Source: a virus
Lineage: Duplodnaviria; Caudoviricetes
Virus record (IMG/VR): IMGVR_UViG_3300041991_000048
Location: 1 to 55,603 of that record
Reading direction: 5' to 3' (one strand)
Length of the DNA stretch: 55,603 bases
The translations under genes were made by a program, and so were the position numbers. Below the pieces are notes generated by a model, which saw only the letters and a list, made by a program, of their open reading frames with translations, was not told the DNA's origin and did not search any database. Numbering within the stretch: position 1 is the stretch's first letter; every line of letters begins with the position of its first letter. Shown here piece by piece: positions 1-55,603 of this stretch.

Positions 1-1
1 C

Positions 2-70
2 AAGCTCGTCAGCGACGGCGACAGCTCGCCTTCCATTCCTGTGTCGGCATTCAGTCAGCAGCTGACCTAG
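2..70 (+). CDS. 3' end of a virion structural protein (partial, runs off the window)
   Basis: Reads KLVSDGDSSPSIPVSAFSQQLT*, resembling the K..xGD..P.FP.G.L C-terminus of small phage fibre/minor tail proteins; the stop overlaps the AGGAGG RBS of the next gene. Confidence 0.55.
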   Translation, partial: KLVSDGDSSPSIPVSAFSQQLT

Positions 71-79
71 GAGGCTGTT

Positions 80-2536
80 GTGGCCCAGCTGTTCACCAAC
101 TTCGCAGCGACGACTCTTGCCAATCCAATTTTGGCCAGTGACACAATCATCAATGTCATAGATGGTAGCTCATTTCCTGTTCCGACTGGCGACGACTTCT
201 TCCACATGGTTCTTGCGACTGCTGGTCAAGAGCTCACGCGTGAGATCGTTCGCGTAAACTCACGCAGTGGGAATACCCTCATTGTGGTGCGTGCGCAAGA
301 AGGCACGCTCGCGTCTGCGTTTGATGCTGATGACAAAGCAGAGCTGCGCGACACTGCTGCATTTCTTCAGAGGGTGTCTGTCGGAGTGCCAGAGTCAAAT
401 CAGGTGCATGTCTCTGATGCTGATTTTGCAATCAGTACCGTCGGTGCCATGTTGGCATCTTACTCTTCAATCACTGCGACGCGAACCATCACGCTTCCGC
501 CAGCGACGATTGATGGTCAGATCATCATGGTCGTCGATGAGGTGGGTGAGTGCTCTGATACGAAGAGGCTGGTAGTATCTCCTTCAGGCACAGACACGAT
601 CGAGGATCTTGGCAGTGTGAGTTTTGGATTCCCATATGCGTTTGCGTGTTTCCAAAGCAATGGCGCTGGGACGTGGCTCATCACCAATACGAACACTCGC
701 ACGCTGTATGCTGGCATGCTTAGCCAGCCAGCGATCACAGATAATGGCAATGGAACCATCACCATTGGCAGCAATGGAATCTACTCACTGTTTTCCAATG
801 TTGAAGGATCTGGCAGAACGAAGGCATATGTTATTGCTGGTGGCGTGTTCACTCCCTCTGATGGCGTCACAAGTTATCTGGTGGCAGACTATGGGTCTGG
901 ATCGCCAAGCATCTATCTTACGACAGACCGCAGCATCATCCTTGAGACGATCGTCATTCCTTTGTTGAGTGTCTTCAGGAAGGGAACAACGCTTCGCATT
1001 CTGAATTGGGACGAGCTGGGCAATGCGATGCCGAACAAGCTCCATCACATGCAGGTGAACACGCGTCGTTTCAATCCTGAGCCTGGTGGCCTGGCGCTCG
1101 GAGAGCTTGCTGGTCGAATCATAACCAATGGCGCAGGCGTGGTTTGGACTGGCGCAGTTGATCACGCATGTGCTGCTTTCAACTCTTCTATTGATGATGC
1201 CATTCTTTACTCGATTGCTTCTGGCGTGTGGTCGTCTACGACGATCACAGCATACAACAATACTCAATATAATTCACCAACAGGACTGGCAAGTCTAGCT
1301 CCGAATCGCTACGCAGTGAACTTTTGCTATCGCATGGTGAGCGATGTTGGCGTGGATCCTGTCGTGTTTGTCGTTCTTGGTAGTGGCAACTACACTCTGT
1401 CAGAGGCACAGGAGTCTCAGCCGCCAGCAGATCTTCCTGCAGAGATTCGCAGCTTTGGCATTCTTGTTGGTCGCATCATTGTCCAGAATGGAGCAGCGAC
1501 CGCAACTCAGATCGATCAGACGCTTGGTATCAACTTTATTCAAGGCTCGCCAACAGATCACAATGGCCTGTCGAATCTTGATGGTGGTGAGCCTGGATTC
1601 TACGGACACTTGACTGAGGCACAAGCTGCTGGGCTTCTGACTGATGTGTCAGTGGAAGCTCCTCTCACTGGTAGTGGGACACTTGTTGACCCTCTTGGCA
1701 TTTCTGTTGCCACTAATACTGAGGCAGGGACCGTTCCTGTTCCGTCACCTGCTGGTGGTGCGTCGAAGTTTCTTCGCGAAGACATGCAGTGGGTGACTCC
1801 TGATGGTGGTAGTGGCGATATCGTCTCCACGCTTGTTGAAACTGAAGTGGTGATCACTGCTGCTGCTACGCTTCAGCTCAACAAGATGCATGTCTGTGCT
1901 GGGACGACTGCAGATTACACCGTGACGCTTCCTGCTGCTTCAGGAAATGCAGGGAAGATCATTGGTGTGCGCATGTCTGTGCTGTTGACCAAATACGTCA
2001 CCATTGATGGCAATGGCACAGAGCTGATTGATGGGTCCCAAACTCGCATCATGTGGGCAGGGGAATCCGCGATCCTGCTTTGTGATGGTGTGGGATGGTC
2101 AAAGATATCTGGCAAAAGCATTCCGATGGCTGGACAGTTGTATAACTCTGCCTTGTCTCTGTTTGCCGCAAACACCGCCACAAAGATCGCAACAAACTCA
2201 AGCGACTGGGGCAATCTTGCAGATACCACAAACCAAAGATTGGTAGTTGGTAGGACTGGCAGATACATACTCCTGCAAGAGTGTGTGATGAATAGCACCA
2301 ATGCGACCGCAACGTATGTTGAGATGAGAATCTATCTGAATGGGTCCTGGGTTTACAACTACCCATATAAGTATACCCCTGCTCAGTTGAACAATCTGGT
2401 CAACACCAAGGTCATCAATCTTGCAGCAGGCACAACGCTAGAGACTTACCTGTATTACGCCTATGGTTCGTTTACCACAAGCGTTGTCCTTGCTACTGCG
2501 TGTGTCATGTCTCTCTTGGAGCAACCATCATGGTAG
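80..2536 (+). CDS. Large fibre-like virion protein (818 aa)
   Basis: GTG start after AGGAGG; N-terminal FTN.A.TTLA...EIVRV..R.G..L.V.RAQEGT domain typical of phage fibres; two TLP(A/P)A...G...I(D/E)...(S/C)(N/D)G..W repeats; beta-rich C1q/TNF-like C-terminus. Confidence 0.7.
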   Translation: MAQLFTNFAATTLANPILASDTIINVIDGSSFPVPTGDDFFHMVLATAGQELTREIVRVNSRSGNTLIVVRAQEGTLASAFDADDKAELRDTAAFLQRVSVGVPESNQVHVSDADFAISTVGAMLASYSSITATRTITLPPATIDGQIIMVVDEVGECSDTKRLVVSPSGTDTIEDLGSVSFGFPYAFACFQSNGAGTWLITNTNTRTLYAGMLSQPAITDNGNGTITIGSNGIYSLFSNVEGSGRTKAYVIAGGVFTPSDGVTSYLVADYGSGSPSIYLTTDRSIILETIVIPLLSVFRKGTTLRILNWDELGNAMPNKLHHMQVNTRRFNPEPGGLALGELAGRIITNGAGVVWTGAVDHACAAFNSSIDDAILYSIASGVWSSTTITAYNNTQYNSPTGLASLAPNRYAVNFCYRMVSDVGVDPVVFVVLGSGNYTLSEAQESQPPADLPAEIRSFGILVGRIIVQNGAATATQIDQTLGINFIQGSPTDHNGLSNLDGGEPGFYGHLTEAQAAGLLTDVSVEAPLTGSGTLVDPLGISVATNTEAGTVPVPSPAGGASKFLREDMQWVTPDGGSGDIVSTLVETEVVITAAATLQLNKMHVCAGTTADYTVTLPAASGNAGKIIGVRMSVLLTKYVTIDGNGTELIDGSQTRIMWAGESAILLCDGVGWSKISGKSIPMAGQLYNSALSLFAANTATKIATNSSDWGNLADTTNQRLVVGRTGRYILLQECVMNSTNATATYVEMRIYLNGSWVYNYPYKYTPAQLNNLVNTKVINLAAGTTLETYLYYAYGSFTTSVVLATACVMSLLEQPSW

Positions 2537-2889
2537 AGCTGTGGATCGACAATGGTAGCGGACCTGTGCGCAATCCTGATCTGACTGATGAGGAATTTGC
2601 GGAAGGCATCGAGCAGATGAAGCAGACAAACATTTCAGATCTGTGGAATGCTGCGCACAACTATGAATACGCACAGATCAGCGGCACAGCGACAGGACTG
2701 TTGGTCCTTGGTGTGCTGAAAGGCATGCCAAAGTGTCTTGCCGTTCAAGCGTGGGTGACGTCAATCTGGAATCTCTACTATGTTCGCAAGCCTCTTGTCA
2801 CTCACGAGCAGAGCCTGGACATGATGGACTTCAGCATCTGTGGGCAGATGCCATACTCTGTCCCTGAGTTGATGGCTGAGGTGATGTAA
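2530..2889 (+). CDS. Putative fibre assembly chaperone
   Basis: Small helical ORF overlapping the stop of the fibre gene; position typical of fibre chaperones. Confidence 0.45.
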   Translation: MVELWIDNGSGPVRNPDLTDEEFAEGIEQMKQTNISDLWNAAHNYEYAQISGTATGLLVLGVLKGMPKCLAVQAWVTSIWNLYYVRKPLVTHEQSLDMMDFSICGQMPYSVPELMAEVM

Positions 2890-3449
2890 TGTCGTTTGGT
2901 GGATTTGGGACTGCAGCTCTTGGACTGGTAGCACTCAGTGCTGCTCCAGTTGACAGCGCAGCACAATTCACTTTTGCTGGTGTGACCTCTCTCATTGGCG
3001 AGCTTGACCTTCGTTCCAAAATTGATTTGTCGTTTGCTGGCGAAACGAAAACGACAGGATCCACCTCACTGCTAGTTCCAAAAACACTTCTGCTGACTGG
3101 GAGGACCACGCTTGTTGGATCCGTTGTTATTGATGTTCCTGCGATATTTGTTTTCTCAGGATCCAACTCCCTAGTCGGAAGCATTGATGTCCGAAGCGTC
3201 ATCACGCTATCGTTGCCTGGCAGGACTGAGCTGGTGGGTCGAGTTCGTTTGAAGTCTGCTCAGCAGTTTACATTCGCTGGTGTCACTTCTACTCGTGGCG
3301 AATTCTCATTGAACACCTATCAGTGGACCGCAGGACTGCCCATTGATAGGCTCGTTGCCTTGCCTCGCACATATCGTTTGGAATCAGAACCAAGAATCAA
3401 TATTCTTCGCTCCAACATTCGGAGCTATACTTTGGCAGCTGGGGAGTAG
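2889..3449 (+). CDS. Virion structural protein with internal FxFAGxT repeats
   Basis: Repeated (F/L)xFxGxTxLxG units; translationally coupled (TAATG). Confidence 0.55.
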   Translation: MSFGGFGTAALGLVALSAAPVDSAAQFTFAGVTSLIGELDLRSKIDLSFAGETKTTGSTSLLVPKTLLLTGRTTLVGSVVIDVPAIFVFSGSNSLVGSIDVRSVITLSLPGRTELVGRVRLKSAQQFTFAGVTSTRGEFSLNTYQWTAGLPIDRLVALPRTYRLESEPRINILRSNIRSYTLAAGE

Positions 3450-3451
3450 TC

Positions 3452-3754
3452 ATGGGTCAAGCATTCAGCAACAAGCGACAAGGCGAGACAGTCCGGCTCG
3501 GGTTTGATTTCTCTCCCATTTTGAATGCTGGCGTCACGCTCTTGACTGCCACATGGCGACTGATTGATCCTGAGGATCCTGATGTGGTGATAGCCGGAGT
3601 GTTTCCAGAGGGTCCTGCCATTGATGAGACTTGGGTCCTTCAGCGCTTCATGGGTGGTGACCCAAGCACGTCATATTATCATGAGATCACCGTCACCACC
3701 AGTGATGGACAGACACTCATTGAAACGCCCTCTCAACTCATCACCTGCATCTGA
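3452..3754 (+). CDS. Putative fibre adaptor protein
   Basis: K..GE...GFDF...L...W...G...Y...TVTTSDG.T pattern of small phage fibre-adaptor proteins. Confidence 0.55.
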   Translation: MGQAFSNKRQGETVRLGFDFSPILNAGVTLLTATWRLIDPEDPDVVIAGVFPEGPAIDETWVLQRFMGGDPSTSYYHEITVTTSDGQTLIETPSQLITCI

Positions 3755-4836
3755 TGGAGTCCCGAATGAAGACCAAGCGAAGCGATCGTCAAGTTGCGAT
3801 GGATCGTCAGTCTGCTCGTTCAATCGACGAGCAGGGATTCCTTCATGTTGAGGGCTGCAACATAAGCAAAGCTTGTGTGAGTCCTTATTGGGGCTCTGAG
3901 ATTCCTGATCACAAGGAGTTGGGTCTCGATCCTGACAAGACCTATTACCTGTTCAGAGATCCTGATGAGCTGGAGAAGTCTGCTAGCACCTTCAACAATC
4001 TTCCTCTGATGGACTTCCACGTGGAAGTGTCTGCGGAAGAGTTGGAAGATGAAAAGGTGCGTGGCAAGATTGTTGGCAGCACAGGCACCAATGCAGTATT
4101 CTCTCATCCGTATCTCCAGAACACGCTTGTCATTTGGACTGCTGGTGCAATTCATGGCGTGATGAGCAAGGAGCAGACAGAACTGTCCTGTGCTTATCGT
4201 TATGAGCTTGACATGACTCCTGGTGAGTTTGAAGGAGTCAAGTATGATGCGCGCATGAAGAACATTCGAGGCAATCATGTGGCGCTTGTTGATGAGGGTC
4301 GTGCAGGTCCTGATGTCACAGTGAAGGATCGCAGGTCTGACAAGCTGCGCGTCAAGGTGGACATTGATGGTGTCGCAAAGATGGTGGCAGATGCCTTGCG
4401 TCCGATCCTGTCTGATCTTGAAACGTATCAGATGCCAAAGAAAGAAGCAATTGCGGAACACAAGCGCCTCGTTGGCGTTCTGAAGAGCGACAATCACAAG
4501 GATGATGCGGAAGAGGCTGAATTGAAGTCAATGATGCCTGAGGGATCAATTACGATTGATGCTGAACAAGAACCATCAATTACTGAGGAGGAAGACGATG
4601 AAAACGACACTGTTTCTGTTGAAGGAGAAAATGCCTATGAGAAAGTAAATTTCGCCGACGAAGTAAACAGGAAGTATCCTTTAGATACGCCTGAGCAAGT
4701 GCTCTCAGCCCTAAGAGAATGGGGTGAAATGAAAAACCGAAACGCATACTCAAAGGAGACGCAAACGGACATCACCAGCCGCATCAACTCAGCAGCACAG
4801 CACTTCAAGGTCGGCGACTTCGCCGAGGGCAAGTGA
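3754..4836 (+). CDS. Prohead maturation protease (DUF2213 family) with extra C-terminal domain
   Basis: RSID..GFLHV...NISKA.V.PY.G.EIP, ELS.AYRY, NHVALV..GRAG motifs; C-terminal FAD..NRKYPLDT domain (DUF6582-like). Confidence 0.85.
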   Translation: MESRMKTKRSDRQVAMDRQSARSIDEQGFLHVEGCNISKACVSPYWGSEIPDHKELGLDPDKTYYLFRDPDELEKSASTFNNLPLMDFHVEVSAEELEDEKVRGKIVGSTGTNAVFSHPYLQNTLVIWTAGAIHGVMSKEQTELSCAYRYELDMTPGEFEGVKYDARMKNIRGNHVALVDEGRAGPDVTVKDRRSDKLRVKVDIDGVAKMVADALRPILSDLETYQMPKKEAIAEHKRLVGVLKSDNHKDDAEEAELKSMMPEGSITIDAEQEPSITEEEDDENDTVSVEGENAYEKVNFADEVNRKYPLDTPEQVLSALREWGEMKNRNAYSKETQTDITSRINSAAQHFKVGDFAEGK

Positions 4837-4857
4837 CCCAATCACAAGGAGGCCCAC

Positions 4858-5771
4858 ATGGCCAATAAGATTCGAAAGATCACTACGCAAGGGCACGTCG
4901 TGAAGGGTGCCCTCGCTGCGTATGTCGGACCCAAGCTGGCGGCCGATGGCGCATTCAAGCCAGGAGAGCTCAACGAGGTGCTCAAGAGCATTCCTCCCAA
5001 GCCCTACAGCCTCTCATTGCGGACGCGATTAAGGCCAAGTTTGGTCCTCGCCTCGCAAAGGACCTGGACATCGACGACCTGCCCGACATTCTTGAGGCAC
5101 TCAAGAACTCGGACGATTTCAGCGAGGACGAAAATCCTGATGCTGACGTCGACACTCCTGATGTCAAGAAGAAGGAGGCTCTGCCGATCAAGGACGAGGA
5201 CAAGCCCAAAGAAGACAAGCCCAAAGAAGACAAGCTTGTCTCTGACGAGGAGGAGTCTGTCGCGTCTGATGAAGACGACGCTGGCACCAAACTCATGGCC
5301 ATGCTTGGCAAGTATGAGATTCCTGCAGAGGATCTCGAGCAGATCAATGAACTCATCAACGCTCTGTCTCAGAGCACTGGAGGAGAAATGAAGCCAGCCA
5401 TCGACGAGCTGCCTGAAGAGAAGGACAAGAAGAAGGAGGAGGCTCCCATCACCAAGGCAGCAATGGATCGTGCGCTTGCTGCGCATGATAGCGCCAATCG
5501 TGAACGAGTCAAGGCTCTGTTCACTGCTGCCGCTGACGTCGCTCCCTTCATTGGCCAGGTGGACACTCTCGCCTTCGATTCCGCCAACGACATCTATCGT
5601 CTGGCTCTGGATCATGCTGGCGTCAACATCAAGGGCGTGCATCCCAGTGCATACAAGGCCATGTTGAGCCTTGCGATGCAGCGTCCTGCCGCTCAGCCTG
5701 TCGTCGCCGCTGATGCTGCCTCTCACGAGGACTTCAACAAGCGATACACTCACATTCCGGCTCAGGCATAA
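4858..5771 (+). CDS. Capsid scaffold protein, split by a -1 frameshift near 4990-5015
   Basis: AAGGAGG RBS and ATG at 4858; sensible coding continues in the -1 frame (PLIADAIKAKF, acidic linker, AMD.A..A, DSA..IYR.AL...GV...GVHPSAY), the C-terminal region of DUF2213-type scaffolds. Confidence 0.7.
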
Positions 5772-5781
5772 GGAGGAACCA

Positions 5782-6765
5782 ATGCCCTTTCAGAAGCAGG
5801 TCAACACTTACCAGGCTCCTGCCAACTTGGGCGCCATTGCGTCCATGAATCCCCTGTCCACAGTTGCTGCTGGCCCTGGTGGGCTAGTGGCTGGCGCTGC
5901 TGGCGTCCTCGTCGGTCGTTTCGCGTGGAACACCTACCCTGTCGCGGGAGGCCCTGGCCTTGCGCAGAACATGTGCCCTATCTCCGACACTGAAGCCCCT
6001 CGCGTTCCTGATGGCTTCATCTGCAACCAGCAGCAGGGACTCATCACGCTGTGGCTCGGCAGCGAGAGCCTTGGCGTTCCTCATGGCGTGATGGTCACTG
6101 AGCATGATCGTGGCGACTTCTGGGCCCAGAGCACGATGAGCGAAGCGATCATCGGCAACAAGGTCTTCGCCAATCTCATCACAGGCCAGGCCCTCGCTGC
6201 GGCGGCTGGCTCCACGCCTGCCAGCTACAGTGGCACTCCTGCCGTGATCAAGGGCACAGTGGCGTCGCTCACCAACTTCACCATGACCATCACCGAAGTC
6301 ACCTCTGGTGTCGTCGCTCCTGGTCAGCTCGTTGTTGGCGAAAACATTCCCCAGGGAACCTACATCAGCTCGCTCGGCACTTCTACTGGCGGGACAGGGA
6401 CTGTGTTCCTCACTAGGAATGCCACCAAGCTCTTCACTGCCCAGGACCTGACCACCAGTGTGCCTGAAGCCTATGGCGCCTTCGATGGCACCGCAAGCTT
6501 CGCCACCGACGTCATGACGGTGACTGCTGTTCAGTCGGGTGCTGCCGTTGCGGGTCAGCTCGTCACTTCTGCGAATGTGGCTGCTGGCACCTACATCGTC
6601 GCCCAGCTGACTGGCACTCCTGGTGGTGCTGGCACCTATCAGCTTTCCACTGAGCCTGGCACCATCACCGCTCAGGACGTGAAGGCGACCTCCTGGATCG
6701 AGACGGACTGGTATGTGAAGTCTGCCGGCAACGTCATGGACCTCATCAAAATCGGCCTCAAGTAA
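5782..6765 (+). CDS. Capsid decoration/cement protein with two inserted beta-rich repeats
   Basis: AAGGAGG RBS; MPFQKQVN, LVAG..GV.VGRFAW and ETDW motifs; sits directly before the major capsid gene. Confidence 0.75.
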   Translation: MPFQKQVNTYQAPANLGAIASMNPLSTVAAGPGGLVAGAAGVLVGRFAWNTYPVAGGPGLAQNMCPISDTEAPRVPDGFICNQQQGLITLWLGSESLGVPHGVMVTEHDRGDFWAQSTMSEAIIGNKVFANLITGQALAAAAGSTPASYSGTPAVIKGTVASLTNFTMTITEVTSGVVAPGQLVVGENIPQGTYISSLGTSTGGTGTVFLTRNATKLFTAQDLTTSVPEAYGAFDGTASFATDVMTVTAVQSGAAVAGQLVTSANVAAGTYIVAQLTGTPGGAGTYQLSTEPGTITAQDVKATSWIETDWYVKSAGNVMDLIKIGLK

Positions 6766-6780
6766 TAAGGAGCATACGAC

Positions 6781-7824
6781 ATGCGACAGAATCCCCACAT
6801 GCAGTTGCTGGCCGATCGTTTCGGTATCGTCTTCCCAGGCGCCACCGACTATCGGGACTCCCAGGCCGGACGCCTGGCAGCTGATCGCGTCCTCTCTGAT
6901 GCTGCGCCCACCAATCTGCTTCAGGCAGGCATGGTGACTTCCTACAACGCCAGCGTCCCTGCCTACCTTCTCAACTTCATGGATCCCGAGCTCACGCGTG
7001 TCTTGACTGCGCGCACTGCGGCTGCTGAGATCTTCGGTGAAGCGAAGAAGGGAGACTGGACGACCGACACAGCCACCTTCCCTGTGGTTGAGTCCACGGG
7101 TGAGGTTTCCAGCTATGGCGACCTCAGCAACAATGGCCTGGTTGGTGCCAACACCAACTTCGAGCCTCGTCAGTCCTACCACTACCAGACGTTCACTCGC
7201 TGGGGTGATCGTGAGCTGGAGCGCATGGGCAAGGCGAAGATCGACTGGGCTGCTGAGCAGAACGTCGCCGCTGCGCTCACGTTCGAGAAATTCCAGAACA
7301 AGAGCTACTTCTTCGGCATCAGCGGCCTCGACAACTTCGGCCTGTTGAATGATCCGGTTCTGCCTGCTCCTATCACTCCCACCACTGCGTGGTCTGGCGC
7401 CACTGGCCTCCAGATCTTCGGTGACATCCAGAATCTCTACAAGCAGCTCGCGCTTCAGACTGCTGGCAACATCACCATGAAGGATGAACTCACGCTGGCC
7501 ATGAGTCCCTTCACTGAAGCCTACCTGCTGACTCCGATGCAGAATGTCTATGGCAATGCCACTGTCATTGACCTCATCAAGAAGTCATTCCCCAACCTCA
7601 CCGTCAAGACTGCGGTGGAGTATGCCACTGACTCTGGCAACCTGGTGCAGATGATCGCACCTCGTCTTCAGGGACAGAACACTGGCTTCTGTGCTTTCAC
7701 CGAGAAGATGCGTGCCCACGCCATCGTGCGTGACACCAGCGCCACCTACCAGAAGAAGTCTGGTGGGACCTGGGGTGCCATCGTCAAGGTGCCTGCTGCT
7801 ATTGCCCAGATGCTGGGTGTCTAA
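6781..7824 (+). CDS. Major capsid protein (DUF2184 family, HK97 fold)
   Basis: E.KKGDWTT, GEVSSYGD, RQSYHYQT, NKSYFFG, GLLNDP, FTEKMRAH, GTWGA motifs; strongly biased codons. Confidence 0.9.
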   Translation: MRQNPHMQLLADRFGIVFPGATDYRDSQAGRLAADRVLSDAAPTNLLQAGMVTSYNASVPAYLLNFMDPELTRVLTARTAAAEIFGEAKKGDWTTDTATFPVVESTGEVSSYGDLSNNGLVGANTNFEPRQSYHYQTFTRWGDRELERMGKAKIDWAAEQNVAAALTFEKFQNKSYFFGISGLDNFGLLNDPVLPAPITPTTAWSGATGLQIFGDIQNLYKQLALQTAGNITMKDELTLAMSPFTEAYLLTPMQNVYGNATVIDLIKKSFPNLTVKTAVEYATDSGNLVQMIAPRLQGQNTGFCAFTEKMRAHAIVRDTSATYQKKSGGTWGAIVKVPAAIAQMLGV

Positions 7825-7833
7825 TTCAACTGG

Positions 7834-7870
7834 GGGGTCGTCTCAATCGTGGGACGACCCCGACCTTGTT
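7834..7870 (+). terminator. Stem-loop / probable intrinsic terminator after the major capsid gene
   Basis: GGGGTCGTCTCA-ATCG-TGGGACGACCCC 12-bp stem followed by a weak T tract. Confidence 0.65.
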
Positions 7871-7895
7871 TCAACTCACCACACTGAGGTGCAAA

Positions 7896-8285
7896 ATGGC
7901 TGAGATGGTTCTCGTCGGCTGCAAACTTCCCCACGGACTCAATCTTGATCTTCGTGATGCGCAGGGCAATGTCACTGCTCGCGTAAAACTTCCTGGCAAC
8001 TCTGGGTTCACACTTCCCAATCCTGATCGTCGTTTCAAGAATCCCACCACCTTCTATGGTGATACGTTCACTGAGGTGGAGAAGGACCATTGGGACGCTT
8101 GGCTGAAGAAGCACAAGACCCATCCCGCAGTTCTCAATGGTGCCATCTATGCGGCTAACCAGCAAGAGGACGCGATCGTCCAGGCTCGCAATCACGAAGA
8201 CGAGAATGTCGGCTTCGACAAGATCGACCCCAAGAAGTTTGGCGTGGCCAAGCTTGATGACTCTCCCAAGCCTGCGGGAATCTAG
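7896..8285 (+). CDS. Conserved virion-associated protein (V.CKLPHGL family)
   Basis: VGCKLPHGL motif; found after the capsid gene in Bcep781/PB1-like myoviruses. Confidence 0.7.
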   Translation: MAEMVLVGCKLPHGLNLDLRDAQGNVTARVKLPGNSGFTLPNPDRRFKNPTTFYGDTFTEVEKDHWDAWLKKHKTHPAVLNGAIYAANQQEDAIVQARNHEDENVGFDKIDPKKFGVAKLDDSPKPAGI

Positions 8286-8294
8286 GAGGAGGCT

Positions 8295-8723
8295 ATGGCT
8301 GCTGTTGTGTTTGACAAATGTAAGTTTCTGGATCGCTATCCAGAGTTCGTTCCGACTGTCGCAGCCAATGCCACCTCTGCAGAAAACTGCTTTGAAGAAG
8401 CAACGCTCTTTCTCAACAATACGAGCAGCAGCAGGATTCCGGCTGAGACCAGAGTCCTGCTGCTGAACATGCTTACTGCTCATATCATGGCGATCAATTT
8501 TGGCATCAATGGCCAAGGCGCTAGCGCTCTTGTTGGTCGCATTGCCTCTGCCGGAGAAGGGTCTGTGAATGTTAGCACAGACATGGGTCCTTCAACTTCA
8601 CAGAAGGCTTGGTATGAGCAGACGAAGTATGGCGCGGCCTACTGGCGTGCGTCTATGGCTTATCGTTCTGCTACATACATTGCTCCTGTTGGCCTCAATA
8701 GCTGCTCTCATCGACGAGGTTGA
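8295..8723 (+). CDS. Head-tail adaptor (DUF4054 family)
   Basis: F...YPEF, LL..LTAH, VGRIASA.EGSV.VS, W..QT.YG..YW motifs. Confidence 0.85.
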   Translation: MAAVVFDKCKFLDRYPEFVPTVAANATSAENCFEEATLFLNNTSSSRIPAETRVLLLNMLTAHIMAINFGINGQGASALVGRIASAGEGSVNVSTDMGPSTSQKAWYEQTKYGAAYWRASMAYRSATYIAPVGLNSCSHRRG

Positions 8724-8727
8724 AATC

Positions 8728-9213
8728 ATGGCCTCACCTGCACTATCTGGTGGACTGAAACTCAACGCTGCTCTTAACCACATCAAGTCTCAGTTGGCCA
8801 AGCAGCAGTTGGTGAGAGTTGGTTTTCTGGAAGGTGCGACGTGTGGTCCGGACAATGATGCTCCTGCTCCTGAAATTGCATTCATCCTTGAAGGTGGTGC
8901 ACCAGCAGCAGGCATTCCTCCTCGTCCATTCTTCCGCAACATGATCTTGCACAATTCTCCTAAATGGGGAAAGGTGCTGGCTGCGTTCCTGAAGAAGAAC
9001 CACTACAATGTTGAGCTTGCGCTCATGGGCACAGGCTTGATAATGGGTGAGCAGTTGCAACTTGAAATCACCATGACCACCACCCCAGCAAACACTGATG
9101 CTGTGGCCAAGGCAAAAGGCTTCAACAAGCCTCTTGAGTGGTCCAAGAATTTGAAACGATCAATCGCAGCTGAAGTTGGCGGAAACAGGAAGGAGTCAAA
9201 TGGATCTGCATAG
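8728..9213 (+). CDS. Neck / tail completion protein
   Basis: VRVGFLEGA, IPPRPFFR, KGFNKPL motifs. Confidence 0.75.
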   Translation: MASPALSGGLKLNAALNHIKSQLAKQQLVRVGFLEGATCGPDNDAPAPEIAFILEGGAPAAGIPPRPFFRNMILHNSPKWGKVLAAFLKKNHYNVELALMGTGLIMGEQLQLEITMTTTPANTDAVAKAKGFNKPLEWSKNLKRSIAAEVGGNRKESNGSA

Positions 9214-9586
9214 CATTGCTGGCCCTCTGATCTCTGCTGTCAATCCAATGACGACTGCGAAGCTCTACAAGAGCACTGGATACTCAGTCAATGCTGATGG
9301 CATCCAGGTTCCTGCGTATGCTCCTGCCATCAAAGGAAGCATTCAAGTTCAAGGCATGAGCAATAGTGCTCTTCAGCACGCCAACAGCCTGAACATCACA
9401 GGCATCCTCCGCAAAGTTTATCTTGGTGGAGACTGGGAGAGTGTTGTTCGCATGACGATGCAGGGCGGCGACAAGTTTGTGTTTTCTCACGCAGGCGTCG
9501 TCAATGGCACGTGGCTTGTTGCTACAGTCAATGAGACTTGGCCAGACTGGTGCTCTGTCACTGTTCAACTTCAGGTGGAGCCATGA
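9200..9586 (+). CDS. Head closure protein
   Basis: MDLH.IA...I.AVNP, GGD, W.V..V.E.WPDW motifs. Confidence 0.75.
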   Translation: MDLHSIAGPLISAVNPMTTAKLYKSTGYSVNADGIQVPAYAPAIKGSIQVQGMSNSALQHANSLNITGILRKVYLGGDWESVVRMTMQGGDKFVFSHAGVVNGTWLVATVNETWPDWCSVTVQLQVEP

Positions 9587-10119
9587 CATACGTTTCCTCC
9601 ATCACTGAGGAGCAGATCTTTACTGCACTTCGCAGCTGGCTAATTGATGCTGTTGGTGGTCAAGCAGTCCAAGGCTTCACCAATCGCGTGTCCACTCCCA
9701 AAGGTGGGTTCATTGCGATGTCTGGTCTTGTAAAGCAGACCATGTCTGCCAATCGTCGCGCATTTGTTCAGCCTGTCAATCCATCTACTGTGGGTGAGTG
9801 GAGGAATGAGAAGTCAATAGACTACAACATCCAACTGGATGTCTATGGTCCGACCTCTGGCAACTGGGCAAGCATTCTTGCAGTAGCATTCGCAAGCGAT
9901 CGTGCGTGGTCATTCTTCAACAATCTTCTTCCTGGCCTTGCGCCACTCTACATGGAGGATGCAAGACAGTCCCCAATTGTGACTGGTGAGCAGCAATATG
10001 ACAAACGATGGAGCATTGTTGCTCACATCCAGTTCAATCCCTCAATCACTGATGTCCAGCAATCTGCTGTTGAAGTTGTAGCTGGCATCTTTGATGTCGA
10101 AGCAATCTATCCCGTCTAA
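9583..10119 (+). CDS. Tail terminator / neck protein
   Basis: NRV..P, Q.DVYGP, PLY.ED, EQQY..RW motifs; directly before the sheath gene. Confidence 0.7.
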   Translation: MTYVSSITEEQIFTALRSWLIDAVGGQAVQGFTNRVSTPKGGFIAMSGLVKQTMSANRRAFVQPVNPSTVGEWRNEKSIDYNIQLDVYGPTSGNWASILAVAFASDRAWSFFNNLLPGLAPLYMEDARQSPIVTGEQQYDKRWSIVAHIQFNPSITDVQQSAVEVVAGIFDVEAIYPV

Positions 10120-10128
10120 GGAGCCATC

Positions 10129-11619
10129 ATGACGATTCCTGCATCATCCATCGTCTCGGTCAATCCGAGTGTCCTCAGTGCAGGAGGAAATCCTCTTGCT
10201 CTGAATGGACTGATTCTTTCTCAGAGCGCAGTGCTTCCCAGCCGCAGCGCTCTCTCATTCCCCTCTTCTGCTGCAGTGGCAACCTACTTCGGATCCACCT
10301 CTGTTGAGGCAAAGATGGCATCTGCCTACTTCGCTGGATACAAGGGTGCCACTCAACTTCCCAATGCGCTTCTGTTCTATCGATATGCTGCTGCTGCCAC
10401 TTCTGCATTCCTTCGTGGCGCTCGCAATGTATCCACTCTCGCTGCCCTCAATCTTATCAGCGCAGGCTCGCTGAGTGTGACGGTCGACAATGTGCTGGCG
10501 ACCAGCTCTGCCATCGACCTCAGCCCTGCGACCAGCATGGCCCAGGTCGCCTCGTTGATCGCGACCGCCATTGGGGAAACGGTCACCTACGACACGGATT
10601 TCAATGCCTTCGTAATCACCTCAGGCACCACCGGAGCCACGAGCACGATTACGGAAGCCACTGGGACGGTCGCGACCGCACTTAGCCTTACGTCCGCACT
10701 AGGCGCTGTTCTCTCCCAGGGAGAAGGCCAGACCACTCCGGCTGAGGCCATGGCTGCAGTGGTTCTTGATACCCAGAACTGGGTTTCTTTCTCCACCACA
10801 TTCGAACCAAGCCTTGATGATGCGAAAGCATTCGCCGAGTGGACGAGCTTCACCAATGGCCGATATCTGTTCGCTGCGTGGGATACGGACATCACTGCCA
10901 CTCAGACTCCAAGCTCGTTCGCTGGCCTTGGCAAATATCTCAAGGACAATGATCTGTCTGGAACTGCACTCGTGTGGTATGATCCTGCGCTAGCCGGATT
11001 CTTGATGGGTGCGATCGCCAGCATGGACTTTGGTCGTCGCAATGCGCGCATCACCCTCGCATTCAAGTCCAGTCGTGCTGCCATCGATCAGGTCACCAGC
11101 ATCGCCCAGGTGACTGATCTCACTGTGGCAGAAAACCTCCTGGCCAATGGCTACAACTTCTATGGAGTGTATGCCACTGCCAATGATCAATTCGTCTACT
11201 TCTACAACGGGCAGATCTCTGGCGAATACAATTTCATTGACTCCTACGTGAATGCGATTTGGTTTACGAATCAGTGCCAGCTCGCACTGATGGACCTTCT
11301 CACCAATGTTGGCTCCATCCCATACAATCCGTCTGGCTATGGTCTCATCAAGGCTGCGCTTCAAGATCCGATCAATCAGGCTTTGAATTTCGGAGCCATG
11401 AGGGCTGGTGTCAGCCTTTCTGCCTCGCAGACTGCTCAGGTCAACTCTGCTGCTGGCGTTGACATCAGCGATACTCTTTCTGCTCGTGGCTGGTATGTCC
11501 AGGTGCTGGATCCTGGCGCCCAGGCTCGTGCGGCAAGAACCTCTCCGAACTGCACCGTCTGGTATATGGACGGACAGGCTGTTCAGAAAATCACCGTCGC
11601 CAGCATTGACGTTCTGTAA
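10129..11619 (+). CDS. Contractile tail sheath protein (DUF3383 family)
   Basis: IPAS.IV.V.P.VL.AGG, YFG..S.E, NW..F, AFK, GYNFYG.YAT, IPY...G, R.AR.SP motifs. Confidence 0.9.
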   Translation: MTIPASSIVSVNPSVLSAGGNPLALNGLILSQSAVLPSRSALSFPSSAAVATYFGSTSVEAKMASAYFAGYKGATQLPNALLFYRYAAAATSAFLRGARNVSTLAALNLISAGSLSVTVDNVLATSSAIDLSPATSMAQVASLIATAIGETVTYDTDFNAFVITSGTTGATSTITEATGTVATALSLTSALGAVLSQGEGQTTPAEAMAAVVLDTQNWVSFSTTFEPSLDDAKAFAEWTSFTNGRYLFAAWDTDITATQTPSSFAGLGKYLKDNDLSGTALVWYDPALAGFLMGAIASMDFGRRNARITLAFKSSRAAIDQVTSIAQVTDLTVAENLLANGYNFYGVYATANDQFVYFYNGQISGEYNFIDSYVNAIWFTNQCQLALMDLLTNVGSIPYNPSGYGLIKAALQDPINQALNFGAMRAGVSLSASQTAQVNSAAGVDISDTLSARGWYVQVLDPGAQARAARTSPNCTVWYMDGQAVQKITVASIDVL

Positions 11620-11630
11620 GGAGAACAACC

Positions 11631-12074
11631 ATGGCCACCGCACCGCGAACCATCACTGCTTCCAATTCTGTTTTCACTCTCACCATCCCAGGCCTGTATC
11701 CAACTCCCATTCAGCTTGATGGCTATGCTGCGGACTCTGCGTTCGCAGTTGAGTCCGTCAACTCTGCAGAAACTCACATGGGCGTTGATGGTCAGATGAG
11801 CGCTGGCTATGTCTTCAATGCGATCAAGATGAAGATCAACTTGGAGGCTGATAGCTGGAGCTGTGACATCTTTGAGCGCTGGTATGATACTCAGCGCGCC
11901 AACAAGGAGATCATGTTCGCTGATGCGACCATCGACATTCCTGCCACTGGCAAGAGTTATGTTTGCACCAAGGGAGTGCTTTCTAGCTTCAAGCCCATTC
12001 CTGACGCAAAGAAAACTCTTGGCGCCATGGAATTTGAAATCACCTGGGAATCCATCACCAAGAACTTCTTCTAA
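11631..12074 (+). CDS. Tail tube protein (DUF3277-like)
   Basis: TITA.N, L.GYA.D, MGVDG..SAG, L.ADS motifs; follows the sheath gene. Confidence 0.85.
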   Translation: MATAPRTITASNSVFTLTIPGLYPTPIQLDGYAADSAFAVESVNSAETHMGVDGQMSAGYVFNAIKMKINLEADSWSCDIFERWYDTQRANKEIMFADATIDIPATGKSYVCTKGVLSSFKPIPDAKKTLGAMEFEITWESITKNFF

Positions 12075-12089
12075 AAGGACACAACGGAA

Positions 12090-12548
12090 ATGGCACGCAA
12101 AACAATCACCGTCGAGATCAGCAAAGAAGGTCGGGACTTGGGAAAGAGGTTTCTCATAACTGAGATGCCTGCCACCAAAGCAGAGAAGTGGGCAGCTCGT
12201 GCCCTCAATGCGTTGCTTGCCAGCGGCATCCAAATCTCTGATCAGGCTGCATCTGCTGGCATGCGCGGTCTTGCGGCCGCAGTGTCGCAAGGCCTGTCTG
12301 GGTTCACAGGTCTGCCCTGGAATCTCGTGGAGCCTCTGCTCGATGAGATGATGGACTGTGTCCAGGTGCTTCCCAATCCTAGCAATCCTGGGATCATGCG
12401 ACCTCTGATCGAGCAAGACATTGAAGAGGTTGTCACGCGATTGACTCTGCGCAATGCGTGGCTGGAGCTGCACATTGGTTTTTCGTTTGCCGCCGAGTCC
12501 CCGACCTCGGCCTCGGTGGCGGGAAGTGCGGACCGTTCGAATACATAA
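12090..12548 (+). CDS. Tail assembly chaperone (G form)
   Basis: GRD.GK.F.ITEM.A..AE.WA.RA and DIEEV.T...LR motifs; between tube and tape measure genes. Confidence 0.8.
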   Translation: MARKTITVEISKEGRDLGKRFLITEMPATKAEKWAARALNALLASGIQISDQAASAGMRGLAAAVSQGLSGFTGLPWNLVEPLLDEMMDCVQVLPNPSNPGIMRPLIEQDIEEVVTRLTLRNAWLELHIGFSFAAESPTSASVAGSADRSNT

Positions 12549-12697
12549 ACACTCCGATCTATCTTGGAGTGATCATTTCAAGACGATTGGCGACCCTTCA
12601 TGAACTAGATACCGTGTATGGGATTGAAGACGCCTACAACCTCCTTGAGATCATCGCAGTTGACAATGCCAATGAAAGAGAAGCAACGAAGGAATAG
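12090..12697 (+). CDS. Tail assembly chaperone GT form via predicted -1 frameshift at GGTTTTT (12477-12483)
   Basis: -1 frame encodes the conserved LATLHELDTVYG.ED.Y.LLEI segment with no clear start of its own; 9-bp stem at 12489-12520 follows the slippery run. Confidence 0.65.
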
Positions 12698-12705
12698 GGA
12701 GTGAC

Positions 12706-14277
12706 ATGGCCACGGTAATCGACGCATTCCTAGTCACCCTGGGTCTTGACCCGAAAGAATTTGACAAGGCAATTAAGCAAGTCATAAATGATCAGGATAA
12801 GCTCCGCAAGGAGTCTGAGAAAACTGCAGAGCACATGCAGGAGCAGGGAGATCGAGCTTCCCTCTACTATGGGAAGCTGATCTCTGCTGCCACTCAATTG
12901 TTTGCGTTTCTTGCTGCTGGCACCTCGCTGAAGTCCTTCATTCAAGATGAGACGCAAGCAGAGATTGAAGCATCAAGGCTTGCCAAGACTCTTCGCGTCA
13001 ACATCGAGACGCTTGGGGCTTGGCAGAACGCAGCAGTGATTGCTGGCGGCTCTGCAGAATCTTTTAACCAGTCAATCAAAGCCATCAACACTAACTTCAA
13101 TGGCTTTGGAAGTCGTCGCGATCCGATCAACATGTTGACGCAGATCGCCGACAAGATGCAGCGCATGAATGATTTTCATGCAATGCGCTATGGGACCAGC
13201 ATCGGACTCGACGAGCACACCGTCCGGCTACTTCAGCGTGGTGCTGATGGCGTCAACAAGCTCGTTGAAGAGGGGAAAGCTCTTGGAGTTGTGACGCAGA
13301 AGCAGGCAGATGATGCCAAAGAGCTTGATGAAGTTCAGCGTCGCATCTCAATCTCAGGCCAAGAGATTGGCCGAACAATCATGCACATGCTCATGCCTGC
13401 GCTCAAGATTTTTGCCAATGGTGTAATGGCGATCAGCAATTGGGCAAGACAGCATAGCCAAGTTGTGAAAGCTGCATTCATTGGCATTGCCGCAGCAATC
13501 ACCATTCTTGGAGTCCAAGCTGCAATTGCGGCAGTATCCATGTTGCCAATCACGCTCACAGTGCTGGCAATCGCAGCTGCTGTAGCACTGGTGGCCGCAG
13601 GCATCACCTGGCTCTATCTTGAATGGAAGAAATGGACCTCTGGAGGCGCATCCTCCATGGCGAAATTCTTCACATTCGTAATGGGCATTTGGGACAAAAT
13701 AAAAAATTACGTCACTACCGTCTTCAATGTCATTTGGCAGACAGTCAAAGACTACATCGATGCAGTGAAGGCATACTTCCAGCTGTTCTGGGCACTCATC
13801 ACCTTTGATGGCGCTGGCGTGAAAGATGCGTGGGAGAAATTGACCACTGCTCTTGGCCGGATCATGAAGCGCCTGTTCAACTACTTGCTATATGAACTCG
13901 GCTTCTTGCTGAGCGTGCTGGTAGAGGCATGGGACGCTGCGTGGACCAAGATGAAGAACATTGCCAAGGATGTGATGGAGTCGGTCATGAAGTGGTGGAG
14001 AGAGTTGAATCCTGCGATCAGGACGCTGCTCACTGTTGCACCTGTGACCAGTGGATTCGCAATGGGAATGAATTACCTTTCGTCTGAGCCAAAAAGCTCT
14101 GCTGCCATTCGGCCCTCATCAATAAGCACTTCCACTACTGGAGACACACGCAGCATCCAAATCAATGAGATCAACGTCAATGCTCCGCAGGCAACTGATG
14201 CGCAAGGCATCGCAAGCAGCATGGGCGACGCTCTCAAGAAAGAAGACCTAATCGCAAGCACAGACTCAGGATCTTGA
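12706..14277 (+). CDS. Tape measure protein
   Basis: MATVID.FLVTLGLD start; helical, Ala/Trp-periodic sequence with hydrophobic stretch; position. Confidence 0.85.
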   Translation: MATVIDAFLVTLGLDPKEFDKAIKQVINDQDKLRKESEKTAEHMQEQGDRASLYYGKLISAATQLFAFLAAGTSLKSFIQDETQAEIEASRLAKTLRVNIETLGAWQNAAVIAGGSAESFNQSIKAINTNFNGFGSRRDPINMLTQIADKMQRMNDFHAMRYGTSIGLDEHTVRLLQRGADGVNKLVEEGKALGVVTQKQADDAKELDEVQRRISISGQEIGRTIMHMLMPALKIFANGVMAISNWARQHSQVVKAAFIGIAAAITILGVQAAIAAVSMLPITLTVLAIAAAVALVAAGITWLYLEWKKWTSGGASSMAKFFTFVMGIWDKIKNYVTTVFNVIWQTVKDYIDAVKAYFQLFWALITFDGAGVKDAWEKLTTALGRIMKRLFNYLLYELGFLLSVLVEAWDAAWTKMKNIAKDVMESVMKWWRELNPAIRTLLTVAPVTSGFAMGMNYLSSEPKSSAAIRPSSISTSTTGDTRSIQINEINVNAPQATDAQGIASSMGDALKKEDLIASTDSGS

Positions 14278-14278
14278 C

Positions 14279-14818
14279 ATGGGAATCTACGACAACAGTT
14301 GGGGCATCTATACTCAAACAGTTCAGAAGGTGTTTGACATTGATAGCCTGATTGATCTTCGCTATGAAAATGGCGGACGCGTTAGTGACTTCCCTATCGA
14401 GAAGGGAAGTTTTGTTAGCTACAACAAAGTGTCCTCGCCATTCAGAGCCAAGGTGAGAGCCTCTGTTGGTGGAAGCAAGGATCGCATCGCAGCATTCATC
14501 TCCGCGCTCGATGAGATCGTCAAGGACACAAAACTCTACATCATCATCACGCCAGAGAAGATCTATCTAAATGTCAATGTGGAATACATTTCATATTCTC
14601 GATCATGCCAGAGAGGATACAATCTCATCATGGCAGACATTAGCATCAAAGAGATTCGCCAAGTCGCTCCTCAGTATGCTGCGGTGAAAAGAGCTGCGAG
14701 CAAAAAGAAGATCGACACAGGAAAGAATCAGACACAGAAGCCTCCTCCTGATCTTGTCAATGTTGATGCCAAGACTGCTTTCCTTCAAGGATTCAGACGA
14801 CAAGTGGGAGGAGCCTGA
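14279..14818 (+). CDS. Baseplate / tail tube initiator (Dit-like) protein
   Basis: WGIY, SDFPIE.GSF.SYNKV..P, TPE..Y motifs. Confidence 0.75.
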   Translation: MGIYDNSWGIYTQTVQKVFDIDSLIDLRYENGGRVSDFPIEKGSFVSYNKVSSPFRAKVRASVGGSKDRIAAFISALDEIVKDTKLYIIITPEKIYLNVNVEYISYSRSCQRGYNLIMADISIKEIRQVAPQYAAVKRAASKKKIDTGKNQTQKPPPDLVNVDAKTAFLQGFRRQVGGA

Positions 14819-16017
14819 TGCTCTACTGTAGCTTGATCTCTGATGGCATTGAGCGATGGAATGGCGTGCCATGTTTGAATGGCGTCAACATCAATTCTGC
14901 TGAGTATCTTGACTTTGAAGGAGCATTGGTCTTTCTCGACACGATGGGAACTTCAGATCCAGACTACACAGGCCTGTCGTCTCGCTTTGTTCTGCTATAC
15001 ATCGTCGATGGTCAAGATAATGTCCAGATCCCACTGCAAGACTTGCCATACCAAGAGCAGAGTATCATTCTCAATGATCAGAACTGCGTCATAACCTTTC
15101 AGCACAAAGACACGATCCCCCTAGAGAAGCAGACGACTCATGTCACTATCTTTGCTCCTGCTTCTGCCCTCGTGACGGATGTTCTTGCTGCTTCTGCCTC
15201 ACCAGTCATGTCATCCTACCTTTGGTCAATCACCAATGGGACGATTCTGTCAGGGCAAGGGACTGCGACAATCACATACCAGGCGTCCTCTGTTGCTCCT
15301 GTCATCCTTAGTCTCTATGCACTCATGCCACAAGGTGGGGAAACTAGCGCCACTGCCACTACCCAGATCTATGGGCCTGCAAGCTTCGCAATCTCTGCTC
15401 CTGAATATGTTTGGGCAGGCGAGTTCGACATCCACGTCTCAGTGCCGTATTCCGGCTCGGGATTCTCGTGGTCTCCTTCTGGTGGCGTGAGAGTTCTTGG
15501 CGATCCAACTAGCAATGCTACCACAATTGACATTGGCAAAGCCGGAATGCCTGCAGTCCTTGCTGCGACAGTCAATGGCCTGGCGATCACTGTCTGGAAT
15601 TTCAAAGTGGTTCCGTTCACCAGTGGTATCGTTTACACCAGCAATGTGATTGAGGCTGGTGGCTTTGAGGACTTCACCATTGAGCTCGGATGGCAATACC
15701 AAATCCACAATATGGCCACTGACTACCCGGCCCTTGTTCGCGTTTATCAGACAGCTGCCGCCCGTACCGCTGACGCGGGCCGTGATGTCCTCTCCGACCC
15801 CAACGTTGACCCAAGTGATGCCTCCGTGATAGTGTTTGAAGGGGAGACTGCTTCGGATCTTCTCTCGTTTGCTCTGACGCATTCAGCAATTGGGACCAAC
15901 GGTGATACACCAAGGCTCAAGACGGCATACTGCAGGATCTTTAACAGAGGCGAATCATTCTCCATCATTAACCTGACGCTCACTCGGACTGAACTCCAAG
16001 CGTCCAACTCCTTCTGA
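14818..16017 (+). CDS. Circularly permuted baseplate plug-like domain fused to Ig-like/beta domains
   Basis: CLN.V....Y..F.G.L.F.DT.G..DP.Y.GL.SRF.L.Y comes before IPLQ..P.Q....L..QNC.IT; followed by Y.WSITNGTI.SGQGT.TI Ig/PKD-like repeats. Confidence 0.6.
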   Translation: MLYCSLISDGIERWNGVPCLNGVNINSAEYLDFEGALVFLDTMGTSDPDYTGLSSRFVLLYIVDGQDNVQIPLQDLPYQEQSIILNDQNCVITFQHKDTIPLEKQTTHVTIFAPASALVTDVLAASASPVMSSYLWSITNGTILSGQGTATITYQASSVAPVILSLYALMPQGGETSATATTQIYGPASFAISAPEYVWAGEFDIHVSVPYSGSGFSWSPSGGVRVLGDPTSNATTIDIGKAGMPAVLAATVNGLAITVWNFKVVPFTSGIVYTSNVIEAGGFEDFTIELGWQYQIHNMATDYPALVRVYQTAAARTADAGRDVLSDPNVDPSDASVIVFEGETASDLLSFALTHSAIGTNGDTPRLKTAYCRIFNRGESFSIINLTLTRTELQASNSF

Positions 16018-16025
16018 GGTTCACA

Positions 16026-17588
16026 ATGTCAACTTTCCTGAAGAATGAAGCCTTCGCGGTTCCTCCTGGGACGACTCAGGCAGTGATCCAGTCCACCATT
16101 GACGGGAAACTTACTGCTCAGGGCTGGCAGAGGGTGACCCACGACACAACCAACTTCATTAGTGACTTTATCCCTCCTGTCAGCGAAACGATCGGCGACG
16201 GGAAGTGGAGGCAACACCTCCGCATTTATTACAACACTGCCGACATCTCATTCAGCATGTATGACTATCCCGTGACAGATGCTGCAGCTCAGCAATATCG
16301 ACTGTGGTCCAAGACTGCTGGGGCAGTCTCACTGTCAGTCCAGATCGGCAGCGAGACTGTTACTTATGCTGGCACATCTGGCAGCACTGCCAATGACAAT
16401 CTATATGGCCTGTTCGTTGCGTTGAAGGCCAGTGTGGCCGCAGACGTCACTGAGTGGAATATCACGTATCTTCCAGGGACCTTCACCAGTGGGACTGTGG
16501 ACGCAATTTTCTTTGAACGGAAGACGATCACTGGGACGATCCAGACATTCACTCCGAATGCTAATGTTAACGGCAACACACAGAACGACCCTGTTCTCGC
16601 AAGCACGCCATCTGCTGGAAGTCTAGCAGGGGCTCTGGTTGGTAAGTATGCTGCCACCATTGATCGTTCAAATGGCTTTTATGTCTACATGAGCATCTTC
16701 TCAAGGACAGCCATTATAAGCATCAAGACGATCTCGAATTGTTTTGGTCCGATGTTTGCCACCTGGCAGGTAAATGCGGATGCTATTGCAGCACTACCTC
16801 CAAAACCGAGTTGGATGTCCAACAACCCATGTCGCATCATCGAGGGCTCGTGGGGCTATGTGAATGGGACGGCTGCTCAACCTGCTGAAACATACGGAGT
16901 TCGATTTTCAAATTTGTATATGCTCAACACGGTGTGGAATTATGTTACCAGCACTGCGAACCTTATCATCGCAGGCAACTTTAATGCGGCAGGTGGCGGT
17001 GGGACTATTCCAGGCATCATGAACAGTGTTCAAATGAATGGCCACTACTTAAATAATACTGACACCCACACTAGCTCACCAGTTGGTGTTTTTGCGGGAA
17101 CCAATGATCAAAGTTCTGTGGGGCTTTTTGATGTGCTTGGCTGTGTGGTTAATCCAGTTGCCTTCACTCCTATAAATGGAAACTATTATCTAGGGAGAAA
17201 GGGTCGCATTATTGGATTTCCTCTCGATGATGTTTATGCTGCAGCTTTTTACAACACCGACGTTAACGAAGTCACTTGTGTCGCAGGCATCAAAAACTCG
17301 ACAGCTTACACGCTGCAGCAGGCCCTCGACAATTCCTCGACGTATGCGACTGTCCTTCTCAACACCACCACAGGGCTTGCTGCTGATGGGTATGTCACGC
17401 TTGGTCAGGAGGTCTTCAAATACACAGGCCTGTCAGGAGGCAACACCCTGACTGGTGTGACTCGCGCATACAACTCTACGCCTTTGCGCTACCACTATGT
17501 TGGTGACGAGATTCTCCAGGGCGTCTGGTTCATCAAGATCAATGGCGGATACATGTATTCTGGATTCGCCCAGCCTGTCGCGAGTTAA
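16026..17588 (+). CDS. Putative tail tip / receptor-binding structural protein
   Basis: T/S/G/N-rich beta protein inside the baseplate operon; C-terminal E.F.YTG....TLTGVTR domain resembling the N-terminus of ORF 80. Confidence 0.55.
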   Translation: MSTFLKNEAFAVPPGTTQAVIQSTIDGKLTAQGWQRVTHDTTNFISDFIPPVSETIGDGKWRQHLRIYYNTADISFSMYDYPVTDAAAQQYRLWSKTAGAVSLSVQIGSETVTYAGTSGSTANDNLYGLFVALKASVAADVTEWNITYLPGTFTSGTVDAIFFERKTITGTIQTFTPNANVNGNTQNDPVLASTPSAGSLAGALVGKYAATIDRSNGFYVYMSIFSRTAIISIKTISNCFGPMFATWQVNADAIAALPPKPSWMSNNPCRIIEGSWGYVNGTAAQPAETYGVRFSNLYMLNTVWNYVTSTANLIIAGNFNAAGGGGTIPGIMNSVQMNGHYLNNTDTHTSSPVGVFAGTNDQSSVGLFDVLGCVVNPVAFTPINGNYYLGRKGRIIGFPLDDVYAAAFYNTDVNEVTCVAGIKNSTAYTLQQALDNSSTYATVLLNTTTGLAADGYVTLGQEVFKYTGLSGGNTLTGVTRAYNSTPLRYHYVGDEILQGVWFIKINGGYMYSGFAQPVAS

Positions 17589-17591
17589 GTC

Positions 17592-17975
17592 ATGGCAGCT
17601 CCTGTTCCAAATCTCACATTCCCAGCAAAGAGGCTCCTATCAATTCAGCTGGATGATGGCCTCCTCTCTTCAACTCGTGTCGTGGCAGAAAGCGACGCGA
17701 CCAAGGCTTCCTTCTTGGTTGCTTTGGTTCCTCGCGTGCTTACTCCTCGCATGTTCTATCCTGCGTTGGCGCTCCTTGCAATAACAAATGACACGAAGCT
17801 GAAAGCACCCCTAAAGAAAATCAACTCCAGACTTGCCACGATCAGCATCTTTGCAGTGAAGAGAATCTCATCATTCCCAGTCCCATACTTCTCTCGCATT
17901 CTCATTACCACACGACCCGTCAAGGGCACCCTCTGGCCTCGTCTCGACAAGTTTGGCACACTACAGGATCCATAA
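17592..17975 (+). CDS. Hypothetical protein in baseplate operon
   Basis: Fills the gap between neighbours and is translationally coupled to the hub gene. Confidence 0.5.
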   Translation: MAAPVPNLTFPAKRLLSIQLDDGLLSSTRVVAESDATKASFLVALVPRVLTPRMFYPALALLAITNDTKLKAPLKKINSRLATISIFAVKRISSFPVPYFSRILITTRPVKGTLWPRLDKFGTLQDP

Positions 17976-18841
17976 TGGCTGACTCCTTTTCAAAGAAGAA
18001 ACTGGTAGCCGCCCTCACGCTTGTGAGCAAGACCTTCGATGGCAAGAACAACACCAAGGTCATCGAAGGTTTGCGCATGAATGCTGAGATCAGGAAGGAG
18101 GGCCTACCTGCGAAGGGCACCATGAACCTGACCATCTATGGCATGACAGAGTCAGACATGAATGCGCTCACCACGCTATCCTTCGCACCCATGCGCATCA
18201 GCTACAACAAGATCCGGCTCATGGCAGGTGACGACTCAGGAATGTCAGTTGCATTCCAAGGAGAGATCGTCACTGCGAATGCCAACTACAGCTCTGCGCC
18301 GGATTTGTCTTTTAAGATTTCTGCGGCAGAAGGCTACTACTCCTCAATCGCAACAAGCCTACCGAAAGGATTCAAGGGTGGTGCTTCTGTTGACACCATC
18401 ATGCGAACTCTCGCAACCGAGATGGGGTATGCGTTCGAGAACAATGGCGTGGTATCTGTCCTGTCGAATCCTTACTTGGTTGGCTCTGCAATGAATCAGG
18501 CTGCATCAGTTGCTGCGGCCGCAGACATTGAGTTTGAGATTGATGATGGCGTGATGTTCATCGCGCCAAAGAACAAACCTCGCATTGGCTTCGCACCGCT
18601 CATCAGTCCTGAGACTGGACTCAAAGGCTATCCGACATTTGATAAGAATGGATTGGCACTCCAGTGCCTCTACAATCCCAATTTGAAATTGGGCGGATCG
18701 TATGTGCTCAAGTCTTCCGTCCCTGTTGCCAATGGGACCTGGAGAATCCATGGCATCAGCCACAACCTTGCTAGCGAGGATCCTGGTGGATCTTGGCTCA
18801 CATCAATCAAATCGTGTCCATTTGGATTGGGACTGCTATGA
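17975..18841 (+). CDS. Baseplate hub protein
   Basis: L.IYGM...MN.L, AGD, FENNGV...L.NPY..GS, S..TGL.GYP motifs. Confidence 0.8.
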   Translation: MADSFSKKKLVAALTLVSKTFDGKNNTKVIEGLRMNAEIRKEGLPAKGTMNLTIYGMTESDMNALTTLSFAPMRISYNKIRLMAGDDSGMSVAFQGEIVTANANYSSAPDLSFKISAAEGYYSSIATSLPKGFKGGASVDTIMRTLATEMGYAFENNGVVSVLSNPYLVGSAMNQAASVAAAADIEFEIDDGVMFIAPKNKPRIGFAPLISPETGLKGYPTFDKNGLALQCLYNPNLKLGGSYVLKSSVPVANGTWRIHGISHNLASEDPGGSWLTSIKSCPFGLGLL

Positions 18842-19506
18842 AGGCTGATGGTTATCTCCCACAGAGCAAACCAAGCACACGCAACAGTCCTGTGAATGCT
18901 CTGATGTTCATGGTGAGCCAGATGATGGCACAGATGAATGTCGCAGCACTGGTGCAGGTTGTTGGTGTCAGTGTAAAGACAAAGACATCTCCTGCTGGCA
19001 CTGTTGACGTCAAATGTCTCGTGACTCAAGTTGATGGTGATGGCAAGGTAATCCCCAATGATGTCATCTACAACATTCCATTCTTCAGGCTTCAGGGCGG
19101 AGTCAATGCAGTGATTGTTGACCCTGTTGTTGGTGACACTGGCTTCTGCGTGTTCGCTGATCGAGATAGTAGCCTGGCGAAGATTGCAGGCACCATGTCT
19201 CCTCCTGGGTCAAAGAGGCGATTCAGTTTTGCAGATGGCCTCTACATTGGCGGATGGAGCGTGAAGGTTCCGCCAATCAACTACATCATCATCAACAATG
19301 ACGGGATGGAATTAGTCAGTCCTGTTGGCATTGATGCGAAGACTTCAAAATTCACAATCACTGGTGATCTTCATATCATTGGAAAGGTGACTGGCACTGA
19401 TACGGCAACATTCGCAGGAGACGTTGAAGGCGCAGGAACTTCTTTGCATACTCATGTTCACTCTGGAGTAACATCTGGAGGAAGCAACACAGGAGTGCCG
19501 GTATGA
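18838..19506 (+). CDS. Central spike (gp138/gpV-like)
   Basis: P.FRLQGG..A.I.DP.VGD.G, DRD, R.F..ADG.Y.GG; C-terminal HTHVHSGV metal-binding tip. Confidence 0.85.
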   Translation: MKADGYLPQSKPSTRNSPVNALMFMVSQMMAQMNVAALVQVVGVSVKTKTSPAGTVDVKCLVTQVDGDGKVIPNDVIYNIPFFRLQGGVNAVIVDPVVGDTGFCVFADRDSSLAKIAGTMSPPGSKRRFSFADGLYIGGWSVKVPPINYIIINNDGMELVSPVGIDAKTSKFTITGDLHIIGKVTGTDTATFAGDVEGAGTSLHTHVHSGVTSGGSNTGVPV

Positions 19507-19859
19507 TTTTCTCTACGCTTCTACTGGACAAGCAGACGTGGGATCTTACCACAGACGCATTCGGCAACATTGCGATGGACAGCACGCGATATGCCATAGC
19601 ACAGGATGTGGCTAGCGCAGTCAAGACCGTTCAAGGCGAATTGTTCTATGATACTTCTGTTGGCATTCCTTACTATGATCAAGTGCTTGGGCAGAATTTC
19701 GTGCCACAGCTAGTCAAGGCCCTCTTTGAGCAAGCAGCACTCACTGTTCCTGGTGTGGTGGAAGCAGAAGCAACAATCTTCCTTAGTGACACGCGAGAGC
19801 TGACTGGAAAGATTGTCGTCATCGATGAGAACGGAATTGAAATCGTAGTTCAACTATAG
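19503..19859 (+). CDS. Baseplate wedge subunit (gp25/gpW-like)
   Basis: LLLD..TWDL..D..GNIA, AQDVASA, GE..YDT..GIPY, VPGV motifs. Confidence 0.8.
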   Translation: MIFSTLLLDKQTWDLTTDAFGNIAMDSTRYAIAQDVASAVKTVQGELFYDTSVGIPYYDQVLGQNFVPQLVKALFEQAALTVPGVVEAEATIFLSDTRELTGKIVVIDENGIEIVVQL

Positions 19860-19869
19860 GAGCACCAAA

Positions 19870-21096
19870 ATGACGACCGCATTCTACACGCCAACATTTG
19901 GCCCCACAGGCTTTGTTGCTCCTGCCACCGAAGACGTTCTTGCTGGCGTCCAGGCAGACATCAATTCTGCGTTTGGTGGCACGCTCAATCAAGCACTGAA
20001 CACTCCTCAAGGACAGCTAGCCACGACTCTTGCTGCAATCATCGACGACAAGAACGCAACATTCCTTTTCTATGCGTCTCAGACTGATCCTCAGTATGCC
20101 ATGGGTCGGATGCAAGATGCGATCGGACAGATCTATTTCATGACTCGCATTCCTGCTCAACCAACCTCTGTTCTTTGTGTCTGCACAGGAATTCCAGGCA
20201 CAGCAATTCCTGTTAATGCTCAGGCACAAGATACCTCTGGCAACATCTACATTTGTGTTGCTGGTGGATCCATTCCTGTGAGCGGGTCTGTCTCTCTTCT
20301 TTTCGTCAACATCAATTCAGGTCCAATTCCTTGTCTTGCTGGCACAGTCACTCAGATCTATACTTCTGTTCCTGGATGGTCTGGCATCACCAACCCAGGC
20401 GGCACTGACACTGACCCTACGACTCTCGGCCGCAGCGTTGAGAACCAGCAGGAGTTTGAATATCGCAGGCAACAGAGTGTTGCTCTCAATTCTGTTGGCA
20501 TGGTGCAGTCCATCTATGCTCTCGTGTCAGCATCTGAGACGCCCAATCCTGTTGATGTGTATGTGACTGAGAATGTCGCGTCGACACCACAGACGATTGG
20601 AGGAGTGCTGCTTGCTGCCAACTCGATCTATGTTGCGGTCGTTGGCGGAAATCCGCAGGCCATTGCCACTGCCATCTGGAAGAAGAAGTCTCCTGGTTGC
20701 AACTACAATGGGTCAACATCACAGGTCGTCTATGATTACAACTACGCACCGCCTGTGCCATACACAGTCTACTATCAGGTGCCAGTGAACCTTGGAATCT
20801 ACTTCACAGTCAACATGGTGAACAACGGGAACCTCCCGGCTGATATTGTGGCACAGACAAAAGCTGCAATAGCATCTGCGTTCACAGGTGGTGATGGTGG
20901 TGATGCCCAGAGAATTGGCGGCACCGTCTATGCGAGTCGCTTCTATCTGCCAGTCATCAAATTGAGTCCATATGTTCAGATTGATTCAATCTATGTTGAC
21001 ACCACTGCTGCTCCTGCTGCAGGAACCAGCGTGACTGTGAACATTGATGAGTTCCCAATCACCCAGGAATCCAACGTGACGGTGAATCTGGTATGA
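19870..21096 (+). CDS. Baseplate J-like wedge protein
   Basis: TPQGQLA, DP.YA.GRMQDAIG.IYF, FE.RR..SVA, SIYVAV.GG, K..PGC motifs. Confidence 0.9.
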   Translation: MTTAFYTPTFGPTGFVAPATEDVLAGVQADINSAFGGTLNQALNTPQGQLATTLAAIIDDKNATFLFYASQTDPQYAMGRMQDAIGQIYFMTRIPAQPTSVLCVCTGIPGTAIPVNAQAQDTSGNIYICVAGGSIPVSGSVSLLFVNINSGPIPCLAGTVTQIYTSVPGWSGITNPGGTDTDPTTLGRSVENQQEFEYRRQQSVALNSVGMVQSIYALVSASETPNPVDVYVTENVASTPQTIGGVLLAANSIYVAVVGGNPQAIATAIWKKKSPGCNYNGSTSQVVYDYNYAPPVPYTVYYQVPVNLGIYFTVNMVNNGNLPADIVAQTKAAIASAFTGGDGGDAQRIGGTVYASRFYLPVIKLSPYVQIDSIYVDTTAAPAAGTSVTVNIDEFPITQESNVTVNLV

Positions 21097-21671
21097 ACAA
21101 CCTAATCGAAACAGTCGCAAGTCAGTATGCCAATAGTCCGATCCTGCTCAAACTGATCGAGAACATGAATGATTACATCGATCCAGTTGCAGATCTGGAT
21201 CTCTTCTTCAGCTCTATCTGGAATGTCCAGACTGCGACAGGCTATGGCCTTGATGTCTGGGGTCGCATCGTCGGAGTGAATCGTGTCGTCAAGATTTCTG
21301 AGAGCCTGCTCTACTTTGGGTTCGCAGAAGCTGATGACATTCCTCTCACCGACCCTCAGCCATTCAATCAAGCGCCATTCTTCACAGGGTTTGCCACTGG
21401 CGACAACTACAGCCTTTCGGACTCTGCCTATCGCAAGCTGATTCTCGTGAAGGCTCTGGCCAACATCACCGACTGCTCTGTTCCTGCCATCAATCAAATC
21501 CTGCGCAATCTGTTCGGTGAGCTTGGTGATGCCTACTGCACCGACACAGGAAACATGACGATGACATACACCTTCAACTTCAGCATCAGTCCTGTTGACT
21601 ATGCAATCATCACTCAGTCAGGTGCCATGCCAAAACCAACTGGCGTTTACGCAACCGTAGTTGAACTCTAG
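21093..21671 (+). CDS. Baseplate wedge protein (DUF2612 family)
   Basis: SQYANSP, TA.GYGLD.WGRIVGV.R, L.D..YR.LI..KA.ANI, P.P.GV motifs. Confidence 0.85.
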   Translation: MNNLIETVASQYANSPILLKLIENMNDYIDPVADLDLFFSSIWNVQTATGYGLDVWGRIVGVNRVVKISESLLYFGFAEADDIPLTDPQPFNQAPFFTGFATGDNYSLSDSAYRKLILVKALANITDCSVPAINQILRNLFGELGDAYCTDTGNMTMTYTFNFSISPVDYAIITQSGAMPKPTGVYATVVEL

Positions 21672-21680
21672 GAGCCAATC

Positions 21681-22658
21681 ATGGCACTTACATATCCACC
21701 TCGCCTCTATGTTCCTTTTGCCAGCTCAGGAGCAAAGAACACGATCCCAACCGCTCCGGCTGCGCCACTGGCATCACTGACAGAAGGATTTCCTCCGGTC
21801 ACGATGCAGCCAATCAGTGCTGGTGGCGTCCCGCCAGCCGGGATGGATTTCAATGGGATCCTGTATTGGATCACTCAGTTCCAGGCTTGGGTGAATGCTG
21901 GTGGTCGTTTCAAATTTGATGGAGCGCTCGCCACCGCAATTGGCGGCTATCCTGTTGGCTCAGTCATTCTGCTGAATGATGACGTGTCTGAGGTGATTTG
22001 TTATCTTCCTGGCGTCACCAACGATCCGAACAGCAACATGAGTGGGTGGGCTCCTTATGCTGGAACTGTTGCAGGCAACGGAACCTACTGTGCTGATCTT
22101 GGCAGCGTGAATGCTGTTGCAGTGAATCCATTGCCGCCTCCTGCGTCCATGAAAGATGGATACAAGGTGACGTTCAAGTGTGGCTTCACCAACACAGGTG
22201 CAGCAGGAGTGCTCATTAGCTTCGGATCATTAGTTGGCTCGTGGTCTCTTCGTCGCAATGATGGTGCTCTGCTCGTCCCTGGCGACCTTGTAGCAGGAAC
22301 GATCTATCAGGCAATCTATGATGCCGCCTCAACAAGATTCCGCGTCATTGATGCGGTGACGAGTCAGGTGAGTGGGGCGCTGTTCACGATTCAGAACAAT
22401 GTTACTGCATCAAGGACCAAGGGCACTACCTACACTAACAATACGGGCAAGCCAATGTTTGTTAGTGTGTATTGCACTGCGACAGGACCTGGAGCAAACA
22501 TGCTGGGTTTTGTCAATGGCATCGCAACTGCTGGATTTGGTCAAACGTCAGCTGGCGGCCCTGTGTTTGTGACGATGATGGTTCCTCCCGGTGCGACATA
22601 CAAGGTTGTGGATTCTGTCTATCCTTGCGCAACGAATGCCTGGGTCGAAACCTACTAA
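21681..22658 (+). CDS. Tail fibre protein
   Basis: N-terminal KNTIP...GFPP.TM.P..AGG.PP.G.DFNGIL...IGGYP.G baseplate-attachment domain; C-terminal R..GTTYTN.TGKP..VSV...VP.GATY tip domain. Confidence 0.85.
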   Translation: MALTYPPRLYVPFASSGAKNTIPTAPAAPLASLTEGFPPVTMQPISAGGVPPAGMDFNGILYWITQFQAWVNAGGRFKFDGALATAIGGYPVGSVILLNDDVSEVICYLPGVTNDPNSNMSGWAPYAGTVAGNGTYCADLGSVNAVAVNPLPPPASMKDGYKVTFKCGFTNTGAAGVLISFGSLVGSWSLRRNDGALLVPGDLVAGTIYQAIYDAASTRFRVIDAVTSQVSGALFTIQNNVTASRTKGTTYTNNTGKPMFVSVYCTATGPGANMLGFVNGIATAGFGQTSAGGPVFVTMMVPPGATYKVVDSVYPCATNAWVETY

Positions 22659-22667
22659 GAGGATGCC

Positions 22668-23030
22668 ATGAATCTTTTCAAACGAGTCTACCTAGACGAG
22701 CACGGAGAAGAGCAACCAGATCTTCGCGACAAGAGTCTCGACTCTGTTGAGATGGCATTCAAGATCATTGGTGGCATATTCACTGTGTGCTTTCCTTTGG
22801 CTGTTGGCTTGCTGTGGAACATGACGCGTGACATGCATACCATTTCTGAAAAGATGGTGCAGGTGTCCACGACCCAGCTGCAACAGGTCGGAACGATGGA
22901 TGCTCTTCAGCGCTCTTATGCAGAGCTAGTCAAGTCAAACACTGAGCTCATAGCTCGCATGGCAGTTCTTGAAACTAAACAAGCAGCCCACGAAGCTGAG
23001 TATCGCTCGCTTCAAAACATGAGGAGGTAG
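22668..23030 (+). CDS. Single-TM coiled-coil membrane protein (lysis cassette)
   Basis: One hydrophobic helix followed by a heptad-rich C-terminus; directly before the endolysin. Confidence 0.5.
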   Translation: MNLFKRVYLDEHGEEQPDLRDKSLDSVEMAFKIIGGIFTVCFPLAVGLLWNMTRDMHTISEKMVQVSTTQLQQVGTMDALQRSYAELVKSNTELIARMAVLETKQAAHEAEYRSLQNMRR

Positions 23031-23031
23031 C

Positions 23032-23535
23032 ATGCCAATCATCTTTGATGGCAAGAATTTCAAAACTGCGATGGGCAAGCCACTGACGCAGGCAGAGGCC
23101 ATTGCCTGGAGCGACACTGCTCGTGCGAAGAAGATTCCTAACCAGCCTGACTGGATCGCACTGAAGGATCACTTCACCAAGACACTCCAGCTCATGGAGC
23201 GAGCTTATGCAATCCTTGACTGTGAAGGATACATCACCAGTTTCTTCAGGTGCAAGGATCTCAATCTTGCAATCGGCGGCAAGATCAATCCTCCTTCAGC
23301 TCACATGGATGGTCGAGCATTCGACAGTGTGCCTATCGGCAAGAACATTCGCGAGTGTTTCAATCTCCTCAAGCAGCACGAGCTTGAATTGCAGTATGAT
23401 CAGCTCATCATTGAGCACGACGCTCAAGGACACGCCTGGCTTCACATGGCAGTGTCCAAGATGATGAAGGCTCCTCGTCTCCAAGCACTTGACATCGAGA
23501 AGATTCCTGATGTCCCACGCACCCAGCAAGGATAG
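23032..23535 (+). CDS. Endolysin, Zn-peptidase M15 family
   Basis: ITS.FRC..LN.AIGG, S.H..G.A.D, DQLI.E, W.H motifs. Confidence 0.85.
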   Translation: MPIIFDGKNFKTAMGKPLTQAEAIAWSDTARAKKIPNQPDWIALKDHFTKTLQLMERAYAILDCEGYITSFFRCKDLNLAIGGKINPPSAHMDGRAFDSVPIGKNIRECFNLLKQHELELQYDQLIIEHDAQGHAWLHMAVSKMMKAPRLQALDIEKIPDVPRTQQG

Positions 23536-23542
23536 GTGATCT

Positions 23543-23836
23543 ATGGCAGAGAAGAAAGACAGCATCTTTGGCAGCCTCATCAATGCCAAGAATGCAGAAC
23601 GAGACATCAAGCTACTTGCCTTTGGCGCCACCATTGCGGCCGCAATCATCTGGTTGTCATATGACTTGTGGCGCAGCAAGCTGATGACTGCCATCTGGGT
23701 AGAGGCACTCATGTGGCTGCTCGCTGCCGTCAGCCTTGGTGGTGCTGGCTGGGCTGCAGTAGAAGGATGGCGCAACAGAACAAAGACGCCTCCCACTCCA
23801 CCACCCACCACTCCGACAGAAGGAGGCACGCTGTGA
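23543..23836 (+). CDS. Putative holin (2 TM helices)
   Basis: Two hydrophobic helices and charged termini, next to the endolysin. Confidence 0.6.
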   Translation: MAEKKDSIFGSLINAKNAERDIKLLAFGATIAAAIIWLSYDLWRSKLMTAIWVEALMWLLAAVSLGGAGWAAVEGWRNRTKTPPTPPPTTPTEGGTL

Positions 23837-24462
23837 GATTCCAATTCCTCTTTGACGCATGGACCAAGGTCAAGTCCACATGGATGATGCTCACCATCGG
23901 CATCATCATAGGCATGTTCATCATGGGCTACCTTCGCCGCCCAGAGCCCATTCCGGCTCCCGAGCCGGATTCTGCGCAGGCTGGACAAGTGCTTCCTGGC
24001 GGACAGCAGCTAGTTGAGGTCAAGCCTCCTGTTGCTTTCCTTCCCACGCTTCCTGGACTCAAGCCTGGAGTGGAAACAGTGAGGCACGTTGAGCTGACTG
24101 TGCGTCCTGATCCTGTTCTTCCTTCTCAGGATGATCTGCCGATTCAGCCGCCTGATGTCAAGGTGCTTCTGGATCTTGTTCGCCTTCCTGATGGGCATCT
24201 ACGCGTCGTTGCCTACGCAGAAGGAGGAAGAGTGATTGAGAGCATCGACATTCCTGTCGCCAGCCAGCCCATCACGGCGCCAACGATCAAGATGAAGACA
24301 CGAGAGTATCACTGGGCAGCGCTGGCAGAGAGAATCATTCCTCTCAATTCAGGACTGGCGCCAGCATGGGGCGCACAGGTGCTCTACTCTCATGGACCAT
24401 TCATTGGTGGGATCGCTGCCAATCGCTATGAAGGTCGCATCGCTGCAGGCATCCGATGGTAG
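23833..24462 (+). CDS. Spanin-like protein: N-terminal TM, Pro-rich linker, C-terminal amphipathic beta strands
   Basis: GTG start after AGGAGG; ends GRIAAGIRW; last large gene of the lysis cassette. Confidence 0.5.
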   Translation: MRFQFLFDAWTKVKSTWMMLTIGIIIGMFIMGYLRRPEPIPAPEPDSAQAGQVLPGGQQLVEVKPPVAFLPTLPGLKPGVETVRHVELTVRPDPVLPSQDDLPIQPPDVKVLLDLVRLPDGHLRVVAYAEGGRVIESIDIPVASQPITAPTIKMKTREYHWAALAERIIPLNSGLAPAWGAQVLYSHGPFIGGIAANRYEGRIAAGIRW

Positions 24463-24471
24463 GAGGTCAAT

Positions 24472-24579
24472 ATGAATCCGTTGCTATTGGACCTGATTAT
24501 GTTCGCTCTTGGAGCATTGTCAGGCGCAACAACCACGATTCTGATAACGCATCATGTGAGAAGAGCACGCAAACGATAG
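24472..24579 (+). CDS. 35-aa membrane peptide (not in ORF track)
   Basis: AGGAGG RBS; MNPLLLDLIMFALGALSGATTTILITHHVRRARKR. Confidence 0.55.
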   Translation: MNPLLLDLIMFALGALSGATTTILITHHVRRARKR

Positions 24580-24593
24580 ACTGATCTCCAGGC

Positions 24594-24638
24594 AAAAAAG
24601 TAGCCCCACCAGTCCCATGTCAGGGTGGTGGGGCTACT
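24594..24638 (-). terminator. Intrinsic terminator at the convergence of the two arms
   Basis: 13-bp stem AGTAGCCCCACCA/TGGTGGGGCTACT with a T6 tract on the - strand. Confidence 0.8.
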
Positions 24639-24642
24639 CACA

Positions 24643-24774
24643 TCATCGCTTTGGCTGTTGCGCATCCTTCTTCCACTGCTTGCGCAGCTTGTTCACTCTT
24701 ACCATGAACACTGCGCCTGCTGCTCTGATAATTCTCGGAGCAGCATACAAGATCACGTCTTGTGTGTTAGGCAT
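24643..24774 (-). CDS. 43-aa hypothetical protein (not in ORF track)
   Basis: AAGGAGG RBS; MPNTQDVILYAAPRIIRAAGAVFMVRVNKLRKQWKKDAQQPKR. Confidence 0.5.
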   Translation of the reverse strand: MPNTQDVILYAAPRIIRAAGAVFMVRVNKLRKQWKKDAQQPKR

Positions 24775-25259
24775 TTGGCCTCCTTTTTATCCTGTTGTGC
24801 AATCCTGCTCGTGGTTAGGATTGCCTCTGTGAGAGCGTCCCATCCGTTGTAAAAGTTTCCAGCACCAGGCACTAGCTTCGTTAGATTTATCGTTCTCACT
24901 CCTGTTGAGGGTCTTGCCAGCAATCCCTTCAGATCCTTCTCTGCTACAAAGGAGTGCTTGCCAGGAATCAGAATTGCTTCGTTGCTCTTCTTGATGTGAA
25001 TGAGTGTCATTGCACATCCACCAAGAGCAGTGTGCGTCTCAAGCCACAGCGCCTGCCTAGGTCGATACTTCACCTTGCTGGGAATTGTTTCTTCCTCCTT
25101 GATTTCAATCCAGCCAGACAGCAAGGTGAATTCGTGAAGGAACGCATCGTCGGGCAGGCCTGGAATCGTCGCATGACTTTCAATGCGATCGATTTTGAAT
25201 CCACGCAGGCCCATCTCTGTCCTGAACTTTCTGTTGAATGATGACTCTCTTACGCTCAT
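24753..25259 (-). CDS. PD-(D/E)XK nuclease, VRR-NUC / resolvase-like
   Basis: RIE, G.PD, WIE.K and R..Q..W motifs. Confidence 0.75.
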   Translation of the reverse strand: MSVRESSFNRKFRTEMGLRGFKIDRIESHATIPGLPDDAFLHEFTLLSGWIEIKEEETIPSKVKYRPRQALWLETHTALGGCAMTLIHIKKSNEAILIPGKHSFVAEKDLKGLLARPSTGVRTINLTKLVPGAGNFYNGWDALTEAILTTSRIAQQDKKEAKCLTHKT

Positions 25260-27067
25260 GCCCACTCCAGGAATGCAGACTTTGGATCGCGATTGATTTC
25301 GTCTGCTAGTGATTTCTTGTCTCGCATCGATGTGACGATGCGCTTGTCAATGCCTGTCGTATACAGATCTGTGTAGAGCACCTTGTCGTGAATTTCAGAT
25401 CCGATGCGATGGCACCGATCTTCACTCTGGAGCCTGATCATCAGATCAAAGTTGTTGGTGTAGTAGAACGCATTGCTTGCTGCGGTGAGAGTCAAGCCTC
25501 TGGCAGCAGCTTTCGAGGCCAGGAACCATCTCACCCTGTCGTCTGTCTGGAAATACTTCTTGGCCTTCTCTCGATCTGTGGCATTTATGCCGCCGTGATA
25601 CTCCACGAAATCGCCTAGCTTACCCAGGTGCTTGGATATAAGTGCTATATCAGCCTTGCTTCCAGGGGCATTTACCCAGATAATTGCCTTGCCGTCAACG
25701 TTCTCCAGCAGGGTCAGGAGGGCCTCTAGGCGCGGATTACCTCCGATTAGGGGCGAGGGCGTCTCTCCCGCAGAGAAAGGGGCCCAGCCGCAGCTGATCT
25801 GTTGCAGGCGCAATAGTCGTGTCAGGGCAATTTCGTTTGCCAGGCGCAATCCGTCTGGTTTTCCGAACACTTCTTGGAGGTCTTCTAGGGCAGATTTGCG
25901 CACAGTTTCATACGCAATTTTCTGCTGAGGTGTCATTTCAAAGAAGTGGCGCTTGTAGATTTTGTCAGGAAGGTCAAGGCAGTCTTTCTTCAGCACACGA
26001 TGTGAGTAGCCTGCGATCGTCTCAGCCAGCTCTTGAATGTGCTTGTATCCAACGACAGAGTGTTTCTCGAATCCGCCCATGATGCAGTATTGAGCCTTGA
26101 ATGAAGTGTAGGTGTCATAGCCAAGGATCAATGGGTTGAGGAATTTGAACTGGGCATAGAGGTTGACTGCACCATTGGTGATTGGCGTCCCATTCAGCAC
26201 ACGACGATATTTTGCATGGACTCCAACATCAATCAGAAACTCAGTGCGTTTGGCATTTGGATTCTGGATCGTGTTGGATTCATCCACCACCATCATGCAA
26301 CGATGGTTCATGAGGAATTCAGTGATGGTGTCCTTGGCCTTGTCGCTGCTAAATGACTCCACTCCAAATGCGACGATGGTGCAGGGTCGTCGCCTGCGCA
26401 GCACATAAGGCTTGGACTCGTTCTCGATGATCTTGCGATCATGCTTGTTCATGCCTGAGTAGTATGTCAGCAGCTTGGCAGGAATTCGCTCAGGCAGGTG
26501 AATGGGCACCTCTTCACAGGTCCAGTTGGTGTGGACTCCATTCGGAGCAATCACCACTAGCACATCAACAAGATCGCGCTCCCAAAGGTAAGCGAAGTTG
26601 TCGATGGCCACCTTTGTCTTGCCACACCCTTGTTCATACAGGATGGCGAACTCAGCCAAATCCCGGCTGAGAACGAATCCCTGTAGCTGGTGCTTGCGCG
26701 GCACAGTGCGGAATTCGTAGCCGGAGTCGTCTACTAGGTCCTCAGCCTTCATCTGGAGGGTGGTCTGGTGCTGTATGCGGGTGAGGACGTATTCATCAAC
26801 ATAACGCTGAGCACCTTCTTGCCACAGTGCGGTGGGGAAGTGCTCCATGATGAAAGCTATGTTGGCACCTGTAGGCCTGAAGACAAGCCTGCGCTCTACC
26901 CACCTGTTGTGGCCTGGCATTGCCGAGAGCAGAGGGAAGCAACGCGTGCTGTCGCATGATATCACTAGGCTGTCATTGACGGGTCGGTATTCTCCTGGCT
27001 CTGGTTTGTATTCTGTTATGATGAAAGGCTTGCGCATTTCTGATGCGTCCACCTGCTTCCTCCTCAA
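25256..27067 (-). CDS. SNF2-family (SF2) helicase
   Basis: EQGCGKT Walker A, VVDES, LNGTP, GLTLT, QSEDR.HRIG motifs; true start may be ATG 27036. Confidence 0.9.
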   Translation of the reverse strand: MRRKQVDASEMRKPFIITEYKPEPGEYRPVNDSLVISCDSTRCFPLLSAMPGHNRWVERRLVFRPTGANIAFIMEHFPTALWQEGAQRYVDEYVLTRIQHQTTLQMKAEDLVDDSGYEFRTVPRKHQLQGFVLSRDLAEFAILYEQGCGKTKVAIDNFAYLWERDLVDVLVVIAPNGVHTNWTCEEVPIHLPERIPAKLLTYYSGMNKHDRKIIENESKPYVLRRRRPCTIVAFGVESFSSDKAKDTITEFLMNHRCMMVVDESNTIQNPNAKRTEFLIDVGVHAKYRRVLNGTPITNGAVNLYAQFKFLNPLILGYDTYTSFKAQYCIMGGFEKHSVVGYKHIQELAETIAGYSHRVLKKDCLDLPDKIYKRHFFEMTPQQKIAYETVRKSALEDLQEVFGKPDGLRLANEIALTRLLRLQQISCGWAPFSAGETPSPLIGGNPRLEALLTLLENVDGKAIIWVNAPGSKADIALISKHLGKLGDFVEYHGGINATDREKAKKYFQTDDRVRWFLASKAAARGLTLTAASNAFYYTNNFDLMIRLQSEDRCHRIGSEIHDKVLYTDLYTTGIDKRIVTSMRDKKSLADEINRDPKSAFLEWA

Positions 27068-27099
27068 GAAAATGGGCCCAGGCTTTTGCCCAGGCCCAT
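27066..27099 (-). terminator. Intrinsic terminator closing the early operon
   Basis: ATGGGCC/GGCCCAT stem followed by TTTCTT on the - strand. Confidence 0.65.
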
Positions 27100-27111
27100 G
27101 GTGAACGATTC

Positions 27112-28134
27112 CTACTTTAACTCAATGAATCCATGATCCAGGTCCCACTGAACATCACCAGCACGACCGCCAGCAGCAATGTATTCCTCATAGGACATGC
27201 CGTCCTTGATGAGATTGAAGCTGGTCCAGCCAATGCTGCCTTCGCGTCGAGGATTTTCCTTGACCAGCTTGTAGATCTTCTTGCCTGCTTTGTCGCTGCG
27301 AGGCCCAGGCGCTGCCCCAGGCATGCGTTCCTTTCTTGCCTTGGGCTCCTTGGGGTCCTTCTCTCGCTGAATGACAGGCTCTGCTTCCAACATGGGGACT
27401 TCCCACCCTGCCTCAGTCAGTGCGATGTAGTAGAATGGATCAGCAGCATCTGTGGTGTCATCTTCCACCGTGATGTATTTCTTACCAGCAAGGTAGTCAA
27501 GGAGAGGAATGGTCGCCTTGATGCTGGTGACCATCTTGCGCGCAACCTCTGTGCTGGTCGTGACTTCATCTTCCTTCTTCTTGCGCTGCTCCATCGCGAT
27601 GGTTCGAATCCACCACAGCGCATTGAGGGCATTGATTGGCTCGTTTGAATTGACCCGAACCTTCCTGCTGCCACGCTCAGCAGGAGTGCCAGCCTCAGCA
27701 AGCTCCTTGCTTTTCATTTCTGCCTGCGAGTCAGTCAGCAGCTTGGCGGCTGCAGCGAAGTCAGGGTCGATGGTAGCAGGCTCTGCCGTTTCGCGAATGA
27801 TGAGCTTCTTGGCCTTGTCAGCCTTCTTGGTTTTGTCTTCCACATCAGCCTGCTTCTCTTTCTTCTTGGCCTTCTCCTCCTCCTTTTGTTTGGCTGCAGC
27901 TGCCTTCTCATTCTCATCAGCCAGTTCCAGCTCATACTTTTTGACCATCTCAGGACGAACCTTCGCAGCCTTCATTGCCTTGATGAACTTGGCAGTGTCG
28001 ACAATGGCCAAGCCATGGAGACGATTTTCTGCCGTCTTGCGATCCTTGAACTTGGCAACCTGAGTCTTGCTCATGTGGTTGTAGGTGTTGACGATTTCAG
28101 TCGTGGTCAGGTCGAGAATGATGCCAGTGGACAT
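27112..28134 (-). CDS. Lys/Glu-rich protein with C-terminal NPRREG domain (paralogue 1)
   Basis: C-terminal KKIYKLVKENPRREGS.G..SF.LI..GM.YE.YI..GGR.GD..WD..HG. Confidence 0.75.
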   Translation of the reverse strand: MSTGIILDLTTTEIVNTYNHMSKTQVAKFKDRKTAENRLHGLAIVDTAKFIKAMKAAKVRPEMVKKYELELADENEKAAAAKQKEEEKAKKKEKQADVEDKTKKADKAKKLIIRETAEPATIDPDFAAAAKLLTDSQAEMKSKELAEAGTPAERGSRKVRVNSNEPINALNALWWIRTIAMEQRKKKEDEVTTSTEVARKMVTSIKATIPLLDYLAGKKYITVEDDTTDAADPFYYIALTEAGWEVPMLEAEPVIQREKDPKEPKARKERMPGAAPGPRSDKAGKKIYKLVKENPRREGSIGWTSFNLIKDGMSYEEYIAAGGRAGDVQWDLDHGFIELK

Positions 28135-28185
28135 TGCTACCTCGTAAGAGTGGTTGTTGTGAAAGAGTGATTGGTGGTTGAGAGT

Positions 28186-28431
28186 CTACTTCTTGGTGGT
28201 AAGGTGAAGGTGGCCTTTGGCCATGTCCCAGCGCAAGTCACTAGTGCGGCCGCCAAGCTCAACAAACTTAGCGACGGTCATGCCAGACTTGATGAGCGAC
28301 CAGGACGCATGCCCCAGTGTGCCTTCCTTGCGCGGATTGTTCTTGACGTCCTTGACGATGATCATGTCAGGGCTCGTGACGGTGCCACGAGTGTTGCGTG
28401 CTTCCTGCTTGCTGCTCTTCTTGGTTGCCAT
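28186..28431 (-). CDS. Stand-alone NPR(K)EG domain protein (paralogue 2)
   Basis: AAGGAG RBS; NNPRKEGT.G..SW.LI..GM......GGR..DL.WD..KG. Confidence 0.75.
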   Translation of the reverse strand: MATKKSSKQEARNTRGTVTSPDMIIVKDVKNNPRKEGTLGHASWSLIKSGMTVAKFVELGGRTSDLRWDMAKGHLHLTTKK

Positions 28432-28492
28432 TGTAGGCTCCTTTTCTTTTTGTTCAGAGATCTGCTTCACGCACGATGCGATCAGTCAGAGA

Positions 28493-29581
28493 TTATGCGC
28501 CCACCAGTTCCTCTTCATCAACAACCTCAGACGCTTTGGGCATCCGACTGAGATCATTATATTCACGAGCATTCATCTGCATCACACGACCGCCAAGCAC
28601 TTCCAGATCCATTGCGCGATCATAGTTGCTTGCGGAGTTTGCCAGAACAGTCACCGCATTGGCCAGGCCCCAACGACTGTAGTCCTTGGACTCAGCCAGC
28701 GCAATCAGCGCAGACTCAGACTCCGGTTTGTTCATGCCATAGCGTGCTGCCAGCGACTCAACGACAAGCGTGGGCTCAGCAGGAAGTGCTTGGTCTGCGA
28801 CATCACGAAGACTGTTCAAGGTTTTCTCGAACATCTCAGGGCTGGCCATAGCCTCAAGATACTCAGCGAGCTCAGCGATCATGGCACGAGTCTTCAGCAT
28901 TTGCGTAGCGCTGCTGAGCGCAATCCAGCCATCCTCAGCATTGAGATAGCTGCCGCCAATATGGGCACGACGACGCTGCTGATCAGCAACCACCATGCCG
29001 TTGGTGCACACGAGACGATAGAGCAAGGGCGAAACGCTCAAGGCTCCCTTGCCAATTTCAGAATTGCGGATCGAGACGCCATAGCGAACTACGTCGCCTT
29101 TGCGAATCTCACCTTCAATGCGAATGGTTGCTTGGATGTTCATGTAATCGTCGCTGACATTCGCAGACTCGATTTTGGCACCGAGGCGATCCAAGACAGG
29201 ATACATTCCGTCAAAGACCAGCTCATTGTCAATGCGACGGTAGCTGTCAGACATGATCGCACGCGCATTGCCATCAAGCGTGCGCACCATGCGCCTGCCT
29301 TCGGCCTTTTGAAGCATGGTATTGAAATTGTGAACCAGCAGATCAGGGAATTGCGTTTCCAGTCGTGAGGCGAAGCGACGAGGGATTCCGAGGAACCCAG
29401 TCATCTGCGCATTCGCATGGGATGTCATTGCCAGGTCATGGGTGCCAGCATTCAACCGGATTTGGCCAAACTCATTCCGGCTGAAATTGATGTCCTTGGC
29501 TGGCACGACCAGGTCCTGCTTGCCACTTGCGTGAGACATGATCGTGGTGACCAAGTCACTGGGTGTCATTCCGCTAATCAT
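28493..29581 (-). CDS. DUF932/DUF945-like protein
   Basis: RA..SD.YRRIDN, NSE.G.GAL.V, RLVCTNGM, R..H.G, W.LANAVT motifs. Confidence 0.8.
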   Translation of the reverse strand: MISGMTPSDLVTTIMSHASGKQDLVVPAKDINFSRNEFGQIRLNAGTHDLAMTSHANAQMTGFLGIPRRFASRLETQFPDLLVHNFNTMLQKAEGRRMVRTLDGNARAIMSDSYRRIDNELVFDGMYPVLDRLGAKIESANVSDDYMNIQATIRIEGEIRKGDVVRYGVSIRNSEIGKGALSVSPLLYRLVCTNGMVVADQQRRRAHIGGSYLNAEDGWIALSSATQMLKTRAMIAELAEYLEAMASPEMFEKTLNSLRDVADQALPAEPTLVVESLAARYGMNKPESESALIALAESKDYSRWGLANAVTVLANSASNYDRAMDLEVLGGRVMQMNAREYNDLSRMPKASEVVDEEELVGA

Positions 29582-29632
29582 AGCGGTCTCCTTTTGTGGG
29601 TGGGCGCACACGCGCCACTGGTTGAAGAAAGG

Positions 29633-29845
29633 CTATAGTCCTTTTCGCTTCATCATTTTGTTCATGCTCTCATACAGGCCAGCAAGGTAGTCTCGCTGCT
29701 CAGTGATGAGCTGCTGGATGCTGTCACGATCATCAGGAGTCGTTTCCTTCTGATCCTCAAGATCACAAAGCTGATCTTCTGCTTGCTGAATCTTTTTGCG
29801 CAGTGCAGTGCAAGCAGGATCGTTGATTTCAATTGCTTCATTCAT
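29633..29845 (-). CDS. Small coiled-coil hypothetical protein
   Basis: AAGGAG RBS; tightly packed in operon. Confidence 0.6.
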   Translation of the reverse strand: MNEAIEINDPACTALRKKIQQAEDQLCDLEDQKETTPDDRDSIQQLITEQRDYLAGLYESMNKMMKRKGL

Positions 29846-29846
29846 G

Positions 29847-30143
29847 TCAGGCTCCTTTCTGATCAACAAGAAGAAATGTGAAGCCACTCATATAGATCCA
29901 TCGCTTGTCAACGCGACGATTAAGCTCTTGTGCCAATTCATCCAGCGTCCAGCCCCAGCTGATTGCAATCTGCTCGCGTCGTTCACCCAAAGCACGATAC
30001 ATTGGCACCGCACACTCAAGAGGCGCATGGAAGCAATCAATATCCTCTTCAATCGCCATTTCTTCTCCACGAGTAGCCCACAGAGCAGAGCACACGCCGC
30101 TGAGGTCGCGCAATTTTCCTTCAAGGTTGGTTGTGAGTTTCAT
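29847..30143 (-). CDS. Hypothetical protein
   Basis: AAGGAG RBS before MKLTTNLE. Confidence 0.6.
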   Translation of the reverse strand: MKLTTNLEGKLRDLSGVCSALWATRGEEMAIEEDIDCFHAPLECAVPMYRALGERREQIAISWGWTLDELAQELNRRVDKRWIYMSGFTFLLVDQKGA

Positions 30144-30144
30144 G

Positions 30145-31053
30145 TCATGCTCCTTTGTTGGTTGTGAGTTTGTCTTCAAGACTGATGTCGTTTCCTGCCT
30201 GCTGGCCAAGGCGATAGGCTTCAGGGTCACGACGCGAAGCCTCTCGTTCTTTCTGCTTGTGGTATTTGTTCCACCAGCGTTCATTTTCTTTCTTCTGCTT
30301 TTTGATCTCCTCAGGAGACTTCTCCTTGGCGTGCTCTTGGGCTCTGCGAGCTTCATCCTCTGCCTGTCGCTGCTTTGCCTTTGCGTAGGAGCCTTCGCCA
30401 CACACAGCATCAAAGTTGAGCTCGTATTCGCTTTGCTCAAATGTGCGCAGCATGAAGCCTGTTGACTTTGCTTGGCCTTCTACTTTCGTTTCATCCTGTC
30501 GCATGCGATAGGCTTTGTCGCGAATGCGCTCAATCAGCCTTGCTGCGCAGCCTTCCTTCCAACTAATGCCAGAGCGAGAGTTTCGCTGCGGACCTTGGTA
30601 GGGTGATAGACTTTCAATCACATCCACGAGCCAGCCATACATAAATTTGACAGCCAGCACATTGGACTCCTTGCCGAGGATGACATGACGCTTGACCTTG
30701 TGACGATAGCTGCGCCCATTGCTGACACGCTCTTCAGCTTCAAGATCCTCAAGCGTCCAGTAGAAACAGAAGCTGGCCTCAGCCATTGCGTGGCAAAGAT
30801 TCCTCTGCCACTTATACATGGCGCTGTGATCGATTTTAGTCTGCTCTCGTTTTTCTTTTGGCTGAGCAGCTCCACCATCGATCGCAGCAGACTCAATGAT
30901 GGCCATGTCGAGATTGTATTTGGCAAGCAGCTCTTGCGCACGACTCATTGCCAGGGCTGCTTCATTTTCATTCGTCGCACGCTTGCCCAGGTTGAGCAGT
31001 GCTTGGATCTTGCGAATGATGTCTTGGCTTGGTTGAGCTTCACTCACAGCCAC
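30145..31053 (-). CDS. DUF2786-domain protein
   Basis: KI..LL.L......EA..A...AQ.LL.KYNL N-terminal motif; C-terminal AY..G...G. Confidence 0.8.
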   Translation of the reverse strand: MAVSEAQPSQDIIRKIQALLNLGKRATNENEAALAMSRAQELLAKYNLDMAIIESAAIDGGAAQPKEKREQTKIDHSAMYKWQRNLCHAMAEASFCFYWTLEDLEAEERVSNGRSYRHKVKRHVILGKESNVLAVKFMYGWLVDVIESLSPYQGPQRNSRSGISWKEGCAARLIERIRDKAYRMRQDETKVEGQAKSTGFMLRTFEQSEYELNFDAVCGEGSYAKAKQRQAEDEARRAQEHAKEKSPEEIKKQKKENERWWNKYHKQKEREASRRDPEAYRLGQQAGNDISLEDKLTTNKGA

Positions 31054-31262
31054 TCTCCTTTATTTCGCGCTCTCACTGCATGAATAGAGTCTTGAACTTC
31101 AGGCAGCATTTCAAATGTAGACGAGCATTGAACTGAAATGACATCTTTGCTTTGAAGTAAAATTTTGGTCGTCTGAGCAACCAGGCTTTCATCGACCCCC
31201 ATCCAACTGACTCGTGTCCTGCCATTGGCACCAACGACCACCGTTCTGATTGCGACCAACAT
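31044..31262 (-). CDS. Hypothetical early protein
   Basis: GGAGG RBS before MLVAIRTVVVG. Confidence 0.55.
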   Translation of the reverse strand: MLVAIRTVVVGANGRTRVSWMGVDESLVAQTTKILLQSKDVISVQCSSTFEMLPEVQDSIHAVRARNKGEWL

Positions 31263-31263
31263 C

Positions 31264-31467
31264 TCAGTCCTCCTTCTTCCAAGTTTCCTCACCAGTGTCT
31301 TCATTGAGGTCATATGAATATGTTTCACAGACGCCATTCTCATCAAACGTTGAAAATCCCATGCAGTCTTCGTCCGCAGTCGCATGAGCTTTCGCCTCAT
31401 CAAGATCTTTGACGTCTGCCTCTTCGAGCAGTCGGCCATAGCCAGAGAACAATTTGATGCTTATCAT
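31264..31467 (-). CDS. Small acidic hypothetical early protein
   Basis: AAGGAGG RBS before MISIKLFSG; strongly D/E-rich. Confidence 0.6.
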   Translation of the reverse strand: MISIKLFSGYGRLLEEADVKDLDEAKAHATADEDCMGFSTFDENGVCETYSYDLNEDTGEETWKKED

Positions 31468-31468
31468 C

Positions 31469-31777
31469 TCAGCCCTCCTTCTTGAAATAGATGATGTAGA
31501 TTCGCTTTTCCGTTTCAAGAGCAATGTGTCTGCTGCTTTCATCAATTCCATGATCATTGTTTGCCAGAGCAAGATTGATCAGCTTCATGATGCGTTTCAC
31601 CTGGACATCATTGATGTCCTCTTTGCTCAGATCAGTGCCCGTAGATGTTTTGAACCACTTTGGGTCGGTCGTTGACGGATAACGGTGCGTTCCAGCACCC
31701 CCACAGCAGCAAGCTCTGGCTCTGCCACTGTAAACGCTTGAGATTTCTTCCAAGGCCACTGCGATGCGACGCTTCAT
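31469..31777 (-). CDS. Hypothetical early protein directly downstream of hammerhead 1
   Basis: TAAAGGAG RBS; VYSG...CCCG motif. Confidence 0.7.
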   Translation of the reverse strand: MKRRIAVALEEISSVYSGRARACCCGGAGTHRYPSTTDPKWFKTSTGTDLSKEDINDVQVKRIMKLINLALANNDHGIDESSRHIALETEKRIYIIYFKKEG

Positions 31778-31804
31778 TTCCCTGCTCCTTTACGTGAGCG
31801 ATCT

Positions 31805-31868
31805 GGCTCATCAGCGGCAGGAGATCATTCCAGCCGGACGAGCGCCACCTGCTCGCGCTCGTTTCGCC
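31805..31868 (-). ncRNA. Type II hammerhead ribozyme (HHR1)
   Basis: - strand: GGC GAAAC GAGCGC-loop-GCGCUC GUC^ CGGC.GGA-AUGAUC-UCC.GCCG CUGAUGA GCC; all core nucleotides present; predicted cut between 31837 and 31836. Confidence 0.92.
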
Positions 31869-32038
31869 TATTGAAGATGATGAACGATATCAGTTGGGCA
31901 CTCAATCAAGTGCTGTTCGGTGGTGAGTATCACAAGGCTGCTTTCCTTGACCTCATAAACCCAACCCCAGACTTTCTTACCAGCACCAGCATAACGATCA
32001 GGCACCACCGTTTGGATCATGTCGCTTTCTTTGAACAT
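31868..32038 (-). CDS. 56-aa hypothetical protein whose stop codon abuts HHR1 (not in ORF track)
   Basis: MFKESDMIQTVVPDRYAGAGKKVWGWVYEVKESSLVILTTEQHLIECPTDIVHHLQ; coupled to the upstream stop (TGACATG). Confidence 0.6.
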   Translation of the reverse strand: MFKESDMIQTVVPDRYAGAGKKVWGWVYEVKESSLVILTTEQHLIECPTDIVHHLQ

Positions 32039-32039
32039 G

Positions 32040-32594
32040 TCAGTCAGCGAACGTCAACTCAGCGTCGCCACCGTTGGACTCTTGAATGTGAATTGAGTTG
32101 AAGTAGTCATCAAACGCTTCTTCAACTATGTCTGCCGCAGTCCAGCGCTCTTGAATCATTTCCGTTTCAATGATGACGTAAGGAGTTTGATACTTGGCGC
32201 TCATTCCAAATTTTAGATTGATGCGCTCATTCCTCGGAACGACCATTCTTTCTTTGATCAGCTTGATTGCGCTCTCAGCAGCCTTTGTGTAAACTTTGCG
32301 ATTGAACTTTCGCGACTCAAGGTAGGAGTCAAAACAGAACGTCACATTTTCAACTTCAGTTTCATCCATGATCTTCTTGGCAGCTTCAAGCTTCAGCATG
32401 ATCTCTTCAGGATTAATCAGCACCACGCTGTTTTCTGATTGAGAGTCAGTCAGCTTGACAGCCAAAGCATTTTTGTAGTCTGGGCCAAGGGAGACAACTT
32501 CCCACGAAACAGAATCAAAATCGTAGAAGCCACCAATCACATACGTTTTGTTCATGGGGCTGTCGATGTTGATGGTAGTGATTTTGTTGCTCAT
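32040..32594 (-). CDS. Hypothetical early protein directly downstream of hammerhead 2
   Basis: TAAAGGAG RBS; 184 aa, visibly AT-richer than flanking genes. Confidence 0.7.
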   Translation of the reverse strand: MSNKITTINIDSPMNKTYVIGGFYDFDSVSWEVVSLGPDYKNALAVKLTDSQSENSVVLINPEEIMLKLEAAKKIMDETEVENVTFCFDSYLESRKFNRKVYTKAAESAIKLIKERMVVPRNERINLKFGMSAKYQTPYVIIETEMIQERWTAADIVEEAFDDYFNSIHIQESNGGDAELTFAD

Positions 32595-32621
32595 TTCATT
32601 TCTCCTTTACTTGAGCGACCT

Positions 32622-32688
32622 GGCTCATCAGCAGGATGGAGTCATTCATCCTGGACTGCCCCACAACCTTCGTGGGGACAGTTTCGCC
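32622..32688 (-). ncRNA. Type II hammerhead ribozyme (HHR2)
   Basis: - strand: GGC GAAAC UG.CCCCAC-loop-GUGGGG CA GUC^ CAGGAUG-AAUGACUC-CAUCCUG CUGAUGA GCC; predicted cut between 32654 and 32653. Confidence 0.92.
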
Positions 32689-33056
32689 TTCAGCAGAGGT
32701 TGATCGAGCGTCACAGGCTTCCTGCGTTGGGCTCCAACTCAGAGTCTCATCCTTTTGGTCTCGCAGCAAGCATCACAGTGCTTGATCTCTGCTCCACCAA
32801 CATTCCGTTCCACTGGTTGTTTGATCACCTCCCACTATCAGTCGTCGCCGCCACTAAGTCGACAACTGGAAAACTCACTCGCACACCAGACCACCACGAG
32901 GAGCGTTTCAACTTTTCAAATCACAAGCTCATCATCAGGCTGCTTCATTTCGCACGGAGTGGAAAACTCACACCACCAGCTCAACTTATCACCAGACTTC
33001 CACCAGCTTGCTTCGGGCCACCGACCCCAGGTTCCGTCAGCCTCAACTTTCGGACC
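32689..33056 (-). ncRNA. Putative long structured non-coding leader RNA
   Basis: No - strand ORF in the track; several hairpins and short repeated motifs between the promoter candidate and HHR2. Confidence 0.45.
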
Positions 33057-33060
33057 TGAC

Positions 33061-33093
33061 TTATTATCGCGCCAGTTTCACCAGTTTGGCAGA
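33061..33093 (-). promoter_or_regulatory. Candidate early promoter (-10 GATAAT)
   Basis: CTGCCA-N18-GATAAT with AT-rich upstream region; GCGATAATAA is repeated at 44058-44067. Confidence 0.5.
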
Positions 33094-33228
33094 AAAAATG
33101 ACAATTTAAGTATCAGTAAATAGGCCACTTATATCACAAAAATAAATTTCTGCCATATTGTTTCAGCCCCAGGCCTTTTGCGTAAGTATTGATAATAAAG
33201 GAGCTATAGTCGCACATATTGGGCTTTA

Positions 33229-33261
33229 GGGCCCAGGGTCCAATTTCTGGTCCCTAGGCCC
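33229..33261 (-). terminator. GC-rich hairpin after the dnaE stop
   Basis: GGGCCTAGGGACCA/TGGACCCTGGGCCC stem; no clear U tract. Confidence 0.4.
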
Positions 33262-33293
33262 GAGCTTAGCGCTGGCTCGTGATAGCGAGCAGC

Positions 33294-36167
33294 CTAGCCC
33301 TGCGCAATCTCGGCTGGATCATCAGGCTTCTTCGCATACATTGGGTTGGCGCCGATCCCGCTCAACTTTCTCCAGTTGGTAATTCTCACCTGACGGAAGC
33401 CGGATTTGACTCTGCCTTTGAAAATGAACCAGTCGTTCATGCGACCCTCTTCAATCAATGGCAGGCCCAGCTTCAAGTAGTCGTGTCGGTCCACCATGCA
33501 AGGAATCTGGTCGGTGTCATCCTCTGCGGTGAACAGCACCATGAGTGCCTGGCCTCTGATGATTGAACCATTGCGTTTCTTCACATGGGTTGGGTCGTTG
33601 AGGTCTCGCAGATCCTTCTCTGTGATCTTGGCAATGAAGCAGCAGTCAACTTCATAGTCCTCACACTGGATGTGCTCAACATTCTTCATCCTGGACTTGA
33701 TGGCATACTTCTCTGGGTTGGCCTTGAGATGGCCCCACAGCTCTTCACACTCAAACAAATGGTCGAAGGGAGTGAGTCCATTGGCCAGCTTGTTTGTCTG
33801 AGAAGCAGTCAGCTCTGCGCCATGAGAACGACGCTTGATGATGTCATCTGCCATCTTATCACCGACACCCTTGATGTTGGTGAGGCCTCCGATGAGCACG
33901 CCATCTTGAACAGACCAGTGCTTCTGAGACAGCATGGCATCATATGCTCGGAACTCATAACCCTCCTTGACGAGCTCACGCAGAAGCCTGATGCTCTGTG
34001 TTTCGTCGCGAGCATTGCGCAAGCAGGCTGCACCAAACTCAAGAGGGAATTTCGCCTTCAAGAGCATGCACCAGTAGCTCACCATGGCATAGGCGACTGC
34101 GTGGCTGCGATTGAAACTCCATGAGCCCATCGTGTTGATCTGATTCCAGACGCGCAGCGCATCATCCTCTTCGATGCCTTGCTCGATGGCACCCACGCGG
34201 AAGCGAACCCAATACTGATCGAAGAACTCCTTGCCCAAGCTCTTGGACATAGCCTTGCGCAGAGAGCTGACGTCCTCCCAACTCAGCTTGCCCATCTCAC
34301 GAGCAATCTGCATCACCTGTTCCTGATACACAACCACGCCATAGGTGACTTCTGTGGTGTGAGCGATCATTGGGTGAAGTGGGACCGTTGGATTCTCACC
34401 AGTTCTGCGGCGAATGTATTCTGTCGTGCCACCAGAGTGAAGAGGACCAGGACGAGCCAGAGCTGTCACCGCAGCAATGTCTTCAAAATTCTCGATGAAC
34501 ATCTGACTGATGAGCGACTGAAGCGCATGACCTTCAAACTGGAAGATGCCAGCAAACTTCTTGTCGTTGAGCACCTTGAAGGCAAGCACATCATCAGTTG
34601 GGTAGGCCATGAGCTGCTCTCGCGACCAACCAACTTGATCCAAGCAGTCCTGAAGCACAGACAATGTTCGCAGGCCCAGCGCATCGATCTTCAGCAAATT
34701 TAGCTTCTCAGCATCGTGCTTGTCGATCATGACAGCACCAGTCTGTTCATTGATGGAGCAGAAGTTATGCAGCGGATCAGACGTCACCACGATCCCGGCT
34801 GCATGTTGGCCGAAGCCGGAGGCGTGGCCTTCGATGTCGCCTGCGAGGATCATCTGCGGGAACTTCTTGATGACGTTCTGTCCGACCTCCAATTCATTGA
34901 AGGTGTCAAGGATGCAGAAGCCTGCACGAGAGTCGCCTGTGCTGCGCTCAATGATACTGTTCTTCAGATTGGTGACTTCCCAGATGGGAACGCTCAGTGC
35001 TTTGGCGATTGTGTCGATGGCGCTCTTGGCCTTGTATCGCATGACGGTGCCCAGTCGTGCTACCTGTGGCGCACCATACTTCTGCTTGAGATACTCAAAC
35101 ACCATGTCGCGCCTATCATCAGGGAAGTCGATGTCGATATCAGGAAGGTCGGCACGATTGATGTCGATGAAGCGTTCAAACAGAAGGCCATAGGGGATGG
35201 GATCGATCTCTGTGATGCTCAGAAGATAGCACACGAGAGATCCGCAGGATGAACCACGCGCAGGACCGACCAGCATCTCAGTCTTTGCGTAGCGAACAAG
35301 ATCCCACACCAGATAGAAGTAGTCCTCAAATTTCTTCTCTGCGATCATGTCAAGCTCACGCGTGAGACGATCAGCATACACCTTGTCCTTGAGGTTGACA
35401 TTGCGAGCAGGAGCAAACTCCTCACAGAGTGTGCGTAGAGAAGGAAGCTTGGGATCAGACTTCACCATTGATGCCCGAGGCAGCTCAGCATTGCACATCT
35501 CTGCGATGGCAGTTGTGTTCTTGAGTGCGTCTTCATTTCCTGGCCAGATGATCCTCCACTCATCATCGCTGAGCATGTGCATCGGCGACACACTCATCAT
35601 CTTGTCTCTGCCAGCAACAGCCTCATACACGTCCTTGTCCTGAACACGAGGATAGCGAGGATCAGACACTGCGACAGTTTTCATTCCTCTCGTGCGAGCA
35701 AACTCTGCTGCCTTGATTGGCGACATAGGCCCAAGCTCAACATAGAGGTTGTCACGCTTGGGCAAACTGCCCCACACAGGGTGGGCTCCTGATAGTATGA
35801 TGATCTCATCGCTGACATCAAACAGAAACGCATAGTCGAGTCGTGGAACATAGTAGTGATGCTCTGGTCGAGTGCTGATGCTGATGATCTCATACAGCTC
35901 TTTGAGTCCAGCATTGCTCTTGGCAAGGAAGGCCATCATGTTGATGCCTTGCTTGGTCTTGGACTTCATATCATTGACGACTGCCAGCTCAACGCCAAAG
36001 ATCGGTTTGCGCTTCAGCTTCCTGCAAGCATCATTCCACTCCACGTGACCAAAGGTGTTGGCAGTATCAGTGATGGCAGCAGGACCATTGGTGACTGCTA
36101 GCACCTTGTCGATTGATCCGAATACCTGCCTGAATGAATACTCAGTGCGACAACGAAGCTGAAACAT
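33294..36167 (-). CDS. dnaE: DNA polymerase III alpha subunit (C-family)
   Basis: GP.RGS..GSLV.Y.L.IT.IDP, LFERF, PDIDIDF, HAAG, K.D.LGL, GIFQF, FN.SHA..Y motifs. Confidence 0.95.
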   Translation of the reverse strand: MFQLRCRTEYSFRQVFGSIDKVLAVTNGPAAITDTANTFGHVEWNDACRKLKRKPIFGVELAVVNDMKSKTKQGINMMAFLAKSNAGLKELYEIISISTRPEHHYYVPRLDYAFLFDVSDEIIILSGAHPVWGSLPKRDNLYVELGPMSPIKAAEFARTRGMKTVAVSDPRYPRVQDKDVYEAVAGRDKMMSVSPMHMLSDDEWRIIWPGNEDALKNTTAIAEMCNAELPRASMVKSDPKLPSLRTLCEEFAPARNVNLKDKVYADRLTRELDMIAEKKFEDYFYLVWDLVRYAKTEMLVGPARGSSCGSLVCYLLSITEIDPIPYGLLFERFIDINRADLPDIDIDFPDDRRDMVFEYLKQKYGAPQVARLGTVMRYKAKSAIDTIAKALSVPIWEVTNLKNSIIERSTGDSRAGFCILDTFNELEVGQNVIKKFPQMILAGDIEGHASGFGQHAAGIVVTSDPLHNFCSINEQTGAVMIDKHDAEKLNLLKIDALGLRTLSVLQDCLDQVGWSREQLMAYPTDDVLAFKVLNDKKFAGIFQFEGHALQSLISQMFIENFEDIAAVTALARPGPLHSGGTTEYIRRRTGENPTVPLHPMIAHTTEVTYGVVVYQEQVMQIAREMGKLSWEDVSSLRKAMSKSLGKEFFDQYWVRFRVGAIEQGIEEDDALRVWNQINTMGSWSFNRSHAVAYAMVSYWCMLLKAKFPLEFGAACLRNARDETQSIRLLRELVKEGYEFRAYDAMLSQKHWSVQDGVLIGGLTNIKGVGDKMADDIIKRRSHGAELTASQTNKLANGLTPFDHLFECEELWGHLKANPEKYAIKSRMKNVEHIQCEDYEVDCCFIAKITEKDLRDLNDPTHVKKRNGSIIRGQALMVLFTAEDDTDQIPCMVDRHDYLKLGLPLIEEGRMNDWFIFKGRVKSGFRQVRITNWRKLSGIGANPMYAKKPDDPAEIAQG

Positions 36168-36176
36168 TTTTGCTCC

Positions 36177-36713
36177 TCACATCATGTTGTTATTTTTCAG
36201 CCAACGCACACAACGCACGAGAGCTTCAGTGTCAGCCATGGCTCGGTGAGCATCCTTGAACCTCTCACCACAGCAGTGCTCATGAAGGTCGGACAGATGC
36301 ATGCGCTTGTTGTTGAGATTGAAGCTGGCCTCCACGGTGCAGATCTGGCGCACAGGCCAAGGGAAGGCACACTCCTTGCCAATGCGCATCAACTCGAACC
36401 TGAGCAGCGACTTGTCGAAGTCAAGATTGTGTGCGACCAGAGTTGTCTCGCCAAGAAAGAAACTGGCGAGATCAAGAAAGCGAGCTGCGAAGGTTGGTTC
36501 GTCCTTCAGCATGTCATCTGTGATGTGAGTAATGTCGGTGATGATCTGTTCAAGAGGCTGCTGAGGATTGCACAGGAATTCTATGCGCTCCATTTCCGCA
36601 AGATCAAAATCATCTAGCTTGATGGCGGCGAACTCGATGATCTTTGGTTGCTGATCGAGTGCGACGATGCCTGGCAGTGGCAGACCTGTCGTCTCTGTGT
36701 CAAAGATTATCAT
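36177..36713 (-). CDS. dnaQ: DEDDh 3'-5' exonuclease (Pol III epsilon-like)
   Basis: FDTETTG, AHN..FD, HRA..D motifs; adjacent to dnaE. Confidence 0.9.
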   Translation of the reverse strand: MIIFDTETTGLPLPGIVALDQQPKIIEFAAIKLDDFDLAEMERIEFLCNPQQPLEQIITDITHITDDMLKDEPTFAARFLDLASFFLGETTLVAHNLDFDKSLLRFELMRIGKECAFPWPVRQICTVEASFNLNNKRMHLSDLHEHCCGERFKDAHRAMADTEALVRCVRWLKNNNMM

Positions 36714-36993
36714 TGTCAACCTCAATCTCATTCACAATGTCAAAGGGAGTGAGCAGTCCACACACCAGGTCCTCTTCTCGATATGAGTTGCTGCTGCCAT
36801 TGTCCCACTGAACGATGTATGGACGAGCAGCAGCACGAGGATCATGAGGCCGAGTTTCATCTGCAACCAGCACGGTGCCACGCCCATACTTGCCACCTTG
36901 GCTTTCAGGAATGAATGCTCCTTGTGCTGCGCCATAATATGCAGCACCAGCAGGCGACAGACTGACTCGCGATCCTACTTTGAAGTTGAGCAT
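36700..36993 (-). CDS. Hypothetical protein (SH3/KOW-like)
   Basis: FKVG.RV, G.V, V.WDNG..N.Y...DL pattern. Confidence 0.6.
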   Translation of the reverse strand: MLNFKVGSRVSLSPAGAAYYGAAQGAFIPESQGGKYGRGTVLVADETRPHDPRAAARPYIVQWDNGSSNSYREEDLVCGLLTPFDIVNEIEVDNDNL

Positions 36994-37003
36994 CTTGGTC
37001 CTT

Positions 37004-37168
37004 TCATTTGCAAGCAGGCAGTTCTTTCGTCAACCACTGGAACACAGAATAGCCAACAGCAAGGTATACGATGACGATGCAGACCTCTCCGGCTCGGATC
37101 AGCAGATCAAACAGCTTGATGAAAACATCCAACGCAGCCATTACGCGACGAATTGCTTCTCCATTCAT
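37004..37168 (-). CDS. 54-aa membrane protein (not in ORF track)
   Basis: GAGGAGG RBS; MNGEAIRRVMAALDVF...; one hydrophobic helix. Confidence 0.5.
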   Translation of the reverse strand: MNGEAIRRVMAALDVFIKLFDLLIRAGEVCIVIVYLAVGYSVFQWLTKELPACK

Positions 37169-37515
37169 TTGTCCTCCTCTGTTGGAGTGGTGTTCGTCAT
37201 ACGAGCAGACTTCATGTCCTGTGCCATCTTGAGCAAATTGCGAACATCAGCAGGAGCAAAGCTCTTGTCTGTCCAGAGGTATTCCAGCTTCTCTGTGATG
37301 GTATTGCAGAGCACGAACAGGTCGCTCTCTGCATTGATGCGCCGCATTCTCTCAGCAGAGCGCTCTCGGCTGAGATCAACTAGCCTCTGATCAAGCGTCG
37401 CAAGCTCACGCCGGATTTGAGTGGTCTCCCAGAAGGACGTCTCATTGAGGTATTTTGTGTTGCATGCTGCACAGTCTCGATGGATGCTGATGCCATGTTC
37501 ACAATTCATTTCCAT
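37165..37515 (-). CDS. Hypothetical protein (N-terminal C.HG...C..C, coiled coil)
   Basis: ORF track; RBS and tight packing. Confidence 0.6.
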   Translation of the reverse strand: MEMNCEHGISIHRDCAACNTKYLNETSFWETTQIRRELATLDQRLVDLSRERSAERMRRINAESDLFVLCNTITEKLEYLWTDKSFAPADVRNLLKMAQDMKSARMTNTTPTEEDK

Positions 37516-37539
37516 TGGTTGGTCCTTTTTTTTGAAGAC

Positions 37540-37746
37540 TCAGTGGATGAGCTGAGCGATTTGTGCGAAGGGAATCATTTGGTCTTTTGTGTATCCGCGC
37601 ACATTGTCATTGAGAGGACCACCACAACCATAGATGATCATCGCAATGTCCCTCTCGTTATCTTTGAAGCGAGCCACTTCTTTTTCCAGATTGGCAATCT
37701 TGAGCGCCTGCTGAGCGATTAGTTGTGCTTCGGTGATTTCAGACAT
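37540..37746 (-). CDS. Hypothetical protein
   Basis: GGAGAGG RBS; ORF track. Confidence 0.6.
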   Translation of the reverse strand: MSEITEAQLIAQQALKIANLEKEVARFKDNERDIAMIIYGCGGPLNDNVRGYTKDQMIPFAQIAQLIH

Positions 37747-37756
37747 CGCCTCTCCT

Positions 37757-38401
37757 TCACTCTGTTTCGATCCATGGATCGCAGTCGTCTATGTCTGCTG
37801 CCAGAGACCTCACCCTGAAATACGCATCAGAACCGATCGCAGCGCCATTGTCCCATATGATGTTCTTGATGGTCTTCAGGCGAAGCTCCAGTCGTTTGAT
37901 CATTTCATTTGCGTGGCGAAGTTCTGCTTCGCATTCAACATCAGAGCAGAAGGACTCTCCTGTCGCACGAAGAACCTCTGGAATGATTGGCTTGGCCATG
38001 TGGGCTGGGATCGGCTCGGTCTCAGGAGTGTAGCTTGGCGGGAATTTTATTCCAAGTTGAGACTCTCGATCCTCTTTTGTCGCCTCTGGCTGTCGTAGAT
38101 CCTGCTCATGATCCAAAGACTCAAGCATGGCTGAATACACCATGCTGTCGTGAGAGCTGTCGATGTGACCTTCGTGGAAGCAGTTGGCATAGCGCGCCAT
38201 CTTGGCAACCACCATGTGGAAGCACGCATAGCGATTCCACTCGTCCGCATTGCTGAGAGTCAACCCACCAGGGAAGAAGCTCATCATGATGTGGCCGAAT
38301 CGCTTGTATGCTTCACCATAGGGAGCACTGCGTTGCTTGAAGGTGTCCTTGCCTCCTTCAAGGATGCTGATCGGATCGATGCCTCGCGTCTGATTGTCCA
38401 T
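37757..38401 (-). CDS. All-alpha NTP-pyrophosphatase-like / nucleotide-modification-associated protein (DUF6378-like N-terminus)
   Basis: R...YG, K..RY, H.DS..D..VY.AML pattern; lies in the nucleotide-metabolism cluster. Confidence 0.6.
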   Translation of the reverse strand: MDNQTRGIDPISILEGGKDTFKQRSAPYGEAYKRFGHIMMSFFPGGLTLSNADEWNRYACFHMVVAKMARYANCFHEGHIDSSHDSMVYSAMLESLDHEQDLRQPEATKEDRESQLGIKFPPSYTPETEPIPAHMAKPIIPEVLRATGESFCSDVECEAELRHANEMIKRLELRLKTIKNIIWDNGAAIGSDAYFRVRSLAADIDDCDPWIETE

Positions 38402-38865
38402 CAATAATCTCCTCGCTGAACTTGAAAACATGTGAGCCCTAGTTTACGCCACATCTCAACCACTCGATCGCGATCATCAAACGCGCCGATGACTTCAAAT
38501 CCGCGTGCCTTGATCTGTTGGAGATAGATCTCTTCCTTGATGATGTGGTCGCTGCGATAGTCTCCGTCAGGTCGCATGAACAGCGCACTGTAGCGAACAT
38601 TGTGCTTGTGAAGCCATTTGGTGGTTGCATCAGACATGGCCTGGAAGCGACCTGTCACCAGGATGACGGGAATGCCTGCTGCGTAGTAAAGATCAACAGC
38701 CTTAGCCACATCAGTCTTCAAAGCGTCGCGATGAGCAGTGCGATTGAATGAGCCCCAGTCCTTCTTGCCGTTCGCATTGTTGACGAAATGGGCACGATGG
38801 GTAATGTCAGCAAGCGTGCCATCAATGTCAACGATGATCGCTTTCATAGAGGATTTGGTTTCCAT
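38401..38865 (-). CDS. HAD-family phosphatase (PNK 3'-phosphatase-like)
   Basis: DIDGTLA, VTGR, MR..GD.R.D..IK, FDDR..VV.MWR motifs; no kinase domain. Confidence 0.85.
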   Translation of the reverse strand: METKSSMKAIIVDIDGTLADITHRAHFVNNANGKKDWGSFNRTAHRDALKTDVAKAVDLYYAAGIPVILVTGRFQAMSDATTKWLHKHNVRYSALFMRPDGDYRSDHIIKEEIYLQQIKARGFEVIGAFDDRDRVVEMWRKLGLTCFQVQRGDY

Positions 38866-39248
38866 TACTGGTCCTTGTTGGAAAATGTCTTGATGCAGAT
38901 TGAGATCATTGGGTCTGGTGAAGGAGTGGGACACGTGAGCTCAGGCTCAGCCTCCTCCTCTTTGCTTGCGCGCTCAACATACAGGGCATAGGCAGCCATA
39001 ACTTCTGGATACTGCTTGGGATTGCCATCCACCCACACCAGATCATAGCCATGGGGATAGTGAGCAGCATACAGGTCATGCTTCCAATCAGAAGTTATAC
39101 CAATGTCATGCTTTGCCCAATACACATCGCTGCTCGTGTGACCTGCAAGGAAGTGTCCGTCCTCACTCAGCGCTGCGGTGTTGATGGCGTGAGGGAAATT
39201 GGATGAGTTGATGAAGCAGAAGATTCTTGGTTTTCTTTCATCGCTCAC
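38865..39248 (-). CDS. Hypothetical protein
   Basis: A.SEDG..LA.H.SS...WA.HD.G conserved-looking motif; GTG start overlapping the thyX stop. Confidence 0.6.
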   Translation of the reverse strand: MSDERKPRIFCFINSSNFPHAINTAALSEDGHFLAGHTSSDVYWAKHDIGITSDWKHDLYAAHYPHGYDLVWVDGNPKQYPEVMAAYALYVERASKEEEAEPELTCPTPSPDPMISICIKTFSNKDQ

Positions 39249-40033
39249 TTCTTCAACTCCCCATCCAAGCCAACCCACATGGTCTGGATGTGCTCTTTGG
39301 TAAGAGGAGACTGAAGTGTGGAGCCATCATAACGAGCACCAGTGGCAGGATCGAATGTAGCATCCTTGATCTTGCAGTTGGTGACGCTTGGGAAGCAGCA
39401 AACTCCTGTCTGTGCGCAATGGACACGAAGAAGAGGCTCTGCCCAAGAATGAACCTCAGTCACGCGATTGCGAATCTCTCGCATGACTTTTTGAAATTCA
39501 CCCTGTGCTTTCACACACAGTCGTTCTGAACACATTTGACTAAGCGTGCGAAGATTGGCTTTGAAGACGATGTTGGTGCAGATGTTGGTTGGAAGAATGC
39601 CACGCGCATCTTCAGGCGCAGCACCGTCCCGAATGAGATCTTCATACCCACATGAAATTCCTCGCATGTGGTAAGAGAACTGCTCATCAAGAGTTTGGTT
39701 CTCAGGAGTGAGAAATGCATCAGGCGTGACATATTTGAAATTGCTCATGTCCACGGTGCGCTGGCTCTGCTGCGCAAAGGATGTTCCGACGCGATGACGC
39801 ACCAGCTGGTGAGTGAAGGCTCGTGTCACATCTTCAATGGTGAAAACATAATCAACGAACTCGAAACTGGACTTGATTGTGTTCATCATGTAGGCCAGTT
39901 GTTCATCCTTCTTCTCCTGAGGCCAGGCCATCACCTCAGTCAGACCATCAGGGCTAAGACTCAGCCTCGTGTGCTTGGTGAACAGGAGCAGATCTAGCGC
40001 ATTAGGGGTGTAGCTGACAAGACTGACTTTCAT
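39245..40033 (-). CDS. thyX: Flavin-dependent thymidylate synthase (ThyX) homologue
   Basis: FE, R..THQLVRHR..SF.QQSQR, EDAR.ILP, N.R, Q.E motifs. Confidence 0.9.
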   Translation of the reverse strand: MKVSLVSYTPNALDLLLFTKHTRLSLSPDGLTEVMAWPQEKKDEQLAYMMNTIKSSFEFVDYVFTIEDVTRAFTHQLVRHRVGTSFAQQSQRTVDMSNFKYVTPDAFLTPENQTLDEQFSYHMRGISCGYEDLIRDGAAPEDARGILPTNICTNIVFKANLRTLSQMCSERLCVKAQGEFQKVMREIRNRVTEVHSWAEPLLRVHCAQTGVCCFPSVTNCKIKDATFDPATGARYDGSTLQSPLTKEHIQTMWVGLDGELKK

Positions 40034-40293
40034 AGGTCCTCCACGAGCTTCAGATTGAAGCGTTCGACACCTGCTGCTTCAGCAGAGTTATATTGAAATG
40101 CCCAGCGTGGTCCAAAGATCTCAAACATCTGCTCACGAGCAGAGGCATACGTTCCGTGGAACACGACATACCCATTAGGATACAAATGTCCTGTGCCAAA
40201 GGTGAAGAACCAATCCTTTGGTTGTTCAGCAGCAACCTCAGCCCGAGTCGCCTCCGGCTGAGAATTGCTGTTGGTGGTTGAATCTGTGTTCAT
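40030..40293 (-). CDS. Hypothetical protein
   Basis: AAGGAG RBS; W.FTFG.GH, AR..MF..FG..WAFQY motif. Confidence 0.65.
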   Translation of the reverse strand: MNTDSTTNSNSQPEATRAEVAAEQPKDWFFTFGTGHLYPNGYVVFHGTYASAREQMFEIFGPRWAFQYNSAEAAGVERFNLKLVEDL

Positions 40294-40324
40294 GGTAGCT
40301 CCTTTGTGAACTGCTTGGCTGCTG

Positions 40325-42013
40325 CTATTTGTTGCGTGAGTAGAGGATGCCATCACACCAGACATGATTGCCATTAGGCCAGCGCATGGCACTCTCCACA
40401 TCAGGGAAAAAGCCGGAGCCATTGAGGTTGGCGCTGGTGTTGCAGAGGCAAGGCACTCCTGTGAGACGATAATATTCTAGCAGAAGCATATAGACATGCC
40501 AGTTCTGCTCACGATTGATCGTCTGGAGTCGCGCAGTGCCATCAATGTGAAGCACTGCAGGAATCATGGTGACCATGTCAGGACGAATGAAATGATCGAA
40601 CAGCATGTAGGGATCAGGCGTCCCAGGATCAAAGAAGGTCGGCGCGAACTCTTCGAGGCAGATAGGTGCCACAGGACGGAAAGGCTCACGCTTCTTCATC
40701 TTGTTGAGCATTTCCTTGTTGTCAGTGATCGTCGCACCGCACAGGATGCTGCGATTGCCAAGCGCACGAGGGCCAACCTCTGCCCTGCCATTCAAGAACA
40801 CGACAGGAGTGCTGGGATTGTCTGCCAGGAATTTGGCAAGATCAAGAAGGATCATTTCTCGCGCAGTCCAGTTTGGATGCTGAGTTAGCAGAGCTTCGGG
40901 ATCCTCTTTGATGATGGGCATGCCGCAGTAAACGCTCCAGTCCAGCTTGGTGAGATTGTCGATCTGCATCGCAGCACAGCACGCGACACCGATGGCACTC
41001 CCAGAGTCATTGGGGAAAGGAGGAACATAGACCGCAGCGAAGTGTCCTGTGTTGCGCAGGGCACTGTTCCACTTAATGTTGAGAGCGCTGCCGCCACTGA
41101 AGCAGAGGTTGGCACCCTTGGGGATGATGGCGATGGCATTGTCAACCAGCATGATCTCAAGCCACTCATGGATGCAACGAAGAACATCAGCATCACTGAG
41201 GCTGGTATACATCGCATCCACCAGCACTTTGACTTCACGCATGAATGCATGCTCCATGATGCCATCCTGGTTGTAGTCAAGAGGATCACGTTCACGAGGG
41301 AAGTTGGCAGGATTGCTGATGCGATGATAGATGCCGAACATGGCATTGATTAGGCTGGAGTTGGGGGTGCCAGCGCCAATGTAGGACATCAGCTTGCCAG
41401 GAACATCATAGCCACCAAAGAGCTTCTTCTCTGCGGTGACTTCCACATCCCAGACTTCAGGCTTCTTGTAGGGTCCATAGTAGTAGCCCATGATGCCATA
41501 GATGACACCATACAGCTCAAACAGGCTGTCCTTGTATGCTGGCTCGTGACTGGCATTGCGCGGATCAAAGTGATGAACACGCGGATTCTGCCCACCGTCC
41601 CACGTGATGATGTAAGCACTCTCACCACGCTCTGCGAAAGGAGACGTCATATAGGTTCCAATGATGTGGCCTGCGATATGAGGATAGCTGACATAGGGTC
41701 CGATGAGTGTATTTTCAAATTTCTTGCCATCCATGAGGACCATGTCGTTGGTGTCGAATTCGTGATAGGAGGCGACATGCATTTCCCCAGCAGGACTGGA
41801 TGCCAAGCAGTGCTTCCATCCATCCACTGCGACAACATCAGGTGTGAAATTGAACTTCTTGCAGATCTCACCGATCGACTCAATGTCAATCAGCTTCGTG
41901 TAGCGAGGATTGTTGTTGAGCTTTTCAATCTCAACACAGAACACCAGCTTGCCATTGCTGATTCCAGCCACAGCAGCATCGTGGGTGATCTTGAGTCCGA
42001 GGATGTTGGTCAT
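40325..42013 (-). CDS. O-carbamoyltransferase (NodU/CmcH/TobZ family)
   Basis: G.K.THD.AVA, H...H, GKLM, GG.ALN, P..ND.G..IG, G.AE.GPRALGNRSIL, K.RE.FRP.AP, H.DGTAR.QT, NTS.N motifs. Confidence 0.92.
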   Translation of the reverse strand: MTNILGLKITHDAAVAGISNGKLVFCVEIEKLNNNPRYTKLIDIESIGEICKKFNFTPDVVAVDGWKHCLASSPAGEMHVASYHEFDTNDMVLMDGKKFENTLIGPYVSYPHIAGHIIGTYMTSPFAERGESAYIITWDGGQNPRVHHFDPRNASHEPAYKDSLFELYGVIYGIMGYYYGPYKKPEVWDVEVTAEKKLFGGYDVPGKLMSYIGAGTPNSSLINAMFGIYHRISNPANFPRERDPLDYNQDGIMEHAFMREVKVLVDAMYTSLSDADVLRCIHEWLEIMLVDNAIAIIPKGANLCFSGGSALNIKWNSALRNTGHFAAVYVPPFPNDSGSAIGVACCAAMQIDNLTKLDWSVYCGMPIIKEDPEALLTQHPNWTAREMILLDLAKFLADNPSTPVVFLNGRAEVGPRALGNRSILCGATITDNKEMLNKMKKREPFRPVAPICLEEFAPTFFDPGTPDPYMLFDHFIRPDMVTMIPAVLHIDGTARLQTINREQNWHVYMLLLEYYRLTGVPCLCNTSANLNGSGFFPDVESAMRWPNGNHVWCDGILYSRNK

Positions 42014-42015
42014 TT

Positions 42016-42531
42016 CTACTCCTTGATGAGTTGAGTGAGAACGCAAAGGTTGCGCTCTGCAACCCCAACGATCAGATTGAAGCCAATGGTGAACTGCCAC
42101 CCTTGATGATTCTTGCTGTAGTAGGAATTCTTGAAGAGGGTCTTCCACGTCTCCTCGCAGAACTGATGCTTGTGGTCGAGATCCTCGATGGCAAGCTGAG
42201 AGCTGTAGTGTGGAACAGTGATGTTCACCACGCCACCAGGACACAACACTCTCTGAAACTCCTTGAGCACTTCAATTGGATTCGCACAATGTTCAAGGAA
42301 ATGATGGCAGTGAATTTCTGCCACAGAGCCTGCAGTGAAGGGCATGTCCTCAGTGTCAGCATCCCACACCACGACATTCGGATCTTCATTGCTGTGGTGG
42401 TCCACAGGGATGGTTCCGATGATTCGAGAGGCGCCACAGCCAACATTCAGGCGCAGACCGCTCTCAGGCGGAATGGCAATCTGGGCGAGGCTTCGCTTCA
42501 GGCCAAAAAAGACCAGTTGATGAAAGTCCAC
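42016..42531 (-). CDS. Class I SAM-dependent methyltransferase
   Basis: LNVGCG motif I, H.LEH, E..RVL.PGG, VPH, D..H. Confidence 0.8.
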   Translation of the reverse strand: MDFHQLVFFGLKRSLAQIAIPPESGLRLNVGCGASRIIGTIPVDHHSNEDPNVVVWDADTEDMPFTAGSVAEIHCHHFLEHCANPIEVLKEFQRVLCPGGVVNITVPHYSSQLAIEDLDHKHQFCEETWKTLFKNSYYSKNHQGWQFTIGFNLIVGVAERNLCVLTQLIKE

Positions 42532-42539
42532 TGGACCTC

Positions 42540-43469
42540 CTATCTGATGACGGATTTTTGAGCAGAGTAGAGATCTCGCTGCGCAATGAAGCTCTCAATG
42601 AACGCAATGTCATCGACGAGGTCATCCAGCAGGATCTGCCTCCAAGTAGCAAATCGGCCAAGTGAATAAATGTGACGCTGTTCAGATGTGGTGAAGATGA
42701 AATTCTTTCGGATGGACTCATCGATCGGAGTGATCTTGCCATAGCGCTGAACAGAGATCGTTTCATCAGTGACCATCGACGCTCTGATGCCAAACATCTC
42801 AAGGCAGAAGTCAAGTCCCCAGCAGCACAGGTCTGAAGGATTGCGAAGGAACTCCATGATGATCCTGTTGCCTGTGATGCTTGCGCGATACAGAGGTGAC
42901 TCAGGATCAGAGAAGTAGAGTGTTTGATAAACATCAACTGTCGGATCCAAAATCTCTGCAGATAAGACCCACACAGGCTTAGATTCAAAAAGAGGCATTG
43001 TCTGTTTGTTCCAGTCCAGCTGCTCCATCAGCACTGGCATCGGAATGGTGCTTATGCTGGGACCGTATTCCGGCTTGTATGCTTCAAAATTGACAGGCGT
43101 GTCAAACCGGATATCTACGCACGCTGCCATCTGCTCGACGAAATCATTGGGCGCAATGAATCGCTCAGCAGAGTCAAGACTGAGGATGCTTCGAGAAATG
43201 ATTCGGCCAACAACCTTCTGAGCATACTGGTTGCTCAGCTTGATGTTGGCCTTGTGATGAACATTTCCATCCTCATCAATGACTGCCTTGTGGACAATCA
43301 CTTTGCGAAAGGGAATGCCGGTCGCCCTGCTAACTGCTTCAGTCCTGAAACGAAGCAATGCGGAGTGGTTGAGTGGGAGTGAGCTCTTCTGCTCGTAAAC
43401 AACAGGCTTGTGTCGCCTGAGCACGTTAGCTGCTAGCAGCCCTGCCATACCTGCGCCAATGATCCGCAT
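42540..43469 (-). CDS. FAD/NAD(P)-binding oxidoreductase (UDP-galactopyranose mutase-like fold)
   Basis: IIGAGMAGL Rossmann motif, IST.P, YR, LGRFA.W. Confidence 0.75.
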   Translation of the reverse strand: MRIIGAGMAGLLAANVLRRHKPVVYEQKSSLPLNHSALLRFRTEAVSRATGIPFRKVIVHKAVIDEDGNVHHKANIKLSNQYAQKVVGRIISRSILSLDSAERFIAPNDFVEQMAACVDIRFDTPVNFEAYKPEYGPSISTIPMPVLMEQLDWNKQTMPLFESKPVWVLSAEILDPTVDVYQTLYFSDPESPLYRASITGNRIIMEFLRNPSDLCCWGLDFCLEMFGIRASMVTDETISVQRYGKITPIDESIRKNFIFTTSEQRHIYSLGRFATWRQILLDDLVDDIAFIESFIAQRDLYSAQKSVIR

Positions 43470-43496
43470 CGCTTCGCTCCTTTGTTCTTCGTGATG

Positions 43497-44009
43497 CTAC
43501 TTGACTTCGACGTATTTGTGAGCCACATCAAAGGCCAGGTCGCCGCTGCGACCACCCTTCTCGATGTAGGACTCATACTTCATCCCATTGGTGATGAGGC
43601 TGAAGGAGGTGAACCCAGCAGTGCCTTCACGACGCGGATTCTTGGACACGAGTTTGTAGATCTTCTTGCCAGCGAATGCGCTGACACGGCCACGCTTGCC
43701 TTCACCAGCAGCCTTGGGCGCCTTCTCCTTGGCGACCTTGGCAGGCTTCACTGCCTTGACCTTGACAGGCTTCACTGCCTTAGCAGCCTTGGGCGCCTTC
43801 TCCTTGGCGACCTTGGTGGCCTTGGCCTTGACAGGCTTTTCCTTGGCGGTCTTGGCGACCTTGACAGGCTTGGTGACCTTGTCACCTTTGGGGTGGGCTA
43901 CAACGGTAGCAGTGCTCATGGGAAGCTCCTTGGTAGGCGCAGCGGCCTGGGTGGTGGAAGAGGACTCGTCGGCATCAGTGCCAGGAGTCGTTTCGGGCTC
44001 AGTGTTCAT
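43497..44009 (-). CDS. Histone H1-like K/A/P/V-rich protein with C-terminal NPRREG domain (paralogue 3)
   Basis: KPVK/KVAKEKAPKAA repeats, then GKKIYKLVSKNPRREGT...GGRSGDL. Confidence 0.8.
   Translation of the reverse strand: MNTEPETTPGTDADESSSTTQAAAPTKELPMSTATVVAHPKGDKVTKPVKVAKTAKEKPVKAKATKVAKEKAPKAAKAVKPVKVKAVKPAKVAKEKAPKAAGEGKRGRVSAFAGKKIYKLVSKNPRREGTAGFTSFSLITNGMKYESYIEKGGRSGDLAFDVAHKYVEVK
43707..43816. repeat. 35-bp direct repeat within the histone-like gene
   Basis: AGCAGCCTTGGGCGCCTTCTCCTTGGCGACCTTGG at 43707 and 43782. Confidence 0.85.
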
Positions 44010-44057
44010 GGTTCCTCCTTTGAGGGGATGTGGGCTTGCTGCCCGAGGTGAGAGAAT

Positions 44058-44092
44058 TTATTATCGCTGGTTTTGTTCACGTGAGTGCGAAC
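44058..44092 (-). promoter_or_regulatory. Candidate promoter (-10 GATAAT) for the modification/replication operon
   Basis: Intergenic GCGATAATAA identical to that at 33061-33070. Confidence 0.45.
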
Positions 44093-44125
44093 TGATTTTG
44101 ATGTCTGCGTATTAGCACACGTGGT

Positions 44126-45580
44126 TCAAATCCTGTAGTATTTATTGGACTGTGGTCGCACAATTGTCAGACTTTCTCGTGCTCTCGTAAGTGCCACATA
44201 AAGAACTCGCAGCTCGCTATCTGAATTCATCTGATTCCATGGATTCAAAGTGATATCAGGAATGAGAATTACGTGATCTGCTTCCCCTCCCTTGGCTCTA
44301 TGAATTGTGCTAATAGTAATTCGAGGTTCAGCGAACAGATTCTCTCCATTGGCAAGGCACGATCTGATGTATTCCCTTTTGCGCGGCGAGATATCAAGGG
44401 CATCCATCCAATTGAGTTTCCTCAATTCCTCCGGAACAGGAGACTTCTCAATTGGCACGCTAACCTTGCCTGGCTGCCAATCCTCAAGACATGGCAAATA
44501 ATTACGCAGCGTCCTCAAGTGCTTGACATCAATCTGCTTGCCTTGGCGCCACTGCTCCCACGCAAGAATTGCGTGCGCCATATTGCCAGAGGTTGAGTGG
44601 ACTCCTTCCTTGTAGTATGGGTAGCCTTCTGACTGGACGAACTTCTCAAATCGTGCCAGAGTGTAGTGGTTGCGCGCAAGCATCAACCACGTTCCCTTGC
44701 GAATGTCAACCACAGTCTCAAACATCACGCGATCAACGCGACCCTCAGCAGCTCTCGGCTCCCACTGCTTCGGCTGACGCACTTTGATTGAGCCGGACAC
44801 TTCCTGAGCGAGTTCCTGGATGGCGCGTGGGATGCGATAGCTCTTGGGGAGCACTTCTGTTTCGCCTGGGTGGTTGATGAAGAGCTCAGGCGCAGCACCT
44901 GCCCAGTCATAGATGCACTGATCGTCGTCGCCTGCCAGCACGACTCGCTCAGCATTGGCGCTGGCACGCTCAACCACTCTCCACTGAAGAGGCGACAAGT
45001 CCTGGGCCTCATCCAGAATGAACAGGTCAATATCCAACGCAGTGTCAAACTGTTCAAGCATGTCAGTGTAGTCAAGCAGGCCTTTGGTTGTCTTGTATCG
45101 ACTCAGGCCTGAATCCCACTGCTTGACAGACGCCATGTCAACATCACGATAGTTGGATTCGATCCATTGCTCTTCAAGTGAAATGCCACGCAAGCGAGAC
45201 AGACTCTCAATGCGGCCAACCTTGTCACCAAGCGTGGTGCCTGATGGAACCATTGACACCGAGTCTGTCTCGCTGAACTTGAACCCAAGCTCATAGCCAA
45301 GCTCTTTGTAGTTGGCATCCTGCATAACGTCATCACGCGACACACCAAGGATCTTGAAGGCCATGGAGTGAAGCGTTCTGAACCACACCAGCTGATCCTT
45401 GGTGAGACCAAAGCGCAGGGTGGCACGCGTGGCAGCTTCATCCGCAGCCTTCTTGGTGAAGGCCATGTATGCGATTCTCTCTGGCTGGATGCCTGATCGG
45501 ATCGCCTCGTCAACCATGTTGAGCAGATAGGTAGTTTTTCCAGTGCCAGGAGGACCATAGCACTTGATTATTTTTTGCAT
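44126..45580 (-). CDS. UvrD/Rep-like SF1 helicase
   Basis: GPPGTGKT, DEAQD, GDDDQ.IY, SYR, STIH.AKG.EAD, YVALTRAR motifs. Confidence 0.92.
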   Translation of the reverse strand: MQKIIKCYGPPGTGKTTYLLNMVDEAIRSGIQPERIAYMAFTKKAADEAATRATLRFGLTKDQLVWFRTLHSMAFKILGVSRDDVMQDANYKELGYELGFKFSETDSVSMVPSGTTLGDKVGRIESLSRLRGISLEEQWIESNYRDVDMASVKQWDSGLSRYKTTKGLLDYTDMLEQFDTALDIDLFILDEAQDLSPLQWRVVERASANAERVVLAGDDDQCIYDWAGAAPELFINHPGETEVLPKSYRIPRAIQELAQEVSGSIKVRQPKQWEPRAAEGRVDRVMFETVVDIRKGTWLMLARNHYTLARFEKFVQSEGYPYYKEGVHSTSGNMAHAILAWEQWRQGKQIDVKHLRTLRNYLPCLEDWQPGKVSVPIEKSPVPEELRKLNWMDALDISPRKREYIRSCLANGENLFAEPRITISTIHRAKGGEADHVILIPDITLNPWNQMNSDSELRVLYVALTRARESLTIVRPQSNKYYRI

Positions 45581-46092
45581 GATTCACCTTTCCTTTTCTC
45601 TGCCCAAATTCGCTTGCTGGCTTCTCCAATTTTTCTTTTCGATTCTTCGCTGTGCTTTTTGCCAAGATAGCGCTTGCTGTTTATTCCATAGTTGTTGCCA
45701 ATATTCATTCGCTGAAGAATTTCTTTGTTGGCAGCAGTCATCGGCCTGCCCTTATTCGCGATCGCAGCAGCAGCAGTTGCCTTTGCCAAGTTGGACTGGA
45801 TCCTTCCCTTTGACATTGCGTCAAGCATATTGTCTGATTGTGTTCCTGGAAAGTGATGAGCATCCAAAATGCAATGGCGATTGTCACAGGTATGGCAGAC
45901 AAAAATATTCTTTGGCAGGACTCCGTGTCGCAGCTGATAGCAGACTCTTGCTTTTGAATGGTTGGATGGATGAACTAAACATCCACCAACCCACTCTGCC
46001 TCTCGCTCATAATCTTCCGCAGTCTTTCTTGGCCATCCACTTTTGCCAAGACCTGCTCCAGATCTTTTTCCGCCACGTGGTCCTGCCTTCAT
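45568..46092 (-). CDS. HNH homing endonuclease with NUMOD3 motif
   Basis: VCHTCDN..C....H...GT..DN..D; GKKHSEESKRKI. Confidence 0.85.
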   Translation of the reverse strand: MKAGPRGGKRSGAGLGKSGWPRKTAEDYEREAEWVGGCLVHPSNHSKARVCYQLRHGVLPKNIFVCHTCDNRHCILDAHHFPGTQSDNMLDAMSKGRIQSNLAKATAAAAIANKGRPMTAANKEILQRMNIGNNYGINSKRYLGKKHSEESKRKIGEASKRIWAEKRKGESCKK

Positions 46093-46093
46093 T

Positions 46094-46291
46094 TCACTTT
46101 TCCTTTCTTGTGAGGGTGTTGTCTTTGATGATCCACACAGTCTTGCACTTTTCGCACACAATGCTGCCGCCCTCTTTGGCAAGAGGATCAGGCTTTGACT
46201 CTCGCATCACCACCGACAGATGGCAGCACATTGGCGCTTTGGCTTCCATGGTGATCCAACCAAGATCGCCCTTCTTCGTTCCGAGACTCAT
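46094..46291 (-). CDS. Small putative Zn-ribbon protein
   Basis: CC and C..C pairs; AGGAG RBS. Confidence 0.5.
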   Translation of the reverse strand: MSLGTKKGDLGWITMEAKAPMCCHLSVVMRESKPDPLAKEGGSIVCEKCKTVWIIKDNTLTRKEK

Positions 46292-46308
46292 TCTTTCTCC
46301 TTGTTGCG

Positions 46309-46539
46309 TTATGATCGATAGTCGCGATGAGTGAACCAGTCGAGAGCAGCACAGATGAGAGGATTAGTCCACCACTCATCAATCATCCTGCGCAGATTCT
46401 TGTCACGAAAGAAAGTTGGACCTCCATAGGTGTGCCATTCCATGAACACACACGTGCCATCAGACAGACGCAGGCGACGAATTGGCGACCAGCAAATCCA
46501 ACCTGTATTGCGACCTGATTTGAATGGCGTGCAAGTCAT
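46309..46539 (-). CDS. Hypothetical Trp-rich protein
   Basis: GAGG RBS; ORF track. Confidence 0.55.
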   Translation of the reverse strand: MTCTPFKSGRNTGWICWSPIRRLRLSDGTCVFMEWHTYGGPTFFRDKNLRRMIDEWWTNPLICAALDWFTHRDYRS

Positions 46540-46548
46540 GGCAGCACC

Positions 46549-46869
46549 TCACAGAATTGATTCCCAGATGCCTCGCGTGAAGACGTCTGGTTGGTTTTCT
46601 TCAAGCCACTTCACCATGCCACGAAGCCTCATTTCGAGAGCAACATGTTCCGGCGTGAGTTGGGCAATGGGAGGCTTCAGTCCATCCACTGACTCTCCAG
46701 TGACCAGCGCTTGATTGATGTGATGTCCAACGCGAGAAATGAACCAAGCAGAGTCACACTCAGGCAACTCCAAGTCTCGGTATCGTTCAAGCTGAAGCTG
46801 AAGAGACTCGAAGTGCTCTCGGAGCCAGAGTGTGCTGAGCTGCACATTGGCATCATACTCTGCATTCAT
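46549..46869 (-). CDS. Hypothetical protein
   Basis: ORF track; overlapping start/stop with upstream gene. Confidence 0.6.
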   Translation of the reverse strand: MNAEYDANVQLSTLWLREHFESLQLQLERYRDLELPECDSAWFISRVGHHINQALVTGESVDGLKPPIAQLTPEHVALEMRLRGMVKWLEENQPDVFTRGIWESIL

Positions 46870-47594
46870 GCCAGCTCCCTATTGCACAGACGTGCGATCT
46901 CTGGATCCTCTCCTCGCAAAGCATAAATCTCTGCGATGGTGTCGCGCATGCGACTGACTTCCTGCTGGTTGTCTCGATGCTGGTTCTCGAAGAACAAAAT
47001 TCCCTCAGCAAGAGGCTTGGCTTCAAGTGCTTTCTTGGATAGCTCAGCATTGAGCGCAAGCAGCTGCTCGATAGTTTCACTCTTCTCAACCTCAGCTACC
47101 ATGATCGGATTGTTTGCTGCTTTAATGAATTTGATCAGCTCGCAGGCACTGCACATATCTGAAACACTGATGCTGGCTGAGTGGACGACAGAGAATGACA
47201 CACGAGTTATTGGCGGTTTTCCTTCGCTTGCTCCTTTGACCTCTGCTTTGACATCTTCGATCTGCGCATTCTGGAAGAGTCGCAGGATGCGCTTCATGTG
47301 AGACTCGAGCTCGTAGATCTTGGTCCATGTCTTGTGCATCTCATCAGACTCACGCTGCATGCGAGCAACCAGCTCCGCATGAGTGAAGTCCTTGAAGCCT
47401 GTGAGCAGCTTCACGCGAAGAGCAGACAACACTTCATCATTCGGCCAAGAGTCCTGGTTGGTTGAACCATAGACCATCAGATTGATGAAGCTGTCCATGA
47501 ACTCTTCGTCACACAGAAGGCGATCGCCAATCTCACGTCTGTTGGCATCATCCTTGAGCACTTCGTTTAGGTCGAGATTAACTTGAACGTTCAC
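46866..47594 (-). CDS. Hypothetical coiled-coil protein
   Basis: GTG start with GAGG RBS; ORF track. Confidence 0.6.
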   Translation of the reverse strand: MNVQVNLDLNEVLKDDANRREIGDRLLCDEEFMDSFINLMVYGSTNQDSWPNDEVLSALRVKLLTGFKDFTHAELVARMQRESDEMHKTWTKIYELESHMKRILRLFQNAQIEDVKAEVKGASEGKPPITRVSFSVVHSASISVSDMCSACELIKFIKAANNPIMVAEVEKSETIEQLLALNAELSKKALEAKPLAEGILFFENQHRDNQQEVSRMRDTIAEIYALRGEDPEIARLCNRELA

Positions 47595-47740
47595 AGATAC
47601 CTCTTTTCATGGGTGCCGCAAACCTTGCATTTGCGAATGGTGTGAAGCTCAGAATCAAAGATGTGCTGGGCTGGCGTGGACCATTCTCCCCACTTGTGGA
47701 AGAAATGCAGCTTCATGCATCTGCGCAAGAATTTGAACAT
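47591..47740 (-). CDS. 49-aa putative metal-binding protein (not in ORF track)
   Basis: AAGGAG RBS; MFKFLRRC...HKW..W...R.C..CG. Confidence 0.55.
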   Translation of the reverse strand: MFKFLRRCMKLHFFHKWGEWSTPAQHIFDSELHTIRKCKVCGTHEKRYL

Positions 47741-48075
47741 TGCGACTCCTTTGTGGAAGAGAACAGGACTGCCTGCCCACGACGCGTGTTCTCTTGTGGC
47801 GTCACAGGTTCAAGGTGGTGAGGATTGACACAGAGGCGACAACGACACTTGTGATCCAGATGGAATCCCTTTGGCACAGGACCCACCAGGATCTCATATA
47901 CGACAATGTGTGCTGAGCGCCACTTCTTGTCTCGCCACACCTTGCCATAGTTCTTTCCCTCATCCTTGCCTGTGTGCGCACCAGTCCACACCCAGCAGCC
48001 TCGACTATTGATGCTTATTCGAGACAGGATGAATGCAGACAGGCTTGTTAGTGGGAGCGCTTCAATCATCTTCAT
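47713..48075 (-). CDS. HNH endonuclease
   Basis: CW.WTG, YG, AH...YE...G..P.G..LDH.C....CVNP.HLEPVT..EN..R. Confidence 0.88.
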   Translation of the reverse strand: MKMIEALPLTSLSAFILSRISINSRGCWVWTGAHTGKDEGKNYGKVWRDKKWRSAHIVVYEILVGPVPKGFHLDHKCRCRLCVNPHHLEPVTPQENTRRGQAVLFSSTKESQCSNSCADA

Positions 48076-48103
48076 TCCTTTGCTTGTGGTCTGATGCTTC
48101 AGA

Positions 48104-48400
48104 TCAGGATAGGTTGGCTATCGTTTGATAGTAGGCAGCGATTGCCTTCTTCGCACGATCCCGAATGAAGGCTGCTTCAACCAAGCCTGCGCGGCCTTCT
48201 TCACCACCCATGGCTGCTGTTGCAGAGCTGATGAGATCATTCAGGCCAAGCAGCAGTGTCTGGCAAGCTGTGGTGTGGATGATGTTGGCACGGGTGGCAA
48301 TCTCAAGATCCTTTCTCATCTTTATGATGATCTCTGCGTTCATTTCCTCGATAGTCTTGTGGTTGTCCAAGCTCTTCTGCATGTCGTCTTGATGATCCAT
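48104..48400 (-). CDS. Hypothetical protein
   Basis: GAGG RBS before MDHQDD. Confidence 0.55.
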   Translation of the reverse strand: MDHQDDMQKSLDNHKTIEEMNAEIIIKMRKDLEIATRANIIHTTACQTLLLGLNDLISSATAAMGGEEGRAGLVEAAFIRDRAKKAIAAYYQTIANLS

Positions 48401-48517
48401 CGTCGCCTCTTGGGGTTGGGTTGACTGCAAAATAAACGATTGCGAAACCAAGGAGGGCCATGATGATACCACCAAGCAGAGTGGTGTTCTCATACTTGGT
48501 CTTACTCATCATGGCCA

Positions 48518-48970
48518 TCACATGTCTCCAGTCAATTGGGTCGGCATGGCACGAGCTTTTGCTTCTCGTTTCTGTCTTTCCTTTTGTGCAGCACTCATTT
48601 TCTTTTTCGTTTCCTCTGAGTGCTTGTGCCCAAGACTATTCTTGTTTCCTAGCAAGGATTTTCTCATTCCCATTTTCATTTCCTCTGAATGCTTGTGTCC
48701 GAGATATCCTCTTGTCGGCTTCAGCCTTCCTTTCGAAACAGCATCCAATAAATTTTCAGACGCAGTTCCTGGGAAATGATGATCATCACGAATGCACCTA
48801 GGATTATCACATTTGTGACAAACAAAAATATCACGAGGAAGTTTGCCATGACGAAGTTGATATACGCGACGAGACGTTCCCCATCCATTCTTGCAATGAG
48901 TTATCAAGCACTCACCAACCTTTGTTGCACGAGATTCATAGTCTTCCAAATAAAGTTTTGCAGGCATCAC
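48518..48970 (-). CDS. HNH homing endonuclease with two NUMOD3 motifs
   Basis: VCHKCDNP.C....H...GT..EN..D; GHKHSEE twice. Confidence 0.85.
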   Translation of the reverse strand: MMPAKLYLEDYESRATKVGECLITHCKNGWGTSRRVYQLRHGKLPRDIFVCHKCDNPRCIRDDHHFPGTASENLLDAVSKGRLKPTRGYLGHKHSEEMKMGMRKSLLGNKNSLGHKHSEETKKKMSAAQKERQKREAKARAMPTQLTGDM

Positions 48971-50517
48971 AACTCCTCAACCAACTGTGTCGGGAGAGAC
49001 AGTTCAGATCCATCGAATCTTTCCGGCTCAGGCAGTGACCAGACCCGGATTAGTTTCCCTTTGACGCGCAGCTGGGTGGCTGTTGCGCCCATGCTCTTCA
49101 ACCATATCCATATGTCGTGAGGCTTGTGGTTGAAGCGTCGCACACTGAGATAGTTGAAGAGGTCTTCACTGCGGAAGTGGATGCGGCCACCAGTGGTGTA
49201 GCTGTTGCCCTTGATGAGCTCGTCCTTGTTCCTAGCAGGCCTGCTTGCGCTGAAGAAATTGTCAAGCAGATTCTCGAACTGTCCTTGTGTGCTGGCATCA
49301 TCAGGCTCGATGACTTCATTGCACGTCTGCATGAGTTCAGCCAGCCTCTCGTGCCACTCGAAGCGCTTGCCAGGAATGATCACGCGCATGAACTTTTCAA
49401 TGAAGATTTTTTGAAGCTCAGCAGGGCTCATCAGCTGTTCTGTGGTGAGCTCAACGCGACAGCCCTGGTGCTCAGCATACCACCGCACAGAGTCCTTGCT
49501 GATGCAGCGCGTGAGGTTATCAAGGTCAAACGTCTCCTTAGAATCAGACTGGCTTCCGTTGGCGACGCCAAACTCTCGCTTGACGCACTCCTTCTTGTCG
49601 CAGTGATTGCACAGTGGTGGTTGCTTGCATGTGTAGAAGTATTCTTTCTTGCTCATGTTCTTGATGATCTGCGTGACCTCCTGAGCATCAAGCGAAGGCT
49701 TGACACACTCGAAGTTGAACTTCATCACGTGATCCTGCCATGCTTCAGGGTATCGCTTCATGAAGTAGATACAGACGTTTGTCAACGTCATGTTGCGCGT
49801 GCCCTTCTCCAAGCCAAATGTGGTGATGTGCTGCAAGCAAGGAGGGCCATCAGAGAACAATTCAGTCAGGTTGATTGTGAACGCAGCCAATGCCTTCTGG
49901 CTGATGCGCATGGACTCTGCGTAGCTATTGAACTCAGCAAGAGTCCTAAGGTGCTTGCCATGTCTCACTGCGTAGCGCTCTGAGCCGCCAGTGCTGGTTG
50001 CTCCGAACATCGCAATGTTTATCCAGTTGCCAACGTCCTTGTCGTCAACACGCATTGTCTGCTTGGGGAAGACTTCACAGCCGCCATAACCAAGCAGTGA
50101 TGCAAACTCAGCCAGCTTGCGAACAAGGATCTTGGCTGAGATTGGTTGAGAGGCAAAGCAATACAGATGCGCACCGCCACTCTTGGTGCGACACACAACC
50201 AAGGGAAGCTCTAGCTCTCGCACTCGCTTCTCAAGTGCTTCAATCGACTCACGCAGAACAATCTCACCCTGTATGTCAATGTCGATTCCGCCAAACCAGC
50301 ACGTGTCGTCATCAAGCAAGGGAATGAGGCCAAGGCTTGCGCCTGTGCCTGACAGATGGTCTCTGTATGCTGCGAGAGTCGCTTCACCACTGACTGTGCG
50401 AGCACGACCTTTTATCTTTCCGCCTTCTTCAGCTTTGGCGAACAGCTCATGTTGTCCATGTGCTTTTTCGTATCCGATGAAGATGTTGCGGAATGCTCGA
50501 ATCAGATCCTCAGTCAT
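48967..50517 (-). CDS. AEP-superfamily primase with PriCT-like domain
   Basis: IDID, R.KSGGAHLY, E.FPKQ, GNWIN, PPC, G.RN motifs and Cys cluster. Confidence 0.8.
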   Translation of the reverse strand: MTEDLIRAFRNIFIGYEKAHGQHELFAKAEEGGKIKGRARTVSGEATLAAYRDHLSGTGASLGLIPLLDDDTCWFGGIDIDIQGEIVLRESIEALEKRVRELELPLVVCRTKSGGAHLYCFASQPISAKILVRKLAEFASLLGYGGCEVFPKQTMRVDDKDVGNWINIAMFGATSTGGSERYAVRHGKHLRTLAEFNSYAESMRISQKALAAFTINLTELFSDGPPCLQHITTFGLEKGTRNMTLTNVCIYFMKRYPEAWQDHVMKFNFECVKPSLDAQEVTQIIKNMSKKEYFYTCKQPPLCNHCDKKECVKREFGVANGSQSDSKETFDLDNLTRCISKDSVRWYAEHQGCRVELTTEQLMSPAELQKIFIEKFMRVIIPGKRFEWHERLAELMQTCNEVIEPDDASTQGQFENLLDNFFSASRPARNKDELIKGNSYTTGGRIHFRSEDLFNYLSVRRFNHKPHDIWIWLKSMGATATQLRVKGKLIRVWSLPEPERFDGSELSLPTQLVEEL

Positions 50518-50526
50518 ATCTCACCA

Positions 50527-50563
50527 AGAAGAAAAATGGGTGGGCCCACGATTGAGCCAACCC
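50527..50563 (-). terminator. Intrinsic terminator after the SSB-like gene
   Basis: GGGTTGGCTCA-ATCG-TGGGCCCACCC followed by ATTTTTCTT. Confidence 0.7.
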
Positions 50564-50577
50564 TTGGTGGACTGAGA

Positions 50578-51435
50578 CTAGATGCTGTCACCATCAATGA
50601 TGCTGTCGTCAGAAGTGGTCACATCATCATTGGCGACGCGCACTTCACCGTCAACCACATTCTTGCGGAAGGCACGCGATCCAAGGTAAAGATCGCTGCC
50701 ACCTTCCAGTTCGATGGTGGGCTTGTAAGCCTGAACCTTCCAGACATACCAGGAGCCCTGATCATTGGTCTGGGGGATGGTGGTGAGCTTGTAGGACTGG
50801 TAGTAGATGGCAGGATTGAAAGCGCCCTTGCCATCAGGACGCGGCACCATGAGATTGCTCATCATGCTGTTCCACTGCTTGGCAGTCTTGAACATGGTGC
50901 GCGTCATGCTGATGACGGCCTGCTTGGGCAGTCCGGTTCCAGGCTCGATGAAGATGACGTAGTATTCTGCCGTCTCGGAAATGGTATTGCCATTCGGCAA
51001 CTCCATCTGCTTCTTCTCGTTGAGTGTGCACTGACGCAGGATGCTGTCATCCGTTCCGTGGTCAGCAACGAACTTGCGATTGTCCCACTCGATGTAGGCA
51101 CGACGATAGGTGACAGGGATCACGATGATGCCCTGCTCGCCATCGAACCTCTTACCCTCGATGTTGTCGAAGATTTCGCCGACTTCCGCCTCCTTGACAT
51201 AAGCCGGATCGCCTTTGGTGCAAACAGGCGACAGTGCCTGAAGCACTCCGAGGCGAGGGATGGCCAGGTCCTTGGCCGTCATGGTCTCGCGACCAACACC
51301 CTCATCCTCCATGATCATGGCCATGTCCACGACAAGGCCAGTTGAGACGGCAGCCTCATTGCGCTTGTCGACGCCCATCGGCTGCTCAGGAGCAGGAGTG
51401 GCCTTCTTGTCTTCTTTCTTTCCCATGATGCCCAT
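50578..51435 (-). CDS. Putative single-stranded DNA-binding protein
   Basis: DL.IPRL..LQ.LSP, Y.EW, W, N..GSW motifs; acidic C-terminal tail; upstream of primase. Confidence 0.7.
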   Translation of the reverse strand: MGIMGKKEDKKATPAPEQPMGVDKRNEAAVSTGLVVDMAMIMEDEGVGRETMTAKDLAIPRLGVLQALSPVCTKGDPAYVKEAEVGEIFDNIEGKRFDGEQGIIVIPVTYRRAYIEWDNRKFVADHGTDDSILRQCTLNEKKQMELPNGNTISETAEYYVIFIEPGTGLPKQAVISMTRTMFKTAKQWNSMMSNLMVPRPDGKGAFNPAIYYQSYKLTTIPQTNDQGSWYVWKVQAYKPTIELEGGSDLYLGSRAFRKNVVDGEVRVANDDVTTSDDSIIDGDSI

Positions 51436-51473
51436 TGTTGTTCCTCTTGTGGTTGATGACGCTGTGCGTCGGG

Positions 51474-51680
51474 TTAATTGAAGGATTCGACTTGAAGCTC
51501 TGCGCCAACAAGGACGAAAGCCATCTTGGCATCCTCATCATTGTTGACCATCTTCACGAATGCGTCGTGATAGATCTGAACAGAGCGCTGCTGCTTCTCT
51601 GGCATGGCTGAGATGATCGCTTGGATCTCATCAACCACTTCCTTGCTTGATTCGAGTGCCTGCTGAGTTTCTGCGTCCAT
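51474..51680 (-). CDS. Hypothetical protein
   Basis: Helical 68-aa ORF starting MDAETQQ. Confidence 0.55.
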   Translation of the reverse strand: MDAETQQALESSKEVVDEIQAIISAMPEKQQRSVQIYHDAFVKMVNNDEDAKMAFVLVGAELQVESFN

Positions 51681-51682
51681 TG

Positions 51683-51925
51683 CTAGCGCCCCATCTTCTT
51701 GTTGCTGCGACGACGAACAGAGTTGTTGTGGATGCCATTCATCTTGCCTTCGTGGCGACGCGCAGTGGTGCGGATCCAAGGCCCACGATCGCTGACGACA
51801 TACTTGGTGCCATCAGGAAAGGTCAGCTCGGTGCCCTTCTTGTATGGGTGGCGAGCTGCAGGAGCCGAGGCGACCTTGGGGTTGGTCAAGCGTCCTGTGT
51901 TGATGGAGACTCTTCGCGTGTCCAT
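51683..51925 (-). CDS. Basic hypothetical protein
   Basis: ORF track; tight packing. Confidence 0.55.
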   Translation of the reverse strand: MDTRRVSINTGRLTNPKVASAPAARHPYKKGTELTFPDGTKYVVSDRGPWIRTTARRHEGKMNGIHNNSVRRRSNKKMGR

Positions 51926-51927
51926 GG

Positions 51928-52143
51928 CTACTCGCCATCGCCAGGAGTCTCTTCGCCACCATCCTCTTCCGGCTCGCCAAGACCCTCTTCATCCAGGCTG
52001 GCGAAGTAGTCGGTGAGGATCTGCTTGACCTTCTGGGCAGCAGCACGCGGTGCGCGATTGGGACGTTCGAACACGGTGCAGTCAGGACTGTTGTCCTGCT
52101 TGATGAAGACACCGTTGCTTGCGACACTGATGATGATCATCAT
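51928..52143 (-). CDS. Hypothetical protein with acidic tail
   Basis: AAGGAGG RBS. Confidence 0.6.
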   Translation of the reverse strand: MMIIISVASNGVFIKQDNSPDCTVFERPNRAPRAAAQKVKQILTDYFASLDEEGLGEPEEDGGEETPGDGE

Positions 52144-52173
52144 TTGATGACCTCCTTTGGTTGGGTCCTGCTG

Positions 52174-52542
52174 TTAGAGGAGTCTGTTCTCGAGAGCGAG
52201 CAGACGTTGGTTGAAGTTGCGAAGGTGATTGCTGGTGAACTCTGCTAGATCTTCCACAACAACCACATCAGGCTTGAATGCGAAAGGATCCACAGGCTCA
52301 GCACTCTTCTTGATGGGCGTCTCAGGCACCATCAGGCTGCGACGCGACAGGCGCACCAGGTGACCGCTGGCAACCAGATGATCAATGGTGCTGGTCATCG
52401 TGTGCGTTCCGATTACCAGATCCTTCTTGGCAAGCGTTAGGACCAAATCAGAATGCGAGAGGCGTTTGCCAGGAGGACAAGTGGCCAGATCCGAGATGAG
52501 GATTGCGACTGCGCGTTGACGATCATCTTCGGTTCGGCTCAT
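52174..52542 (-). CDS. Hypothetical protein (possible winged helix)
   Basis: ID.LV..G.L.R pattern; coupled to upstream gene. Confidence 0.55.
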   Translation of the reverse strand: MSRTEDDRQRAVAILISDLATCPPGKRLSHSDLVLTLAKKDLVIGTHTMTSTIDHLVASGHLVRLSRRSLMVPETPIKKSAEPVDPFAFKPDVVVVEDLAEFTSNHLRNFNQRLLALENRLL

Positions 52543-53195
52543 TTCTTCACCTTCGCCTGCTTCATCTCAGCCTTCTTGCCAACGAAGAGCGCGAACGCAT
52601 CCACAGGCACCGGCTTACCATTCTTGAGTGCTTCCTTGAGGTAGCTGTTGAGGGTCATGAAGTTGATGTCCTCATCCTTCTTGACCTTGTAGCCTTCTTC
52701 CTGAATGCGCTTGAACAGGCGCATGGCGTCCGCATCCTGGCCCTTGCCAAACTCAGCAACAACCTGGTTCTTGATGATGCTCTCTGCGCCATTGGCCTTC
52801 AACCACTTGAGCGCAGCATTGCGACGCTCAATGAGCAAGCCACGATCCATTTCGTCCGCGGCTTCAATCTGGTTGAGGGTGGGGATGGTTCCTCGCGTGA
52901 CATCCTTGATCTCGACGAAGAAGCCTGACTCCAAGTCAAACTTCTTCACGCCGATGGATGCCATGATGTCAGGCAGCAGATTGAGCTGGATCTGCGAGTG
53001 GCGCTCTGCGCAACGCTTGTGCTCATCCATAAGCGCAGCCATGCGAGCTTCAAGCGACTGCATCTCATCAGCAAACTTGACTGCCTGCTTGAGATCGCCT
53101 GGTGAAGAGATTGGGGACTCAGCATCCTCAAGCATCATGCTCATGATGTCGGGTGCTGGTTTGGTGGTTGGAGGACTGCTCACTGCTTTTGCCAT
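52539..53195 (-). CDS. Conserved phage replication/recombination-module protein
   Basis: LPD.M...G, WL..NG...IIKN.V...FGKG.D, TL..Y.KE motifs; typical neighbour of this SSB family. Confidence 0.7.
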   Translation of the reverse strand: MAKAVSSPPTTKPAPDIMSMMLEDAESPISSPGDLKQAVKFADEMQSLEARMAALMDEHKRCAERHSQIQLNLLPDIMASIGVKKFDLESGFFVEIKDVTRGTIPTLNQIEAADEMDRGLLIERRNAALKWLKANGAESIIKNQVVAEFGKGQDADAMRLFKRIQEEGYKVKKDEDINFMTLNSYLKEALKNGKPVPVDAFALFVGKKAEMKQAKVKK

Positions 53196-53478
53196 GGAGG
53201 CTCCTTTGTTGGGTGCTGCGAGATTGCAGCGGTGGTTCAGAGAAGAGCAAGAAGATCATTTGCTCATTGAAGGGGAGACGGTCAGTGGGGACTCTCACTC
53301 GCACTCCCCTTCCATCAACAAACGAGGCTTGGGCAGGATGCCACACCCTTCACACTACACGAGTCTACCTTGAACCTAGGATCACGAGACGGTCCCTCGT
53401 CTGTGTCCGTTCCTTTCTTGACGAAGGACATCAAGGATGATTCCTCAATGACTCGCCAAAATGAAAGTGGAATGAAGA

Positions 53479-53730
53479 TCATTGGTCGTCCTCAGCACAA
53501 GTGGTGCGTTGCGCATCGGCAGCATCTGCTTTGCGCAAGTGATAGTAGATCCAGTTCGAGTAGGTGCATTCAGCGTGATAGCCAAACGCCCACATGTCTT
53601 CAGCGATCGACCATAGGAAGCCTGCGACCCACACAGGGCTATAGATGATGAAGACAACCCACACAATCAGATGGATGATCACATACCATAGCTCTTTGCC
53701 AAGCTCTTGGATGGTCTGCTTGATGGTCAT
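53479..53730 (-). CDS. Membrane hypothetical protein
   Basis: AAGGAG RBS; long hydrophobic stretch. Confidence 0.6.
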   Translation of the reverse strand: MTIKQTIQELGKELWYVIIHLIVWVVFIIYSPVWVAGFLWSIAEDMWAFGYHAECTYSNWIYYHLRKADAADAQRTTCAEDDQ

Positions 53731-53731
53731 G

Positions 53732-54007
53732 TCACTGCTCCTTGTTCTGTTCGGTGATGTTGCGCAGAAGCTCGTCCTGTTCCGCCAAAGCCAGTGCCTG
53801 AGCTTCTGTGATCAGCATCAGATGGATGCCATCAGGACGATCATAGCACAACACTGCTTGGTTGGGGCTCTTCTGGAAGCTCCGCACATCAGCTTCGGTT
53901 ATGACAATCTCAGCCACTTTGAGCTTGTGGATGGTCACTGCAAGAATTGCGTGCCACTGATCACGCAGCTTGCTGGCAACCGGATTGGTCTGCTCTGACT
54001 TAGCCAT
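53732..54007 (-). CDS. Hypothetical protein
   Basis: ORF track; operon packing. Confidence 0.6.
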   Translation of the reverse strand: MAKSEQTNPVASKLRDQWHAILAVTIHKLKVAEIVITEADVRSFQKSPNQAVLCYDRPDGIHLMLITEAQALALAEQDELLRNITEQNKEQ

Positions 54008-54392
54008 TGTCTTCTTTCTGGATGGCAGGACTGATCTCAGCCGGGTTGATTCTGGTGAACTCGCTGTTGAGCATCTGAAGGACGATCATCAGCTGATGAT
54101 ACAGGGCAGACTTGACTGACACAGGATGGTCGAGAGCACTGATGGGTTCAACTACCTTGGCAAGCAGATCAACCTCATTGAAGGTCAGTCGCTTTTCAAG
54201 CGAGAGATCTAATCTACCCATGACTTCCCACGACATTTCCTTTGCCAGCCTGAAAATTATGCCACCATCCTTGCCTGCTTCCTGACAAGCACGATCATAA
54301 TGCTGATGAGAGCAGATGGCGAGCATATTGATTTCATCAGCGCTGAAGCTGAGAATTGCACTTGGTTGGTTGATGAACTGCTTGAATTGCAT
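54000..54392 (-). CDS. Hypothetical protein
   Basis: GAGG RBS; ORF track. Confidence 0.6.
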   Translation of the reverse strand: MQFKQFINQPSAILSFSADEINMLAICSHQHYDRACQEAGKDGGIIFRLAKEMSWEVMGRLDLSLEKRLTFNEVDLLAKVVEPISALDHPVSVKSALYHQLMIVLQMLNSEFTRINPAEISPAIQKEDNG

Positions 54393-54396
54393 GCCT

Positions 54397-54639
54397 CTAC
54401 CTCTTCGCCTTCAGCAGCACATTCTCACTGCGTGGTAGCTCGCTGAGGTTGGACGTGGAGTTGCCCAAGTAGATCGTCAGCACCTGGTCCGCAGGCTCTG
54501 TGTCCTTGAAGGTGGACAGTGTGATGGCCTGGATGCTGAGAGGCTCCTGCGCAGTCTTGACTTCCATCTGCTCGATGATGATGTGTGCTCGCTCGTGAGC
54601 CTTGAGCAGAGCAGAGACGACTTGTGAGTTGCTGATCAT
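54397..54639 (-). CDS. Hypothetical protein
   Basis: AAGGA RBS; ATGA overlap with upstream stop. Confidence 0.6.
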   Translation of the reverse strand: MISNSQVVSALLKAHERAHIIIEQMEVKTAQEPLSIQAITLSTFKDTEPADQVLTIYLGNSTSNLSELPRSENVLLKAKR

Positions 54640-55496
54640 TCCTTTTCTCCTTCCTGGCGCTGCCAGGCCAGTGGATGCTCAACACGAGCGTCCTTGGTTG
54701 ATTGCCTGTGCTGCTCGGCATAGAATTTGTGACGACCAGATTCATCACGCAGGATCAGGTGGTTGACGTTCACACACCCACGCGTGCCGCACTTGGGGAT
54801 GACAAACAAGTGATCATCGATGCTGCCAAGCACGATATTGAAGTTGATGTAGGCTGCGTTGCGATACGCACCCTCCCACTTGAATGTTGGTGGTGGTTCA
54901 CTTGGATCACATCCGAGAATAATGTGACAGCCGGAATGCTTTCCTTCTGTGATCTTCTGGATGCGCTTGCCAAACAGCACAGCATCATCATTCAGCCTGC
55001 ACCAAGGACGCTTAACGAGAGGATCATCTTTCCTCTGACGTTGCTCCTGTGCCTTTTTGTTTGGCACTTGAACCAGACCCATCTGTCGTTCTTTGAGCTG
55101 ACGAGCATTCTGTCGCTTGGCATAGAAGCTACGCATGCCTGCGTAATCCCTTAGGATCAGGTGGTTGACGTTGATGCAGCCTTTGGTTCCGCAGCGAGGG
55201 ATCACATACAGATGTTCATCAATGTCGCCGAGCATGATGTTGAAGCTGATGTAGGCAGCGCTGCGTGGCGCACCTTCCCAGACAAAGACAGGTGGTAAAG
55301 AATCAGGGTCACTTCCAAACACGACATGGCAACCAGCGTGTGGACCTTCTGTCAGCTTCTGGACTCGTTTGCCAAACAGCACAGCATCATCATTCAGCCT
55401 TGGCCACAGATGCTTGGCAAGAGGATCATTCTGCGCACGCTTGTCGTCAGCACGCTTGCCTCGGTAGTTGAGCTTGTATGGCTTGAACTTGGCCAT
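54636..55496 (-). CDS. Tandem-duplicated degenerate HNH-fold protein
   Basis: Two ~134-aa-period repeats, each with GCH and VIP.CGT.GC.NVNHL; DNA repeat period 402 bp. Confidence 0.75.
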   Translation of the reverse strand: MAKFKPYKLNYRGKRADDKRAQNDPLAKHLWPRLNDDAVLFGKRVQKLTEGPHAGCHVVFGSDPDSLPPVFVWEGAPRSAAYISFNIMLGDIDEHLYVIPRCGTKGCINVNHLILRDYAGMRSFYAKRQNARQLKERQMGLVQVPNKKAQEQRQRKDDPLVKRPWCRLNDDAVLFGKRIQKITEGKHSGCHIILGCDPSEPPPTFKWEGAYRNAAYINFNIVLGSIDDHLFVIPKCGTRGCVNVNHLILRDESGRHKFYAEQHRQSTKDARVEHPLAWQRQEGEKE

Positions 55497-55603
55497 GACT
55501 TTTATCCTTTGCTACACGCTCAGGTGAATTGTCACAGGTGAGTAGAATCCCTCTACCCGACTGCGCACACCTCCTTCAAACTTCCGCTCCCAGTAGAGGA
55601 TGC

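Follow-up and report, generated by a model that had tools for sequence, protein, structure and literature searches.

Two type II hammerhead ribozymes placed directly ahead of genes in the replication block of an uncultured phage

The window analysed here, a single stretch of 55.6 kb, is the complete genome of a myovirus-like phage and carries two type II hammerhead ribozymes, each lying directly ahead of a gene and belonging to a widespread phage-associated kind. We put the probability at about 60% that both are functional and uncouple the 5' leaders of the genes that follow from the RNA upstream. The arrangement has already been described in phages, and this pair is a well-formed further example of it. 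Both ribozymes sit in a minus-strand block of replication and accessory genes, downstream of a DnaE-type DNA polymerase III alpha gene (33294..36167, minus strand) that is their upstream neighbour and our synteny anchor; because of this placement, the suggestion in the earlier note that they process 'early' or even the 'earliest' genes is unsupported.

Hammerhead A (31797..31869, minus strand) matches the type II model RF02276 with 42.0 bits, while hammerhead B (32619..32689, minus strand) reaches 34.2 bits with an intact core (E = 1.4e-4 over 2.5 kb, 7.6e-7 per genome), so that the covariance-model search proposed in the earlier note places the first copy above the gathering score of 37 and the second below it. 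Both align over their full length to model positions 1-66, every core position is canonical in each (GGC-GAAAC...GUC^C...CUGAUGA-GCC), and both have the type II topology, with stems I and III capped by loops and stem II open to the flanks. In hammerhead A, the 5' strand of stem II, GGC, occupies 31868-31866, its first G also completing the TAG stop codon upstream; GAAA (31865-31862) is followed by the stem III hairpin, which runs to U 31838, and by C17 at 31837. The cut site falls between 31837 and 31836, and the stem I hairpin (31836-31815) then leads into CUGAUGA (31814-31808) and the 3' strand of stem II, GCC (31807-31805), all on the minus strand. The corresponding minus-strand elements of hammerhead B are GGC at 32688-32686, GAAA at 32685-32682, C17 at 32654, a cut site between 32654 and 32653, stem I at 32653-32632, CUGAUGA at 32631-32625, and GCC at 32624-32622. 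Stem II is only 3 bp long, and stem I of hammerhead A contains one U-U mismatch.

These alignments bear out the structural description in the earlier note, namely two type II hammerheads, both complete and both on the coding strand, that share a core, with stems I and III differing in sequence between the copies and keeping their pairing in both. The distance it gave from cut to AUG, 59 nt, is likewise correct for both 3' products (31836 to 31777 and 32653 to 32594). ORF184 and ORF56 lie between the two cut sites, which are separated by 817 nt. A scan of the window for the core pattern returned exactly these two sites against an expectation of 0.09, and two or more sites arose in one of 100 shuffles. 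Our own covariance model, R1, run over the window with filters off, scores hammerhead A at 90.1 bits and hammerhead B at 83.1 bits and finds no third copy, the next match reaching 13.3 bits (E = 0.36). The tail that follows each core, UCGCUCAMGUAAAGGAG, occurs window-wide at these two sites only, and none of 100 shuffles contained it twice or more. The two elements are almost certainly true hammerheads of the RF02276 type II family and, judging from the behaviour of their relatives, very probably cleave in vivo. Among sequencing runs containing the stretch, none is recorded as RNA; four that were compared with it, three of them labelled RNA-Seq, consist of contigs, are probably DNA, gave no starts, ends or joints, and carry no information on expression.

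Part of the tail belongs to the ribozyme itself. In hammerhead A, AGAUCG (31799..31804, minus strand) pairs with the stem I loop UGAUCU (31827-31822) through six pairs, one of them U-G, and in hammerhead B, AGGUCG (32616..32621, minus strand) pairs with the loop UGACU (32644-32640) through five; a U-A pair in the former is replaced by C-G in the latter. The AGRUCG of the shared tail and the stem I loop form the known type II pseudoknot. The earlier note had described a shared tail leading into the RBS, which is present and unique in the window, but what it took for a leader is mostly ribozyme, namely the pseudoknot strand.

Covariation across the family points the same way. In an alignment of 150 rows, 124 of them distinct, that was fitted to the model with the pseudoknot lying outside it, 92.5% of the cells are paired compared with 67.7% after shuffling, and none of 500 shuffles was as high. 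Stem III is 98.9% paired, with two-sided changes at seven of its eight pairs, and stem I is 97.0% paired, with such changes at all seven. In the pseudoknot, 71.1% of the helix is paired and three of six pairs have changed on both sides; the helix averages 4.5 bp compared with 3.6-3.7 bp in shuffled or swapped controls, and it reaches at least 5 bp in 50% of the copies versus 25% in the controls.

The placement of the ribozymes relative to genes is also a family trait. Our family set lists 137 related copies from viral contigs, and a scan of IMG/VR gave at least 118 stretches. A Shine-Dalgarno sequence, a start codon, and an open reading frame occur within 45 nt of the ribozyme 3' end in 107 of 133 copies listed, compared with 466 of 2660 random positions (17.5%). 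Among the copies listed, the distance from cut to start codon has a median of 57 nt (interquartile range 54-61, n = 120), and the 59 nt seen here, lying within this range, is not special. On the other side, the ribozyme begins no more than 10 nt from the end of a long upstream frame in 79 of the 137 copies listed, compared with 201 of 2740 random positions (7.3%). Among the matches listed, some contigs have as many as 10 copies arrayed within 5 kb; by a strict pattern, 83 of 105 loci have a single copy per contig. The reuse of a ribozyme-RBS unit that the earlier note proposed thus stands, and the survey of relatives that it suggested finds three hammerheads downstream of DnaE in the closest complete relative (L007) and one each, also downstream of DnaE, in two remoter relatives. 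Occurrence is patchy, with any copy present in four of 48 DnaE-relative records and a match to the close model at two of 80 DnaE loci, so related phages do without hammerheads.

Hammerhead B is followed by ORF184 (32040..32594, minus strand, ATG at 32594) and then by ORF56 (31868..32038, minus strand), which begins 1 nt past the ORF184 stop and whose own TAG stop overlaps the start of hammerhead A. ORF102 (31469..31777, minus strand, ATG at 31777) lies past hammerhead A. ORF184 and ORF102 are each preceded by the Shine-Dalgarno sequence AAGGAG, at 32602..32607 and 31785..31790 on the minus strand, respectively, 7 nt ahead of the ATG in both cases. Searches of all three genes against Pfam and PHROGs returned only a weak match of ORF102 to phrog_24766, and atlas searches with ORF184 and ORF102 gave no usable family. 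For ORF184, a counterpart was not found in the closest complete relative, and of 17 pattern matches to it in viral contigs none was confirmed.

In the uncoupling model that we favour, stems III and I would fold co-transcriptionally, after which the short stem II would close. The first six bases of the tail would then pair with the stem I loop and lock the active shape; sequence and covariation both show these pairings. Each RNA would cut itself after GUC, 59 nt ahead of the ATG, as we infer from a family whose relatives cleave. The upstream fragment would end in the stem III hairpin and a 2',3'-cyclic phosphate, and the downstream mRNA would begin with a 5'-OH flush with the stem I hairpin; after it would probably come a small hairpin formed by UGAGC and GCUCA, with AAGGAG exposed beyond. 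Each downstream gene would in this way gain a uniform, structured 5'-OH leader independent of the RNA upstream. Hammerhead B would uncouple the stability and translation of what lies downstream from DnaE or a long leader, and hammerhead A would do the same with respect to ORF184-ORF56. The selected function may be to insulate or stabilise the 5' end of the mRNA, a proposition to which we give about even odds. The stabilising effect of a 5'-OH with a terminal hairpin on mRNA belongs to the RNase E biology of E. coli, which may not be that of the phage's host.

A stabiliser or insulator role of this sort, resembling that of the synthetic element RiboJ, is plausible. RiboJ joins the sTRSV hammerhead to a 23-nt hairpin before the RBS, and in E. 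coli it raises transcript levels about 2-fold and protein 2- to 10-fold (PMC6206723). On paper, the likeness extends to the removal of upstream RNA, a hairpin remnant followed by the RBS, and an mRNA 5'-OH at the base of stem I. Unlike the phage elements, RiboJ is an engineered construct that combines a designed hairpin with a plant satellite-RNA hammerhead, itself of another topology. The remnant here would consist of the stem I hairpin and, at most, a further hairpin of 5 bp in which core bases are used again.

That second hairpin depends on a GCUCA box in the tail, found at 31795..31799 in hammerhead A and at 32612..32616 in hammerhead B, both on the minus strand. The box is complementary to UGAGC (U7-G8-A9-G10.1-C10.2; 31810-31806 and 32627-32623, respectively), and the two form a candidate alternative hairpin incompatible with the active hammerhead fold. 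In the minimum-energy fold of the hammerhead B 3' product, the UGAGC/GCUCA hairpin forms and the RBS is unpaired (z = -1.48, not significant); in that of hammerhead A, GCUC pairs with part of the Shine-Dalgarno region instead of UGAGC (z = -0.41), and neither product folds better than its shuffles. Single-strand folding of the uncut hammerhead A RNA does not reproduce the hammerhead fold, which is uninformative because the method is blind to pseudoknots and tertiary contacts.

An extended form of the uncoupling model, which we hold tentatively and consider somewhat unlikely as a whole, takes ribozyme and leader as one unit with three jobs, which phages would use as a portable adaptor for expression from slots in which accessory genes are exchanged. 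The first six bases of the tail would lock the active fold through the pseudoknot; after the cut, GCUCA would capture U7-G8-A9-G10.1-C10.2 and dismantle the core, making the cut irreversible and releasing the upstream fragment; and the resulting 5'-OH leader with two hairpins would hold a fixed spacing to a strong Shine-Dalgarno sequence, with about 17 nt from box to start codon. In some genomes such an adaptor would stand at almost every gene boundary.

Comparison with the closest complete relative also raises a different account of the repeated cassettes, in which they are portable boundaries of gene slots, that is, short identical sequences through which accessory genes are swapped by recombination, with cleavage either secondary or serving whichever gene occupies the slot. 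The flanks of the region are syntenic, with 76% identity for DnaE, 59% for a DUF2786 gene, 77% for a DUF932 gene, and 44% between ORF102 and the 113-aa gene behind the relative's last hammerhead. Between the first and last hammerheads, by contrast, ORF184 and ORF56 have no detectable similarity to the relative's 78-aa and 264-aa genes, as swapping of cargo would predict. The genes past copies 2 and 3 of the relative have identical first 14 bases, and short contigs from other metagenomes match only 32591..32643 (the 3' part of the ribozyme, the tail, and the RBS) before diverging. In the same vein, the flanked genes are described as 'not constant' by Perreault et al. (PMC3088659). Recombination requires identity alone, however, and would leave the intact cores and compensatory changes unexplained; in the pseudoknot as well as in stem I and stem III, these changes in fact reduce the likeness between copies, and the exact shared stretch is just about 20-30 nt. 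Moreover, the matching contigs may represent assembly breaks at a repeat. We regard gene-slot boundaries as a doubtful explanation of the cassettes.

The GCUCA box invites a further alternative, in which cutting is conditional. The box and ribosomes terminating at the abutting stop codon would compete with the active fold, so that translation or folding kinetics would set the fraction cut and hence the balance of expression between upstream and downstream genes. Consistent with this, GCUC occupies one set position in the tail in 51 of 136 copies listed, compared with 10 of 135 in a control window, and the base past it is A or G in 47 of the 51, which makes pairing with U7 possible. The tail base also tracks stem II position 10.2, C occurring with G in 62 of 66 boxes and G with C in 5 of 5. 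The frequent upstream stop within 10 nt of the ribozyme (the 79 of 137 copies listed noted above), which in hammerhead A overlaps stem II itself, also fits this reading, and regulated cleavage of phage hammerheads has been suggested before (Perreault et al., PMC3088659). Against these points, the box is missing from about three quarters of the copies (177 of 243 with C at 10.2), and all five G-with-C boxes that provide its covariation come from one contig. GCUC/GAGC pairing is 84.4% as observed versus 82.2% after shuffling, and most of it is barely informative because catalysis fixes the 5' side of the helix. In addition, the ribozyme is fully transcribed before the box emerges, an order that favours cutting first. 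Conditional cutting is on balance improbable.

Two cuts 817 nt apart could also excise the intervening segment (32653..31837), which contains ORF184 and ORF56; a host 2',3'-cyclic-phosphate/5'-OH ligase, or reversal of the ribozyme, would then join its ends to give a spliced RNA or a circle. Hammerhead cleavage leaves 2',3'-cyclic-phosphate and 5'-OH ends, exactly those that such ligases join, and the core and GGC/GCC stem II common to both copies would allow a hybrid ribozyme to re-form at the junction. The possibility was raised by Perreault et al. (PMC3088659), who looked for such RNAs, spliced or circular, among the products of clustered hammerheads and report finding none ('data not shown'). 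As most family loci are single-copy (the 83 of 105 by the strict pattern) and no sequence feature points to circles, we consider excision very improbable. That the two hammerheads are inactive, decaying relics or chance look-alikes, as the sub-threshold score of hammerhead B and the stem I mismatch of hammerhead A might suggest, is scarcely credible given the canonical cores of both copies, the improbability of such a pair in shuffles of the core pattern and tail, and the compensatory changes, between the two copies and family-wide, that maintain stems and pseudoknot.

Much of this fits what is known of phage hammerheads. Perreault et al. (2011, PLoS Comput Biol, PMC3088659) described type II hammerheads, most with a pseudoknot, in clusters that flank phage genes; the clustered ribozymes cleave in vitro and in E. 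coli, and it was proposed that they cut long phage transcripts into single-gene mRNAs. The processing role put forward in the earlier note is for this reason not new. The present pair resembles those clusters in topology, core, and the pseudoknot between loop I and the 3' tail, in the occurrence of several close copies on the strand of the genes, flanking single genes or short blocks with variable cargo, and in the proposed cutting of transcripts to gene-length mRNAs. Nothing categorical sets it apart; it lies beside DnaE in an uncultured 55.6 kb phage. The figures for wedging between stop codon and RBS and the alternative GCUC/GAGC helix did not turn up in passages of that paper's text. In D. 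vulgaris, in vivo cleavage is known for three type II copies that lie close to phage-like genes (PMC8782182). A 2019 review (PMC6765202) states the hypothesis that the products differ in stability or translation, calls it untested, and adds that 'additional work is needed'; according to a paper from 2026, the roles of bacterial and phage hammerheads 'remain elusive'.

Two viral systems provide parallels in position. The HHphage ribozyme of haloviruses HF1 and HF2 lies just ahead of the start codon of a replication gene, a helicase; it heads a polycistronic transcript whose mapped 5' end is within 3 nt of the cut (PMC3088659). It belongs to an archaeal virus, has a variant core, needs high Mg2+, and stands 13 nt from the start codon, whereas both cores here are canonical and stem II is 26 nt from the ATG. 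Ribozymes of eukaryotic RNA viruses also self-cleave just ahead of viral ORFs and are tied to translation of the ORF downstream; one of them takes up a 66-nt intergenic spacer, at 7 nt from the start codon. Unlike the phage pair, these are type I hammerheads associated with cap-independent translation, and the paper on them sets DNA-phage hammerheads aside as already known.

With bacterial and phage hammerheads numbering in the thousands, this phage offers a clean and compact test case for their role. It combines two canonical copies with identical spacing and identical Shine-Dalgarno sequences, one behind a long leader (hammerhead B) and one abutting a stop codon (hammerhead A), and a relative with three copies and different cargo. 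The abutting stop, the distance of about 57 nt from cut to start, the optional GCUC box, and the arrays of up to 10 copies turn a vague 'mRNA processing' into specific mutants. Should the leader prove to be an mRNA stabiliser or insulator, the family would amount to a natural parts library for synthetic biology.

Several candidates were rejected. A match of 32677..32592 to the 'freshwater-2 RNA' (26.3 bits, the gathering score being 49.9) was driven by the RBS region. A genome scan of 596 Gb for a 20-nt 3' element, considered as a sign that such a tail is universal among these ribozymes and as a hint to the host, found seven matches in seven very different bacteria, with about four expected by chance (an estimate); none has a hammerhead 5' half, several resemble ordinary coding sequence, and both ideas were dropped. 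A neighbouring gene at 38431..37757 matches a 'polynucleotide kinase' (phrog_4889, E = 2.3e-13), potentially relevant to 5'-OH ends; its product belongs to no Pfam family, its translation lacks P-loop and HAD motifs, and no relative of solved structure matches below E = 0.05, so the kinase reading was abandoned. The window contains no detected tRNA or tmRNA genes. A third, degenerate hammerhead (CUGAUGAUGAGC...GAAAC near 32940..32905), in the non-coding spacer that separates hammerhead B from the DnaE stop, was ruled out because it matches no model with filters off. This spacer of about 600 nt (32690..33293, minus strand) contains blocks conserved with the closest complete relative and a promoter-like CTGCCA-18-GATAAT (33092..33063, minus strand; a consensus match only), and it may possibly provide a promoter and a leader of about 375 nt that the hammerhead B cut would remove.

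The window carries two canonical type II hammerhead ribozymes with a covarying pseudoknot, both on the strand of the genes they precede and directly ahead of strong Shine-Dalgarno (SD) sequences. HH-A (31869..31797) and HH-B (32689..32619) lie on the minus strand, where the arrangement AGGCGAAAC-(stem III hairpin)-GUC^C-(stem I hairpin)-CUGAUGA-GCC occurs twice. HH-A scores 42.0 bits against RF02276, the Rfam type II hammerhead model, and HH-B 34.2 bits (E 1.4e-4 over 2.5 kb, 7.6e-7 per genome); the covariance-model check proposed in the earlier note thus places HH-A above the curated gathering score of 37 and HH-B below it. R1, a dedicated model built in this analysis, gives 90.1 bits for HH-A and 83.1 bits for HH-B with filters off, the next-best match in the window being 13.3 bits (E 0.36). 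A core pattern search of the window returns these two sites and no others (0.09 expected per window; two or more in 1 of 100 shuffles), and the 17-nt tail is likewise found only at HH-A and HH-B, with two copies in 0 of 100 shuffles. Core pattern, model scores, and tail uniqueness therefore confirm the original observation of two hammerheads on the coding strand. Stem II is just 3 bp, and stem I of HH-A contains one U-U mismatch. Each cut (31837/31836 in HH-A, 32654/32653 in HH-B) falls 59 nt before the next ATG (31836 to 31777 and 32653 to 32594), as had been claimed, and AAGGAG stands 7 nt ahead of the ATG in both units.

The tails that follow the ribozymes, previously described as a conserved leader, are near-identical, with one A/G difference, but they are mostly part of the ribozyme itself, forming the pseudoknot strand. 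In HH-A, the tail AGAUCG pairs with the stem I loop UGAUCU, and in HH-B, AGGUCG pairs with UGACU; at the one position where the tails differ as A versus G, the loops differ correspondingly as U versus C. This pairing corresponds to the loop I/3'-tail pseudoknot that, according to the available text of Perreault et al. 2011 (PMC3088659), is present in most type II hammerheads and required for fast cleavage. Over 136 copies among the matches listed, the best loop-tail helix averages 4.5 bp versus 3.6 bp for shuffled and 3.7 bp for swapped tails, and it reaches at least 5 bp in 50% of copies versus 25% in controls. In a model-guided alignment of 150 copies (124 distinct rows), stem III is paired in 98.9% of cells with 7 of 8 pairs changed on both sides, stem I in 97.0% (7 of 7), stem II in 99.7% (1 of 3), and the pseudoknot, which lies outside the model, in 71.1% (3 of 6). 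The covariation score was reached by 0 of 500 shuffles, the stems leaning on an alignment fitted to them.

The ribozyme-RBS arrangement is a property of the family. A pattern in which the core, stem II as GGC/GCC, and the AG that opens the tail were the only fixed parts recovered at least 118 stretches in IMG/VR, comprising at least 137 copies in at least 105 loci once duplicates were removed. Among the matches listed, an SD, a start codon, and an ORF lie within 45 nt of the ribozyme 3' end in 107 of the 133 copies with at least 200 nt downstream, versus 466 of 2660 random same-strand positions (17.5%), and in 79 of 137 the ribozyme starts no more than 10 nt from where a frame of at least 60 open codons ends, versus 201 of 2740 (7.3%). 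In these same listed matches, the ribozyme begins a median of 4 nt after the upstream stop, and the cut precedes the start codon by a median of 57 nt (IQR 54–61, n = 120), so the 59 and 59 nt of the window are typical. The idea of a reusable cassette placed ahead of other genes is right and general. At E 1e-3 or better, R1 returned 259 matches in 100 sources totaling ~1 Mb. The densest array, at 3600-8565 of the viral contig L140, holds 10 copies in ~5 kb, spaced 290–890 nt apart, roughly one per small gene; L125 and L132 have 8 copies each, and several contigs, including L183, L178, and L161, have 7–8.

The whole 55,603-bp IMG/VR virus record (CheckV completeness 100; 51.6% G+C) encodes tail fiber, head protease, tail sheath, tape measure, and baseplate genes on the plus strand from ~0 to 24.5 kb. 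The minus strand from 24.7 to ~51 kb contains primase, helicases, thymidylate synthase, carbamoyltransferase, and a polymerase exonuclease subunit, as well as a DnaE-type polymerase of 957 aa. After the DnaE stop (33294) come a ~600-nt spacer, HH-B, ORF184, ORF56, HH-A, ORF102, and ORF131 (named by their lengths in aa), followed by a DUF2786/DUF7168 protein, a DUF932 protein, and a helicase; the last base of the ORF56 TAG stop is also the first G of HH-A stem II. Based on this gene order, the ribozymes serve small genes within a replication/accessory block, and their assignment to the earliest genes is unsupported. The spacer (32690-33293, minus strand) contains no same-strand ORF of 30 aa or more and gave no match when searched against Rfam. 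Blocks conserved with L007, a related complete genome, include a promoter-like element (CCAAA..TGG...GATAAT), AGTTGAGGCTGA, TGTGATTTGAAAA, and, directly ahead of HH-B, GACGCAGGAAGCCTG. The spacer might comprise a promoter and leader, or a small RNA freed by the cut.

Among tested relatives, hammerheads arranged in tandem in phages self-cleave both in vitro and in E. coli (PMC3088659, available text), and three type II copies are reported to cleave in D. vulgaris cells (PMC8782182, available text). HH-A and HH-B would likewise be expected to cleave co-transcriptionally. A hammerhead cut leaves an upstream fragment ending in a 2',3'-cyclic phosphate and a downstream RNA starting with a 5'-OH. 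Here, the former would end in the stem III hairpin with its 2',3'-cyclic phosphate, and in the latter the 5'-OH would be carried by the base that opens the stem I hairpin. HH-B would cut away either RNA reading through from DnaE or, for transcripts begun at a promoter-like site (33092..33063), a leader of ~375 nt, while HH-A would split ORF102 and the following genes from ORF184-ORF56; ORF184 and ORF102 would each gain a uniform structured leader, independent of upstream sequence. The promoter-like site is a consensus match only, partly conserved in L007. In E. coli, RNase E decay that depends on the 5' end is slowed when a 5'-OH is combined with a terminal hairpin. RiboJ, a hammerhead plus hairpin before the RBS, raises transcript levels in E. 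coli by ~2-fold and protein levels by 2- to 10-fold, and its authors suggest, in the text available, that the terminal hairpin stabilizes the mRNA (PMC6206723). By analogy, a stabilizer or insulator role for the HH-A and HH-B leaders is plausible; the idea is not original.

RF02276 matched 4 of 48 DnaE-relative records when run on whole records (E 0.01 or better; records of L054-L085 left out), and R1 matched 2 of 80 DnaE loci with ±6-kb flanks (L007 and L060). The L007 record has three RF02276 copies, and those of L009, L039, and L037 have one each. In L007, L009, and L039 the hammerheads are placed 0.6–1 kb downstream of DnaE, matching the window; that of L037 is elsewhere in its genome. The L039 copy (L090 1501-1563, 30.2 bits) has a CUGACGAUGA core with an insertion and represents a natural variant of the core or else a copy in decay. 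L007 matches the window at DnaE (76% identity), ORF102 (44%, to a 113-aa gene after the last hammerhead), DUF2786 (59%), and DUF932 (77%), with no counterpart of ORF131. The genes between the first and last hammerheads (ORF184 and ORF56 in the window; a 78-aa gene, a hammerhead, and a 264-aa gene in L007) show no similarity at E 1e-4, and the ribozymes thus delimit a slot whose cargo varies. It is possible, though unlikely, that the cassettes are instead recombination boundaries for gene swapping, as this variable cargo and metagenome contigs that share just 20–50 nt ahead of the ATG could suggest, but intact cores and compensatory changes would be left unexplained. These contigs (sets X2, X5, and X11) match only within 32591-32643 (ribozyme 3' part, tail, and RBS), and several then diverge from the window altogether, as though in other phages the cassette adjoined other genes; they could instead reflect assembly breaks at a repeat. 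In L007, the genes at 9915 and 10822, which follow hammerheads 2 and 3 (264 and 113 aa), have a common SD-to-start stretch and first 14 coding bases, which may mean that duplication or recombination of the cassette took in the gene start as well.

The next five tail bases, GCUCA, are complementary to UGAGC (core U7-G8-A9 plus stem II G10.1-C10.2), and a hairpin between them would exclude the active fold and the pseudoknot alike. Among the matches listed, GCUC occurs at tail offset 5–6 in 51 of 136 copies, versus 10 of 135 in a control window; it is found with 7 of 66 different tail starts and is followed by A or G in 47 of the 51. An unbiased pattern search (269 copies) was used to count boxes against position 10.2: with C, 62 of 66 boxes are GCUC (177 copies without a box); with G, 5 of 5 are CCUC, all from contig L125 (6 without); and with U or A, 0 of 15 copies have one. 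In the 150-row alignment, which is biased to box-bearing copies, the GCUC/GAGC helix is 84.4% paired versus 6–34% when slid and 82.2% when shuffled, the latter because the 5' side is fixed by catalysis. As a sub-class feature, the helix is moderately supported. In its predicted minimum-energy fold (-15.5 kcal/mol, z -1.48), the 3' product of HH-B forms the box hairpin and leaves the RBS free, and in that of HH-A GCUC pairs with part of the SD region, with no box hairpin (z -0.41); neither is convincingly above shuffles. The frequency of the box, its tracking of position 10.2, and the nearby upstream frame ends would all suit cleavage that is conditional, governed by the box or by ribosomes that halt at the abutting stop codon, but most copies lack the box and we consider this doubtful.

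Circularization or splicing of the 817-nt inter-ribozyme segment is very improbable: the RNA ends are suitable and both copies have a common core and stem II, but Perreault et al. sought such products and, in the available text, found none (PMC3088659). That HH-A and HH-B are inactive relics, as the sub-threshold RF02276 score of HH-B and the mismatch in HH-A might imply, is hardly credible given canonical cores and covarying stems and pseudoknot.

The elements and the proposed processing have precedents, each cited here from the text available. Perreault et al. 2011 described natural type II hammerheads with the pseudoknot, in prophage clusters flanking varying genes, proposed processing to operon- or gene-length mRNAs, and reported a halovirus hammerhead 13 nt ahead of a helicase start codon, with a mapped 5' end in agreement (PMC3088659). 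A 2019 review restates the hypothesis of "different stabilities or translation efficiencies" and urges further work (PMC6765202), and a 2026 RNA-virus paper leaves DNA-phage hammerheads aside as previously described (PMC13725137). The elements of the window are therefore of known type and in themselves no surprise to a specialist. The quantified stop-ribozyme-RBS wedge, the GCUC box, and ~10-copy arrays were not found in the literature searched (figures, supplements, and subscription journals being outside coverage), nor, outside subscription journals, was a paper combining "type II hammerhead" with "Shine-Dalgarno". Even so, this locus and the patterns that recur across the family allow a question that has long been open to be tested directly.

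The octamer GCTGGTGG, which we take to be the E. coli Chi sequence, occurs 11 times in the window versus 2.68 expected, and 0 of 100 shuffles reach 11. All seven left-arm sites (836, 1751, 3230, 15655, 20260, 21819, and 21897) are on the plus strand and all four at 30–41 kb (30271, 32973, 33000, and 41218) on the minus strand, so they are co-oriented with local genes; two, both in the non-coding spacer that precedes HH-B, are separated by 20 nt. This excess may hint at a host with a Chi-recognizing RecBCD. A Nol-like carbamoyltransferase of 639 aa (40325-42244, minus strand; phrog_1601, E 3.8e-70) is an auxiliary gene among the replication genes, and the replication arm also carries two HNH/NUMOD3-type homing-endonuclease-like genes (48518-48970 and 54636-55496, minus strand).
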